IMG/VR virus record: IMGVR_UViG_3300044675_007236
DNA: 64,000 nt
Source of the DNA: a virus
Lineage: Duplodnaviria; Caudoviricetes
Reading direction: 5' to 3' (one strand)
Below, piece by piece: positions 1-64,000 of the stretch (position 1 is its first letter; each line of letters begins with the position of its first letter). The translations under genes and the position numbers were made by a program. The notes under the pieces were generated by a model. The model saw only the letters and a list, made by a program, of their open reading frames with translations. It did no database searches and was not told the origin of the DNA.

Positions 1-86
1 GGTGTTTGCTTGTTTTTCGTTGCAGCTAGGTTGGATTTTGCAAGAATACGTACAACTTCGGCTTTACCACTTGTTTTCTTTGGCAT
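1..86 (-). CDS. N-terminal fragment of the next baseplate-region gene (runs off the window edge)
   Basis: ATG at 86-84 directly follows the TAA of the baseplate J-like gene (TAAATG coupling); frame reads MPKKTSGKAEVVRILAK... and stays open to position 1. Confidence 0.5.
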   Translation of the reverse strand, partial: MPKKTSGKAEVVRILAKSNLAATKNKQT

Positions 87-1754
87 TTAGGTTGCAACCG
101 GTATGGAAGAAACAATGTTCAGATTCACGTTTGACGTTTCGGCGAAAAACTGAACTGTCTTAGAAGTTACCATTTTTTCAGGTAGTTCTGGAATTAGCAA
201 GGCGTCATCACTTCTGACGTACTTAATTGTACCGTCCGGCATGCGAATTCGACCTAGGATATCAAGTTCAGTTACGTTTAGTCTGCCCTGCAAGAAATTA
301 TGAACTGTATCGACAATCGCCGAACCAGGTAAAACACCTTGGAAATCTATCGCGTTAATTTCATCAATAATCGCTGCACGAATAGGATCTAGCAAGGGGG
401 CTACGTCGTCCGCAGCTTTGTTTATAGTGAGCGTGACGCTGACAAAACAAGGAACAGGTGCTTTAATCAGAGCGTCAGCTCCGTAATGTCTGATGTCCCG
501 GCTAGAAACTAAATCCTGCAGTTCTTTGATGTAAGGTACACCGGTTATCTCGTAAATGTAATCGGCAGCCTGGCCTACAGCCAAGTCTGCAACGGGAGTA
601 ACCGTGTCTTCGAATCGGACTATAGCGTTTTGAAAAGCCGTATAAGCCCCTTCTTCAACTGTGGCGATGTCTGGAAGAAAACCAGCTCCGGTTAAATCGA
701 TAGACCGAGTATCGGAAACAATGTTAAAACCTGACACAACAAAAGCAGCATCAGATCTACGAATCTTGTCTATCTCATAAAAACCAGGTAACACTGAAGC
801 GGGTACAGTAAACTGCCACTGGCTTGTACCTGTAACCGTTGACACGCTAATGCAAGTAGCTGACGCGACAGCCGTTTTCCTTTGTATTGCAGACTGCCCT
901 CTGATATACCAATCAACCCTACCGCCAGTAAGCGTCGGAAAAATTGTGTGCTTATCTCGCAGCATTTCCGGGTCACCACAACCAACTATAGACTGGTTTG
1001 TAATCGAAGCAAATTGCGGCAAGCTCCGAAGGTAGGCCCGCATGTTTGTTCGGTTAGATAAAGCTTTTGCTGAAATACCCAGCTGCAATTCGTTCAGCAG
1101 TTCTTCGTTTGTTTCGGTATTCGTTCCGTCTTCAAACGAAGAAGTCGCGTAGCTTGTCGCGTAATTGACAATTGACCGATTAGGTACAATCAGGTCGCCT
1201 GCGTTGAGTTTGCGGTCAGCACCAATATCCGCGGCTTCTACTTCAATCGTAAAAGCGTAATTACCGTTGCTAAGCGGTGTTAGCAGTCGGTCGTTTTCGC
1301 TTAAAATCTGAGCAGATGCAATACGGCCTACAAATGTTGCTGTTGTTAGATATTGAAAACCATTGGCTTCGAAAATACTGTTTTGAGGTATAGTGAGCGG
1401 TCTTAGTTCTGAGAGCTCTATGGTAACCGGGCCAACAGCTTTTGTTCCGGGCTTACGTACAATACCCCAGTTAGAAAGCACCTCGCTGACGACTGTATCA
1501 TCGGCCAACGTTGGATCTTCCTGAATTTTTTGAAGGCTTCTGGCGGACTGATAGCGTTCTAAATTGGCACGAATAGCCGCGTCTAATACAGCGTGATAGT
1601 AAGCCAATGTATCTTTGAAAACGCCACGACGTAAATCCAATGCCGGATTAAGCTCTTGTAGCTGCGAGACAAGCCTGTCAAGCGTCTGCTGAACATCTGC
1701 GGAGTCAAGTTGAGTGAGATCAGCTATTTCAAAGTCAGAGTAAGTTAAAGTCAT
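87..1754 (-). CDS. Baseplate wedge protein, J-like (P2 gpJ / Mu gp47 / T4 gp6 class)
   Basis: 555 aa; KPGTKAVGPVTI, IPQNSIF, TIEVEAADIG and DGTNTETNEELL segments resemble baseplate J family; follows a gp25-like gene. Confidence 0.7.
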   Translation of the reverse strand: MTLTYSDFEIADLTQLDSADVQQTLDRLVSQLQELNPALDLRRGVFKDTLAYYHAVLDAAIRANLERYQSARSLQKIQEDPTLADDTVVSEVLSNWGIVRKPGTKAVGPVTIELSELRPLTIPQNSIFEANGFQYLTTATFVGRIASAQILSENDRLLTPLSNGNYAFTIEVEAADIGADRKLNAGDLIVPNRSIVNYATSYATSSFEDGTNTETNEELLNELQLGISAKALSNRTNMRAYLRSLPQFASITNQSIVGCGDPEMLRDKHTIFPTLTGGRVDWYIRGQSAIQRKTAVASATCISVSTVTGTSQWQFTVPASVLPGFYEIDKIRRSDAAFVVSGFNIVSDTRSIDLTGAGFLPDIATVEEGAYTAFQNAIVRFEDTVTPVADLAVGQAADYIYEITGVPYIKELQDLVSSRDIRHYGADALIKAPVPCFVSVTLTINKAADDVAPLLDPIRAAIIDEINAIDFQGVLPGSAIVDTVHNFLQGRLNVTELDILGRIRMPDGTIKYVRSDDALLIPELPEKMVTSKTVQFFAETSNVNLNIVSSIPVAT

Positions 1755-1756
1755 GG

Positions 1757-2242
1757 TTATACTGCTGGTATCCGTAATGGGAATAAAACTTCGCGGGATT
1801 CACCGGCTACGCTGTTTAGCTGTATCCTAAGGTTAACGGTATCACCTATGAAAGATGCCTCTAGCAATTCAGACGAATCATATCTTTCGTCAGCCGGAAA
1901 AGACGGGTCATCTTCCAGCCGTAAATTAGTGCGTAAATCAAGCTCGCTGGAAGCGAAAATTTGAAACAAATCAGCGGATGTTCTAGCTATACCGTGCCTA
2001 AGCTGTGTCATGAAAAAGGTGCCACGGTTTATGTCGTAGACCAAAGAACCTTTTTCCGTAAGAAGTTCTAGTAGGAATCTCTGGGCTAGTTTAGCTGGTC
2101 CTGCAATGAGCGCTCCGCTTAAGCCTTCCTGCACCAAGGCAGGAACAACCTGTGTGTCACCGGCAGGCTGAGCTCCGTCGTATAACAGAAAATCAACAAG
2201 TTTTCCTTTATACTGTTGGATACTACTTGAAAAGTATTTCAT
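1757..2242 (-). CDS. Baseplate wedge subunit, gp25/gpW-like
   Basis: 161 aa; KLAQRFLLELLTEKGSLVYDINRGT pattern; position immediately upstream of J-like gene. Confidence 0.6.
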   Translation of the reverse strand: MKYFSSSIQQYKGKLVDFLLYDGAQPAGDTQVVPALVQEGLSGALIAGPAKLAQRFLLELLTEKGSLVYDINRGTFFMTQLRHGIARTSADLFQIFASSELDLRTNLRLEDDPSFPADERYDSSELLEASFIGDTVNLRIQLNSVAGESREVLFPLRIPAV

Positions 2243-2703
2243 ACAGCACCTCCGTCGCCGGTTGAACCTTGAGCAATCAGTTCTGTAAAGTATCTAATAG
2301 GCAATCCCGCAATAACGCCGTTGTCGCTGCCGTGACCCAGCTCTCGCCCGGCTAAATGTGCGACAGCTCGCGGAAACGTTTGAAATCTAGCGCGATAAGC
2401 ACGTTCGAGTTGTTGCATGTAATCGATTTGCGACGGTAGCACAATGAGGTCGGATGAATTACCTATACTCCCGGCTGTCGCCGCTTTTATAAGCGCATCT
2501 TCAGCCTTGTCAGAATTAAACAGCTTATGAATGTTCTTTAAACCTTCTTGCGTGGTGACGTCCACGTTAATGCTGCCTATCTCTGGTCGCAGCCATTTTA
2601 TGGGTTTGTTTTGTCGACGAGCCGTAGCTGCCTGCTTTTTTAGTTGTGCTAATCTAACCAAAACCTTGCTTAGATTAGGGTCTATGAGACTTTGCTGTGG
2701 CAT
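2239..2703 (-). CDS. Hypothetical protein
   Basis: 154 aa, tight packing with ATGA overlap on the next gene; carries KQA and KAA motifs. Confidence 0.6.
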   Translation of the reverse strand: MPQQSLIDPNLSKVLVRLAQLKKQAATARRQNKPIKWLRPEIGSINVDVTTQEGLKNIHKLFNSDKAEDALIKAATAGSIGNSSDLIVLPSQIDYMQQLERAYRARFQTFPRAVAHLAGRELGHGSDNGVIAGLPIRYFTELIAQGSTGDGGAV

Positions 2704-2704
2704 A

Positions 2705-3445
2705 CTATTGCGATATAAAAGGTGATAGGGCTTGTTCTTGATCTAGCAACTTTTGTATTTTCATTTTACGTTGAGTTATTGCCGCCGGAGTCCTATTCAG
2801 TGCTTTTGCGATGTCCAAGTTAGACATTTTTCGACGGTTATTCATACCCAGCGTCATTTCTAGAATTTGCTGGTCCGTAGGCTCCAGGTCTTGATACACA
2901 ATTTGTAACCATAGATCCTCAGCTCCCGTGTCACCAGGAAGCCTACCCGCTATACCGCCAGAGTTGGGGTCAAGGCTCTCGGCCTGACCTGTACTGAAAC
3001 CCGGCTGATACTTCCGAATCTTAGCAATTCTAGGGATAGATATTCGCATAAAGTCTGACAATTCTGCATCTGTGGGTTCTCGACCTATTTCGTCAGCAAG
3101 TTCTTGTGTTGCCGCTCTTAGCTTCTGACTCTCGAGTATCACCCGTTCAGGTGCGTTGATGACCTGCCCTTGCTGTCTGGATATTCGTCGCAAACCTTGC
3201 ATATTAGTTACGATATGCGATCGAAGTCTGGACCGCTTTGGATCGTACTTATTGGCAGCTTCCAAAGCCAGAAGCCGAGCCCTGCTGCGTAAAAGCGGGC
3301 TGTCGTTACCGTAAGCCTGCAAACCCTGGTTAATCACCGGGTCTATAGTCTTCAGAAAAGCTGCGTTGCCCTCCGGTGTTTTATTTGCTTGCCAGGTTTC
3401 ATAAGCTGGCCGAAACTCATCTTCTAAATAATCGGTTGGCATCAC
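2705..3445 (-). CDS. Sigma70-family RNA polymerase sigma factor (SigF/FliA-like architecture, divergent)
   Basis: Region 2-like EAANKYDPKRSRL, region 3 QELADEIGREPTDAELSDFMRIS, region 4 HTH LEPTDQQILEMTLG...SNLDIAKALNRTPAAITQ; start may be ATG at 3442. Confidence 0.8.
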   Translation of the reverse strand: MMPTDYLEDEFRPAYETWQANKTPEGNAAFLKTIDPVINQGLQAYGNDSPLLRSRARLLALEAANKYDPKRSRLRSHIVTNMQGLRRISRQQGQVINAPERVILESQKLRAATQELADEIGREPTDAELSDFMRISIPRIAKIRKYQPGFSTGQAESLDPNSGGIAGRLPGDTGAEDLWLQIVYQDLEPTDQQILEMTLGMNNRRKMSNLDIAKALNRTPAAITQRKMKIQKLLDQEQALSPFISQ

Positions 3446-3457
3446 GATAGTTTACTT

Positions 3458-5170
3458 CTACTTGTTTAAGGCTTTACGTTCGACTTCGGTAAGCGATTCA
3501 AAACCAGGGATAAGCGGAGCGTAATTAAAGTATTTTACACCATAAAAAGGGTGCGAAGACATCGAAAAGCGAGATAGTTTGTTTTCTTCGTCTGTTCGTA
3601 AGTTAGTTAAATTAAACGATGTTGTCGCACTTGCTTCTTGTGCGTTTATAGTGACGGTAACGCGATTTACAAAACCGTAAATGTCTGTGGCGAAATCGTC
3701 TATACCTGCAGTTTTAGTTGCAGTATCGGCTTTAATGATAACTGTGCTACCCGGAGCAATGTCAAAACGAAGCTTGCCTGTTATTGTTCCGCCGCGATCC
3801 TGTAACGCGTTTGCAGCGTAAATCATTTGAGCGTATTTGTTAGAAGCATCATTCCAGTTTACAACGTTATCTTCCGCTTTTTCGTCAACTGCTCGATTAT
3901 TACTACCTACCGCCGTATTTACTACCTGTGTAAGAAGTTTGTTTACACTTCCGTTACCGTTTACAGCCTTGATATCAAGTATTTCCGTAGCCGACAGCCA
4001 GTCTGGAGCAGGGACGAATAACCACATACCATCGACTACACCGTCTAAGCTTGCTGTGTAAGTACCGGCAACGCACTGTTTTTCGTTGATAGGTAGTGTA
4101 CCCATGTGTTGCTCATGCATAACGCCTACGCCGAAAAGAGGTCGCTGCGATCGAACTGAAAGGTTGATATCAGCAGTGTCTGATGTCCAAATAACGGCCC
4201 CGGCTTCTCTTGACATATCAAAAGCAGGTACAAGCAACGCCGAATTAGTTTGCGGAACTACAGCTAAGCCTATGTCGGTTATGAGCGATCCAATAAGCGC
4301 ATGCCACATGCTTGTACCAGCAAAAGATGCGTTTAGACGGCCACCAATGCTTTTCGCTAAGGCTGTTTTAGAGTCTAAGTCGACCTCAAAAGGATAGTCT
4401 CGAATGTACGCCGGTTTAGCCGCGGCTAAGTTCGAAAAACCCTTCCACTCCAGCACACCGTTTAAAGCCTGCAGAGCTCGAGTATTTGCAAGCAAATTAT
4501 CAACTAGTTGCGGTGGCGGCGAGCTGTCGCACCAGGCCGACGAGGCCTGTAACAAATTGTCTGACGATATTTTTGTTAGTACGTCGAGCAACGCTTTGGA
4601 CATGTCAAGAGTCATTGCAACCGGCAGACCGCTAATGTATCGGCTAGCTGCATCCATGTGGGTCTTACCTCCAGCACCTTCGTGCAAGATAGGAAGCATG
4701 AGATCGTGCGGCGCACCTGGTACCACATCTCGACTACCGCAGGAAGACAAAGCTAAATCGATCAAGGTGTTTGCAAAACTGAGCATCAAAGAAATGCTGC
4801 CGTTGTTTCTTCGATAAGAAACGCCGCTGACATAGCCGGTAAAAAGGATATGTTCACCAGCTGGAAATTGTTGTTTGGCTGAGCCTAAACCGCCAGTCGA
4901 CCAGTCGCCTAAGGCACCTACTAGCTTAACAACCACAGGTTCCATTTGCTTCAGTTCTTTAGCAACCTCGTAGACCGCAGACGGTTTACCAGTTCGTGCA
5001 TCTCTACCTAACGGTACAGCAGCAGTTGCCGTTGGAATAGAGTTTAGAGCGTAATTCATTGAAAAAGTAGCTAAGGGTAATTGAACGCCCGCGACTTCTG
5101 CTACGACTTTTCCGCCGCCGCTTTTACCGGATAAATCAACGACTGCGAACGTATTGGCTTTACCGCCCAT
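3458..5170 (-). CDS. Baseplate hub protein (T4 gp27 / Mu gp44-like)
   Basis: 570 aa beta-rich; ATFSMNYALNSIPTATAAV N-terminus, GGTITGKLRFDIAPGSTV C-terminal segment; position between tape measure and gp25-like genes. Confidence 0.55.
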   Translation of the reverse strand: MGGKANTFAVVDLSGKSGGGKVVAEVAGVQLPLATFSMNYALNSIPTATAAVPLGRDARTGKPSAVYEVAKELKQMEPVVVKLVGALGDWSTGGLGSAKQQFPAGEHILFTGYVSGVSYRRNNGSISLMLSFANTLIDLALSSCGSRDVVPGAPHDLMLPILHEGAGGKTHMDAASRYISGLPVAMTLDMSKALLDVLTKISSDNLLQASSAWCDSSPPPQLVDNLLANTRALQALNGVLEWKGFSNLAAAKPAYIRDYPFEVDLDSKTALAKSIGGRLNASFAGTSMWHALIGSLITDIGLAVVPQTNSALLVPAFDMSREAGAVIWTSDTADINLSVRSQRPLFGVGVMHEQHMGTLPINEKQCVAGTYTASLDGVVDGMWLFVPAPDWLSATEILDIKAVNGNGSVNKLLTQVVNTAVGSNNRAVDEKAEDNVVNWNDASNKYAQMIYAANALQDRGGTITGKLRFDIAPGSTVIIKADTATKTAGIDDFATDIYGFVNRVTVTINAQEASATTSFNLTNLRTDEENKLSRFSMSSHPFYGVKYFNYAPLIPGFESLTEVERKALNK

Positions 5171-5951
5171 TGCGAGTGTCCTCTGTGCGGTAAATATAGG
5201 CCATGACTATTCCACCTAGCCGATAAGCGAACTCGGGATGATCTTTCCAACAATTGTAAAACGTCAAATAAGGTTCTGCAGGTGCAACGCCAAAAAGCTG
5301 AAGGACGTTATCCTGACCTATACTTCTAAGGGACGCATCTAGCGTGTGTAAGGCCTGACTAGGTCTGTAGTAGCCTTGAATACGCCAGCTTGAACCTTCG
5401 GACAACTCGTTTACTTTGATCGCATAATCCGAATACGGCAAACTTACTTCTTGACTAAGACCGTTGATAAATGTTAGTTCAGTAGTCGTATTAGCTTCAG
5501 GCATGATTGTTCTTTGTACAACCAAATCTCCACCAGTCACTGAAACCAGGTAGGAATATTCACATCTTCCCGAAGCATCCGGTTCTATGTCTTTTCCGTT
5601 TAGATAGAGTTCAGAGCCAGAGTTTACTTTCCGCGGACTAATAGCTGGACGAAACAAATTATCAGCTATAAGCTGTCGGCTAAAAGCCTGATAAGTAATT
5701 CTTGAGTCAAGGGCTTCCACGTAAGACTGCAATTCGGTGGCTCCCACAAGCCTTAAAAGTTGGCTGCTTCTGTAGTTGAGCATCATGCGGTCAGGACTAA
5801 CACCAAAAAGCCTAGCTCTAACAATCTGCAAGTAAGTTGGCAACACCACAGGCTTGAAATCTTCCGGGATTAGCTCGTCGCCAGGATAAACTAACTGAGA
5901 GCCGCCCACGCCGGATTGGTTAAGAAGTAAAGTTCTTGCGTGATTATGCAT
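5160..5951 (-). CDS. Hypothetical baseplate-region protein
   Basis: 263 aa, overlaps both neighbours in the operon. Confidence 0.6.
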   Translation of the reverse strand: MHNHARTLLLNQSGVGGSQLVYPGDELIPEDFKPVVLPTYLQIVRARLFGVSPDRMMLNYRSSQLLRLVGATELQSYVEALDSRITYQAFSRQLIADNLFRPAISPRKVNSGSELYLNGKDIEPDASGRCEYSYLVSVTGGDLVVQRTIMPEANTTTELTFINGLSQEVSLPYSDYAIKVNELSEGSSWRIQGYYRPSQALHTLDASLRSIGQDNVLQLFGVAPAEPYLTFYNCWKDHPEFAYRLGGIVMAYIYRTEDTRNGR

Positions 5952-6466
5952 TAGAAAACCGAATCGGGTAAAAGAGATATTGTCAGTTGAAAGTTGACTG
6001 TTCTATGCACTGGATCTTGTACACTACCTGACAGCGATGTTATAAAACCGGCAAAAGCTTTACTTCGACCTATCGTTACAAAAACAGGGTCTTTACGCGC
6101 CGATATTCTGTTTTTCTCGTACCAGTTGATCATTTCTTCGATACCGTGTTTAAAGTTGCGAAGACCAGGATTGAGCTGCGCGACTGTACCTCCGCTAATA
6201 GCACACTTGTCAGCAAAGCTGATACCATCTATAACAACTTGACCCATGCGGTCGCCAAATACGTACATGTAAACGTCGTTAGCTATCGTATGCAGAAACT
6301 GGAAGTTACCACCAGCAGAAACACCTACACGTGTAAAAATACTGTTGTGCACCTGATAATTAACTCGAGTATTACCTACAAGCGATACCAGTGATAGTGA
6401 GCCAGCCGCCACAGCGTCATTGATTGCAGCAACTCTTCCAGTGTTTTGTGCGAATATTAACGGCAT
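5951..6466 (-). CDS. Tail tube-like baseplate protein (tube initiator)
   Basis: 171 aa; NFQFLHTIANDVYMYVFGDRMGQVVIDG and VNFQLTI beta pattern; directly after tape measure. Confidence 0.45.
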   Translation of the reverse strand: MPLIFAQNTGRVAAINDAVAAGSLSLVSLVGNTRVNYQVHNSIFTRVGVSAGGNFQFLHTIANDVYMYVFGDRMGQVVIDGISFADKCAISGGTVAQLNPGLRNFKHGIEEMINWYEKNRISARKDPVFVTIGRSKAFAGFITSLSGSVQDPVHRTVNFQLTISLLPDSVF

Positions 6467-9400
6467 CTAGTTGACTCCCAGTGCACCGGTTGTGCTTTGA
6501 AATGTTCCGTTGCCGTTTACGACATCTCCAACAATTTTTAAAACGCCGTCAATGGATACTGTCGATGTACTTTCACTAGCAGTTTCTGTGGCTATATCTC
6601 GGCTAGCAACAGCTGACATTTCTTTCGCCAGTTTGTCCGTAGTGTACGGATCCGTGCTTTCGGCCATTCCCAGAAATTCAGTTTGACGCATAGACTGTTC
6701 TAGATCGCCCACCGACATGTTGTATTCTTTAGCCAGAGCTTTCATCTTTTCTTTGTCGCCTTTAGCTGCGTTGTACTTATCGGTAAGTATATCAAGCTTT
6801 TCAATACCGCCTGTGCCGCCAACAGTTTTGTTTTTGTCTAGCCGTTTAAGAATACCGGAAAGCATTTTTTGATTAGCTGCCGACGTAGACTCGTCGCTTT
6901 TGTCTTTTAATTGCAGCTTATCTGCCAATGCCTTTCTTGATTCTGATGTATCTAGCCCGAAAGCATCGGCCAAAGTGTTTAGCTCAGCTGTAGCTAATAC
7001 TTTGGCTTGTTCTTCAGCTTCCCTGGCTCTTGCTTCTTTTTCCAACACAACAGCTTCGTCGACTTTTTCTCTGGCTTCTTCCTCGCTCAAGCCCTTACCT
7101 CTTAATGTTTCCATACTAGTTCTGTAACCAGACGCTCTATTTTCAAGTAGTCCAATCGCACCTTGGTTTGCTAGTTGCTTCTGATATTCAGTTTCGTCTT
7201 CAACATTGCCAGGCGTCAGACCCATGGCTCGCATGCCTGCATTTCTGTCCTGCATTGCCAAGTTGCGTTTAGCCTTTATCGCGGCAACTGAAGACTCGGC
7301 TCGACGTCTTACTTCCGGATCTTTAGACTGTAAGTCCGCGTTAAAACTAGATAGCTCGCGGTCTGTAGAAGAAATAATCGCTTCGGCATTTCTAGTGTTT
7401 TTAAGCACTTCCTTGTCGGAAATAGCTCTTACCGACGATGGCATTTTACCTGACCTGACAGCATCAAGATACTGCTCAGGTGTCATACCGAGTTTTTTAG
7501 CTTCTTCAGAGTAATCGCCTAGTGTGAGTTTAGCCAGGTTCTGTGTTGCACCTAATCCGCTTGTTTCAATAGCGTTACCCGCAGCAGCAATCGCAGTGTC
7601 TAATTCCGTTTTTAGCTGCTGCGATCTTTCCTGTAGTCGTTGTCGTTCTTCAGGAGTTGTAGCTTCGGTAAATTGTGATTCAAGTTCCCTTGCTTGGTTG
7701 TACAACGACCTTACTCGCTCTAAAGGTCCGCCAATTGTCTGTTGTTCAGCGATGAACGTGTTTCCAAACAAATCTTGCAGTAAAGTATCCATGTTAACAT
7801 CTTGGCCGCCTGCAGCTCGGTCTGCTTGCCGCATAATCGCAGAACCTATACGCCCTTGGATACCGCCAGCACCTTGCAACTTGGCCATGGAAGAGTTTGT
7901 CGCACTGCGAACAGCCGCAGCTTGCTGTGCGGCACCTCTGGCCTGAGAAACATGCTTACCATGTACCTGCGAGTAAGCGGTGAACGATTCAAATCCGTAA
8001 TTTTGAATTGTCTGCTCCGCTTGCCCAAATTGGCCCGCAGCCATGGCACGTGCTTGCTCGTCAGACAAGTTAAGATTATACGTACCAGCTTCAGCTCTAA
8101 TAGCTTCAGCCATCGCTCCGATACGTAGTTCCGGATTTTGCATTTCTGCTGGAGACAACGCGTTAAGTGCTCCAAGCCCGGCAGCACTAATTGATTTAGC
8201 TGCGGCAGCTCGCTGTGTGTTGTCTTGTATACCTGTACGAAGTGCTGTCTCGCCTGCCAGCCTGAAACTCATAGTCTGGTTCAGTTTTTGGTTTATTTCT
8301 CTTCGCTGAAGCTGAAAAGCTGTGGCTTGCATTTCCGGATTTTCTGACAACGCGCGGAAGTTTGAAGTTCTATCGTTTAACATCATGTTAAATGTATTAG
8401 CGTCACCTCCAGCTATACCGCCCTGGGCAGCAAGTGCTCTAAACTCAGTAAGCTTGGACGGCATCTGCATTGTCACACCGTTAAACGTGTAAGTCTCTTG
8501 ACCGGCAGCTGCCGCAGCCATAATAGCTTGAAGCTGCCGCCCTGCGGAGTTGTTTGCAAAGCCACCGGCTTGCTGTACTCTGAGCAAAGCACCCATAGCC
8601 TGGGATGTTTCAGATCCTAGGCCGCGGCTGAATAGACTCATTGTGCTTTGCTCAGCTTGCTGTCGATTAAGTGCACCGAATCCAGTTGCTCCGCCCGCTT
8701 GTGAGAATGCAATACCGCCAGCAATACCAGCTGACACAGTTGCAGGGTTAAAGTTCGCTGCGTGCGATCCCATGATTGACGTATTCATTGCATTAGCAGT
8801 CTGGCTCATCGCCATAATCTGGTCTATGCTTTTGCCCGACATCTGGCTCATAGCCTGCATATCTCTAACCATGTTTGCTAGGGATGCTGGATCAAACTTC
8901 TGCATCTGCCCGCCAGTTAAAGCTTTTAGAGCTCCAATAAGCTGCGGGACCGGTGCGTTTGGGTTACCGGCTTCGCCAAATACTTCTCGCATTGCCGAGA
9001 TAGCTTCAACGTAGTCCTGCAACTGATTTGTAATTTGCTGTGCGTCTGCTTTAGTTAGTCGTTCCTGTATCGCGGAATCTTTACGTAGCTTTCCCAGTTG
9101 CTCGTTGCTTAGCTTATTAACGTCACCTGCAAGTAAACCTGAATTGATTCCGGTTCTAGCGGCTACTTCGTTCATATCGACGCCGGAACGTTGAGCGTTT
9201 AAAACGGCGTCTAAAGTACGATCTCGCAAGCTTGCAGTTGGTCCGGCTAAACCTTCTGAAGACAACGCACGATAGATTTGTCCTACGTCTCCAGCCCGCA
9301 ATCCTTGCATTCTTGCGATGTTATCCTCAGCAAACATGTTACTAAAGACGTTTTTAATCATCGAGGTGTTTGCTTCAGCACCCATACCGTAACGACCCGT

Positions 9401-10006
9401 AGTAGGATCGATACGATAGCGGTTTGCTTCCATCATTTGTGCCGCCATGGACTGCACACTACCGGCAGGTCCTGACATCACGTCCAGAAATTCAGATCCT
9501 CCTGGAACCGTCATAGAAATCAGCGGACTATACTGCGCAATATTGCTGGCCATTTGCTGTGCCGCAAAACGCTGACTAGCGTTCATTGGTATACCGGCAA
9601 TTGCAGCACTGCCGCGAAAAAACTGATACATGTTAGTAGCGTCTTGACTTGCTACGCCGCTCATTACGTTGAGCTGCGTCATTTGCATTTGCCTAGCGTC
9701 AATAGCCTGCTGCATTGACGCGGCGTTACCGATTGACATAAGCCCGGCTTGTTGTAATCGGTTCGACAAGTAAGTGTTACCCGCCAGGTTAAGTAATTGG
9801 CCCGGCAGTCCGTAATTATTCAAGCCAAAGGGAGCCAACGGGGAAGTGTCCACAGTTCCAGCACCCGCTATAGCCGGGCCGTACATACCTGCCGTAGCAG
9901 CTAGGTTGTTCCCGCCGGGTCCCGGCACGCCGAAACCCGGAAAACCGGAATAACCAGTTTGCTGCATTAGATACAGCTGTATGTTAGGGTCGGTTATGTG
10001 GTTCAT
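6467..10006 (-). CDS. Tail tape measure protein
   Basis: 1179 aa Ala/Gln/Gly/Met-rich helical protein downstream of a frameshift-linked chaperone pair. Confidence 0.75.
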   Translation of the reverse strand: MNHITDPNIQLYLMQQTGYSGFPGFGVPGPGGNNLAATAGMYGPAIAGAGTVDTSPLAPFGLNNYGLPGQLLNLAGNTYLSNRLQQAGLMSIGNAASMQQAIDARQMQMTQLNVMSGVASQDATNMYQFFRGSAAIAGIPMNASQRFAAQQMASNIAQYSPLISMTVPGGSEFLDVMSGPAGSVQSMAAQMMEANRYRIDPTTGRYGMGAEANTSMIKNVFSNMFAEDNIARMQGLRAGDVGQIYRALSSEGLAGPTASLRDRTLDAVLNAQRSGVDMNEVAARTGINSGLLAGDVNKLSNEQLGKLRKDSAIQERLTKADAQQITNQLQDYVEAISAMREVFGEAGNPNAPVPQLIGALKALTGGQMQKFDPASLANMVRDMQAMSQMSGKSIDQIMAMSQTANAMNTSIMGSHAANFNPATVSAGIAGGIAFSQAGGATGFGALNRQQAEQSTMSLFSRGLGSETSQAMGALLRVQQAGGFANNSAGRQLQAIMAAAAAGQETYTFNGVTMQMPSKLTEFRALAAQGGIAGGDANTFNMMLNDRTSNFRALSENPEMQATAFQLQRREINQKLNQTMSFRLAGETALRTGIQDNTQRAAAAKSISAAGLGALNALSPAEMQNPELRIGAMAEAIRAEAGTYNLNLSDEQARAMAAGQFGQAEQTIQNYGFESFTAYSQVHGKHVSQARGAAQQAAAVRSATNSSMAKLQGAGGIQGRIGSAIMRQADRAAGGQDVNMDTLLQDLFGNTFIAEQQTIGGPLERVRSLYNQARELESQFTEATTPEERQRLQERSQQLKTELDTAIAAAGNAIETSGLGATQNLAKLTLGDYSEEAKKLGMTPEQYLDAVRSGKMPSSVRAISDKEVLKNTRNAEAIISSTDRELSSFNADLQSKDPEVRRRAESSVAAIKAKRNLAMQDRNAGMRAMGLTPGNVEDETEYQKQLANQGAIGLLENRASGYRTSMETLRGKGLSEEEAREKVDEAVVLEKEARAREAEEQAKVLATAELNTLADAFGLDTSESRKALADKLQLKDKSDESTSAANQKMLSGILKRLDKNKTVGGTGGIEKLDILTDKYNAAKGDKEKMKALAKEYNMSVGDLEQSMRQTEFLGMAESTDPYTTDKLAKEMSAVASRDIATETASESTSTVSIDGVLKIVGDVVNGNGTFQSTTGALGVN

Positions 10007-10551
10007 CTACTGCGTCCTTGCTGCTTTAAACGTTTTCGACGTATTTCTTCTGCGGCTGCGTGAAAATTGTTAAGCCTAGCTTGCTCTTCCTGTGCCTGGG
10101 TTTCCCTTTCTTCGCGTTTACCCTTAGTAGCTTGTCTAACTTCGTCTTCCCACTTTTCTCTTGCGGCAGCATCGCTGGGATCCCAACCTGTAAGTTGTTT
10201 CCATTGTACTTTATATTCTTCATGCTCGCTGCGGCGATATTTTTCTTCCAGCATTTCTGCCCAAGGTTGTTTGGCTTGCCGTAGCGTTCTATACCTCTCA
10301 AGCGTGTTTTTGTGTTCGGTTCCTGCATCCATTTTAGGATTAGCAAGCAAAGCCAAGCTCAAACTGTACAAGTTACCAATCAGCTCTTCGTGTTCCTGTG
10401 CTGCGAGAGTCCGAATGACGTAACGCCATTTAAGCCACCACCCGTGATCTTTTACGTCAGCTTTGGAAAAGTCTAACGAACCACGGACAGCGGCTTTAAG
10501 CGTCAGAGCTGCGTCACGATCTCGTTCCAAAAATTTTCGTCGTCGATGCAA
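10003..10551 (-). CDS. Tail assembly chaperone, -1 frameshift extension (lambda gpGT-like)
   Basis: Overlaps the upstream chaperone by 49 nt in the -1 frame; the nominal TTG start is only 1 nt after GGAGG, so independent initiation is unlikely; slippery heptamer lies in the overlap. Confidence 0.65.
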   Translation of the reverse strand: MHRRRKFLERDRDAALTLKAAVRGSLDFSKADVKDHGWWLKWRYVIRTLAAQEHEELIGNLYSLSLALLANPKMDAGTEHKNTLERYRTLRQAKQPWAEMLEEKYRRSEHEEYKVQWKQLTGWDPSDAAAREKWEDEVRQATKGKREERETQAQEEQARLNNFHAAAEEIRRKRLKQQGRSR

Positions 10552-11372
10552 ACCTCCAGTTTAGCTACAAGCTGGTTAAACTTTGAGCAGTAGTGCGAAA
10601 CAATTCGTTGTAAATGTTCTGTGCTTAGAATGTGCTTCAACACGTACCTTTCGATTTGCGGTATAAGCGGTTCTTCAGCATCGTAATCAGGTTGTTCGGC
10701 TAAAAATGCTTCCCAAGATTTCTCGCAAGCCGTATTGGTTTTTTTAGATAAACCGTCAGGTAAGTTTATGTGCATAGCTCCAAGAGACGCGTTTAACGTT
10801 TGAAGCTGCAAAAATAACCGCTGACGATTTAAGTAATCGTAGTATTCCTGTGTATTTAGAATTCGCCCTGCTGCCTGTTCTGCGTATGCTGCAGCGTATA
10901 AGGCGTCGAGCTCGTTTACGGTCAGGCCGCGAAACGCCATTTTTAATTTGCCGCCAAGAGTTTCGTAGCCCTTGGTAAATACCTTCTGCCCCAATACCGA
11001 CACAATAAAGGTAAGTTTGTCCTGCTTATCTGGTGGAGCAAGCGGTGGATTTCGTTGATCCCAACCGCAGTGCACACATACAGGCGCTATTGAGTCTGTT
11101 TTTTGTTCTTCTACTATTTCAGGCGGGGCCGCCGGAGGCGGCGGTGCAAAGTCTTGTATTTCAGGCACGAAAGAAGCTGCAGGCTGCTTTGGTGATTCAA
11201 CTTCAGCCTGAATTACAGGCACCGGTTCTGCTGTAAATACAACTGTCGAGTCGGCGGCTACGGGCTGCGATCCGGTAAAACCTTGCTCCGTAAGTAATTG
11301 ATCCAGGGTAACACCCTTAGCTTTAGCTACGGCTTCCAGCAATTCTTTTTCAGCTTTAAACTTGTTACTCAT
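10503..11372 (-). CDS. Tail assembly chaperone (gpG-like) with CxxC motif
   Basis: Start revised to MSNKFKAEK at 11372, 8 nt after the spike gene stop; CVHCGW knuckle, FRGLTVNELDAL segment; position before tape measure. Confidence 0.65.
   Translation of the reverse strand: MSNKFKAEKELLEAVAKAKGVTLDQLLTEQGFTGSQPVAADSTVVFTAEPVPVIQAEVESPKQPAASFVPEIQDFAPPPPAAPPEIVEEQKTDSIAPVCVHCGWDQRNPPLAPPDKQDKLTFIVSVLGQKVFTKGYETLGGKLKMAFRGLTVNELDALYAAAYAEQAAGRILNTQEYYDYLNRQRLFLQLQTLNASLGAMHINLPDGLSKKTNTACEKSWEAFLAEQPDYDAEEPLIPQIERYVLKHILSTEHLQRIVSHYCSKFNQLVAKLEVCIDDENFWNEIVTQL
10530..10536 (-). other. Programmed -1 ribosomal frameshift site A AAU UUU
   Basis: Codons GAA AAT TTT TGG give an X XXY YYZ heptamer; a -1 shift enters the 10003..10551 frame (AAA TTT TTG GAA CGA). 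Confidence 0.7.
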
Positions 11373-11380
11373 TGTTTTTC

Positions 11381-14188
11381 CTATAGTTTGTAGTTTCCGT
11401 CGCAAACACTTTGCTTCCACGGTTTGAAAACAGGTTCTTCGTAATTTGACTGATAGTCCGAGCGATTCTTAGCTGTTTTGTTTGATTTGTCGAACAAAAC
11501 AAAATCGTCAGTGCTACTGTAAGCCAAGAACGTTTCGTCGCCAGCCCAATTTTTCTTTCCAGGCCAAGGATAAAGATTATTTCCCTGATAAAAGACTGGC
11601 TTTTCTTCCCAGGTTGCCGAAGATACCTGGGTAAGCCCCATACGGTCTAGCTGCTGCCAGCGAGTCTCCAGCAAGAAGAATTTTCCTTCGTCGTAACCGT
11701 AAGCCGTTCCGTTTTGACTGCTGTCACGGTACGAGAAACCGAGCTCGTCTAACAAGAAAGTATTGTTACCTATACTGTTAGAAGCCCAAATACGTTCTTG
11801 CAGATACTTAATCGACGTCTGGCCAACGGTATTAAAACCAGGTACTGATTCCTCGTAAGCGCTAATGAAATCGCGAATATCTGTAGGTATGTTATTTTGT
11901 GAACTGTCGCCGACTATACCTCTTCGACACGCCATTGAACCTATAGCGAAAATACTAGCCGCCGAGTAGAGACTACCCTCTACGCCCAACGCTCCGTTCT
12001 CGGTAATTACAACATTCTTAGTAAATACAGTAGGGCCGTTAATCTTAGAGAAAGACGGACCAAAGAAGTGAGATTTAGTAACCGAAGCCTCGCCTTGGCC
12101 GGGTGTGCTGTGGTAGATTCCCATGCCAACGCTGTTTAAAAAGATGTGCTGCCTCGCGTAATTGATAAAGTCACCTCGCCCGCTGCCGCAATCTATGATG
12201 TACGTACCATAACCTTCGGCAAGTTCTTTCGTCACACCAGTTCGCACATAGTTATCCTGAGAAATCGTATTAACCGAAGCACCCTTAGCGAGCAGTGTAA
12301 TACCAGAGGACTGAACTTCTTCGCCAATCTTCTGCTGATAGTCTTGCGTTGCACCTTGACTCTTAGTCTCGAGAAGTATGCCGCCGTACCCGCTGTTACC
12401 TGCGAGTAGTTGCATATTGTTCTCGGCTTTAATGCGAACATCGTTATCGCTAGCCGAAATGTCCACGTTAGATTTTGCACGTAGAATAACGTCGTTTGCC
12501 ATGTTCACAATACGTGAACCGGACAAGACCATAACATCACCGCCAGCTTCCAGCCTAATCTGGCCGCCAGTCATAGTGATCTGCGAGCCGAAACCGTCTG
12601 CAAGAATAATGCTGCCGTCCTCTTCCAAGCGGAAAAAAGACGCAGTGTTGTAGTAATTAGCTTCACCGTAACGTTTATCGATTTCTAGTTTTTTAGGTTC
12701 CGCTTGCACGTATGCTTGTGACATACTGCCGCGGTAGAACTCGACACCTGTAGTTATTTCACTACCAGTGAATTTCTCCTGCGGATAGTGGTAGTCTCTT
12801 GAATGGTAAGCAAAAGCGTGTGTCGCTTTCCAGTTGAATTGATGCGCAATCATGTCTAAGACACCAGCTGCCCGGAGCATTGATGGAACAGTATCTTCCG
12901 CTGCTGAATTCCAGTCTTTTACTTTGTGCTCGTTGCCGTTACCGTACAGACCGCTGAATTTATAGTTGTTGTTTTCAGTTAGATCGTCACCCTTCGGATC
13001 TTCTGGTTTTCTCTTTTCCTGAGGAACTGGAATTGCAGGATACTTTACGATCGAATAACTTTTTGCGGTACGAACACCGTAGCTACCGTCGAGACTAAGA
13101 CTCTCATGAAATAACCCTAAATCCGTATTTAGCGCAGCTTGTGTTGCCAACCTGACTCCGCTGGTCTTGGCAGGCCGCATCAAGAATCGCTGATAGCCTT
13201 GGCCCAGGTACCCACCGTACTCAGTCAATCTGTGAATAGGTGTTTGATCTGGATTGGATACGTCAATTTCAGCGAGTGGAAAGTCACGATCAAGTTGAAC
13301 TTTTGCCGGGTTATTGCTGCTTGTGAAGTCTGCGTCTGGCCCGTACATCCCGGTGGCTTCCCAGGGATATATCGCGTGGCCTGTTCGCGAGTAAATCTCA
13401 CCTTCGTCAAGCCGCTGCGACAAATGTGTTGCGTACGATTGAACGTCAAGCGAAACACCAGCCAGCTTAACATAGTCATCGAAGTAGTTTAGAAACAACC
13501 CTGTAGCTTCGTTAACTCGCAAATAAGCCTGAAACGAATCGATAAGTAAACCAATACCGGTTTCAGACATACGGACATACTCGCCGATCGTCCCGTCAAT
13601 AGGCCTACCGGCGGTGTGAGCTCGAATACCTAGCCCGTCCGCAGACGAGTTTATTAGGTTAACATAAGCTGGAATTTGCTTGATGCCGGTGTTACCGCCT
13701 TGCTGTATGATTTCTGAAGGGTTAAACAAATCAGACCAAACTGGCGACGGTACGACGTTTAAGATGTAAGCTATAAACGAGCTTTTGGGTTTCCACAGGA
13801 TGACGCTCGAGTTAGGCGGAATGACTTCCCCACTTCGAACACCAAGCGGCGTCATAGCGTTGTGGCTGCCTGCAACCGCCATGCACTTGCCTTGTCTACC
13901 TGCAAGCTGCACAACGTAACAGTGAAGGTAAGGTATAGAGAATAAAACCTTACCCATTCGCAACGGAGTGTCGTCCTGAAACGTGTGGCTTTGCATGACT
14001 GCAAGCCGCTTAGGATCCTCTGCAACAGTTCCTGTTATCGACTGACTAAGAACAGAAGTAGCGTCCTGCAGCTTAGAGAAGAGGCTGTACAGGAAAGCAT
14101 AGTCGCTAGGTGCCGCACCAGTCTGCTTGGAGTCCAAGACCGCAGGGTTACTATTAACGTTTTGTGCTGAGTTCCACGGAAGTGGCAT
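11381..14188 (-). CDS. Baseplate central spike (gp5/VgrG/gpV-like)
   Basis: 935 aa; OB-fold-like N-terminal part (GEVIPPNSSVILW) and beta-helix repeats (GSQITMTGGQIRLEAGGDVMVLSG...DVILRAKSNVDISA); AAGGTGAG RBS. Confidence 0.6.
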   Translation of the reverse strand: MPLPWNSAQNVNSNPAVLDSKQTGAAPSDYAFLYSLFSKLQDATSVLSQSITGTVAEDPKRLAVMQSHTFQDDTPLRMGKVLFSIPYLHCYVVQLAGRQGKCMAVAGSHNAMTPLGVRSGEVIPPNSSVILWKPKSSFIAYILNVVPSPVWSDLFNPSEIIQQGGNTGIKQIPAYVNLINSSADGLGIRAHTAGRPIDGTIGEYVRMSETGIGLLIDSFQAYLRVNEATGLFLNYFDDYVKLAGVSLDVQSYATHLSQRLDEGEIYSRTGHAIYPWEATGMYGPDADFTSSNNPAKVQLDRDFPLAEIDVSNPDQTPIHRLTEYGGYLGQGYQRFLMRPAKTSGVRLATQAALNTDLGLFHESLSLDGSYGVRTAKSYSIVKYPAIPVPQEKRKPEDPKGDDLTENNNYKFSGLYGNGNEHKVKDWNSAAEDTVPSMLRAAGVLDMIAHQFNWKATHAFAYHSRDYHYPQEKFTGSEITTGVEFYRGSMSQAYVQAEPKKLEIDKRYGEANYYNTASFFRLEEDGSIILADGFGSQITMTGGQIRLEAGGDVMVLSGSRIVNMANDVILRAKSNVDISASDNDVRIKAENNMQLLAGNSGYGGILLETKSQGATQDYQQKIGEEVQSSGITLLAKGASVNTISQDNYVRTGVTKELAEGYGTYIIDCGSGRGDFINYARQHIFLNSVGMGIYHSTPGQGEASVTKSHFFGPSFSKINGPTVFTKNVVITENGALGVEGSLYSAASIFAIGSMACRRGIVGDSSQNNIPTDIRDFISAYEESVPGFNTVGQTSIKYLQERIWASNSIGNNTFLLDELGFSYRDSSQNGTAYGYDEGKFFLLETRWQQLDRMGLTQVSSATWEEKPVFYQGNNLYPWPGKKNWAGDETFLAYSSTDDFVLFDKSNKTAKNRSDYQSNYEEPVFKPWKQSVCDGNYKL

Positions 14189-14227
14189 AATTTATATCTC
14201 ACCTTACGGTGCGTTTGGAGCTACTTG

Positions 14228-14262
14228 AAACCAGGATAGCATTCTAACAGCTAGGCTGGTTT
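14228..14262. promoter_or_regulatory. Inverted repeat AAACCAG-N21-CTGGTTT enclosing -10-like hexamers
   Basis: Arms at 14228-14234 and 14256-14262; minus-strand spacer contains TG-T-TAGAAT and GC-TATCCT; same arms and spacing recur at 55140-55174. Confidence 0.5.
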
Positions 14263-14275
14263 TGCATCAGTGCTC

Positions 14276-14313
14276 AATAAAAAAGGCTAGCTCATTTTTA
14301 CACAAGCTAGCCT
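14276..14313 (-). terminator. Rho-independent terminator after tail tube gene
   Basis: 9-bp stem AGGCTAGCT/AGCTAGCCT, 12-nt loop, then a T-run on the minus strand. Confidence 0.8.
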
Positions 14314-14335
14314 GAAATTGCTATCTTAGTTCTGC

Positions 14336-14887
14336 TTAAGCGACTTCATCGCAGCTCAAGTTTGCGAACATTAAAGCGATGTTTTCGTTGACAATCATGT
14401 CCTGAGCCCCTACGCCAACGGTCAACCCTACCATCGTAGCGGCCTGAACCGTGTACTTGACCGTGTTAGCTACGGCATTACCGACCGCATTGCTGAAGTC
14501 TAAGACTTGGGTAGGCGTAGCACCCTGTCCGGCTTGACCGCAACCACCTGAGAAAGTAAACGTCAAATCTTGCGGAGAGCACACGTTACCCAACTCTGCG
14601 TAAAAAGCACACAAAGCACCGGACTGAGGCCCGAGCACCCGAGCAACGCTGGCGTTACCTTGAGTTCTTCCGCCGACATAGAAAACAGGAACAAAACCAC
14701 CAGCACTAGCACTGGCAGCTCCGCCATTTGAAACGTCGTAAATTCTAGCTACTTGTTGCGAGAAGTTGATTTGCACGTTTTGTACAACGCCTAAAGGCGT
14801 AGTACTACCTGCAATTGTCATAGCGGCCAAGTCGGAAGCAAAAGAGCCCGCAAAACCTGTACGCTGCCTTGAGTATACGTCAGCCAT
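14336..14887 (-). CDS. Tail tube protein
   Basis: 183 aa directly after sheath; VVQNVQINFSQQVARIYDV and FYVGGRTQG; GAGG RBS; followed by a terminator. Confidence 0.75.
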   Translation of the reverse strand: MADVYSRQRTGFAGSFASDLAAMTIAGSTTPLGVVQNVQINFSQQVARIYDVSNGGAASASAGGFVPVFYVGGRTQGNASVARVLGPQSGALCAFYAELGNVCSPQDLTFTFSGGCGQAGQGATPTQVLDFSNAVGNAVANTVKYTVQAATMVGLTVGVGAQDMIVNENIALMFANLSCDEVA

Positions 14888-14971
14888 TTTTACCTCTTAG
14901 TCGCAGCATAGGCTGCGACGGTTAGTCACAAAGGAAAGTAATTCCGAATGTTATCGGAATACTGCAACGTT

Positions 14972-17800
14972 TTAAATAACCTGATGCACTTCAATGTTGT
15001 TTGTCGCGTACGGCACAGTGTAAGTGACATACAAAACATAGCGATCTTTGAAGACTTCAGAAATAAAGAACCTGTCAATCGTAGCATCGATAAGCTGACC
15101 ACCAAGTTGCGGCGTCGAGCGTTCAGTCTTAAGAAGACGGAACAACTTGTCAGCTCCGCCAAGGATGATATCTCGCATGGAAGGTGTAACGTTAGTTACG
15201 CCGATCCAAGGTGCGAAGTAATCCTTGACACGGTAGCTGATGCTATCGACGTTGCGGGTAATCATTTCTTCACGTTGATTGATGTCTTCGTAATCGCCAG
15301 TTGTTAGAGCGTGACGCGTGTAAAGTTCGCCGTCACGGCTTTGCGTAACAATCCAGACTCCAGACTTGGCCATGTTGTCAAGCTGCAGCTTGTTGAACCG
15401 AGTTGAACGAGGTACAGCCGAGAATCCGGCGACTTGAACGTTCGTCAATCCCTGTTGCGGTAGTACAGCAGATGCGAGGCCAGCTAAAGCACAGTTCAAA
15501 AAGTAACCTTCTTGAATCAAACCGGCACCTTCAATCTTGTCAGGCCAAACAGCTCGAATACGTCTGTCGTTGTAGGCTCCGGCCACTTTGGCAATGGCCT
15601 CAGATTCCTCGCTAAGTGACAAGTTACGCCAGACTTCGATTTTAGCTGGAACCGACTGCGGAGCTGCAGGACCTGCCGCGACTCGTAGTTGGTTTTCGGA
15701 CTGTACTTCCTCGACGACGTATTCGCTGTAAGTAAAGTTGCCGAAACCGTCACCTGTGTAAATAGCTCGAACAATGTCACCTGCTCGCACTTTGTTCTTG
15801 ATGAAGTCGGAGTTGGCGGCAGGTACTCGACAAATCGTGTATTGCGTGCCGCCAGTAGCCGGATCGTCTTCAAACACAGCCAATGCGTTTTGACTGTCGG
15901 AAGTTGTTGCCGACAAATACCCTGTAACTGTAGATCCTGCCGACACCACAGGAATCTCTGGAATACCGGCAAGGTTAAACCATCCAGTTCGCCATTGCCC
16001 CTCGGTTGGCGACGATGCCCCGTTTACATGAGCCTGATACAAGCTTAAAACAGCGGGGTCGCGAGTAAGCGGTACTAGTCCGTAAACATCATCTCGAGTC
16101 GTAGCGACTTCAAGAACTTCTGCCCAGGCATCTAAATCCGAAGGGTCAGTAACAGCTGTGTAAAGTACTGGCGTACCGTTGCTGTTAGACACGCCTTGAA
16201 AAACTCCCCACTTCAACGGGTTGTCAGGAGTCAATGGGCCGCTGATCTGATCGATATCGCTGACGTTCGAAAGACCGCCAATCTGATTCGCCAAACCAGG
16301 TAACCAAGCACGGTACTCGACGTAAAGCACCCCGTAGTCAAGCTCGGACGAAGCATAAACCTCGAGAGGCAAAGCTACACCGCTGTCGGTCCAACTTGCG
16401 TCGTAAGCGATCATCCCTGACTTTACAGTAAACTCAGTAGTCGACTGTTCCCAGTTGGTAAGCGGAGCCATACCAATACGGTCGGCTGCGACTTCCAAAA
16501 GCGGTTTTCGAATGTAAAGGTCGATACCGACTTCGTCACTAGTTGCAAACGTTGAATCAAGGTTGTGTCCAAGTACAACAGTACGGACTGGCCCGTTGCT
16601 AATACCTTGAACGGCAACGTAAAACCTATCGCCTTTATTTAACTTGTTAGATGCACCAAACTCGATTGTGACACCGCGTGTGCCGATGTTAATGTCGACG
16701 CCAACTGCGGTAACCGTGTGAGGGCCACTTTGGTCAGTACCACCAACAGTTGTTACAGAAATTTCAGGCAAACTAGCGAAACTACCGCCCTTAGTTACGG
16801 TAACAATGTAAGTAGTGTCTTCTCGGCTGCTGTAAGTGCCACCGGAGCTTGCAGTCGTTGCCGTGAATGCTTGGGTAACTGTAGCCGTAAATTCCTGACC
16901 TGCGATCAAATCGTCGGGACTGACGTTGTCGTTGTCGGCTGAAAGCGAACACGCCGCGGTATCAGCATCGGAGAAAGTCACCGTGAGCCCGCGGCTACCA
17001 ATAGCCGTTGGAACACCGTTCGCCGAAGGAGTTACGTTGACTTGATCATCAGTGCCGCTAGCAGAAAGTACAAGCAGACGAGCCGTAGTGTGATCACCAC
17101 CTACCGAACTATCTAAGACCTTGATTGTGTAAGTCTCACTAACCCTACCGGCTGGTGTACCGTCGTAGGTGCAACCGTTAACGGAAGCTGTCACGCAATT
17201 AAGTGCACCGGCTGTTTGCGAGACGGTGTGTGCGCAGCTTTGTGTGTCTGCGTTTGCAGCTTCAATAGTCACAGGCGAGATAGAGGCCGCAACTTGATCA
17301 GCGACTAAAGATTGAACGTACGTCCAAAGCGTGATCGGGTCACCTAGTGTCCCGGCCCCAGTTGGAACGCCCCGCACTCTAATAACGTCGCCGACTCTTA
17401 CGTCACGGTCATAAAAATCAGGATCTCGAGCATAAGCTCCGCTAGAAGCAAAGTTGATCGAGGCAGCTCGAATGCGATTTTTTACGCCAGCTACAACTTC
17501 GACGTCGCTACCAGCACTTAGTGGATCGCTAAAATACTTGAGCAACGCATTTTCAACGTAAAGCTTGGTGTAGTCAGTGTCGATTTTGCTGCCAGCAGGT
17601 CTGTTAGGCCAGGCGTAGGTTTCATCAGATACGTTATCGTAAAGCCCCAGTCGCCCGTCCTCACGTTCGTCAGTTTGATCTTGGCGTACAAGATGTGCGT
17701 GCCCGCCAGAGATGTGCGAACAAAGCGGGTTTGCCGCAACTGCAGGCTGGTTGGTAAAGTCTTGGTAAACCAATACTTGTGGTAGAACGTAGTTTGCCAT
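14972..17800 (-). CDS. Contractile tail sheath protein (large, with beta-rich insertions)
   Basis: 942 aa; N-terminal YVLPQVLVYQ, C-terminal RNVDSISY...YVTYTVPYATNNIEV typical of sheath proteins. Confidence 0.85.
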   Translation of the reverse strand: MANYVLPQVLVYQDFTNQPAVAANPLCSHISGGHAHLVRQDQTDEREDGRLGLYDNVSDETYAWPNRPAGSKIDTDYTKLYVENALLKYFSDPLSAGSDVEVVAGVKNRIRAASINFASSGAYARDPDFYDRDVRVGDVIRVRGVPTGAGTLGDPITLWTYVQSLVADQVAASISPVTIEAANADTQSCAHTVSQTAGALNCVTASVNGCTYDGTPAGRVSETYTIKVLDSSVGGDHTTARLLVLSASGTDDQVNVTPSANGVPTAIGSRGLTVTFSDADTAACSLSADNDNVSPDDLIAGQEFTATVTQAFTATTASSGGTYSSREDTTYIVTVTKGGSFASLPEISVTTVGGTDQSGPHTVTAVGVDINIGTRGVTIEFGASNKLNKGDRFYVAVQGISNGPVRTVVLGHNLDSTFATSDEVGIDLYIRKPLLEVAADRIGMAPLTNWEQSTTEFTVKSGMIAYDASWTDSGVALPLEVYASSELDYGVLYVEYRAWLPGLANQIGGLSNVSDIDQISGPLTPDNPLKWGVFQGVSNSNGTPVLYTAVTDPSDLDAWAEVLEVATTRDDVYGLVPLTRDPAVLSLYQAHVNGASSPTEGQWRTGWFNLAGIPEIPVVSAGSTVTGYLSATTSDSQNALAVFEDDPATGGTQYTICRVPAANSDFIKNKVRAGDIVRAIYTGDGFGNFTYSEYVVEEVQSENQLRVAAGPAAPQSVPAKIEVWRNLSLSEESEAIAKVAGAYNDRRIRAVWPDKIEGAGLIQEGYFLNCALAGLASAVLPQQGLTNVQVAGFSAVPRSTRFNKLQLDNMAKSGVWIVTQSRDGELYTRHALTTGDYEDINQREEMITRNVDSISYRVKDYFAPWIGVTNVTPSMRDIILGGADKLFRLLKTERSTPQLGGQLIDATIDRFFISEVFKDRYVLYVTYTVPYATNNIEVHQVI

Positions 17801-17817
17801 CTTGTCCTCGTTTTTGA

Positions 17818-18543
17818 TTAAGGTCCTTGGTATCGACTTTTTAATGAAATGTCGTTTTCACCAAGAAAACTGGATAGTGAAACAGCTTGCAGCGGTAGTG
17901 ATTCTTCTCGCAACTCCCAGGTGTGCTCGTAAGCCCAGCTGACAGTGATCGGTACAACGTAGTTTTCAGTAGATTCTTCTAATTCCTGAATCGCACCAAC
18001 TTCGGTCACATTAAACTGCCGTAAATCAAGTTTCTTCCGTATTATCGGCGAAAACTCAAGTAACTGGTTTTGTACCTCGGTTGCGAGCACTTCAGTAGAA
18101 GCCCCTGTTTGATGTATGCAAAAAAGCGTGTGCGAACCCACAAAATGTGTGGAATATCGCGTTATAGCACCCTTTTCGTTTTTGTAGGCGACCAATCCTT
18201 CACCCTGAATTTGATGGGCAAAACCCATAGCCAAATTTCGGAAAGAATTGCGTTTGATCATAATCGCAGGACGTTTTTCAACTATATCGCCCCGAAATCT
18301 ATGAACAGTTTCGATCAATATACCGGAATCAGGTTGCTCTTTCCATAGATATTGTTTGAGCTCTGGCATCAATATGTTTTGAGAACTAGACCACTGACGT
18401 ATAAGAAAATCTCTAAAGAAACCCGTTATAAGTATTGGCTGCCAATTGTTCTGACACAAGAAATCGAAATTAACCGTACTTTGCGTACCGTAGTTATCTT
18501 TAGACGGCTGAGGATCCGGCGTTGGGCACCAATCAGTGGTCAT
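17818..18543 (-). CDS. Putative tail terminator / neck protein
   Basis: 241 aa directly upstream of sheath; KRPAIMIKR and YVVPITVSWAY beta pattern. Confidence 0.5.
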   Translation of the reverse strand: MTTDWCPTPDPQPSKDNYGTQSTVNFDFLCQNNWQPILITGFFRDFLIRQWSSSQNILMPELKQYLWKEQPDSGILIETVHRFRGDIVEKRPAIMIKRNSFRNLAMGFAHQIQGEGLVAYKNEKGAITRYSTHFVGSHTLFCIHQTGASTEVLATEVQNQLLEFSPIIRKKLDLRQFNVTEVGAIQELEESTENYVVPITVSWAYEHTWELREESLPLQAVSLSSFLGENDISLKSRYQGP

Positions 18544-18758
18544 TTACGTTTATCCATTTGTTGAATAACAAGTTCCGGATCGTAATCCCATTTTTTCATA
18601 TTTAGCTTAGTAACAAACGGATTACTGCCTTTAGAATTAGTCTTTTCTTTTGCTTTTTCTGCTAAATGTGAAGCCTTGGCGTGCTCCTCGTTTTGAGGCA
18701 AACCTAGAGGATAATGCAAACCCGACGGAGCAAATCTAGGGATATGTGTCATCAGCAA
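18540..18758 (-). CDS. Small hypothetical protein
   Basis: 72 aa, fills the gap with overlaps on both neighbours. Confidence 0.45.
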   Translation of the reverse strand: MLMTHIPRFAPSGLHYPLGLPQNEEHAKASHLAEKAKEKTNSKGSNPFVTKLNMKKWDYDPELVIQQMDKRK

Positions 18759-19675
18759 CGCTCCTGCAACCAGGCGTCTTGCTGCGGAATAGGTATACGG
18801 TAAGCTACATCTGTAAACGGGGCTGGTCTAAGATTAACCTGCGCAATAATAGGAACACCCCGCATTTCATAAATATTTTGCGTCGCTTCAATGTAATACC
18901 TAATATCAGTTTTTCTTGAAACCCATACGTCTTGCTCGCTGATAATAGGCAACATAAGCATCCTGGCTCTGATTTGAATGTCTTGGACCGTTCCTCTAAC
19001 AGCTTGGTCGTCGACGTTTAGCTTGCTGGCACTTGGGGACAGATCAGCCCATACGCAAGCCAGCGGATAGTAATAACCGCACTGTTTGCCTGTACCCCAG
19101 CACTGGGGGCAGTACGGGTCGGTTATTTCCATTGTCTGCGGATCAAGACAACGTGGGCAGTTTGCACCTGTCATTCTACGTTTTAGTAAGTAGCCGTCTT
19201 GCGAGGTGTATCCAAATCTAAGCTTTTCTTTGCGGGCGATTTCTCTAGCCAGCCGCCAGTCTCTAGGATCTAATATGCCAGTTTGAGAAGCCGGGTCTGA
19301 GAAATAAGTCTGACTCGGCGTTATTAACTTGACTCTATAATATGTTGCAAGTGTTTTAGTAAAAGCTCGCTGTTGCGGGTCTAGTGCGTAGCAAGTGTTC
19401 TCTACAGCTAGGCCTACGTCTTGCCAATCGTCGGCATCTGGATTTCCTGTAGCTCCTACCTGCAATTGAAAAAGCCAAGGCTGCAAATCGTTAAATGAAG
19501 AAAGCAGCTGCCACATGACCCGAGTGCCGCCACGCATCAGATAAGATACGTGTACCATGTCAAACACGTTTTCGCAGCTAGGTGGACAAGGTTTAGCTTC
19601 GCAAGATATGTAGCGGTTTTGCTTTACCTTGCTCGAGTTGTCCACTCCGGGTGAAGTACTTCCGTTTAACGTCAT
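18752..19675 (-). CDS. Putative head-closure/neck protein with Zn-finger
   Basis: 307 aa; CPRC...CPQCWGTG (CxxCxGxG) zinc ribbon; neck-region position. Confidence 0.55.
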   Translation of the reverse strand: MTLNGSTSPGVDNSSKVKQNRYISCEAKPCPPSCENVFDMVHVSYLMRGGTRVMWQLLSSFNDLQPWLFQLQVGATGNPDADDWQDVGLAVENTCYALDPQQRAFTKTLATYYRVKLITPSQTYFSDPASQTGILDPRDWRLAREIARKEKLRFGYTSQDGYLLKRRMTGANCPRCLDPQTMEITDPYCPQCWGTGKQCGYYYPLACVWADLSPSASKLNVDDQAVRGTVQDIQIRARMLMLPIISEQDVWVSRKTDIRYYIEATQNIYEMRGVPIIAQVNLRPAPFTDVAYRIPIPQQDAWLQERC

Positions 19676-19682
19676 ACGTTAC

Positions 19683-20669
19683 CTAGTAAAAAAGACCGGA
19701 GTATGGTGAACCTAGCGAACCGCTAAAAGCTGCAATGTTAATCTCAATCTTCTTCGCCTTGACATTTTCTTGAAACATTTGCAGCATTCGACTGCTAGCT
19801 GCAATGTACTGTTGTTCTTTGTTTTTGTCGTCAATAGACATACCGCCAGCACTGTAAGCCAGCTGATTTCTTCGGTAGTGATTAGCTGCAATATCAAACA
19901 AATAAGCCTGAATGCCTTGCAACCAAAGTTCTCGAAACGGAAAATTCTTAGTTGTTAAAAGCGTATTTAGCGGAGGTGGAATCTCGTTCCAATACTGCAA
20001 GGGACGCATCACAGCCTGTATAATTTCCGCCGAATCAAACTCGACGTCATCAATGAGCATATTGTCGGCACCGCTGTTGTCTCGAACGGAAAGACGGATT
20101 TCCTCAATAGTAGGCGGGCCAACGTTTCTAAAATTCAAATCTGAATTTACACCGAAAAGACCGCGTCTGACAAAGGTGCAGCATTGATTGCTAAAAAGCA
20201 TGCTACCGTCAGGTGCAAAAAACGACCACTCTTCCAGGTAAATTCCAGGAAATCTAACTATCGAGTCAGGCAGAATGTTTGCGCGTACGATACCCTCGGA
20301 CATATCCAGCACTTCGGTATCTATCTGCACAATTGGATCGTTGACAGGGTCGTATCCTGACAACTCTCGCATGCGAAGAACCACGCCGCAGCCTGGGTTC
20401 CCAACTGGATCAAAATCGCCTGAGCTCTGGCTTGTCGTGCTCGAGCAATTGCTCACACAATCTTGTAAATTAATCGGCTGGCCTTCTGGATTTTTGAAAT
20501 TCCATATTAGCCTCGCGGCCTGGCCCATTTGAACTTCGTGGCATTGAAGCTTAGGTAGAACAGGACAACCGTCAACAACGGTTTGCCTTGGCTTGATAAT
20601 ATTCTGCTGTTCGCAGTCGGCACCTGGTAATGGTACCGGCAACTCTACAGGTGTTCCCTCAAGTGGCAT
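19683..20669 (-). CDS. Putative head-tail adaptor protein
   Basis: 328 aa; C-terminal helical domain with RNQLAYSAGGMSIDDK typical of adaptors; neck-region position. Confidence 0.5.
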   Translation of the reverse strand: MPLEGTPVELPVPLPGADCEQQNIIKPRQTVVDGCPVLPKLQCHEVQMGQAARLIWNFKNPEGQPINLQDCVSNCSSTTSQSSGDFDPVGNPGCGVVLRMRELSGYDPVNDPIVQIDTEVLDMSEGIVRANILPDSIVRFPGIYLEEWSFFAPDGSMLFSNQCCTFVRRGLFGVNSDLNFRNVGPPTIEEIRLSVRDNSGADNMLIDDVEFDSAEIIQAVMRPLQYWNEIPPPLNTLLTTKNFPFRELWLQGIQAYLFDIAANHYRRNQLAYSAGGMSIDDKNKEQQYIAASSRMLQMFQENVKAKKIEINIAAFSGSLGSPYSGLFY

Positions 20670-20677
20670 CGCTACTC

Positions 20678-21271
20678 CTAAGCACTAGGCAGCTTAGTGA
20701 CAGAAATTTCATCCGGATCAAAACTAACAACCACACGATACGCATCCGGCCCGGCTACACCTGACCTGTAATAACGGAAAACGTAAATACCTGGATCTAG
20801 GTAAAAAGGCAAAACCCATGTACCATTAGCACGTTGGCGTGTGTCCCGTAGTCGGTACGTACCGTCTTTTTTACCCGCAATGTACAGCGAATGCAAGAAA
20901 ACTTCTATCGTTGCATCTTCGATAGGAACACCGTCGATGTCGTAGCGAAGATTATTAGTACCGCCGTAGTTGACGTCGACGAGCACCTTATGTGGGTCTT
21001 TAGCGGGGTCGGTAAGCTGATCAAGCTCCCACCACTCGCTTGCGATAAAGTAATCCGGATCATTAAGCCGGACAACGAAGCGTCCAATTGGATTTGCAAC
21101 ATCCATTACATAATCACCGTCACCTAGCGAGCTGACGTTGAAACGATAAAGTGTAGGTCTACCGGTTACAGCTGTACCAGGAATAGCCGAGCCTACAGCT
21201 ATGTCAGTGTCTCTATCGTACGGCTGGATAGTTGGAAACTTGTTAGGCGGTAGTGTCAGCTCAAGCAGCAT
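20678..21271 (-). CDS. Hypothetical virion protein
   Basis: Start revised to MLLELTLPP at 21271 (GAGG 5 nt upstream); the track's TTG start abuts a TATAAT. Confidence 0.6.
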   Translation of the reverse strand: MLLELTLPPNKFPTIQPYDRDTDIAVGSAIPGTAVTGRPTLYRFNVSSLGDGDYVMDVANPIGRFVVRLNDPDYFIASEWWELDQLTDPAKDPHKVLVDVNYGGTNNLRYDIDGVPIEDATIEVFLHSLYIAGKKDGTYRLRDTRQRANGTWVLPFYLDPGIYVFRYYRSGVAGPDAYRVVVSFDPDEISVTKLPSA

Positions 21272-21300
21272 TTTTGCCTCACTTGTGGGGTTAGCCGCCA

Positions 21301-21314
21301 ATTATAGCCAAAGT
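21301..21314 (-). promoter_or_regulatory. Putative promoter ACTTTGGC-TATAAT
   Basis: Perfect -10 hexamer about 30 nt above the revised start; a 12-mer identical to 58353-58364; no canonical -35. Confidence 0.55.
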
Positions 21315-21336
21315 AGCTATAAATAAGCGACAGTAA

Positions 21337-22425
21337 CTAGACTTCGCCAAGCTTGTACCAACCTTCTTTGCTGATATAGACATTCATCACGTCCGAAAAG
21401 TATTTGTTGTATTTAGGTGCAATCTTTTCTAAAGCAAACTGTTCACCAAATTTACGACAATCTTCCGGTTTAATTTGATCAATAGTTTTGACAGCATTTA
21501 CAAAATCGGCAAAAGTACGGCAGCGATAACCCGTTAAACCGTGAGGATTATTTTCCGTAAAAGCCCCCCAGTCCGTGGTGATTGTCGGGGTACCGGAAAG
21601 CAAGTTTTCTATTTGCACGCCGCCGAAAGGCTCAATATATTGGCTGGCTACAAAGCTAGCCTTTGCGTCTCGCATGAGCTTTTTTCGGGTTTCAACATCT
21701 GCGTAACCTACGTACTCTACGCACGACGGTAGTTTGTAGTTGTCGTCTTTTTGGCCTGCAATAACTAACTTTATACCTAGCTTTTCGGCAACTTGTATCG
21801 CAATATGTACACCTTTGCCTTCGTAAACACGCCCAAGATACAAGAAGTAGTCCTGCTTTTTGTCACTGTATTCGAACTCGGACAAATCGAAGTAGTTAGG
21901 AATAACTACCTCGTACCAATCCTGATTACAAGTTTTTACACCTTTAATTCCGCAGTAAGCGTGATAAATGGCGTAAGATTCGAAAACTTTCCATCTGGCC
22001 CAGTGACCATCGGCGTATCCTATGCCTGGTTCTACACATATTAAATCAGGATGAGCGTCGCAAACTGGTCGTACACCAGACCCCCAAAACGGTAGGATAA
22101 AGTCTCTTGGTTGTTTTCGTTTAGTTATTTCAGCAATAGCGCGGCTGTAAAAGGTTTGATACGCGTGATCGTTGACATCAAACTTAAAAAAATGCTTACG
22201 CCAATCGTGACTTCCATAGGCCTGAGCTAGATCTGCGTTTGTTGTAACCGTAACGTGCTCGTTGCAGTCAAGCTGCGAATCTTCATGACCGTAATGAATG
22301 ATGTGATGCCCGTGCATTCGCATCATCTTGGCAAACTTAACTACTTTTTGAGTATAGGCACACGCCACATAGTCTCGGTTAGAAACAGTGTGCGGTAGAC
22401 CTAGTATGTGAAAACGAAAAGACAT
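21337..22425 (-). CDS. GT-B (GT4-like) glycosyltransferase
   Basis: Start revised to MSFRFH at 22425 (GAGG RBS); [11 protein letters not shown] and the EX7E motif EPFGGVQIE...[11 protein letters not shown]. Confidence 0.85.
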
Positions 22426-22435
22426 AAAACATCCT

Positions 22436-22903
22436 CTACAATAGCGCAGGTAAAATCGCTGTCTTTTTGCGTACGTCTTCGACCGTCGTCTCATTTGCCA
22501 CACTCGCCGGGAACGATACTGGAGCAGCAGCACTAGTCGGCTGCCCTGCGATCCTTGTGACGTTTGCATCTGTGTTTCTGTTCTCAATCGAAAATGTCCG
22601 AAGTATCGTTCTTGCCAGGTCTTTCCCATCGACTATCCCTGCCGTGAATACGACGTCGTAGTCTTTACCGCCCTCATATACCGCATCGGAAGTGTCGATC
22701 ACCAGTTCATGGAACCCAGCTTTCCCATCATAATCTACGGCGGGTTGGGTTACTCCGGTAGTGAATTCTGTTGTCGAATCTTTGTAAATCGCGACTGTTG
22801 GATTTACTGTTGGGGTAGCAGGCAAAATAGCTTGACTGAACGTGTTGAATTTGACACGGATCTGTTGGCCTTTTTTGAAATCTCCAATGTATTTGCCTGA
22901 CAT
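22436..22903 (-). CDS. Putative fibre/baseplate-associated protein (BppU-like)
   Basis: 155 aa beta-sandwich pattern ([19 protein letters not shown]). Confidence 0.4.
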
Positions 22904-22905
22904 GG

Positions 22906-23940
22906 TTACCCTATCAAAATGTTATCGATCGGAGAGTATGAGCCACCGGCACCACCTGTTCCGTCATCTAAGCCGTCAATCACAACACCAATTTGTGGTA
23001 GAATTGTCGGAGTGTTAATCCAAGAGGTGCCGCTAGATCGGGTGAGCATGTGATCGGTAGCAATCGCAGTAGCGTAAGCCGCCACGGGAACTGTGGTGAT
23101 ATTGAACCTAGTTCCAGGAGGACCAGATGGAGCCCCTACGAGTCTGTACCATGTGTCTTTTTCTAGTACGACTGGAGAGGAAAAATTATATTGACTTACG
23201 ACCGCACTTCTTTCAAAAAACTGATTAGAACTTACCGTTAATCTTCGTATTGGTGTTCCGTTTGGGGCAGTTGAATCGGCATAAAGGCTGTATGTTATAT
23301 TAACATCAGGGTCATGCGTGGACCAGAATCCGGGGATTCTAGCTGTGTGTAGTAGTCGGAATCGAAGACCTTCCTCTCCAGTACTGTATTGAATTGTCGT
23401 CGAGCCGACTCCATAAGCCACTCCTCCTGGGGCGATAGGCCAATATGTTCCGTCGGAATATCGCAGAGCAGCATAAGGTAATCTACCGGCAATACGTGAG
23501 TAAAGACCACCTGTACTAATTAGCGGGTAATTTACTTGCATTTGACTTACAAGACTTGCCAAAGCAATTTGAACTGAAGTGCCTGAGTTGTGAGCCCATA
23601 CTAGCCAAAGAAAATTGTCTGGCGTTACTGTAGCTCCTGAGGTCAATGTTGACTCAACGGACGTGTTGCTTGTCAACGTACCGGTGATTACGTTTGTGTT
23701 TGCCCCAAATAGTGTTCCGCTTGGGCCTCCAGATCCTACAGTCTCAAGTCTAATATCGATTGTTGGGGAGCCAACTACCGTTCCAGTCTGCCAGTTTATT
23801 CCATTAATTATTCCTTCTTTCGGAGGTTGAAAATTAAACGCAATTTTAGACAAAGGACCTAACGCAGCAGAGGATATTGTTCCTGGTGTCGTTGTCGCAA
23901 GATAATTAACTAGCATTCGGTTGCAGGTGACGATTGTCAT
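22906..23940 (-). CDS. Putative tail fibre / receptor-binding beta-rich protein
   Basis: 344 aa Thr/Ser/Gly-rich, beta-sandwich-like, in a fibre cluster. Confidence 0.45.
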   Translation of the reverse strand: MTIVTCNRMLVNYLATTTPGTISSAALGPLSKIAFNFQPPKEGIINGINWQTGTVVGSPTIDIRLETVGSGGPSGTLFGANTNVITGTLTSNTSVESTLTSGATVTPDNFLWLVWAHNSGTSVQIALASLVSQMQVNYPLISTGGLYSRIAGRLPYAALRYSDGTYWPIAPGGVAYGVGSTTIQYSTGEEGLRFRLLHTARIPGFWSTHDPDVNITYSLYADSTAPNGTPIRRLTVSSNQFFERSAVVSQYNFSSPVVLEKDTWYRLVGAPSGPPGTRFNITTVPVAAYATAIATDHMLTRSSGTSWINTPTILPQIGVVIDGLDDGTGGAGGSYSPIDNILIG

Positions 23941-24521
23941 TACAACTCCGGTTCCAGCCCGAGGCCGTTATTGTCTATGTACTCGGTCCATGCCTCACGA
24001 TATGCTTGGACCCGATCCAGTGCTCGCTCGATTCGCAGTTCACTCAATGCGACAAGTTTCATGTGGGCAACACAAGCTGTGATTTCTTCGAGGCTTGGGA
24101 CTTCAATCTCGATTTGAAACTTTTCGATTCGCTCCTTGATTCGAGCTTGCTCCAACAGGCTGATGTTTCGCTTGACTTCGCGAGCAAGATGCCTAGCTCC
24201 TGGAACCAAGCCTACTTGGTCGAGCAAGTTGAACGTGTTTTGGATGTCAACATCGTTCAAGGGCATCCCAGAAGATAACTGCGAGATAGCCCAAGTTTCC
24301 CCTTGCTGCAAGAGAACGTCTTGCAGCCGTTTGCACCCACCCCTACCAAATCGCATTCCCGTCTCGGGAACCCAAACAGACGCTAGCCCCTTCCACGTAA
24401 AATCACCGGAGTTTTCAAATGGAATATCTTCGACCAGTAACGCATCCAAGACTTCTTGCGAAGTCTTGGATTCCCAACCGGGGACTAAACGAATTAATAC
24501 TTTCAGTTCTTCGGGGGTCAA
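23940..24521 (-). CDS. Hypothetical protein (MTPEELK...)
   Basis: Start revised to TTG at 24521, 1 nt after the upstream TAA and 8 nt after GGAG. Confidence 0.6.
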   Translation of the reverse strand: MTPEELKVLIRLVPGWESKTSQEVLDALLVEDIPFENSGDFTWKGLASVWVPETGMRFGRGGCKRLQDVLLQQGETWAISQLSSGMPLNDVDIQNTFNLLDQVGLVPGARHLAREVKRNISLLEQARIKERIEKFQIEIEVPSLEEITACVAHMKLVALSELRIERALDRVQAYREAWTEYIDNNGLGLEPEL

Positions 24522-24522
24522 T

Positions 24523-24966
24523 TTAAGTTCTCCAAAAACTAGGCTCATGCCAGGGCCTAAGAGAGGATTTCCAAGGCAACCCACCAAACCACCGCATATC
24601 CTGCTGTGTAAAGTTTAGGTGCGGGTCGCCCAAAACCTCGCTCATAACGTGCCCAGGCTGTTCCATGTGCCCACCACCCTTAACCAGCCAATGCCCAAAC
24701 TCATGCACAATCGCAAGCACCATCTGGCTTTGGTTGATCCAAGTGTATGATGATTGAGCAAAGATGCGATTGCCTCTTTGCCACATCGGACTGCCTTGCT
24801 CATTGGTCAATAAAATCTGAAAATGCTGGCCTCGCTGGACTTGCACGAACTGTACGTCCCAGTACCGGGTGATCTTCGCAAAAGCAGGGAGTATGCTTTT
24901 GACTGACCAGTTGCCGGTCTGAGCGATAGGTCGCGTTGCAAAGTTCCAAAGGATTTTCCTAGCCAT
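24523..24966 (-). CDS. Metzincin-like zinc metallopeptidase
   Basis: Start revised to MARK at 24966 (GGAG 6 nt upstream); HEFGHWLVKGGGH plus candidate Met-turn HVMSE. Confidence 0.65.
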   Translation of the reverse strand: MARKILWNFATRPIAQTGNWSVKSILPAFAKITRYWDVQFVQVQRGQHFQILLTNEQGSPMWQRGNRIFAQSSYTWINQSQMVLAIVHEFGHWLVKGGGHMEQPGHVMSEVLGDPHLNFTQQDMRWFGGLPWKSSLRPWHEPSFWRT

Positions 24967-24978
24967 ATCAAACTCCAA

Positions 24979-26205
24979 TTATATTATAGTCTCAGTCACG
25001 CTTGTCAGCTGATTGGCACTATAAATAAAAGTTTTTCGGTAGACGCGACTAGGGCTGCCGTGCGTGTAATCTAATTGCGTAAGTAGCCCGGCACTATATG
25101 TAAATATTTTTGACGAACCGTCGGAGTAAGTTATAGTTGAAACGTTACCGTTGACGTCATAAGTAATCGCAGGTGCCGAGCCGATTATCTGATTATAACG
25201 AACCTGCCGCAACTCGGGTAGCGACAAAGTTTGAGACGCTGCAAACGATAAAAGACCTGAAACATTACCAGTAGCGCCCGTGGCACCTGCAACCCCAGTT
25301 GCACCTTGGCTTCCTGTAGCACCAGTTGCACCCTGAACACCTTGGCTTCCTGTGGCACCTGTAGCACCCTGAACACCCTGGCTTCCTGTGGCACCTGTAG
25401 CACCCTGAACACCCTGGCTTCCCGTTGCACCTTGGCTTCCTGTGGCACCTGTAGCACCCTGAACACCCTGGCTTCCCGTTGCACCTTGGCTTCCTGTAGC
25501 ACCAGTTGCACCCTGAACACCTTGGCTTCCTGTAGCACCAGTTGCACCCTGAACACCCTGGCTTCCCGTTGCGCCTTGGCTTCCTGTAGCACCAGTTGCA
25601 CCCTGAACACCTTGACTACCTGTAGCCCCGGTTAGACCTTGGCTTCCTGTAGCACCTTGACTACCTGTAGCCCCGGTTAGACCTTGACTACCTGTAGCCC
25701 CGGTTAGACCTTGGCTTCCTGTAGCACCTTGACTACCTGTAGCCCCGGTTAGACCTTGACTACCTGTAGCCCCGGTTAGACCTTGGCTTCCTGTGACACC
25801 AGTTGCACCCTGAACACCTTGGCTTCCCGTTGCACCTGTAGCACCCTGAACACCTTGGCTTCCCGTTGCACCTGTAGCCCCTGCTACACCCTGCGTACCC
25901 TGACTACCAGTTGCACCTTGGCTTCCTGTAGCCCCTGTAATACCGGTAGATCCTGTTATACCCTGACTACCAGTTGCACCAGTTGCACCCTGAACACCTT
26001 GGCTTCCTGTGGCACCTTGACTACCTGTAGCCCCGGTAGCACCGGTCAAACCCGTAGCTCCAGTCGCTCCGGCAGCATCTCCAATATAATCACGAACATC
26101 TTCGCCGTTAGTAAACGTAAGCAGCTGCCTACCAAATGCATCAGTGGTTAACTCGTCAATTTTAGTTAACTGATCTGAATAAGGCTGTGGTAGATAGTTC
26201 GTCAT
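24979..26205 (-). CDS. Collagen-like fibre protein with C-terminal YD-like beta-hairpin domain
   Basis: 408 aa; 89 uninterrupted G-X-Y triplets; C-terminus [17 protein letters not shown]...[10 protein letters not shown]. Confidence 0.85.
25270..26070 (-). repeat. Coding tandem repeat of 9-nt units ([12 protein letters not shown] triplets)
   Basis: 801 nt = 89 units such as GGTGCTACA, GGAAGCCAA, GGTGTTCAG, GGTCTAACC. Confidence 0.95.
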
Positions 26206-26211
26206 CTGACC

Positions 26212-27441
26212 TTAGATGTGTTGAAGCCCAGGGTGTCTTTGTCCTTTCAAAGCTACAAGCTCAAAACGTAAAAACTTGAATCCTTTATTTTTGTGCCATT
26301 CTGACGGATAAAGTTCGGTGCAGTTTATCTCTTGAAACCGACACCTAATGTTACCGTTAGCTCTTGCAAAGTCTTTTCTTGTATAAGGATACATGCTTGT
26401 TGCACTGAAATGCGATTTCCACTCAACATCGGCGTAACCCATACCCGAGTGCACTTCAGGTACTATGATAGTCAAATACCCCCCCGGAACCAAAGAGCAA
26501 TATGCGGCGTTCATAAACTCGCGAACATGAAAACCTGACAGCTTCTGTAGTTCAGTATCTGCGACAATGTGACCGAAATTGTTTTCGCCAAATCCCTGTA
26601 AAAGGTGATCTTCAGCATTCCATCCGGATTTGAGTAATTTCGAAAAATCGAGTTCTTCTAACTTGTTTCGTTTTAACCACTCTTTGATCAATCGTTGTAG
26701 ATAAATAACTCGAAAATTACGTGTAGCTTTGCTTATCTGATCTGCACGAGCATGTATTGTGTTGTTGTTAAAGAGCCGATAAAGATAATGACAACCACCA
26801 GTATGCGCAAAACTAGCACCGGTTAAATACGTTTTTATCATCAACTCCTGGTCGTCGCAAACGGACAAATCAGGGTTGTGCCCTCCCGCTGCAAAATAGA
26901 CCGAACGTTCCCAACATCTAACGTGATCAGGGCAGTAATAAATTTCTGCCAGCGATCTAGGTGTAATGTCGAAACATCGACTGGCTTTTAAAGCTCTCCC
27001 GTAAATTTTTACAGCGTAGCTCTCCCAACCGTGTTGCGGTGACCAGTTAAACGGCAAAAATCTATCGTTCGCCGAATCCGGAGCAAATTTGAATACTGCG
27101 TTATCTGAATAAACAAAACCTGCTCCTTCTTTAAACCTACTCTGAATGCTAGCCAGCGTGTCCCCTGGGACAAGCAAATCGTCATGGTCTAGTTCGATAA
27201 AAGCATCACCACTAGCAGCTGTACAAAGCTTTCGCTTAATAGCTCCAATGTTGTAAAGTTCTCTGCCGCCTTCGATAATCTTTACTCTATTGTCCAATCT
27301 TACTGCTGTAGGAATTACCGTGTTTTTACCGTTAGGTAAAATAACCCACTCCCAGTCTTGTAGCGTTTGCAGCTTTAAAGAATTGTGAGCTTCCAATAAA
27401 TAGTCTGGTGCGTGTGTGGGTGTAAATATGCTGAGCTTCAT
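26212..27441 (-). CDS. GT-A (GT2-like) glycosyltransferase fused to a degenerate methyltransferase-like domain
   Basis: Start revised to MKLSIFTPTH at 27441 (AAGGA RBS); SLKLQTLQDWEWVIL and DHDD motif; C-terminal AYCSLVPGGYLTIIVP resembles class I SAM MTase. Confidence 0.75.
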   Translation of the reverse strand: MKLSIFTPTHAPDYLLEAHNSLKLQTLQDWEWVILPNGKNTVIPTAVRLDNRVKIIEGGRELYNIGAIKRKLCTAASGDAFIELDHDDLLVPGDTLASIQSRFKEGAGFVYSDNAVFKFAPDSANDRFLPFNWSPQHGWESYAVKIYGRALKASRCFDITPRSLAEIYYCPDHVRCWERSVYFAAGGHNPDLSVCDDQELMIKTYLTGASFAHTGGCHYLYRLFNNNTIHARADQISKATRNFRVIYLQRLIKEWLKRNKLEELDFSKLLKSGWNAEDHLLQGFGENNFGHIVADTELQKLSGFHVREFMNAAYCSLVPGGYLTIIVPEVHSGMGYADVEWKSHFSATSMYPYTRKDFARANGNIRCRFQEINCTELYPSEWHKNKGFKFLRFELVALKGQRHPGLQHI

Positions 27442-27458
27442 GATTTCCTTTACCAAAT

Positions 27459-27491
27459 AAAAAACGACCGGTTATTGTAACCGGTCGTTTT
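27459..27491 (-). terminator. Rho-independent terminator
   Basis: Perfect 14-bp inverted repeat AAAACGACCGGTTA/TAACCGGTCGTTTT, 3-nt loop, T-run. Confidence 0.85.
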
Positions 27492-27516
27492 GTTCTGTCA
27501 GCAGGCCAGCTTACAA

Positions 27517-28098
27517 TTAAGTCACAGATGTCACAGTTTGTCCGCCCCACAGGTTCGGAATAACTAGCCACTTCGTACCATTTCCAACAACTCGGAAACT
27601 TCCGCCGACCTTCAAATTGCTCGAACTAAGTGCAACCGAATCGGCAGCAACGTCGTTCAGTATGACCATGATATCTGTTGTGACACAGGTGATAGTCATG
27701 TCCTGATTGGCTGCGTTATAGAAAGTAAATTCCAGGTGAGCCGTCGGTACAGTTGGCAATGTGAAAGTGATAGCCGCAGAACCAGAAGCAATAAAAACAC
27801 GACCAGTGTCAGCAGCTGTAAGCACTCGGTTGGCAGTAACTGTTACAAGCTCTGAGGTAACTGGTGGCGTCTGTACCAGTGTCAAGTCGCCGCTGTCTAC
27901 AGCGGCCTCAAACGCGGCCTGTTCTCTTGCAAGAACACCGCCACCCACACCTTGATTACGCCCCAAAGAACTTCGGACGTCGCCAAAGACAATAAAGTCT
28001 TCGTTAATTCCCAACTCGCGTCCGTGCGGCGGAAGAAACCCGAAAAACTTTACCTTGCCCGACGTGTTTTTTACCGTCGAATACAAAACGTTAGACAT
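27517..28098 (-). CDS. Putative capsid-associated (decoration/fibre) protein
   Basis: 193 aa, small beta-rich protein just downstream of capsid genes, followed by a strong terminator. Confidence 0.5.
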   Translation of the reverse strand: MSNVLYSTVKNTSGKVKFFGFLPPHGRELGINEDFIVFGDVRSSLGRNQGVGGGVLAREQAAFEAAVDSGDLTLVQTPPVTSELVTVTANRVLTAADTGRVFIASGSAAITFTLPTVPTAHLEFTFYNAANQDMTITCVTTDIMVILNDVAADSVALSSSNLKVGGSFRVVGNGTKWLVIPNLWGGQTVTSVT

Positions 28099-28109
28099 TT
28101 CAAATCTCC

Positions 28110-28508
28110 TTAGGCGTTACCCGCTAGAGTTGCAGCTTCTTGGGCTTTCAGAGCCAGTACCGCGTTATACACGGATGGATCTTTAGCTAAAGTGGCAGCA
28201 GCTTGTTTGATTGCTTGATCTTCGGCAATAGCGGCTTGCTTTTGCCCGTAAGGCGTCGAGCTAACTACAGAGCCTAAAGCAGAAACGGCATCACCGAAGC
28301 GGCTTTGAGCAGAAGCTTGCTTGACAGGGTTTTCAACGGTGCGAAGCTGCGCAGCAATCTGTAGCAAGTCTGCAGCTTCTTTTTCGGTAGTCGGTTGAAT
28401 ACCATAGCTTGCAAGTTTGCCAAAGAATACTTGAGAATGCACGTTGTCGAACAAAGTGTTATAAGCATCATCTGCGTTTGGCAGAGCTGCTTGAGATTCT
28501 TTCGACAT
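28110..28508 (-). CDS. Putative internal head protein (KxA-rich)
   Basis: Start revised to MSKE at 28508 (GGAG 6 nt upstream); helical, with KQASA, KQAAI, KQAAA. Confidence 0.6.
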   Translation of the reverse strand: MSKESQAALPNADDAYNTLFDNVHSQVFFGKLASYGIQPTTEKEAADLLQIAAQLRTVENPVKQASAQSRFGDAVSALGSVVSSTPYGQKQAAIAEDQAIKQAAATLAKDPSVYNAVLALKAQEAATLAGNA

Positions 28509-28531
28509 TCTAGGCTCCAAATGAAATAAAA

Positions 28532-28807
28532 TTAGTTTGCGTTGTTAAGGTAGGTTTCAACCCCGCCGCCAATAGCGTAAGGATCATAACCGTAAGTCCA
28601 GTTCCGACTACGCGGAAATGGTTTTGGCTGAGCTTGTTGAGCTGAGTGGTCTACAGTCCGCAACGTTTGCGTCAAATCTTCTTGGTAACTGCGGTTACCT
28701 CCTAGGTCTCTAGGATTAGTAACGTCGACAGCTTGCGAGACTTGCGAAAACGGCGGTCTCTGAGTAATGCTAACATCAGTGTATGGATCAGGAAAGGCAG
28801 CAGACAT
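28532..28807 (-). CDS. Small hypothetical protein
   Basis: 91 aa with AAGGAG RBS after the capsid terminator. Confidence 0.6.
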   Translation of the reverse strand: MSAAFPDPYTDVSITQRPPFSQVSQAVDVTNPRDLGGNRSYQEDLTQTLRTVDHSAQQAQPKPFPRSRNWTYGYDPYAIGGGVETYLNNAN

Positions 28808-28828
28808 TTAAATTGCTCCTTGACCCTC

Positions 28829-28858
28829 AAAAAGCCCCTGGGTAAGCCCAGGGGCTTT
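28829..28858 (-). terminator. Rho-independent terminator after major capsid gene
   Basis: 12-bp perfect stem AAAGCCCCTGGG/CCCAGGGGCTTT, 4-nt loop, T5. Confidence 0.85.
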
Positions 28859-28873
28859 AAGACGGATCGCGTG

Positions 28874-29818
28874 TTACTCGAAGTCGACTCGAGCGAGACC
28901 TGAAGTATGACCGATTGTTCCACCGAGCGATTCGTAAGCGAAGAACTCGATGAAGTAAGCTTCACGACGGATGTACATCGTGGTGTCTTCAAGCATATAG
29001 CTCTTACCGATAAACTTAGGATCGGCAAAGTGATACATGGTACCGGTTGGAACCAGACCCTTCTTGATGGTGATGACCCACTTAACACCCATGCATTCGC
29101 TGAGCGTCCAGCCGTTACGCATGATTTCTTCAGACAAATCACCACCCATTTCGTTGCGTGTAAACTTCGCAACGTCTTTAATAGTGATGTTGTTAAGAAG
29201 AACACAGTGAACTTCAAGGTTCGACGGTGTGCTAGGCATAACCTTCAGGCTATCAAACAGCGTATCACGAGTGATACCGCCGGAGATAGTTCTGTACTGA
29301 ACAACACCCGAGGTTGGGACGACGAGGTCAGGGCCAACAAGTGCAGTATTAACCGCGCTGAGGAACTTACCATCTTCTTCAGCCAACATGTCCTTAATAG
29401 CGTTGTCGCTAAGAACCTGACGAATGTCCATGTACCAAGTTCGAAGTTCATCAACGTCTTTGGTGAACTTAGGTGTCGTAATCCGATCAAAGGTAACCTT
29501 GTAACGGTCGCCCTTGATGTAAAGGTTGGTAGGAAGCGTAGCGAAAGGAATCGAAACAGCCGCAGGGCTGTTTGGTTCTTTATCTACGATCTTAACCGGT
29601 TTATCCGTGTCAACCTGACGATCAAGATCGTCGTTGCTGATTGGAATAGGCGGCATGATGCGGCGAAAAAAACCATCTTCCCGCATTTTAGTGCGTGTGA
29701 AGTCGTTAACGGCGTCAACGGCTTGCTTGGTCAAAGAAGCGTCCGCGGAAGAAAGCTTTTCAAAAATCGCCTGGCTTGCCAGCAAGCTTTCTTCGCGAGT
29801 CATTTCAGCAGTAGTCAT
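28874..29818 (-). CDS. Major capsid protein (HK97-like fold)
   Basis: 314 aa; GGAGG RBS, downstream terminator, biased codon use; REDGFFRRIMPP, RITTPKFTKDVDEL, LAEEDGKFL; follows protease, scaffold and decoration genes. Confidence 0.8.
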   Translation of the reverse strand: MTTAEMTREESLLASQAIFEKLSSADASLTKQAVDAVNDFTRTKMREDGFFRRIMPPIPISNDDLDRQVDTDKPVKIVDKEPNSPAAVSIPFATLPTNLYIKGDRYKVTFDRITTPKFTKDVDELRTWYMDIRQVLSDNAIKDMLAEEDGKFLSAVNTALVGPDLVVPTSGVVQYRTISGGITRDTLFDSLKVMPSTPSNLEVHCVLLNNITIKDVAKFTRNEMGGDLSEEIMRNGWTLSECMGVKWVITIKKGLVPTGTMYHFADPKFIGKSYMLEDTTMYIRREAYFIEFFAYESLGGTIGHTSGLARVDFE

Positions 29819-29865
29819 TTTAAACCTCCGTGGTTAACCGGATCTAAGATCCGTTGAAATTAAAG

Positions 29866-30408
29866 TTAGGTAGTTGGAAAAACTGGGAAAGGCCAGAAAG
29901 CCAAAGCATTTTGACCGTAACCGTTGTCAACCACCCCGCGAGAAACAAAGCCAACAATCATGTTGGTGTAAAGTGTGCCACCTCGCAGCTTACCTGGGGC
30001 AGCACTACCCGAAAGGTTTGCCGTCAGCGGTTGATTGATCGCATACGACCCGCTTACGAAAGCAGTGCTAACAAGCTCGTAAGCTCCGATAGCAACCAAA
30101 GCCATGGCTTGACCAGTTGGGCTCATCGGAATGAAAACACCGCGGTCTGTCGAGGCATTGCCGCCTTCGTTAGAAACATCAGGATCGTCCGAGTTGTTAA
30201 ACGAAAACATCGGCATTACCTTGGTGTTACCGACACCAAGAATAAAGTCGCCGCTGGAATTAAGCGAAACAACCGAACCAGCCAATACGGGCAAATCTCC
30301 CGATGGAATAGTCGCAGAAAATTTCGCATGATAGTCAACCGCATTCATTTGCGGCCAACCTTTAAGTGCGTTCAATGTGTTAGCAGTCATTTGCCGTGGA
30401 GCAGGCAT
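29866..30408 (-). CDS. Putative capsid decoration/cement protein
   Basis: 180 aa immediately upstream of MCP; VLAGSVVSLNSSG, ELVSTAF, GQNALAFW pattern; AGGAGG RBS. Confidence 0.55.
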   Translation of the reverse strand: MPAPRQMTANTLNALKGWPQMNAVDYHAKFSATIPSGDLPVLAGSVVSLNSSGDFILGVGNTKVMPMFSFNNSDDPDVSNEGGNASTDRGVFIPMSPTGQAMALVAIGAYELVSTAFVSGSYAINQPLTANLSGSAAPGKLRGGTLYTNMIVGFVSRGVVDNGYGQNALAFWPFPVFPTT

Positions 30409-30450
30409 TTGTAAATCCTCCTGGATTTTGATTGATGGCTAAATACGTAA

Positions 30451-30879
30451 TTAAGAACCTGGTGCTTGCAAAACACGCAGGAGAGCAATGTCAGAAGCCT
30501 TCTTTTGTGAAGAATGCCGTCCAACGTACGGATCGTTAAGACTGCTGTAATTTGCAGTTTTAACAACAGGGTCGTTAACAGGTTGGCCGAGCTCGCCAGC
30601 TAGTTTTTCATGTTGACCGCGATATTCGGCCATCTTTGTAATAGCAGTAACAAGCAAGTCCAGCGTTTGACCGTGGTCGGCAAGCATTGAGGCAGCGGCC
30701 TGCTTTTCATGCTTACCGGCACAGCCGTGTTGCAACATATGATCTAGAACAGTTTGCTGCTTAGAAGCAGCCGACTTTTCTTGAGCTCGATAACGTTGCG
30801 TATCACCAACCAATCGATCAGCAAGTACCGACGACGCGGCAATGTACTGAATCATCATCGAGGCAATTTTGGTGTTCAT
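30451..30879 (-). CDS. Putative internal head/scaffold protein (KxA-rich)
   Basis: 142 aa helical; KIAS, KSAA, KQAA, KTAN, KKAS. Confidence 0.6.
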   Translation of the reverse strand: MNTKIASMMIQYIAASSVLADRLVGDTQRYRAQEKSAASKQQTVLDHMLQHGCAGKHEKQAAASMLADHGQTLDLLVTAITKMAEYRGQHEKLAGELGQPVNDPVVKTANYSSLNDPYVGRHSSQKKASDIALLRVLQAPGS

Positions 30880-30909
30880 AAAGGAATGTCTCCAGTTTTG
30901 AAATTGAAA

Positions 30910-32226
30910 TTAAGAACGAGAACGGCTCAAGACTTCTTGAATGTAGTCTCGTACTTGTTGTTTAGCGGCTCCCTTTTTAGCAGCTGCAGCTTTGGCATGC
31001 GCCTCAACTTCCATCCCCGGAGCAGCTTCGGCTTTTTCCTTTTCAGGAGGGGCACCTGCTGGAGCTCCGGGAGGCGTACCACCGGCAGCATCGGGAGGCA
31101 TACCACCGCCAGCACCGCCACCAGCCATGGCTGCTTCTAGTTCTTCCGGCGAAATTCCTAGCTGCTCGAGCAAGGCAATAAGCTGCTCGATGTCAGCCTC
31201 ACCGCCACCAGCCATAGCTGCAGCATCGCCCGGAGGTCCGCCAGCGGCCATCGCAGGGTCCATGCCTGGGTCCATGCCAGGAGCACCGCCGCCACCCATA
31301 GCTGCAGGATCAATGCCACCGGGCATTTCACCCATAGCTTGCTTTTGAATTTCTCGCGTATACTCAGTTAGAAACGAAGCAACTTTGTCGGCGTCGTCTG
31401 AAGCCACTTTAATAATTTGCTCGAGTGAATGACTAACCAAGGCATCCGCGGCCTTCTTATCGAAGTTGCCGCTAAGCAATCCGGCTAGTTCCCACCCGGC
31501 TTGAGAAGCCGCGTCGACAGCTGACTTTTCGTCGTCATCGTCGTCATCGTCGTCAGACTTTTCACCACTTCGAAGAGCCGACAAATCAGAACCGTCAATT
31601 TTGCCGTTGTTGTTAACGTCAAGTTTCCCTTGTGCTCCGGTCAGCTCGGCTTTCTTAAGCAAAGCCAACTGAGCCAAAAGCTCGTTTCCAAGCTGGGCGG
31701 TGTAACTTGAAAGCTTTTCAATTGACATTGAAGCATACTTGTAACCGTCTAGTTCGCCGTTGTTGGTTCGAGCAGGGTGGCTCGTATTACCTAAACGACC
31801 GCCAGCCGCGTCTTCCTTTTCAGCCTTAGCCGAGCCAGTTTCAACACCTGGATCTTCGCCAGTAGGTTGCTTCTTTGTTCCGATTTGAAGTTGGTCGCCT
31901 GCTGCGGTTCCTGGCGGATTAACAGAACCGTCTTCAGACTTGCCGTCAACGGCTCGCTTAGCGGCAGCTTTTTTTGCGGCAATATTGTCAGAAGTGCTGT
32001 CGACAGAGGGCTTACCTTGGTCAGCCTTAACATCAGCGGTATTCTCGGCAGAGCGATCGCCTTCGGAAGCTTCTTCTGTCGAGTCGTCGACATCCTTAAC
32101 AGGGTGAGTTGTGGCACCGCCGATGCTACCCGGCTCAGTGTGAGCTTCAGCGGCATACTTGACATTGCTTTTAACTGCCTGCAAGAATTGTTCGATTGTT
32201 GCTATCGAGTTTGCAGATTTGGACAT
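30910..32226 (-). CDS. Putative capsid scaffolding protein
   Basis: 438 aa low complexity, acidic/Gly-Ala-Pro rich, between protease and MCP; EF-hand-like DVNNNGKIDGSD; many KxA motifs. Confidence 0.6.
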   Translation of the reverse strand: MSKSANSIATIEQFLQAVKSNVKYAAEAHTEPGSIGGATTHPVKDVDDSTEEASEGDRSAENTADVKADQGKPSVDSTSDNIAAKKAAAKRAVDGKSEDGSVNPPGTAAGDQLQIGTKKQPTGEDPGVETGSAKAEKEDAAGGRLGNTSHPARTNNGELDGYKYASMSIEKLSSYTAQLGNELLAQLALLKKAELTGAQGKLDVNNNGKIDGSDLSALRSGEKSDDDDDDDDEKSAVDAASQAGWELAGLLSGNFDKKAADALVSHSLEQIIKVASDDADKVASFLTEYTREIQKQAMGEMPGGIDPAAMGGGGAPGMDPGMDPAMAAGGPPGDAAAMAGGGEADIEQLIALLEQLGISPEELEAAMAGGGAGGGMPPDAAGGTPPGAPAGAPPEKEKAEAAPGMEVEAHAKAAAAKKGAAKQQVRDYIQEVLSRSRS

Positions 32227-32255
32227 TAAATACTCCTTGATCTACGGTTAACCGT

Positions 32256-34880
32256 TTACACGCTAAAAAGTTGATTCTGACAGACGGCAAGCCGTGCTGT
32301 CAACGGGAAGTTCGGATTACAAGCAGCTGAACGCCAAAGGGCAGCCAGCTTGTACATTGCATAGTCTTTAGCTAACGCTTCGCCTTCTGTGTTGCATTCT
32401 GCGAGCTTCTCATAATGACAAATTTTAGGGGTTTGATAATTTCGACAACAGCCCAACAAGCTTCTCTTATAAACAGATTCTTTAGAAAAAGAGAAATCTT
32501 CTGAAAAAGAAGCAGCTAGTAGATTAGCATTTGCTGTAGCTATTTTATCAATTAACGCAGAAGGTGATCGCTCTATACGTAAAGGCAGCGTCTCATCGGA
32601 TGCCATTTTGCTGTAAATAGCAGGCAAAACAGCTTGTGCAGTTTTAAGGTGTTCTTCGGTTTTGGTTAGTCTACTGTAATCAGCGAGACTAAGAAAAATA
32701 CAACGATCTGCCATAGCAGCCAGTTGGCTATCACAAGCAGCAGAGCCAAACGCTGCAAGTTTCTCTACAGGAAAAGGTTTTGTCAGTATGCCTACAAGCA
32801 AACTATCCGGTACGTTTGCAGCACCTTCCATAGAGGCAAGGGCATAGCCGAGTCGGATTTGAGACGCGGTTTTCTCTGACCAAAACCCGTGTTGGCCGGA
32901 CTGATAGAGGATTACATCAAGCGGCGCAGTAGAAGTGCTAGCCAGCTTAATATAATCCTGAAGTTCAAATACGCCGGAATCTGAAGCAGCTTTCGTGAAG
33001 TAATCGGCCTTAGCTCCGTAAGCAATACGATCAGCCGGTCTAAACACACGTGAAATATCAAACCACGTTGGATCTGGATTATCGACATGAAGATGGTGTA
33101 AGTCGCCAGCTACTTTGACCAATCGAGTAAGATTGTTTTTACAACCACCGGCTGCACACTTCTCGCTAGTGCAATACTCGTCGCGAGTTCTCGCTGCATG
33201 TTTGCAGAACGAGCAAATATCGTTAGGCACGCGGCAATTGTGGCTGACAAAACCGCCAAGACTGTAGGACTCGTCTTCCTCGACTTCGAAGTTATATGTT
33301 TCGACATCCGTTACGTCTCTACTTTCAATATCAGCTATTCTGTAAGCGTAACGTTGGTCAGGACAAATCCGCATAGCTGCAGGTTTTTCTCGTAGCTGTT
33401 TTCTAGTTAACGTGTAGCTGGCGGCCTTCTGAGATCCTGAAGCCAACTGCCACAAATCTAAATGGCTAACATTTAACGTATATTCTATCCCGCTATTTTC
33501 GTAACCGCTATTTTCACAAAGTGCGTGATCTATACGATAAATAGAAGTTGGAATGCCTACTGAGGCCAGCAAATCCCTGCCCTGTAGAACTAAATGCACG
33601 TTAGCGGAAGAAAAGTGCCCACCTTTGGCATCAGTCCAACCATCGCCGTCCAGCCAAGCGCCTAAAAAAGCTAACTTTATTTCGGTAGCAGCGTTAAATA
33701 TTTCTGGCGGTATGCGTTTATTTTTACAGCCTCGGCCAACATACTGTCTTAAAAACTCAGAAAATTCGGTGCTGCGAACGATAACAGCTAAAGCTGCGTT
33801 GCTATTCTTTTTAGGCTCAATACTGACGGTTATGTCGGGGTAAAGAATTTCAACCAACCTAGGTAAACGTCTTGGAAGCGAATCTGTAAGATTGCAAGTA
33901 AACTCCGTACTACAGGCTTTTTCGCCGTTGTAGCTAAAACTACCTTCTGCCAAGTAATAACCTAATATAGCCGCAAGCGTCGGACAGCTCAAAGCAGCAT
34001 AACCGTTAAAACGCGTTACAGGCTGATAAAAAAACCTGTCGCCTTTTTGCAAATGCTCCGCGTGAGTCCAGGCTGCAGGCTCGGCATCAAAAGCTTTTGT
34101 GTCTTTAAAATAACGTCTGGCTTTACCTTTAACGCTACTAGCAGCACATGCAAATGTCTTTGCCAACATTGGGTGGTCGGCAGTTAACTCCAACGGTAAA
34201 GGCAATCCGTTGCATTTAAAAGTGTACGCTTTACCGGTATATCTACGTCGATTAGTACCAGTTACTCGACGCCAGCGGCCTTTGTGCGTCCAAACATACA
34301 TACCTGTTTTAATTTCAGCGATGGATAGATAGCCCTGATCTCTGGTCAAAACAGGATAAGTCGGATCCAGTACACAAGCCATGCTGACCGGGAAATCCTC
34401 TCCTCGAGCAATCTTTTCTACCTCAGTATCCGCTACCAAACCACCGTTACGGTCGGCGGCAGCCTTAGTGGCATTCAAAGCACAGAGAAGTTCAACACGC
34501 CGCATATCATCGTTGTACGCTGAAGCTTTCACGTGTCCATAAAACGGATCGCCACGTTCTGGCTTGTTTTTATGGTTTCGAAAAAACTTAGCAAACTTTA
34601 CAAACGTATCGTGATACTTTTTGCAAGTAGCTTCTTTGAAAGCATCACCGTTGCGATTAGGCCCGTAAGCCTCGCTAGCTCCTAACGCAATTAAGTGAAC
34701 AGGTATCTCGTCACTTGCAAACTTGTAATTGTCAATCTGCGGCAAAAAAGAATGACTAGCCGTCTTAAGAAAATCACGACGGTCATTGCCGATAAGCCCG
34801 CGGCTACCGATTTTAACAGGCACAACAATTTGCCTGTCGAACTCCCAACCTGACGGCGATACAAACTTGATATGAGCCAT
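32256..34880 (-). CDS. Putative prohead (HK97/assemblin-type) protease with intein
   Basis: 874 aa; GPNRNGDAF, candidate catalytic His103 (FRNHKN) and Ser166 (PVSMA); after splicing 494 aa with VSMA-CRVPNDICSFC. Confidence 0.65.
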   Translation of the reverse strand: MAHIKFVSPSGWEFDRQIVVPVKIGSRGLIGNDRRDFLKTASHSFLPQIDNYKFASDEIPVHLIALGASEAYGPNRNGDAFKEATCKKYHDTFVKFAKFFRNHKNKPERGDPFYGHVKASAYNDDMRRVELLCALNATKAAADRNGGLVADTEVEKIARGEDFPVSMACVLDPTYPVLTRDQGYLSIAEIKTGMYVWTHKGRWRRVTGTNRRRYTGKAYTFKCNGLPLPLELTADHPMLAKTFACAASSVKGKARRYFKDTKAFDAEPAAWTHAEHLQKGDRFFYQPVTRFNGYAALSCPTLAAILGYYLAEGSFSYNGEKACSTEFTCNLTDSLPRRLPRLVEILYPDITVSIEPKKNSNAALAVIVRSTEFSEFLRQYVGRGCKNKRIPPEIFNAATEIKLAFLGAWLDGDGWTDAKGGHFSSANVHLVLQGRDLLASVGIPTSIYRIDHALCENSGYENSGIEYTLNVSHLDLWQLASGSQKAASYTLTRKQLREKPAAMRICPDQRYAYRIADIESRDVTDVETYNFEVEEDESYSLGGFVSHNCRVPNDICSFCKHAARTRDEYCTSEKCAAGGCKNNLTRLVKVAGDLHHLHVDNPDPTWFDISRVFRPADRIAYGAKADYFTKAASDSGVFELQDYIKLASTSTAPLDVILYQSGQHGFWSEKTASQIRLGYALASMEGAANVPDSLLVGILTKPFPVEKLAAFGSAACDSQLAAMADRCIFLSLADYSRLTKTEEHLKTAQAVLPAIYSKMASDETLPLRIERSPSALIDKIATANANLLAASFSEDFSFSKESVYKRSLLGCCRNYQTPKICHYEKLAECNTEGEALAKDYAMYKLAALWRSAACNPNFPLTARLAVCQNQLFSV
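33237..34376 (-). mobile_element. Intein with LAGLIDADG homing endonuclease (380 aa) in protease
   Basis: Begins CVLDPTYPVLTRDQG, block C LGYYLAEGS, block E FLGAWLDGDG, ends YNFEVEEDESYSLGGFVSHN followed by +1 Cys. Confidence 0.92.
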
Positions 34881-34892
34881 GTTGGTTCCTGT

Positions 34893-36041
34893 TTAAGGCT
34901 TAGTTGCTGCGGGCGTTAAATCACGTAGCTGCTGCGTCGCTTGTTGTTGTGCGGCCAGATCTTTTCTATACTGTAGTAGACTCCAAATAGCACCGATAGC
35001 TGCCGGAATACCGCTAACGCCAAATCGAGCTAAATTACCGCGAATGACAGGCGAAAACTTATGACCAGGTTGTTTAGGTACGTTGCTAAAAATGTTTTTA
35101 TTACTTGCAACTGTTGCAGCTTGTTCCGCTTTTGCCGGGTCAACACTCTGAATATACCCGGAAAGACTTGCAGCTGTTGGTTGTAAGGTGCGGGGTAAAT
35201 TGGCAGCCAATATGTTAGTCATTTCGCGTTGCTGCTGGGCGTTTAATGGTTGTAAATTTGCGGCGTAATTGGCTAGTTGAAATTGCTGCGTAGATCCTCC
35301 AGTAAGCTTAGGGTGCACAAAGTGATTCCAATTGACTGCGTTAGGATTTTGCATCATCCAATGGGCTAAAGCCCGTCGATCTAATCCGTGCAAGCCCGGA
35401 ACTTTACCTAGTAAATAACCTAAGGCTGGGCTAGAACCCGCACCAATGCCTGCTGGTACTAAAGCACCTAACCCAGGACTTGAATTAGCGGTACTTTGTA
35501 AGGCTTTAACTCGATCAGATTTTAGCTCTGCCTCGGTTTTAGGCCCAGCCTGCATCGACTTTTCAGCTAAATCTGTAACTTTGTCTTCGACGCCTTTGGT
35601 AACGCTTCCTGGATTTAGTGCAAGACCTAGCCCACCGCCAAGCAGACCGCCAGCGGTAGCACCCTGTAACAAACGACGTTTCCAGTCTTTCTCTTTACGA
35701 GAAGCAGCCAGACCGCCAGCACCCAGTGCACCAAGACCTGCACCGGCTAAGCCGTAACCGAGCGTGCTACGCAATCCAGGATCGGTGGTGACCCGATCCA
35801 TCCCAGCGTTGTACGTGCCTTTAGCAAGTGAAGCAGCTTGTCCAGGCATAGCTTTAAGTGTATCCAAAAAGCCAGCAGCTTGCTTAACTACTTGCGTACC
35901 GGTAGAGTTCATCACAAAAGTATTCGCAAGAGCTGCGGGCGGCATTCGTTGCACTGAGCCTTGATCCAAAGCTTGCTTCCTAAGCAAAAGCAACTTTAGA
36001 CCTTGCTCGTAAGAAATATTAGCTAAGGATACTGGCTTCAT
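34893..36041 (-). CDS. Glycine-zipper-containing putative internal/ejection protein
   Basis: 382 aa; KQAL, KQAA then GLAGAGLGALGAGG and GATAGGLLGGGLG hydrophobic Gly-zippers. Confidence 0.55.
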   Translation of the reverse strand: MKPVSLANISYEQGLKLLLLRKQALDQGSVQRMPPAALANTFVMNSTGTQVVKQAAGFLDTLKAMPGQAASLAKGTYNAGMDRVTTDPGLRSTLGYGLAGAGLGALGAGGLAASRKEKDWKRRLLQGATAGGLLGGGLGLALNPGSVTKGVEDKVTDLAEKSMQAGPKTEAELKSDRVKALQSTANSSPGLGALVPAGIGAGSSPALGYLLGKVPGLHGLDRRALAHWMMQNPNAVNWNHFVHPKLTGGSTQQFQLANYAANLQPLNAQQQREMTNILAANLPRTLQPTAASLSGYIQSVDPAKAEQAATVASNKNIFSNVPKQPGHKFSPVIRGNLARFGVSGIPAAIGAIWSLLQYRKDLAAQQQATQQLRDLTPAATKP

Positions 36042-37326
36042 TTCGCATCAACTGGGTTGGATTACTTTGGGTACGACGTAGGCCTTCTTCTAGCTTAAGG
36101 GTTTCACCCAATTCAAACGGTTCAATGTTACCCATGAGCCGTTTGCGAAGCAACGGGCCAAGTGCTGAGGGTTGGTCCGCAAGCCTAGGAGAAAGCTGAA
36201 CAAGTTCGTTGTAAGCGTTTAAAACCTGGTCTGGTTCGTACTCGCTAACTGGGTTTTCCGGATCACTCATCATCTGAGTTAAAGCCGTTTGAGCTCGGAT
36301 CTTACGAAGTTCGTTTAAGTGATCAGGACTGTCAAGGTTTTGGATTTCAGATTCCAAAGCCGACTGACCGCCCTGAGCTACAGACTCCCCCAGATTTTTC
36401 GCTGCCCCCATTCCGAAACCACCGGCGACACCGCCTATGATCGAACTCAGGTTTGCTTGCTTAGTTGTCTCAGGCTTGAGCTTGGCATACAAATCGTCAG
36501 CTACTTTAGTTGCTTTGGCCGCGACAACAATTTGCTTTGCAAGTTTGTCTTCAGCTGCTGCAAGCTTTTCAGCTTGAGCTATACAGTCGTCAATCAAAAC
36601 GTAGGGAGCCGCTGTGCGATTTACAGGAGCTTGAAAACCTGCCCATGTTGGCTTGTGATCCGAAGCTTTCTTTTCGTTTGGAAACCTAGAAGCGACGTAA
36701 CGCATAAGTGCACTACCTGGAGCTCCGTAATACACACCAGCGGCGTGTTCAACTTGAGCAAGCGGTAGTCTGTCATAAGCAGATTTTTGAAAATACGAAA
36801 CAAGCAAATGCAACTTGTAGTTAAGTAAGTCTTCAGACGCTACCTTTTCCCGGTTAGCATCCTGCACAAGTCGCTGCTGATAATCTTTACCGTCAAAAGC
36901 TTTCTTAATATTGACGTCTTGTTGATAAACAGGATCAAAAGAAGCGACCTTTTCGGTAATGCCTAAATCCGCTTTTAGCAAACTGCTTTTATCGGCGTAA
37001 GTGCGAAACTTAGGCTTAGCAGTAGAAACGTGTGCAACCTTTTCCTTGGAGCTACCCCAAAGTTGATTATGCACTGTGTCGTAGTCCGCAAGCGGAAAGT
37101 TTGCAAGCTTATCTAAAACGCTCGTGTTAGCTTCCCACTGGGCAAGCTGACGCCCGGTGTTAAAAGCGTTACAAGCCGCTTTGAGAAAACCAGGAGTAAA
37201 ACTCAATTCCTGTGCCACTTTGTGCATTGCGTCATTTGGCGACAGCTCCCGGTTATCAACCAAGTCTACAGCCTTTTTAACGCCCGCCATGAGCAGCTCT
37301 TCATCTTGTCTACTTAGGTTTTCCAT
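36019..37326 (-). CDS. Putative internal head protein (KxA-rich)
   Basis: 435 aa; KVAH, KVAS twice, KSAY, KKAS, KLAA, KQAN followed by IIGGVAGGFGMG. Confidence 0.55.
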   Translation of the reverse strand: MENLSRQDEELLMAGVKKAVDLVDNRELSPNDAMHKVAQELSFTPGFLKAACNAFNTGRQLAQWEANTSVLDKLANFPLADYDTVHNQLWGSSKEKVAHVSTAKPKFRTYADKSSLLKADLGITEKVASFDPVYQQDVNIKKAFDGKDYQQRLVQDANREKVASEDLLNYKLHLLVSYFQKSAYDRLPLAQVEHAAGVYYGAPGSALMRYVASRFPNEKKASDHKPTWAGFQAPVNRTAAPYVLIDDCIAQAEKLAAAEDKLAKQIVVAAKATKVADDLYAKLKPETTKQANLSSIIGGVAGGFGMGAAKNLGESVAQGGQSALESEIQNLDSPDHLNELRKIRAQTALTQMMSDPENPVSEYEPDQVLNAYNELVQLSPRLADQPSALGPLLRKRLMGNIEPFELGETLKLEEGLRRTQSNPTQLMRNEASILS

Positions 37327-38317
37327 CTTTTATCTCCGTACGACGGAATATACTCTCGTCTACGCCTTGTAGCCCTGCGTTAATTTGTCTACCAGCCCCG
37401 ACGGCCATAACCTCAGAACTGTCTAATTCGGCTGCCTGTTCATCATACTGCCCCAAAGGTGTATCGGCATATAGCTTTTTACCTTCGTCACCGACAGTCC
37501 AAGGAATTTCAGGCAACATAGCGTTAACGTGTTTCTCGAACTCATTGTGCCGAGCTTGTTTATCGTCAACACGTTGTTGAATCTCGAGCAACTTAGCGTG
37601 TACTACAAACAGTTCCATAACATTGAAACTGTTAACGCGAAACTGGCCTGCAGCCTGTGCACTCTTGCGACGAATTTGATTGCTCCACTGAGTATCAAGC
37701 CAAGATTCAATCTCATCTGGTCTTTCGACTTTGACGCCTTTTTTAAATCCGCTCAACATAAAGTCACAAAGCAGCGGTCCGCCATAATACGCAAAGAATT
37801 TAAGCGTCATATCGAAATGGGGCTTAATCTCAAACTTCGGTTTTTTATCGTCTCCGTTTTCTTCGTTGACGTCTACAAACCTATCAGAAGCCGGAATAAG
37901 AACGTTTCGAAGTATCCAGTCACTGTGCCGTAAAAAGTCTTTTACGTTAAAAAACAGCTTTTCATACCACTGAATTGTCTCAGGAATGGTTTTGTTTTCT
38001 TCCGCGATTTCCTCGTACGACATGCCTGCTAAAAGCCTGGCTTCAACGACCAAAGACATTTCCGGGTCATTTAGTCGACTGACAAACATATTGTGGGCGT
38101 AGTACAACCCAGGATTCTCGTACAGAAGAGCTATACGCTTAGAACCGCCCTTATTGTAATCAAACAAATAAGACCGATAGCCTCGAATCCATTCGTCGTC
38201 ATATCGTTTGCAGCGTTCTGGCGGCCAAGCTGCAAGCATAGCCAAAACTCGTTCGTGCCGCCAAAAAGGCTGCAAGAAAGGGTCGGCTAAGCGTACATTG
38301 TTGTAGACTCTAAGCAA
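37310..38317 (-). CDS. Hypothetical protein with HTH-like segment (possible small terminase)
   Basis: 335 aa; EARLLAGMSYEEIAEENKTIPETIQWY resembles an HTH; TTG start with GAGG upstream; function is a guess. Confidence 0.4.
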   Translation of the reverse strand: MLRVYNNVRLADPFLQPFWRHERVLAMLAAWPPERCKRYDDEWIRGYRSYLFDYNKGGSKRIALLYENPGLYYAHNMFVSRLNDPEMSLVVEARLLAGMSYEEIAEENKTIPETIQWYEKLFFNVKDFLRHSDWILRNVLIPASDRFVDVNEENGDDKKPKFEIKPHFDMTLKFFAYYGGPLLCDFMLSGFKKGVKVERPDEIESWLDTQWSNQIRRKSAQAAGQFRVNSFNVMELFVVHAKLLEIQQRVDDKQARHNEFEKHVNAMLPEIPWTVGDEGKKLYADTPLGQYDEQAAELDSSEVMAVGAGRQINAGLQGVDESIFRRTEIKDGKPK

Positions 38318-38328
38318 AGTAAGTACCT

Positions 38329-38997
38329 CTAAACAATCGTGTCAGAACGCAAAGTACAAGCGACTTCAAACGTAAGTACAGTGGCAGTACCTGTAGTTAT
38401 GAACTCAAGCCACAATGCAGAAGTGCGACAACGCATATTAACGTCCTGGTTGTCACGATTCTCGTAGGCTCGATTAATATCAAAAACAAGCTTAGCAGTA
38501 CCAGACAATACGGAATCAGTCAGCACTAAACTGGTAATAGCTGGTTTTGTAGGAATTAGTGGCGGCGTCTGCCAAAGCACAGGTGCCGTATTTGCCGTGG
38601 CTACCGCACCCGCATGACTAACATTCAATACTAGTTGATTTACAGCTGAAACAGCTGTAATAGTGTGCACGGCGTTGTAAGCAGCTACGTTGCAATTTTT
38701 TAGCTCGACGCGATCACCAACGATTAAACCGTGATCTTCTGATGTAGTTATTTGTAGAAAACCACCAACATTAGCGGACCCTGAAACAACACCAGACGCA
38801 GTTACTTCCAAGTCGTTTGCAGCAATACAAGCTCCACGTCTGTCGTACAAGTTAATTGTAGCCGCTGTAGATGTTCCAGCTGTTTGCGTAACAATTAGAC
38901 GATCTAGTTCACCTCTAGGGGGTGCTGGAATTCTTACAAAACCTGCGACACCTCTGGTAAGTACGCACTGAACAGTTCTTGAATAACCCGCTGTCAT
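38329..38997 (-). CDS. Hypothetical beta-rich virion protein
   Basis: 222 aa; LQITTSEDHGLIVGDRVEL resembles a ubiquitin-activating FCCH-like insertion seen in phage structural proteins. Confidence 0.5.
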   Translation of the reverse strand: MTAGYSRTVQCVLTRGVAGFVRIPAPPRGELDRLIVTQTAGTSTAATINLYDRRGACIAANDLEVTASGVVSGSANVGGFLQITTSEDHGLIVGDRVELKNCNVAAYNAVHTITAVSAVNQLVLNVSHAGAVATANTAPVLWQTPPLIPTKPAITSLVLTDSVLSGTAKLVFDINRAYENRDNQDVNMRCRTSALWLEFITTGTATVLTFEVACTLRSDTIV

Positions 38998-39004
38998 GCT
39001 TCAC

Positions 39005-41497
39005 CTAGTTCCTGGAAAGTTCGTCTAAGTTAATGTCACCTTCGTCAAACGGCGATTCAACTGATTTTTCCTTGAGGAACAAGGTTATATCGCCAACAGC
39101 CTCAAACGCGTTACGTAAACTGTCTTCTAGCTCTGGCATGTCAGACTTTCCGTAACGATCTTCAAATTCTTCACCGTGCCAGTAAAAGTTCATCAGAAGT
39201 CGACCGAGCGAATCTAAAGATTCTACTAGCGAAGAAAGATGGCGTTCGACAAGTGAGTCTTGTCTGACAGACTTAAGCATACCGGAAATCATCGTGGTGT
39301 CGAAAACTTCTTTTTGCCCTTGCGAACCGGCTTGCTGTGCAACCTGCATCGACGTATTGAAATCTTGAGATTCATAATTTTGCCACGGATCCCAAACACC
39401 AGGATCAGTTTGATCTGCACTCATGTGATTTAGACGGTAAACAGCATTGCCGCCGTATTGCGTGTTAGCCGAAGTACGCGGCCCGTATTGCTCGGTGCTG
39501 CGTTCGTCGGCTAGGTCGTCGTAGACAGGGGCGTCTGGTCCACCTGCCAATACACTGTAATTAGGATTAGCCTGCTTGTCGCTGCCGTACCCGGCTGCGT
39601 ACTCAATGCGGTAAACAGCACTACCACGAGCCTCGGCTTCTTTAAGAATTTCTCGAGCCTGCCCTTCACGCATACCGTGTACGCTTACCAAATCCCACAA
39701 AGCAGCTCGCTTGGAGAAGCTGTTTTTACCTAGCGCGGAGTCGATAAAAACATCTGTTCCATTGTTAAAAACCTTTAGCCGAGCTGTCTTTTCGTGAATA
39801 AGAAGTTGAATGTCGTCAATCTTGCCTAGGCGAATTGGGCTTTCTTCGTTACCTCCGACACCTACATAAGCATCAGGTAGCTTTAAAAATTTGAAGCTAC
39901 CTGGAACACGCAGCTCGCCAGAGATAGCTCGAAGTTTAGTACCTCGCTTGTTTTCTTTGTCAACGCAAAGCAAAGCGTCGTAGGTGCTTGGTTGATTGTA
40001 GCCATCCATAGAGTAAGGCTCGGTAATTTTTTGAAGCCTAGGCATAGTCGATGTTCGGTCGTCACGATAATCAGGATGTACAAAAAAATCGACTTTGTAA
40101 TTGCCGTCGCCAAGAGCTTCAATTACCTTGAACGGTACAGTTGCCGAACCTGTTGAATCTAAGCCAAGGTACGTGCTACCTTCAGACAAAGTGCTGGAAT
40201 CCGAAAGAGATTCAAACCAGTCATTCCATTCGTCGCGTTCGCTTATCTGGTCTGCAAAGATATTGGTAGCGTGGGTGTTTAGCCAACGGCGACCTTCGCC
40301 GCCCTCGCCAAGTCTTACAACGATAGCAAGGGGCTCACGACCGCGGTTGCTGCTACCGTGAGTAACAACTAACATTTTGTTGAATTGACCGGGTCGCTCT
40401 AAAACTCGATAAAGAGCTGTCTCAGACGGGTTAGTCAGTTTTTGCTCAATTTGTGTGTTATAGGTGCGGCTAACTTGAATGCCGCGACGATGATCGACAA
40501 TCAGCATTGTGTCGTTAAGCAATCGCTCGCGTTCTGCATCGTCGAGCTCGGGCATGCGGTTAGTTGTAACTGACTCTTGCGTGTAAAGCCTTAGGGCTCC
40601 TGCTTTTACGTGATCGACACTTTCAGGTTTTGCTTCAGCAAAAAGCCGCATACCTTCTAACTTAGGCTTAACCGAAGCTTGCTTTTTGACAATACTTTGT
40701 GCAGCTTGTTTAGTGTTTGCTTTGCACGCTGTACCCCAACGAACAAAGCAGTCGTTACCGTAAAATCTACTAAAAGCAGATTTAATTAACGGATATCGCT
40801 CAGATGCTAAGTAAGCCAGTTGCAGCATTTCAAAACTTTGTGGCATAACGTTGTTAAAGTCAAACGCAGCGGCATTCTTTGCCAAAGCCGCCTTAAATGG
40901 ATCGTTAACGACTAAAGCCTGGTCAAGCTTGCGCCCATTAAGCTCGTTACCAGTTGTCCTGAATAACGAACTTGCAGCCTTAGTTTTAAAAGCTGCAAGC
41001 ATTGGAAGAACTTGGCTAAAAGCAGATTTAGGCAACTGTTTAGGGCGGTAAGTGTCGCTGGCTCGCTTACCGCCGCCGATTGAAGGCGGAATGGAAAGCG
41101 TTCGAACGTCAGGGTAAACGCCACCAAGATCTCGAAGCTTACTTGCCGACGATTCACCTAGTATGTGCGGCTTTCGACTCATGACGTAATTGATCCAGTT
41201 TTCTTTCATCGGAACAAACGAATCGTTGTTCTTGATGTAAAGCAGCTCGTGCCCCTTAAGATCACCGTTAAGAAAAAAGACCGGAGCATACAACCATTGA
41301 GAACCAATTTGAAACCCGAAAACACCCATAGCTTTCGTGTTGTCTTCATTACGATCAACAAGTTGAAAGCCGATCATGTAGTCAAGCAAACGAGGGGCTT
41401 TATCTCGCAGATAAGCATAAGCTAGGCTAGAAAAAGCTTGTTCAAACTCGGTCTCTCCACCGCTACCACCGATACTAGCCTGCTTAATCGCGTTCAT
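39005..41497 (-). CDS. Large putative virion protein (KxA-rich)
   Basis: 830 aa; KQAS at N-terminus plus KSAF, KAAS, KNAA, KQAA, KQAS, KRAA, KQAN. Confidence 0.6.
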   Translation of the reverse strand: MNAIKQASIGGSGGETEFEQAFSSLAYAYLRDKAPRLLDYMIGFQLVDRNEDNTKAMGVFGFQIGSQWLYAPVFFLNGDLKGHELLYIKNNDSFVPMKENWINYVMSRKPHILGESSASKLRDLGGVYPDVRTLSIPPSIGGGKRASDTYRPKQLPKSAFSQVLPMLAAFKTKAASSLFRTTGNELNGRKLDQALVVNDPFKAALAKNAAAFDFNNVMPQSFEMLQLAYLASERYPLIKSAFSRFYGNDCFVRWGTACKANTKQAAQSIVKKQASVKPKLEGMRLFAEAKPESVDHVKAGALRLYTQESVTTNRMPELDDAERERLLNDTMLIVDHRRGIQVSRTYNTQIEQKLTNPSETALYRVLERPGQFNKMLVVTHGSSNRGREPLAIVVRLGEGGEGRRWLNTHATNIFADQISERDEWNDWFESLSDSSTLSEGSTYLGLDSTGSATVPFKVIEALGDGNYKVDFFVHPDYRDDRTSTMPRLQKITEPYSMDGYNQPSTYDALLCVDKENKRGTKLRAISGELRVPGSFKFLKLPDAYVGVGGNEESPIRLGKIDDIQLLIHEKTARLKVFNNGTDVFIDSALGKNSFSKRAALWDLVSVHGMREGQAREILKEAEARGSAVYRIEYAAGYGSDKQANPNYSVLAGGPDAPVYDDLADERSTEQYGPRTSANTQYGGNAVYRLNHMSADQTDPGVWDPWQNYESQDFNTSMQVAQQAGSQGQKEVFDTTMISGMLKSVRQDSLVERHLSSLVESLDSLGRLLMNFYWHGEEFEDRYGKSDMPELEDSLRNAFEAVGDITLFLKEKSVESPFDEGDINLDELSRN

Positions 41498-41520
41498 CTT
41501 TAGTTTCCGTTAAGTGAATA

Positions 41521-41739
41521 CTACTTCTTCCAACCGGCTGCTATGTCAAAACCGGAAAGATGTGAAAGCATATTTTGAGCTTCTTGTGTGGCAACTGCTT
41601 CAAAAAAACTAGCTATCTTTTCTTTGTCTGCATTAACTGTTTTTTTCTTTGGCTTTTTCTTCGTGCCTGTTGTAGGTGGAAGTAAATAAGCCGCAGCTAA
41701 CTTAGAATCAAAGCCGCCCAGTGGAGGTAAAATTGACAT
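41521..41739 (-). CDS. Small hypothetical protein
   Basis: 72 aa; basic stretch KKKPKKK, KLAA and KIAS motifs. Confidence 0.5.
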   Translation of the reverse strand: MSILPPLGGFDSKLAAAYLLPPTTGTKKKPKKKTVNADKEKIASFFEAVATQEAQNMLSHLSGFDIAAGWKK

Positions 41740-41801
41740 TATAGGACCTGTGAATATGAAAATTCATCCGGCGAATTGTACAGTTTATCTGTTTTGTCGG
41801 T

Positions 41802-41813
41802 ATTTTAGCAAGT
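41802..41813 (-). promoter_or_regulatory. Putative promoter ACTTGC-TAAAAT
   Basis: Extended -10 in the 81-bp gap after the beta-prime C-half gene; resembles the ACTTTGGC-TATAAT motif. Confidence 0.4.
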
Positions 41814-41820
41814 GAAACCT

Positions 41821-44800
41821 TTACAACAGTCTAGATGTAATAGGTTTTGCTGAGACAAGACTGTCTTTCGGCTCTGGAATATCTGGAATAGGAACATCTG
41901 GTAGTTTGTAGGGAGCCTTAGGTTGTATAACAACGCGATTAGATACATCGCCAAAATCAGTACCGGTTACCAGACTAGGTACAAAGCTTGAACCACGTTC
42001 TTCGCTAGTAGCACCCCTAGCCGTAGATTCAAGCAAACTTTCTTTTAGTCCTGACCCGTACATCTGCGTAAGCCAATCCGGATCATGCTGGAGCTGGTAC
42101 ATGCCTCGCACCATATGCGACTCAAAAGGCGGCGGATTGTCGTGAACTTCCAAAGCCTGCACGCCAAACTCGTCAAAGTCTTTAAGCATCGAAGGTCTAA
42201 CTTTAGTGCCGATCGTGTAGTGAAGAACCGGCCTTTCAAGATATTTACCAACGGCTTTCTTAGGCGACAAAGCTTGAAAACCGTCTCTAGGTTTGTACGT
42301 GTGCTCGAGAGTCGTGTAAGGAATAACGTCGTCTTGTACGTTATCGCCCACTTCTTCAGTAAGTCTAACGTGATTAATTAGACCCCGAGCAAGAAGCTCG
42401 ATGTTTCTGCGGTGCCCAAACATACCGCTAGAAGCCATGGCCTTTTTGAACTCTTGAACAAAATAGCGACGACCTTCTCCTACGCCTTTGTATTTAGTAA
42501 TGGTTGCAGGATTGGGGATGCCGTCACTAAGCATATCACCAGCTTCAATAGTATCGCCTTTCTTGACTTTGAGATCGTAGCCAGCGTTTACGTAATGTCG
42601 TTCACCGCCAATTGTAATATAGCTACCGCCTGCGGGAGCGGGTTCGATACGCTGTACTGTGCCGTCAACGGTAGCGTGAGCTGCACCACCCTGCATTTTC
42701 TTAGGTGTTTGAATGAGCTGATTAATGTACTGGAAGCCACCGACAGCTTTTTCCTGCCCTGCAACACCCCCGGAGTGCTTGGCAGAATTGGAAACTATCA
42801 GACCATTTGCCAGCACAAACAAGTGATCTGGATGATCTACTTCAATATCATAAGTTCGCAATTGACCGACTATTGTTTGTTTTTTTCTGTAAAAAAAACA
42901 AGTGTTAACTGAAGAATTGAAATTTCCAGCTTTTTTTAAAGTTTCATTTTTACAGCCGGGTATAAAATCAAGCATTAGCTTTATAAATTTATCGACTTCT
43001 TGCTGCCTACAAATTACAAAACTGTACAAAATTCTTTTTCTATTCTTTGACTGCAAGTCTATTGGCCCCGAATGAATAGCGAAACGAACACGCAAAATAT
43101 CGCGAATTGCGGTTATAAGCTGCAGCGATGTTGACGAATAACTGACATAGTACGCTTTGTGTTTCCGACGAGACTGCGACAAGTAAATGGAGCCGTCGCT
43201 GGCAAATAAACCTCCAAGCAGATTTAATGTAGATCTTGAATCCCACTCCCAAATGTCAGCTGGAACTGTTTTTTCGTACGCGTACTTACCGTAAAACTTC
43301 AACTCTTTCAGTTTTACAAGCACAGGATTACGGTCACCTGAAAGTAGTCTACCTGTCGTTGGACATTGGTTAACAGTATCGACTATCTGAGAAATTCGAT
43401 AGTAACCCTTTTGGCCTGCAAGAAGAGTTGCTTTTAAACCTAGACTTGTCAAAAGTGGCTGTATATCGGCGATCAGACTTGGATCAAAGCAAGACAAATG
43501 CACACCGTGCACACTTACCGTGTAGCAACCATCACCTAACAGAAGACCCAGTAAAAGAGACATAGCCTCGTGTTTTTTACCGATAAACTGGTGTGCCACA
43601 CTATTTGGCATTACACCGCACAACCTAACGCATTTTTCGTCCGCAGCCCAAATACCCTTTTCAGCTATTTCAGTTGTTGGAGCCCATCTTCGAGCTACTG
43701 CTAAAATCTTATGCTCCCGAGTCGAAATAAGCGACACGCTTTCTTTTGTTCTTGAAACATTAAAAACAGTTTCTACGCAATCTTTAAGCCCGTTGTTGTA
43801 CACGTTTAAAACTTTTACCGGACGTAAATTTCCATTTGTATCCGAGCCGAAAACATAATCTCCTGGTACGATTTCTTCTATAGGTTTTACACTGCAATCA
43901 GCCATGCGAACCAAAGTCTTTTCGGCCAAGCAAAGTTGCCCTTGGCTAATCGGTTCGCTGAGAGCTTGAGCTGCCTGCAACCCTACTTGCTCGCCGCGAC
44001 CCGGTAATAAACCTTTCTCACGTACCCCGACATCCCTAGCGTAAACGCCTCCCTCTGGCGAACCTCCAATAAGCGGCGAACGAACTAAAATGCGGTTTTT
44101 ACCCAGACGTTTAAGCTGCTTAAGAATCTTGGGAGTAAGCGGCGTGTTACGCCGAAATGGCCCGGTGTCTTGAGCAAGCAAAGAACCTTCGTTGTCCATG
44201 TCCTCAGTGTCGACGATTAGCCCGCGTAAGCCAGGGTTTTCATCTTCACCTTCTTCGTCGACAACTACAAGCCTATGCCCAGCTTGATTGAGTTGTTTCG
44301 ACAAAAATCCCGCTTCCTGTGTAGCAAACTTTGTGGCGATAATACCACGACGAGCTCCATAAGTACCGGCCCAATATTCTGCGGGTGTCAGCCCTTGGCT
44401 GTAACTTCGCAGTACTGGTACCGGTATAACCTCGTCGCGGTGATCGGAATAAAGCATGTCCGCAGCTAGCAGACTCGCCAGATTCATCGGCTTACCTCGA
44501 GAACCGGATAGTACTTGTAGGCCTAGCGGATTGTTTTCCTTTACGGCTTCATCCAATACGGAACGCTGCTGTGCTGAGCTTTCCCTACCTACAACGCGTA
44601 CGATCTTATCGTTACGTTGCTTGTCCGTAAGATTGTCATCGGCCAGAATACCGTATAGCTCACCTTTGATTTTATCTTGAATAGCCGCTGCAACTTTGCT
44701 TTTTCTAAGATGTCGAGCGCCGAAAGACAAGCCGCCTTGCTCTTGAGCAGAATGCCTGCCTATTTGGCTTAGTTGAAAGGAAACATCTCGGTACTTTTCC

Positions 44801-44931
44801 GGATGTTTCCTTGCGACTTCTTTAAGCAAAGAATTAAGAGCAGATTTGTCCAGAACGCGACTATAGTCCCGTAATTCCTCGGGTAAAACATCGTTTACTA
44901 GAATTTGGCCTACGGTCGTTTCTAATGCCAT
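41821..44931 (-). CDS. rpoC: RNA polymerase beta-prime C-terminal half (bridge helix, trigger loop, jaw) with intein
   Basis: 1036 aa (654 after splicing); TTVGQIL start, bridge helix GARRGIIATKFATQEAGFLSKQL, trigger loop AAQALSEPISQGQL/SAKHSGG, jaw VKKGDTIEAGDMLSDG. Confidence 0.9.
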   Translation of the reverse strand: MALETTVGQILVNDVLPEELRDYSRVLDKSALNSLLKEVARKHPEKYRDVSFQLSQIGRHSAQEQGGLSFGARHLRKSKVAAAIQDKIKGELYGILADDNLTDKQRNDKIVRVVGRESSAQQRSVLDEAVKENNPLGLQVLSGSRGKPMNLASLLAADMLYSDHRDEVIPVPVLRSYSQGLTPAEYWAGTYGARRGIIATKFATQEAGFLSKQLNQAGHRLVVVDEEGEDENPGLRGLIVDTEDMDNEGSLLAQDTGPFRRNTPLTPKILKQLKRLGKNRILVRSPLIGGSPEGGVYARDVGVREKGLLPGRGEQVGLQAAQALSEPISQGQLCLAEKTLVRMADCSVKPIEEIVPGDYVFGSDTNGNLRPVKVLNVYNNGLKDCVETVFNVSRTKESVSLISTREHKILAVARRWAPTTEIAEKGIWAADEKCVRLCGVMPNSVAHQFIGKKHEAMSLLLGLLLGDGCYTVSVHGVHLSCFDPSLIADIQPLLTSLGLKATLLAGQKGYYRISQIVDTVNQCPTTGRLLSGDRNPVLVKLKELKFYGKYAYEKTVPADIWEWDSRSTLNLLGGLFASDGSIYLSQSRRKHKAYYVSYSSTSLQLITAIRDILRVRFAIHSGPIDLQSKNRKRILYSFVICRQQEVDKFIKLMLDFIPGCKNETLKKAGNFNSSVNTCFFYRKKQTIVGQLRTYDIEVDHPDHLFVLANGLIVSNSAKHSGGVAGQEKAVGGFQYINQLIQTPKKMQGGAAHATVDGTVQRIEPAPAGGSYITIGGERHYVNAGYDLKVKKGDTIEAGDMLSDGIPNPATITKYKGVGEGRRYFVQEFKKAMASSGMFGHRRNIELLARGLINHVRLTEEVGDNVQDDVIPYTTLEHTYKPRDGFQALSPKKAVGKYLERPVLHYTIGTKVRPSMLKDFDEFGVQALEVHDNPPPFESHMVRGMYQLQHDPDWLTQMYGSGLKESLLESTARGATSEERGSSFVPSLVTGTDFGDVSNRVVIQPKAPYKLPDVPIPDIPEPKDSLVSAKPITSRLL
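42787..43932 (-). mobile_element. Intein with LAGLIDADG homing endonuclease (382 aa) in RNAP trigger loop
   Basis: Begins CLAEKTLVRMADCSVKPIEEI, block C LLGLLLGDG, block E LLGGLFASDG, ends YDIEVDHPDHLFVLANGLIVSN followed by +1 Ser. Confidence 0.92.
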
Positions 44932-45179
44932 CCAAAAAGCTCCATGTCTAGCTTCTTGTTGATGCGACGGATCTCAGCTCCTATCGCATCGCTGTTTCTT
45001 ACCTGCATGTCCACCGAGCGAAGCAAGTTTTGCTCAGCTTGCTCGATTCGCTTTTCTAGTTGCCGAATATGTAGTTGCTGGTCGCCTTGTTTTGCAAGAC
45101 AACCTACAAACATAGCAGCCACCAAAAACATTAAAAGAAATGTTACAGATATTACTCTATTTTGAATTTCAAAACACAT
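44922..45179 (-). CDS. Small membrane-anchored coiled-coil protein
   Basis: Likely start MCFEIQ at 45179; one hydrophobic helix (ending FVGC) then coiled coil. Confidence 0.5.
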   Translation of the reverse strand: MCFEIQNRVISVTFLLMFLVAAMFVGCLAKQGDQQLHIRQLEKRIEQAEQNLLRSVDMQVRNSDAIGAEIRRINKKLDMELFGWH

Positions 45180-45183
45180 ATGA

Positions 45184-45861
45184 CTACTCGTCGCTGTCGT
45201 CAGCATTAACGTCAGTTAGACTTTCTGCTTGCAGTTCTTCGGACGACTGTTCTTGCTCGGCTTCGGACGGCTGTTCTTGCTCAACTTTCGAAGTCGTATC
45301 TAGGGAAGCAGCAAGACCAACTGTTTCACCTACGTTGTCTTCAATAACAGCTTCGCTAGCTTTTCGTTTTCGGCCTTTCTTTTGCAAACCTGCCCCTTGA
45401 GTTGTGGCAGAAGGCGATGCCTCAAGCTCAGTCTTGTTTTCGACGACAGGTTCAAGTTTACTTTCGATAGAAACAGCGTCAGCTTGTTCTCGGGTAAGCG
45501 TGTTTCGACCCACAGCCAAATCAATCGTTGTCCTGATGTTTGACAAGTCTTTCTCGTAGACGCTAAGCGTAACTGCGTTAAAGCCGTTTGAAAACGCAGA
45601 GATAATCGAAGTAAGCGTATCTGCAGGATCCAAAATATCAATATTTTGCGATCGCCTATCCGCGTTCTGTGCTTCGACCGAATCAACGTGTACTTCGGGT
45701 GATCTGTAATACTTGTCTGCCGAAGCTGCTACGTCGTCAACAGTTTGGTGATATTCAAAAGATTGTCGCCTCTTTACACGACCTTCACTGGTTTGCCGGA
45801 AAAGCAAATTATCCTTAGATTTGTAGTACTTGTCGTTAGATCGATTAGCTGGGTCAGTCAT
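45184..45861 (-). CDS. Hypothetical acidic protein
   Basis: 225 aa, acidic disordered C-terminus, tight packing. Confidence 0.55.
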   Translation of the reverse strand: MTDPANRSNDKYYKSKDNLLFRQTSEGRVKRRQSFEYHQTVDDVAASADKYYRSPEVHVDSVEAQNADRRSQNIDILDPADTLTSIISAFSNGFNAVTLSVYEKDLSNIRTTIDLAVGRNTLTREQADAVSIESKLEPVVENKTELEASPSATTQGAGLQKKGRKRKASEAVIEDNVGETVGLAASLDTTSKVEQEQPSEAEQEQSSEELQAESLTDVNADDSDE

Positions 45862-45862
45862 T

Positions 45863-46087
45863 TTAAAACCTTATCTGGGTAACTGTGACTTTTTCATTGA
45901 TTCCAAGCTTACCCAATGTCTCTTGGAAATCTTTGTCCGTACAATGTGAAACCATAACAGAACTGTTACTACCGTACAACGCGGCTACGCTAATTGGTGT
46001 GCCATCAGGCATTCTAACAATTACCTGAGAAGCCGTAAGAACGATAGGCTTCTGTCCTACTCGTTCAAGAATCTCAATATTAAACAC
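45863..46087 (-). CDS. Small hypothetical protein
   Basis: 74 aa, overlaps upstream gene by 8 nt. Confidence 0.55.
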   Translation of the reverse strand: MFNIEILERVGQKPIVLTASQVIVRMPDGTPISVAALYGSNSSVMVSHCTDKDFQETLGKLGINEKVTVTQIRF

Positions 46088-46700
46088 CGTTTTGCCTGTT
46101 TCTTAGAGCTGCGATTGCTTTGAATGCATTACTTTGTTGTGCCTTTTGCGTTTCGACAAGCTCGCTATATGGCGAACCGTATTCCCAGGGATTATCGTGA
46201 GCGGCTTTCATAGGCTGCATCGGTTGGATAGAACCTAGAGCACCAGCTGCAGGCGCACTTCCTTGCTGCTGACTTGCCATCTGGCTAAGATCGTCAGGCG
46301 TTGCAACCATTTCAGCCGCAGGTATCGCAACACCCATGGCGTCGCAGAGTTTAGCAAGCAGCTTTTTCATCTGCATGATTTCGACGTTAATATCGATCTT
46401 AGGTTTGAGCATCCCGCCACCAGCACCACCACCAGCCGCAGCACCACTGGAAGCTACAGCCTGCTGCACCATTTGCTGGATAGCTGGCATTAGTGCCGCC
46501 ATGGGGTCACCACCGCCGCCACCGCCACCCATAGCAGCAGGATCGGCAGGCATACCACCGCCCATAGCTGCCGGATCCATAGGAGCTCCACCGGCGGCTG
46601 GATCAGCCGGAGCTCCCATTGCCGGATCACCCGCAGCTACAAAACCTTGCTTGTAAAGGTTATTAATCGCTTCTTGTAACAAAACAGAATTGATACCCAC
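46080..46700 (-). CDS. Low-complexity Gly/Ala/Met/Pro protein
   Basis: 206 aa with repeated DPAAMGG motifs; GGAG RBS. Confidence 0.6.
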   Translation of the reverse strand: MGINSVLLQEAINNLYKQGFVAAGDPAMGAPADPAAGGAPMDPAAMGGGMPADPAAMGGGGGGGDPMAALMPAIQQMVQQAVASSGAAAGGGAGGGMLKPKIDINVEIMQMKKLLAKLCDAMGVAIPAAEMVATPDDLSQMASQQQGSAPAAGALGSIQPMQPMKAAHDNPWEYGSPYSELVETQKAQQSNAFKAIAALRNRQNGV

Positions 46701-46714
46701 AATACTCTCCGGCT

Positions 46715-49700
46715 CTAAGCTTCAAGGATTTTGATTTTGTCGTCAACGGAAATTTCGTTCCTACTATAGGCACGTTTTGCGTCAGCAACGTTACGAAAAA
46801 TTTTGACTGGTCGATCGCTTTTACTTTTTGTCGCATGATACAGCCCGCTTACATATTCGTTAGACGGAGCGTGTACTACAGACTTAAAGTCCGACATACT
46901 AAACAAGTTGCGACTTGGTAGCAACCTAGCATAAGCTTCTTCTACGGATTTCTCCAGGCTAGGTACGTGATAATTCATGGCATCTCCGTCAAAATCCGCG
47001 CCAAAGCCTTTAACTACCAGCGGGCTTACCTGCAGCGTATCGCCTTTAGTTAGCCTGGGCTTCATTGCAAGTATACCAAACTTGTGCAAAACCGGAGCAC
47101 GGCTAATGTAGACAGGCCTTGCATCCATTTCCTCAAGCAAAGAACTACGAGCTAAATCTGTACGGTCGACGATTTGCTGTCTTGCCTCTCTAAGCGACAT
47201 ACCCCTTCGTACAAGCCGACGAGTTACAAATTTCTCATACGCCTTGAAAGCTTTATCTTCGGGCAAGCCTACCGAGTCCATATCTAGGTCTGGATTAGGA
47301 GTAATAACTGCTCTTCCGACGTTATCGACTGTTGTTGAAATAAGCTTACGTTGCAAGGTTCCAAATTTAGGGCTGCTACCAAAAACAGATTTCAGCACAC
47401 CTTGTACATTCTTGTCTCGACTTTTCTGGCTAATCGGATCGCCTAGACCCGTTACCGCTCGAAAAGCCTGGTACGTTGCAAGCCGCTCAGGGCCAGATCC
47501 GTCTGCACCTACGGCTTTCTGTATCTCATTAAGGTTTTTGTTGGCTTCAAACAATTCCTTGTAAAGGTAATTAGCGTCATTGATAAGCGGCATGTCGTTG
47601 CTCATCATGCTAATCGGCCTAAACATTGGAGGCAAAACCGGCACTTTGTTAAGCATGTAGTCCGATGGATGCAACTTCAGCTTCTGTGAACTCTTAAGGT
47701 AGCCCAGTTTGCGAATTGCGTTGTCTCGCTCGGAAGCTCGACCCGCTGCAATTACAGCTCGGGTCTTGTTTATTTCGCTTTCCAGGTTAATTGATTTGAG
47801 TGCTTTTTGAATTGCCGCCGGACCTGAACCGTGTCCATCTAGGTTTTCGTCGCCAGCAATAATTGAATCGAACTTTTTCTGCGTAAGCCCTAAGATCTTA
47901 CGTATAGGTTCTTCCATAACCGGATTTGGCATAGGTTCGTGTAGCTTAATGAAAGTCCAGCGGTTACCACCGTGCCCACCGGTCTTAGCCTTGTCAAACA
48001 AACCGCCTGGTACTTCCTTCAAGTCATTACCCCAGTCTACACCCTCGGCACTGGTCAACTCACGATCACCGGCCAGCTCATCTATGTCCTTGTCCGTAAG
48101 AGCCATGATATTAAGCTGAGTGCCCTGTTTGGTAACATTGACACCTGCAGCTCTAAGCTGGTTAACAAACTTCTGGTACACATACGGTACTTTGGTTGCT
48201 TGCGGGTTGTACCCAGACATAAACTGCATCCAATAGTCATCGTTCTTTTGCCCGCGAACAGAGCTGATGTCCTGAAGCGTAGCCGTTGCACCGTGGGAAA
48301 GCAAAGCGTTGGTATCCAGCATACCAATTCTTTTTGAACCTTCGGATCCACCTTTAGCCGGTGTATCTTCCATGGTGTAAGAACCGCCACCTCGACTTTG
48401 ACCTTTGCCCTCTGCTGTATGATGCAACTTCATAAAAAAGCGACTGCCAGTAGCAATGCCTTTTACTTTACGTTCACGTGTAGGATCGACAATGTCCTCG
48501 AGGTCGCTTAAGCCTTCTTTGGCGAGCTCCTGAATAACCCATTCGTTCATATCCTTACTTGAATCAAAGTCTTCGACCTTGATCGGCTTGCCGCGTTTTT
48601 CTGCAATTTTACCCAGCAAAAGCTCAGACAATTGACTTGGATTAGTTCTTGTAACAACTCCCAAAGGATTGACCAACACTTCAAAAGGCCTGCCTTCTGC
48701 GTCGTGCGGCATCTGCGAGTCAGGAATAACGTCAGCAATAACCCCTTTGTCCCCGTAACGTCCCGACAGTTTATCCCCGATTTGCATAGGTGCCGACATT
48801 TTAACTACAACTGTTGGACCTCTTTTGCCCATTACAACATCTGTAACTACACCACTGTCGTTATGATCCCAAGTAATACTTGCATCGTTAAATGCGCTTT
48901 TACCCTTCTTGTGAACTTTGTTGTGTGCAGTTTCTTTTTCTCGCAACCCAAGAATAAGCGGGTCACCCTGATTTACAACTGTTCCAGGTTTAATCACACC
49001 ACTGGAGTCGATATTAGCCAAGATTTGCTTATTGTACTTACCGGGATACGTCGATATGTACTTGTTCTTGCCGCTTATTGTTCTATCGTCTAGCTCGAGA
49101 TCGTGCTGATACATATGCTCAGAACTCATTTTCTTGGCGTAACTTTCAGAGATGACTGTGGCATCTTCAAAGTTCTTACCTTGCCAAGCAATGTAGGCTG
49201 TCCTTGCGTTCTTACCCAAAGCAGCAGCACCAGTCTTATCCGTGTAGTTCGAATAAGCCAAAAGCTGATCCGGATTAAATCGGTCACCTGCGTTCAGTGC
49301 TGCCGTCTGATGAACAAATGTTTTGCGGTTAAACGGGAAGTTGGTATACAGCTCGTGCGTGTCTTCAGTACCGTCGTCGTAACGTACGCGAATACCGTTG
49401 TCGTCAACGCCAAGTACCGTGCCTGCCTGCGGGGCTCTAAGAGCACCCATGCCCTTTGAGTACAATTCCTCGTAGCTTTGATTACCGTTTGTACCTGGAA
49501 CAGCCGATTGTACCAGCGGAGCTTCTGCGTCAACTAACGGCAAAGCCTGGGTTGTCATACGCGAAGCCATAACAAGCCGTTGGCCTTTAACCTGGCTTTT
49601 CATGGGAATCATGTTTGATAGCTGATTAAACGCCTCTTCCATTGCCGGTAGTTCTAAGTCGATTTGAGACTTAGGCACATAAAGCATTTTGCCGCCACGC

Positions 49701-51154
49701 ATCGCCGGAACACGTGGAGCATCTTCCTGTTGACTGCCTGGAAACCCAAGCGTTAAATCGGCTACTTCTTGCGGTGTTCTGTAAACCAGTTGCCCGGTCT
49801 TTAGCTCTCTAAACTGAGCGTATAGCTTGCCGTTCTTACCTTTACGCACGCCTCGAGCAAGGTACGTGTCAACACCAACTTTGCCACTTTCCGGTGTCCT
49901 TAAAGGGTCCACGTAACCAAACATACTAGGCTGGACGCTTCTTGCTTCCTTAGGAATAGCATCTGTCGACGGAATACCGCCTTCGCCCAGCCGACTAACC
50001 GATGTAGTTTTGTCGTAAAGTTCAGCCGGGTTAATTTCTTCAATAGCCTGCCCCAGTCCGCTTGTTAGCAAAGCCGAAAGCACTTGTTTACCTAAAGCCG
50101 ACGAGGGCATGCTTTGCAGATTACCTTTCCATGAAGACTTCCATAACAGTTGCCTTCGAATGCCATCTTTATCTCGCTGCAACCTTTCAGCAATCAAATC
50201 TTCTGGCCCCAAGAATTGCTGGTAGGTAAGAGCATCTCGATCGTCCGGGTCAGCCTCATTACGACTAACCTGAACAAGTTTTTTGGTGATATCCAGCAAA
50301 GTATCTAGTGTAATATTTTTGTGCGGTCTGCCGAGTGTTCTAGTGGTTACCTGTGGATCAAGTTCCATGCGTGCAAACTTGTCAATCAGTGCTTGCCGTT
50401 GCTCCACCTCAGAGCCCTGGAGCTCAGTGTTGTTTAGAAACTTCTGTTTTAGCTTTGCGTATTCAGAAGCTGCGTCGTTGTTGTAGTTAGTGGCAAACAA
50501 ATCTTTGCCCCACGCCTCTTTAAGCTGTTCGGGAGTTGCCCCCATGAGCTTTAACAGCGGTGTAAGACCGACTGTACCTTGCCCTACTTTAATCTTGAAA
50601 ACACCTTTTTCTGGGTCTAAAAAGTAGCGGTGCGATACACCTTTGCCGGGCATAACGTTAGCGTGAGATTCTATCTCGCCATTGTCTCGAATACGTGTGT
50701 AGACACCGGGAAGAAGTCTCTGCTGGTTCTTTAGCGTGTACTCGGTACCGTTGTTAATGAACGTACCGCGGTCTGTCAAATGCGGAATCGTGGCTAGCAC
50801 AGCTCGCTTACTGTCTACTACCTGCTGCGTTTCGTTATCTAATAATTCCCAAGTACCTCTAAGCCTTCGGCCAACACTTATCCCGTTTAGAATTGCTTCT
50901 TTTTGCTGCTTTTTACTTACCTTGTCCGGATCAGCATATTCAATGTTCGTAAGTCTTAACGTATGCCTTGCGTTCGAAATAGGCTCAATAGCATTGGCAG
51001 CCGACAGCACGTTGTCGTAAATATTTTTACGCGTCGCGTCGGTATCACCGAACTCACGAAAGTCTAACTCCTCAGGCTTAGGTAAAACCTGAGGAGTCGG
51101 CTGCATCAAGCTCGAAGACGTCGAACCTAGTATGTTCGAATCTATTGGAGACAT
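46715..51154 (-). CDS. rpoBC: RNA polymerase beta subunit fused to the catalytic N-half of beta-prime
   Basis: 1479 aa; beta motifs IPHLTDRGTFINNG, RTPESGKVG, NFEDATVIS, GDKLSGRYGDKGVI, NPLGVVTRTN; beta-prime motifs PVLPPMFRP, SRAPVLHK, GADFDGD (46982-47002). Confidence 0.95.
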   Translation of the reverse strand: MSPIDSNILGSTSSSLMQPTPQVLPKPEELDFREFGDTDATRKNIYDNVLSAANAIEPISNARHTLRLTNIEYADPDKVSKKQQKEAILNGISVGRRLRGTWELLDNETQQVVDSKRAVLATIPHLTDRGTFINNGTEYTLKNQQRLLPGVYTRIRDNGEIESHANVMPGKGVSHRYFLDPEKGVFKIKVGQGTVGLTPLLKLMGATPEQLKEAWGKDLFATNYNNDAASEYAKLKQKFLNNTELQGSEVEQRQALIDKFARMELDPQVTTRTLGRPHKNITLDTLLDITKKLVQVSRNEADPDDRDALTYQQFLGPEDLIAERLQRDKDGIRRQLLWKSSWKGNLQSMPSSALGKQVLSALLTSGLGQAIEEINPAELYDKTTSVSRLGEGGIPSTDAIPKEARSVQPSMFGYVDPLRTPESGKVGVDTYLARGVRKGKNGKLYAQFRELKTGQLVYRTPQEVADLTLGFPGSQQEDAPRVPAMRGGKMLYVPKSQIDLELPAMEEAFNQLSNMIPMKSQVKGQRLVMASRMTTQALPLVDAEAPLVQSAVPGTNGNQSYEELYSKGMGALRAPQAGTVLGVDDNGIRVRYDDGTEDTHELYTNFPFNRKTFVHQTAALNAGDRFNPDQLLAYSNYTDKTGAAALGKNARTAYIAWQGKNFEDATVISESYAKKMSSEHMYQHDLELDDRTISGKNKYISTYPGKYNKQILANIDSSGVIKPGTVVNQGDPLILGLREKETAHNKVHKKGKSAFNDASITWDHNDSGVVTDVVMGKRGPTVVVKMSAPMQIGDKLSGRYGDKGVIADVIPDSQMPHDAEGRPFEVLVNPLGVVTRTNPSQLSELLLGKIAEKRGKPIKVEDFDSSKDMNEWVIQELAKEGLSDLEDIVDPTRERKVKGIATGSRFFMKLHHTAEGKGQSRGGGSYTMEDTPAKGGSEGSKRIGMLDTNALLSHGATATLQDISSVRGQKNDDYWMQFMSGYNPQATKVPYVYQKFVNQLRAAGVNVTKQGTQLNIMALTDKDIDELAGDRELTSAEGVDWGNDLKEVPGGLFDKAKTGGHGGNRWTFIKLHEPMPNPVMEEPIRKILGLTQKKFDSIIAGDENLDGHGSGPAAIQKALKSINLESEINKTRAVIAAGRASERDNAIRKLGYLKSSQKLKLHPSDYMLNKVPVLPPMFRPISMMSNDMPLINDANYLYKELFEANKNLNEIQKAVGADGSGPERLATYQAFRAVTGLGDPISQKSRDKNVQGVLKSVFGSSPKFGTLQRKLISTTVDNVGRAVITPNPDLDMDSVGLPEDKAFKAYEKFVTRRLVRRGMSLREARQQIVDRTDLARSSLLEEMDARPVYISRAPVLHKFGILAMKPRLTKGDTLQVSPLVVKGFGADFDGDAMNYHVPSLEKSVEEAYARLLPSRNLFSMSDFKSVVHAPSNEYVSGLYHATKSKSDRPVKIFRNVADAKRAYSRNEISVDDKIKILEA

Positions 51155-51160
51155 TGAGGT

Positions 51161-52045
51161 TTAAACACTTGCAGGTTCTGAGGAAATTGGAGCAGGAATG
51201 GCGTACAGCTCAGGCGGTTGTGCCATTGCAGCTCGCCTGGCTCGTTCACGCAAAGCTTTATCAAGAATTGCCTTGCGACTGTTCTTTTTCATTTGCTTAT
51301 CGACAACATAGTAACCAAGTGGCAATGTTCCTAAGGTGTAAGCAGCGGCTAGCCCAGCCATTGAGCCAGGAGCATTTTCAAAAAAAGCCGCTTTTTCTGC
51401 TTTTTCTTGCAATCCAGCAAAGGCTTTATCCAAGTTAGCCGACACACTGCCGTCGTTATCGCTAGCAGTCTTATAGCTTCCAAGCAGTGCCGATTCGTAA
51501 TCTCGCTTTGCTTCGTCTAGCTCGGATTCTGTCTGAGCTCGGCGTTGTTTGTCCATCAAAGCGTCAACACCTTTCCAACCGCCATAGAAGGCAAGCGGAA
51601 AACCTAGAAGTGCCGAAGGGATAGTGTAGGGCAATCCGACAGGAGCTGTAGCCCCGGAAAACCAAGAGTTATTAGCTGTGTTTTCTACAGCTCCCTTCTC
51701 AGCATACGGTACGGGCATTTCAACTACACGCCCAGTTCGCTTTCTCTTCCTAGGTGTAGTCGCTTCACCAAGACCGCTAAGCCCACGTAAAGCAGCACCC
51801 CCACCGGCTAAAATAGCCATGCCTTTTAACAGACTGCTTACGGTGTCTTTGTTAAGTTGCGTTGCGTAGGCATTTTGGAAGTCTGTTACTTCCTTAGGGG
51901 CCTTGGCAAACGGATTGAGCGAACTCATGAGCCGAGTGCTACTAGAAACTTGCGGAAGCGGCTTATTTGTATCTAGGCCGCCAAGCAGATCATTCTGAGC
52001 TTCCTTGATTTGAGATAGAAGCTGCTTGGCATCTTTTTCGTTCAT
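51161..52045 (-). CDS. Putative internal/ejection protein with hydrophobic Gly-rich helices
   Basis: 294 aa; KGAV, KTAS, KAAF; three hydrophobic Gly/Ala segments. Confidence 0.55.
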   Translation of the reverse strand: MNEKDAKQLLSQIKEAQNDLLGGLDTNKPLPQVSSSTRLMSSLNPFAKAPKEVTDFQNAYATQLNKDTVSSLLKGMAILAGGGAALRGLSGLGEATTPRKRKRTGRVVEMPVPYAEKGAVENTANNSWFSGATAPVGLPYTIPSALLGFPLAFYGGWKGVDALMDKQRRAQTESELDEAKRDYESALLGSYKTASDNDGSVSANLDKAFAGLQEKAEKAAFFENAPGSMAGLAAAYTLGTLPLGYYVVDKQMKKNSRKAILDKALRERARRAAMAQPPELYAIPAPISSEPASV

Positions 52046-52057
52046 CGTTCACCTTGG

Positions 52058-52420
52058 CTAGCTGCTTGGCATAAGATTTGGCCTACCGTCTTCCAAGAAC
52101 GGTTCAACCCATTCTATGTAAATTCGATACCCATTATCATCCGCTTTAGGCTTGCGATCAATATGAATAAGCTTGAACCAGTCATTAGCTATCGCATCCA
52201 TTACTTGACAGTATACAGCGTTTTGTTCGCTATCTTCTGTGTCAAAAGTACTGTTCTTAAAATCGTTTACGCGACGAATACGATCTTCGTACTCTTCTTC
52301 CTTCAACATCGGAGCTGCTGGCCCACGAAAAGGTAGCCCATCAATATCCGCTCTGTTCCAGTAAACTTCGCCTCGACCGTTGCCGTCTTTGCGATTTAAA
52401 AACTTTACTAAACCGCTCAT
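52058..52420 (-). CDS. Hypothetical protein
   Basis: 120 aa, AAGGAAGG RBS, tight packing. Confidence 0.6.
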   Translation of the reverse strand: MSGLVKFLNRKDGNGRGEVYWNRADIDGLPFRGPAAPMLKEEEYEDRIRRVNDFKNSTFDTEDSEQNAVYCQVMDAIANDWFKLIHIDRKPKADDNGYRIYIEWVEPFLEDGRPNLMPSS

Positions 52421-52429
52421 AACCTTCCT

Positions 52430-52903
52430 TTACATAAAAACACGACCAGATTGCTTGCGATCTTTCTTAAAGCTTCTAGCAGCTTGTTGTCTGCGAAGCT
52501 GCTCAGCCATTCGATGGTACGTATCAGCTAGTTCTTGTTGTTTAGCTTCACCGACATCTTCTTCACTAATGTCTGTAGCTTGATTTTTAAGAACTGCCGC
52601 AACCCCGCCAATAGTTGGCGGGGCAGCTGCAGCCAGTAGGGCAAGCGGAGATAAATCTTTTGCCAAGCCTGTAACATCGCGAACCATGCCAAGGCCAGAT
52701 TTAGCTCCACCAGTTAGAAAACTTGGCACAGAGCTAGCCGCGTTTAAAAGCGTAGAACCAAGGCTTGGAGCCGCTGACGCGAAGGCTTGTTTATCAAAAA
52801 ACTCACTAGCCTGCTTTGATAGCCCGGCTATTTGAGACCCTGACAAACCTTCTTCGACGCAGCGACTAAGAAAACCTAGCTTAAATGCTTCAGCAGGCGA
52901 CAT
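52430..52903 (-). CDS. Putative internal protein (KxA, amphipathic/hydrophobic helices)
   Basis: 157 aa; KQAS, KQAF, then LALLAAAAPPTIGGVAAVL. Confidence 0.55.
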   Translation of the reverse strand: MSPAEAFKLGFLSRCVEEGLSGSQIAGLSKQASEFFDKQAFASAAPSLGSTLLNAASSVPSFLTGGAKSGLGMVRDVTGLAKDLSPLALLAAAAPPTIGGVAAVLKNQATDISEEDVGEAKQQELADTYHRMAEQLRRQQAARSFKKDRKQSGRVFM

Positions 52904-52915
52904 GCTAAACTCCGT

Positions 52916-53308
52916 TTACTCGTTGCCAAGAACTAACTTAGGTACTGATACAGAAACCGGCAATTCGTTTGCTTTTTGCCTTCGAACGTGCGGATCGTCG
53001 GGAGATCCCTGTTCCTTGGCTTTCCTAGCTAAATCAACACCTTGCTCAATAAATCTCATTTGCCTGTCAATCTCGTCCGGGTGTGCAAAGTCTTTGTTAT
53101 CCGATTTGCGACCCTTCGATAGCAGATCGTTAATACCTTGCAGCCGTTCAAGAAACGTTTTAACAGTCATGGCCTGGTATTGACCAGTCCTCGAATCCTC
53201 AAAATGAATGAGGCCACGTTCAGCCCACCAGCGAACTGCCTTAGGTGCCGAACGGGGTCCAAAGAATACGACCCCGTCCGATTTTCCAATAATTGTAGGA
53301 GCATTCAC
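52916..53308 (-). CDS. Hypothetical protein
   Basis: 130 aa, GTG start with AAGG RBS. Confidence 0.55.
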   Translation of the reverse strand: MNAPTIIGKSDGVVFFGPRSAPKAVRWWAERGLIHFEDSRTGQYQAMTVKTFLERLQGINDLLSKGRKSDNKDFAHPDEIDRQMRFIEQGVDLARKAKEQGSPDDPHVRRQKANELPVSVSVPKLVLGNE

Positions 53309-53320
53309 AGCTAAACACCT

Positions 53321-53923
53321 TTAGTAGATAACAAACTCAGCCAGCGCCGCATTCTCAACTATACGCTGTATTTCCTGCGAATCAACAACAGCGTGCGAGT
53401 CATCGCGATCGCAGTCTTGGGGCAAGCACTTGCAAACTCCGTCGCTATATTTAGAACACGGAGTCCAAGGCAGATCAGTAGGCTCAGTAGGCTCAGGCGG
53501 TGCTTTAGGATCAATCGGCACTTTAGGATCGTCGGCTTTCAGCGTAATGGCTGAACGCGTTTGAACGACAATTTCACTCTTGGTAAAGACGGCCAAAACA
53601 GCGTCTGCCCACGAACGTGTCAGCAACAGCAACAACTCTCGCAACGCCTTATCTACAATAGGCTCAAGAAAGTTTGGAACGCCGGTAATGTCAATTGGAG
53701 CGATGATTTCGTCGTAAAACTTAGCTACGGCCAAAACTACCGTGTTTTTACGCTCGTCTTCAGTTCCGATGTTTAAAGAACGAAACAAATTAACAAACGT
53801 AGCCGTCGCTTTACCGACAAGCGTAAAAACTTCTGAGACACTTATCTTGCCGTCGGTTACAACCTTTTTGTATTCGGCAATAACTGTATCAATTGCCAAC
53901 TTCGAATCTTCATACAAACTCAT
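53321..53923 (-). CDS. Hypothetical protein
   Basis: 200 aa helical N-domain, Pro-rich linker, small Cys cluster (CSKY...CKCLPQDC). Confidence 0.55.
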   Translation of the reverse strand: MSLYEDSKLAIDTVIAEYKKVVTDGKISVSEVFTLVGKATATFVNLFRSLNIGTEDERKNTVVLAVAKFYDEIIAPIDITGVPNFLEPIVDKALRELLLLLTRSWADAVLAVFTKSEIVVQTRSAITLKADDPKVPIDPKAPPEPTEPTDLPWTPCSKYSDGVCKCLPQDCDRDDSHAVVDSQEIQRIVENAALAEFVIY

Positions 53924-53934
53924 AACGTTTGCCC

Positions 53935-55059
53935 CTAATTAAAAAGCTTCGGAACCATAGTACCTAGAACACCGGCAACTGTACCGGTTTGACTTAGTAT
54001 ATTCTGTGTCCCCTCTGGCATACCTGTCAACAGCCCAAGGCCTTTTCCAACCATTCTTCCAGCAAAATAACCTTTAATTCCACCGCCAGCTGCCCCCATC
54101 ATCATACCAAAAAGACCTGTCTGGTGTGGCGTGATATTACCGGATACCGCGTTAGGATCTGGCATTTGTGCCGATCCGTAAGCAGCTCCCATGGTCATTG
54201 CTGCAAGCTGTGGACTTACGTTCGCTCCCCAGACTACTCTACCAAGCTCATCCATTTTTACCAACGGCATTTGCTCAAACGACGGCCCTCCAATTGTGCT
54301 GTCGATGGTCGGATGCGGTACGAACGCCATTTTCTGCACGTATGAATCCACGGCAGCTTTAAATTGTGGGCTATACGGCGTGCTATCAGGTTCAAAGCCA
54401 CGCTCGTCTGTATGCCCTTTAAAAAACATCGAATCGTTAAACGGCCTCCTAGCGGCCCAGTTCATCATACCAGGAACCGCACCTATACCAGCTCCTCCAA
54501 GACCACCCAGCAGTGCAAAACGATTTCTAAGCGTTCCTTCTTCCTGTGCCCACTCCGGTAGAAATTGCTCGCCTAACCAACCTGCACCATAACCAAGCCC
54601 GGCTCCAAGTAGTCCGCTGGCAACTGTAGAAGCAATAGGTCTACCGCCAAAACCCGGAATATCCTTGCTTGGAAAGAATTGCAAAGCCTCGCCAAGCCTT
54701 CGCAAAGCAGGAGAGTAGGCTACTTTGACCCACCAATCTTGCAAATCAACCGGTGTAAGCTGACGGTCAAAAGTGTGGCACTCTCCAATCTTAGTTCTCA
54801 GGCATCGCATGCCTGCATCAAACTCCTGCCCGTTAAAAGTCGGTCTAACGTAAATACCGGCTTTCTTTATGCAAGGATTCCAGTAGAAACTAAGATCAGA
54901 CTCCGTAAAAAGGTTACCAACCGCTCGGCGTATTTGCTCGGCAGGTGCAGCACACGCTTTAACTAGATGGTCAATAGTACCTGCGAAGTCCTCATACAGA
55001 CCTAGGTCAAGTGCCTGTTGTGTACTTAGAGCAGGTAGTAGTTCACTGGAATCTGACAC
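53935..55059 (-). CDS. Glycine-zipper-containing putative internal/ejection protein
   Basis: 374 aa; GTG start with GGAGG; KKAG, KVAY, KAAV, KMAF; GLLGAGLGYGAG, LLGGLGGAGIG, MMMGAAGGG. Confidence 0.6.
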   Translation of the reverse strand: MSDSSELLPALSTQQALDLGLYEDFAGTIDHLVKACAAPAEQIRRAVGNLFTESDLSFYWNPCIKKAGIYVRPTFNGQEFDAGMRCLRTKIGECHTFDRQLTPVDLQDWWVKVAYSPALRRLGEALQFFPSKDIPGFGGRPIASTVASGLLGAGLGYGAGWLGEQFLPEWAQEEGTLRNRFALLGGLGGAGIGAVPGMMNWAARRPFNDSMFFKGHTDERGFEPDSTPYSPQFKAAVDSYVQKMAFVPHPTIDSTIGGPSFEQMPLVKMDELGRVVWGANVSPQLAAMTMGAAYGSAQMPDPNAVSGNITPHQTGLFGMMMGAAGGGIKGYFAGRMVGKGLGLLTGMPEGTQNILSQTGTVAGVLGTMVPKLFN

Positions 55060-55139
55060 GTTAAGTCCTCCAGCGTATAGCTTAGCTAATATCCCTGGGA
55101 AAAAGCTAGATTAACACTATTGCAAGTTGTAAGCCTTCC

Positions 55140-55174
55140 AAACCAGTTGTTAAGTATTACTTAACAACTGGTTT
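55140..55174. repeat. Perfect 17-bp inverted repeat (35-bp near-palindrome)
   Basis: AAACCAGTTGTTAAGTA-T-TACTTAACAACTGGTTT, overlapping the Lar stop codon. Confidence 0.9.
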
Positions 55175-55358
55175 GTTTCCTTTCGTCCCAGCGTTTAGCA
55201 GCTTTCTCTATTGTTTTGGCAGTCGGCCCACATGCACCACATTTAGTACAAGCAGCCGAATAACCGCTTTCACCAAGCACGAACACAAAGCAGAGCGGAT
55301 GGGTATCGGCTGTGCTGCAAAACGGACACGGTTTTCTGTATATCTTTGTTTTTTTCAC
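55161..55358 (-). CDS. lar: Lar-family restriction alleviation protein
   Basis: 65 aa; KPCPFC...CTKCGACGP...AAKRWDER matches the Lar zinc-ribbon pattern. Confidence 0.75.
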   Translation of the reverse strand: MKKTKIYRKPCPFCSTADTHPLCFVFVLGESGYSAACTKCGACGPTAKTIEKAAKRWDERKQTSC

Positions 55359-55382
55359 ATTAATTACGCTTTTAGGAAGGCG

Positions 55383-55835
55383 TTAAAACGACGGTGTTAC
55401 TAGATAATCAGCGTCCACCCAGGTTATGTCTCCGCTCTCTCTAGATCTTACGCGACATTTACCCGGATAGGGACACTCCAATATGTATACTTCTTGCCCG
55501 TCCCAGTACTTGTTGCCTGTGTTTCTAACAACGTACGGAATCGATCCTATTATTGCCCCTAACGCCGCAGGGGTAGAAAGTGTGGAGACTGCAGCTTTCC
55601 TGGCTTCTTCGATAGCCGCGTCTTCAACTTCTTGACACCAAGCCTTAGCCGCAGCAAGCGTTTCAAAAGACTCTTTCCGGTCGGTAAGTTCTGCTGATGA
55701 CTTTTCAACAGAAAAAAGACCAGCATCGTTTACGAAAATAACCCACTCAAAAGGTGTTCCGTCGTCATGAATTGCAGAATAAGCGGCCCAATTGAGCTCA
55801 TCAAAGTCGTTCGCCCAAAATTTCCAATCAAGCAT
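55383..55835 (-). CDS. Hypothetical protein
   Basis: 150 aa downstream of a canonical promoter; AAGGG RBS. Confidence 0.65.
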   Translation of the reverse strand: MLDWKFWANDFDELNWAAYSAIHDDGTPFEWVIFVNDAGLFSVEKSSAELTDRKESFETLAAAKAWCQEVEDAAIEEARKAAVSTLSTPAALGAIIGSIPYVVRNTGNKYWDGQEVYILECPYPGKCRVRSRESGDITWVDADYLVTPSF

Positions 55836-55873
55836 AACGTTACCCTTTCAAAAGAAAAAAATAAACTTGCATG

Positions 55874-55902
55874 ACTATAACCAGCAATCAAAATTGCGTC
55901 AA
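55874..55902 (-). promoter_or_regulatory. Host sigma70-type promoter
   Basis: TTGACG - 17 nt - TATAGT, right after a terminator. Confidence 0.8.
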
Positions 55903-55910
55903 CTACTGAA

Positions 55911-55950
55911 ATAAAAACGAAAACACCCTGTGTTAGAGCACAGGGTGTTT
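55911..55950 (-). terminator. Rho-independent terminator after ribonucleotide reductase
   Basis: 12-bp perfect stem AAACACCCTGTG/CACAGGGTGTTT, 6-nt loop, T-rich tail. Confidence 0.85.
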
Positions 55951-56008
55951 AAACGCGACCGGAAACTTTCCAATCCCTTGCGATACGCCAACTAGTAGGT
56001 ACCTAGAC

Positions 56009-63683: not shown

Positions 63684-64000
63684 ATTTAATCGCGTCCTCT
63701 ATTTTGTCTGAATAGATTTCTTTCAGCTCGAAGAAATCTTTTTTGTAGACGTCTTGCACGAGTTCAACAGCTTTTTCCGTGTAGAACTCATGCCAAGGCC
63801 TATCTCGCAAGCCCACTGTCGATTTGCCTAAGCGATTGAACCAAGGGCCGCCTATCGCGTTAATCTTGGGGATAGCGTTCGTAACCGTTTGATTTGAGGC
63901 ACCTAGCGTGCTAAAGAGTTTTTCTAAATCTGCTTTTAGCGATTCAAAGCGGATAATGGTTTCCCAGCCGTTTAATTTTAACCAAAAGTCTTGCGGCATT
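63670..64000 (-). CDS. Sulfotransferase family 2-like protein, C-terminal part (probably 5'-truncated by the window)
   Basis: IIRFESLKADL...IPKIN...FYTEKAVELVQDVYKKDF resembles the Sulfotransfer_2 C-terminal pattern. Confidence 0.55.
   Translation of the reverse strand, partial: MPQDFWLKLNGWETIIRFESLKADLEKLFSTLGASNQTVTNAIPKINAIGGPWFNRLGKSTVGLRDRPWHEFYTEKAVELVQDVYKKDFFELKEIYSDKIEDAIKYENN

Follow-up and report, generated by a model that had tools for sequence, protein, structure and literature searches.

In the rpoBC genes of Helicobacter and Wolbachia the C-terminus of the beta subunit of RNA polymerase (RNAP) is joined directly to the N-terminus of beta-prime, which stays whole; alpha, omega and the zinc sites are retained. 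In cyanobacteria and plastids, where beta forms a subunit of its own and alpha and omega also occur, beta-prime is cut after its barrel into gamma (RpoC1) and beta-prime (RpoC2). Polymerases of the phiKZ/AR9 type are phage-encoded, do without alpha or omega, likewise have beta-prime cut after the barrel, and exist in a virion form (PMC7598289). Their beta consists of two or three chains, none of them fused to beta-prime; gp68 or gp226 is found instead of a sigma-70 homologue, the divergence from bacterial RNAP is far greater, and there are usually two sets per genome. The mReC phages, which are tailed and uncultured, have a bacterial-like beta and beta-prime that branch separately from the cellular enzymes; their selection required NADxDGD and a pair of matches, each 800 aa or longer, and their text makes no mention of fusion or split (PMC7481178). 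The mReC supplement gives separate beta (~1011-1364 aa) and beta-prime (~904-1004 aa) (Weinheimer & Aylward 2020, PMC7481178). In Salmonella phage Arash, the genes are labelled simply beta and beta-prime, and a re-partition is not remarked upon (OQ632216; PMC10585845).

The locus described here lies on a 64,000-nt stretch of tailed-phage DNA (hereafter, the window). Its polymerase resembles those of the mReC phages in its origin and bacterial-like character, but has the two-chain partition of Arash Gp206 and Gp216, with the same break residue and 30% identity over 96% of chain 1. We consider it likely that this lake-water jumbo phage encodes a sigma-dependent bacterial-type RNAP core of two polypeptides, for which (a) the covalent link between beta and beta-prime would take the role that the alpha dimer has in bacterial assembly, (b) a phage sigma would guide the enzyme to phage promoters, (c) late synthesis with the head proteins would be followed by packaging, delivery with the DNA and a start of transcription without host polymerase, a course of events suggested by the particle proteome of Arash, and (d) a single break event in an unbroken ancestor would have given rise to the layout.

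Organization of the two chains

Chain 1 comprises the whole of beta, continued covalently to just past the metal-binding barrel of beta-prime, and chain 2 the remaining beta-prime with the bridge helix, trigger loop, jaw and C-terminal part of the clamp (Table 1). Specifically, chain 1 (P0001) runs from the beta N-terminus through GDKLSGRYGDKG into beta-prime without an intervening stop and on to GADFDGD, and ends at the position of E. coli LHARVKV, beta-prime 550 (in the E. coli numbering, LHARVKV is 544-550 and TTVGR 572-576). Residues ~20-1007 belong to beta, and ~1008-1479 correspond to E. coli beta-prime ~25-550 minus the zinc-binding domain. Pfam finds Rpb2_6 (residues 624-928, E 1.5e-46), Rpb2_3, Rpb1_1 and Rpb1_2 (1343-1408, E 1.9e-20) in this single chain, and BLASTP against E. 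coli K-12 pairs RpoB 19-224, 420-936 and 1060-1337 with residues 21-215, 281-778 and 790-1007, and RpoC 181-550 with residues 1111-1476.

The two catalytic-site lysines of the beta-type double-psi barrel (GDKxxxRxGxKG) are present, in agreement with the Rpb2_6 match, and the Asp triad of (N)ADFDGD is complete in the beta-prime-type barrel, in agreement with Rpb1_2; the barrels of both subunits are in chain 1, and therefore both halves of the active site are in one protein. The first residue of the latter motif, an Asn in E. coli (N458) that contacts the NTP ribose, is Gly in this phage, and among the 121 nearest cluster representatives GADFDGD is found in 37 and NADFDGD in 76. An AlphaFold model of chain 1 residues 600-1479 (mean pLDDT 79.9) has cyanobacterial/plastid gamma and bacterial beta-prime as top Foldseek matches (E 1e-31), and gamma chains rank first for the beta-prime-N part in both PDB and Foldseek.

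In chain 2 (P0002), the trigger loop is divided between residues 317-333 and 716 onwards, and the bridge helix and trigger loop segments align to E. coli beta-prime 714-929, with a match to Pfam Rpb1_5. The first-pass annotation had assigned the two double-psi barrels to a single chain and the bridge helix with the trigger loop to a second one, and on this Pfam, BLASTP and AlphaFold/Foldseek agree; its estimate of about 2130 aa is matched by 1479 + 654 = 2133 aa after splicing, and its second gene, said to begin at TTVG 1.8 kb downstream, follows after a gap of 1783 nt. The trigger loop is interrupted by an intein of lower GC than the exteins (40.1% vs 48.3%), which is absent from a relative whose RNAP chain is 91% identical (L004) and present at the identical site in L029, where the intein is 47% identical; the trigger loop would be intact only once the intein has been excised. 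GGAG ribosome-binding sites precede the first spacer ORF and the chain 2 gene. Only the first two spacer ORFs recur in near relatives, and within the family the spacer measures between 0.6 and 8.4 kb, with 0.6 kb in Vibrio phage D69 and 4.8 kb, including opposite-strand genes, in Arash.

Table 1. Features of the polymerase locus and the sigma gene in the window
Feature	Position	Strand	Remarks
Beta::beta-prime-N gene (chain 1, P0001)	46715..51154	-	1479 aa; ORF exactly as in the first-pass annotation
Beta barrel catalytic loop GDKLSGRYGDKG	48743..48778	-	P0001 residues 793-804; E. coli counterpart GDKMAGRHGNKG
Beta-to-beta-prime junction	47942..48163	-	...NQLRAAGVNV (end of beta) into beta-prime N-terminal segment; global alignment
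Beta-prime clamp-helix (coiled-coil) region	47516..47632	-	P0001 residues 1175-1213; alignment to cyanobacterial gamma
Beta-prime barrel metal-binding motif GADFDGD	46982..47002	-	P0001 residues 1385-1391
Spacer between polymerase genes	44922..46700	-	four tightly packed small ORFs; no family match found
Spacer ORFs	46080-46700, 45863-46087, 45184-45861, 44922-45206	-	from ORF list
Beta-prime-C gene (chain 2, P0002)	41821..44931	-	1036 aa, 654 aa once spliced; start MALETTVG (E. coli 572)
Bridge helix	44263..44358	-	P0002 residues 192-223
LAGLIDADG homing intein in trigger loop	42787..43932	-	382 aa; P0002 residues 334-715; C1...SN/S
830-aa gene downstream of beta-prime-C	39005..41497	-	position conserved through family; homologue of Arash gp218
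Sigma-70-family factor	2705..3445	-	246 aa; in baseplate/tail block; homologue of Arash virion-associated sigma Gp10

Position of the break in beta-prime

The break of the window's polymerase corresponds to E. coli beta-prime 550/572, and, as in Arash, chain 1 reaches ~550 and chain 2 starts from ~572 (xTTxG). An unbroken relative (L026) reads ...TDVVKV-GG-HETTIGRL..., collinear with ...DDKIKILEA(stop) and MALETTVGQIL in the window, and its AlphaFold model has a strand at 394-397, a two-residue turn and a second strand at 400-402 (pLDDT >90). In the predicted structure of this relative, the break falls in the two-residue turn of a beta-hairpin; chain 1 would thus end with the first hairpin strand and chain 2 open with the second, so that the two may re-pair non-covalently.

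In phiKZ gp55/gp74, Ralstonia phage RP13 and Escherichia phage EP_H11, by contrast, the break lies ~25-60 residues earlier, right after the PSxEMVxG segment. Cyanobacterial gamma extends ~70 residues past the end of chain 1, and the gamma/beta-prime break is estimated, from alignment offsets rather than direct alignment (gamma 556 of 626 against the end of chain 1; RpoC2 residue 66 against chain 2 residue 81), to lie ~15 or more residues downstream of the phage break and downstream of TTPG, whereas the window is broken upstream of TTVG. On these alignments the break site differs from both the cyanobacterial and the phiKZ-type sites, which supports the earlier proposal of a separate fusion-plus-split design. 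At the level of domains, the phage, phiKZ-type and cyanobacterial breaks all fall within one stretch after the beta-prime barrel. Membership of the phiKZ/AR9 type was ruled out: beta is whole and fused, the cut lies ~25-60 residues further on and there is a sigma.

Distribution and origin of the layout

Fusion and split are indeed real, but rather than being confined to this genome they typify a large phage family with cultured members, namely Arash and Vibrio phages D69, D148 and D181, all with the same break. Among the 121 nearest cluster representatives, 105 are ~1450-1530 aa long and end at the matching ...(I/V)LE(S/A) position; at least 120 protein clusters, at 54-100% identity, share length, C-terminus and break point, and the family is present on at least 392 IMG/VR stretches. 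The layout therefore stands in public records, through Arash, yet no published description of the fused-and-split architecture was found in the literature.

The family also holds single-chain forms, which the initial picture of fusion and split had not included. In a survey of 105 loci, ~75 are split at one and the same residue and 15 are unbroken (IMG/VR loci of uncultured phages, e.g. L025, L026, L094, L096-L103 and L105-L108), the latter with chains of ~2050 residues (1993-2159 aa, with L105 longer at 3010 aa). These are 33-35% identical to the window's polymerase, share its beta-to-beta-prime junction and are collinear with it across the break, without a stop or start at the hairpin; they keep the cysteines of the second zinc site (Zn2), and roughly half of them have lost the whole ~38-residue helix-plus-hairpin module. 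One genome with an unbroken polymerase was searched for the sigma factor described below, and it has a homologue.

A single branch (UFBoot 79, SH-aLRT 99.9) sets all split forms apart, with the window in clade C and Arash, which has no trigger-loop intein, in a different major clade, A; the break therefore probably arose once, as the tree topology suggests. In a careful outgroup-rooted tree the unbroken forms are a basal grade, but support at the base is poor and the AU test does not reject a monophyletic unbroken group (p-AU 0.28), so that a split ancestor followed by one re-fusion is possible. The break from an unbroken ancestor would probably have come about through an insertion of DNA at the turn of the hairpin, and may have been functionally near-neutral.

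Sigma factor, alpha, omega and zinc sites

The window does hold a sigma-70-family gene. Its product matches Pfam Sigma70_r3 (29.3 bits, cut-off 25.3), phrog_351 (E 1e-9) and Arash gp10 (BLASTP E 2e-12). Homologues were found in all five further genomes searched, covering all three clades, as well as in G001, a complete 204.8-kb relative with terminal repeats whose RNAP chain is 91% identical to that of the window, and sigma and polymerase occur together in 7 of 7 genomes or records checked. The clamp helices of beta-prime, on which sigma region 2 mainly docks in bacteria, are conserved in the alignment to cyanobacterial gamma. As far as homology can tell, the polymerase family has its own sigma factor and would form a sigma-70-dependent holoenzyme.

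Neither RNA_pol_A_bac (PF01000) nor Rpb6/omega (PF01192) has a match at E<=1 in G001, while both profiles recovered all 14 control genomes. The window had been noted to show no alpha or omega; this is true, and the complete relative is likewise without both. The phage thus appears, by Pfam profiles, to have no alpha or omega of its own, although a divergent or non-homologous assembly factor, or host alpha, may be used. Both zinc sites (E. coli C70/72/85/88 and C814/888/895/898) are missing, with no cysteine in either chain 1 or the chain 2 extein, and a short Gly-rich loop (GGLFDKAKTGGHGGNRWTFIKL in the global alignment) takes the place of the E. coli zinc-binding domain (C70-C88), a position that holds TGGHGGN. 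Clades A and B and L027 retain the Zn2 cysteines, which the window's sub-lineage has lost; for clade A, the four cysteines were seen in metagenomic relatives, in an alignment that did not include Arash.

The missing alpha gene is equally predicted if the phage chains assemble on the host alpha dimer, perhaps with omega, in place of the host's own beta and beta-prime, in the manner of Helicobacter/Wolbachia rpoBC, and such a hybrid would suit an enzyme that is nearer to bacterial RNAP (~23-29% identity, sigma-dependent) than the phiKZ type is. We judge this unlikely: beta and beta-prime are already covalently tethered, a packaged enzyme acting on arrival gains from self-sufficiency, and the polymerases of phiKZ and AR9 need no alpha (PMC7598289).

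Possible packaging and expression

In Arash particle preparations Gp206 has the highest spectral count, exceeding even the major capsid protein, and the preparations contain Gp216 and sigma Gp10 as well, but the authors point out that abundant enzymes may merely co-purify with the particles (PMC10585845). Across the family the polymerase genes are embedded in structural blocks: they neighbour the portal in Arash and Vibrio D69, and in the window they belong to the head block, where they adjoin a conserved structural-protein gene. More specifically, in both Arash and the window the neighbour is the 830-aa protein or its homologue gp218, a virion structural protein by annotation and proteome table (PMC10585845). 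Metatranscriptome contigs lie on the locus, which may therefore be expressed, but contigs from RNA libraries may derive from DNA.

Many large phages have sigma factors of their own that serve the host polymerase. The same two-chain sigma-dependent enzyme might accordingly act after infection on middle and late genes, with host RNAP reading the early ones and the Arash signal being carry-over, as that co-purification caveat would allow; a scan for sigma-70-type promoters around the polymerase genes, which gave background level, also fits. This, too, is improbable in our view: the Gp206 count tops that of the capsid protein and is accompanied by Gp216 and sigma, the genes sit among structural ones, and G001 has one polymerase set (a second was looked for and not found), so that, given independence from the host, the same enzyme must also serve early. 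The preferred reading remains an enzyme delivered with the DNA.

Junction and assembly check

The absence of a stop at the junction, earlier placed near 48100-48170, is confirmed by BLASTP and independent contigs at nt 48134-48163, where NQLRAAGVNV (residues 998-1007) is encoded. AlphaFold pLDDT is 76-95 over model residues 401-511 spanning the junction, and a floppy linker is therefore not expected. Logan contigs from two runs not flagged as source have 0 differences and 0 gaps relative to the window; both junction and stop codon are spanned (X10 46166-48423, X9 47080-48639 and X9 46373-47069), as is, letter for letter, the start of the second gene (X10 44258-45016), and thus the worry that a stop or frameshift had been assembled away is removed. 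That the locus is mis-assembled, or a frameshifted or pseudogenised rpoBC taken from a bacterium, can be dismissed with near certainty, since the sequence is identical in separately assembled lake metagenomes of several studies, hundreds of homologues down to 30% identity have matching ends, catalytic motifs are intact, ribosome-binding sites are present and the family forms a distinct clade on a long branch from the bacterial outgroups. Nothing was found in favour of an artefact or a decaying gene.

Implications for phage transcription

A more far-reaching proposal, which we put forward tentatively and regard as somewhat less probable than even, is that the polymerase is a self-sufficient, alpha-less, omega-less, zinc-free and sigma-70-dependent holoenzyme of three polypeptides (~2130 + 246 residues), with the covalent link standing in for alpha, which would travel inside the capsid and be delivered together with the DNA. 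If true, this would be (i) the smallest known bacterial-type holoenzyme and (ii) a third independent kind of virion multisubunit RNAP.

Architecture of the two chains

The polymerase of the window is encoded as P0001, a chain in which beta runs into the N-half of beta-prime, and P0002, which holds the beta-prime C-half with bridge helix and trigger loop, as the first-pass annotation had described. This observation is confirmed to the residue by open reading frames, Pfam domains and E. coli K-12 BLASTP coordinates, all of which agree, and its interpretation as a fusion combined with a split is supported. By Pfam, P0001 contains domains 3 and 6 of Rpb2 plus domains 1 and 2 of Rpb1, and P0002 contains Rpb1 domain 5 together with LAGLIDADG and Hint domains. 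The residue accuracy follows from the BLASTP coordinates (E. coli RpoB 19-1337 to P0001 21-1007; RpoC 181-550 to P0001 1111-1476; LHARVKV and TTVGR at 544-550 and 572-576 of E. coli beta-prime) and from the P0002 N-terminus, MALETTVG. In comparisons to solved structures, complete beta chains align with P0001 residues ~54-1016, cyanobacterial gamma and bacterial beta-prime N-halves with 1096-1474, and P0002 is matched by beta-prime from about residue 570-660 onwards.

Coordinates of the polymerase genes and other features in the window
Feature	Position (nt)	Strand	Remarks
P0001 ORF	46715-51154	minus	1479 residues
Beta-to-beta-prime junction	48134-48163		...NQLRAAGVNV
Catalytic motif	46982-47002	minus	GADFDGD
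P0002 ORF	41821-44931	minus	1036 residues
Homing intein	42787-43932	minus	382 residues; within P0002 trigger loop
Sigma-70-family gene	2705-3445	minus	246 aa; baseplate/tail block; placed by tblastn
Baseplate_J gene	87-1754		adjoins sigma gene

At the junction, beta passes near-seamlessly into the N-terminal segment of beta-prime. An AlphaFold model of P0001 600-1479 has a mean pLDDT of 79.9 and is confident throughout the junction (76-95); the structures most similar to it are gamma and beta-prime chains (E down to 1e-31). The two chains after predicted splicing sum to 2133 residues, which bears out the earlier estimate of about 2130, compared with a total of 2749 for the beta and beta-prime of E. 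coli.

A near-complete window is present in at least a dozen lake or freshwater metagenome runs (2016-2024), and contigs of two runs without a source flag cross the junction with 0 differences and 0 gaps, so that the junction is not an artefact; the P0001 stop, the P0002 start and the intein borders are likewise matched in those two runs without differences or gaps. Short lake-water metatranscriptome contigs (2017) match 44167-46122 exactly, covering the spacer ORFs and part of beta-prime-C, and likewise the junction at 48092-48344; they are weak evidence that the locus is expressed, because DNA can contaminate such libraries. GGAG ribosome-binding sites precede both downstream genes. The genes are tightly packed, with no room for signals, and a scan of 41000-52500 for promoters and terminators gave no signal above shuffle background.

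Position of the break

Aligning N-chain ends and C-chain starts to E. coli beta-prime places the break of the window, of the cultured Salmonella phage Arash and of Vibrio phage D69 between the LHARVKV strand and TTVG. In phiKZ (gp55/gp74), Ralstonia phage RP13 and Escherichia phage EP_H11, in contrast, it lies directly after PSxEMVxG, about 25-60 residues earlier, and their C chains hold the segment equivalent to the tail of P0001. Cyanobacterial gamma runs beyond the phage break, with a cut estimated, from alignment offsets and not a direct alignment, at least ~15 residues further on. Jumbo-phage and cyanobacterial breaks have been said to coincide (PMC7598289), but since the three sites differ at residue level, this is true at domain level only and does not cover the break in the window.

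L026, a related locus with an unbroken polymerase, is collinear with the window across the break (...TDVVKV-GG-HETTIGRL...). Its AlphaFold model for this region (mean pLDDT 84.6, >90 around the break site) has a helix followed by two strands (394-397 and 400-402) that a two-residue turn connects, and the C-terminal tail of the P0001 model has the same strand-helix-strand pattern. The break is thus predicted to fall in a beta-hairpin turn, which would be the least disruptive place to cut. The helix-plus-hairpin module (~38 residues) is deleted in about half of the unbroken forms (L025, L096, L099-L102 and L106 in the family alignment A2), which argues that it is peripheral.

Distribution and history of the family

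In a collection of 5.8 billion proteins, 762 match P0001 at E<=1e-20, the best 120 of them with 54-100% identity, and related stretches in IMG/VR number at least 392. Most representatives (105/121) are ~1450-1530 residues long and end at a common ...(I/V)LE(S/A) position; the longer ones bear inteins. About 75 of the 105 surveyed loci have the partition of the window, in which beta-prime-C begins 0.6-8.4 kb downstream at the shared xTTxG position, while 15 have one unbroken ORF of 1993-2159 residues (3010 in L105) and a few deviate in other ways. Arash (gp206, 1525 aa; gp216, 606 aa) and Vibrio phages D69, D148 and D181 also have the window's partition, at 30% identity. In two loci (L028, 9986-13660, and L030) the chain begins only at the position that matches P0001 residue ~484, and beta itself appears to be split; a 532-aa ORF just upstream in L028, considered as the missing N-part, has no similarity to it (BLASTP).

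The content of the spacer between the two genes varies and is not conserved across the family. None of the spacer ORFs has the look of a universal extra subunit, as none is family-wide and none has Pfam or PHROGs matches; the variable spacer fits a break followed by repeated gain and loss of small genes.

The trees cover about 1430 columns of beta::beta-prime-N and have E. coli and E. faecalis as outgroup taxa. All members are split both in clade A (Arash, the Vibrio phages and four metagenomic loci) and in clade C, to which the window belongs (support 100/100). A quick tree gathers the unbroken forms in one clade (SH-aLRT 85) within a basal trichotomy; in a careful tree their arrangement is a basal grade with weak support, and the split forms all group in a single clade (UFBoot 79, SH-aLRT 99.9). 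Constraining the unbroken forms to one clade lowers the log-likelihood by 4.2 units (p-AU 0.28). One change of state is enough on either topology, so a single origin is probable for the break at exactly this residue, and the rooted best tree leans tentatively towards an unbroken ancestor.

This architecture appears to be undescribed, although widespread and testable in cultured phages. Full-text searches of the literature found no description of it, and it is not described in a comparative jumbo-phage study (PMC7824862) or in the 2020 (PMC7598289) and 2026 (PMC13282480) reviews. GenBank annotates its chains only as 'beta' and 'beta-prime', and PHROGs v4, queried with P0001, returned separate beta-like and beta-prime-like families and none with a fused beta::beta-prime-N. 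The mReC study reports separate beta and beta-prime proteins and mentions neither fusion nor split (PMC7481178); identity with the mReC clade is ruled out, as its supplement has full-length beta and beta-prime apart (PMC7481178).

Insertions, zinc sites and catalytic motif

The intein in P0002 (flanks ...EPISQGQL / SAKHSGG...) has a GC content of 40% versus 48% in the exteins, and there is no trigger-loop intein in L004, a relative with a 91% identical polymerase chain. The intein terminus is Ser-Asn, not His-Asn. Another locus, L029, carries an intein at the same site (47% identical), a pattern that suggests recent homing; the L029 polymerase genes (4290-24091) are full of insertions, the beta::beta-prime-N match falling into six pieces and beta-prime-C holding three intein-like inserts. 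In L091, an in-frame TGA (13349-13351) interrupts the beta catalytic loop (...SGRYG-TGA-GDKGVV...) directly 3' of an apparent intein C-end (...WSQN|S); it is common to L091, L092 and L093, three contigs from related samples, and could reflect recoding, an oddity of sequencing or assembly, or a dead gene.

Cysteines are absent from P0001 and from the P0002 extein, with eleven in the intein, and 95 of the 105 intein-free nearest homologues have a Cys-free chain 1. At the P0001 junction, a short TGGHGGN loop stands in for the E. coli zinc-binding domain. Clades A and B and L027 retain all four Cys of the second zinc site in beta-prime; in the window's sub-lineage these are replaced by DEEGEDENPGL ... 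GGSPEGGVYARD (A2 columns ~720-800).

Among the 121 nearest cluster representatives, the catalytic motif is GADFDGD in 37 and NADFDGD in 76. In E. coli, the Asn (N458) contacts the NTP ribose, so sugar selectivity may differ.

Sigma factor, missing subunits and possible packaging

Genome-wide searches were made on G001, a complete relative (204.8 kb, terminal repeats, one polymerase set) with a polymerase chain 91% identical to that of the window. No bacterial alpha or omega/Rpb6 match was found there at E<=1, while the same searches succeeded in 14/14 control genomes.

The sigma-70-family protein of the window matches Sigma70_r3 (29.3 bits, cut-off 25.3), phrog_351 (E 1e-9) and Arash Gp10 (E 2e-12, BLASTP). 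Homologues are present in G001 and in 5/5 further genomes from clades A, B and C, so that sigma and polymerase co-occur in every genome checked. The clamp helices of beta-prime, where sigma chiefly docks in bacteria, are conserved. Pfam Sigma70_r2 had no match in G001. The sole, weak Sigma70_r4 match is not a sigma factor; it is a 441-aa protein (L037 1471-2796; G001 78050-79375) that has a helix-turn-helix at its N-terminus and a body resembling a metallophosphoesterase. The sigma gene sets this family apart from the phiKZ and AR9 enzymes, both lacking a homologue of sigma (PMC7598289; PMC13282480).

The polymerase genes of the window lie inside a head-morphogenesis block, an 830-residue gene downstream is homologous to gp218, a structural protein of Arash, and the portal gene is found just upstream in both Arash and D69. 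In the Arash particle preparation, Gp206 has the top spectral count (3516), with 1210 for Gp216 and 467 for the sigma Gp10 (PMC10585845); its authors consider packaging and carry-over both possible (PMC10585845). On the best reading, the polymerase would be sigma-dependent and produced late and, we infer, packaged, then delivered to start transcription.

Implications

To our knowledge, all cellular multisubunit RNA polymerases have two large subunits assembled on an alpha-type platform, and the only studied exceptions we know of, phiKZ and AR9, have diverged so far that they are without sigma and offer little basis for comparison with bacterial polymerase. The present family has an unmistakably bacterial sequence and a sigma of its own, yet, judging by G001, it is without an alpha or omega gene, and the zinc sites are lost in the window's lineage. 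Its three natural partitions (one chain, two chains and further-split) amount to a natural experiment on how many of its covalent links and accessory subunits, and which, a polymerase of bacterial type really needs, and the cultured members (Arash; Vibrio D69, D148 and D181) make such questions directly testable. If compact, cysteine-free and self-contained, such an enzyme would also lend itself to structural studies and to orthogonal transcription systems. The family further bears on how subunit boundaries evolve and on how a phage brings its own sigma-dependent polymerase.
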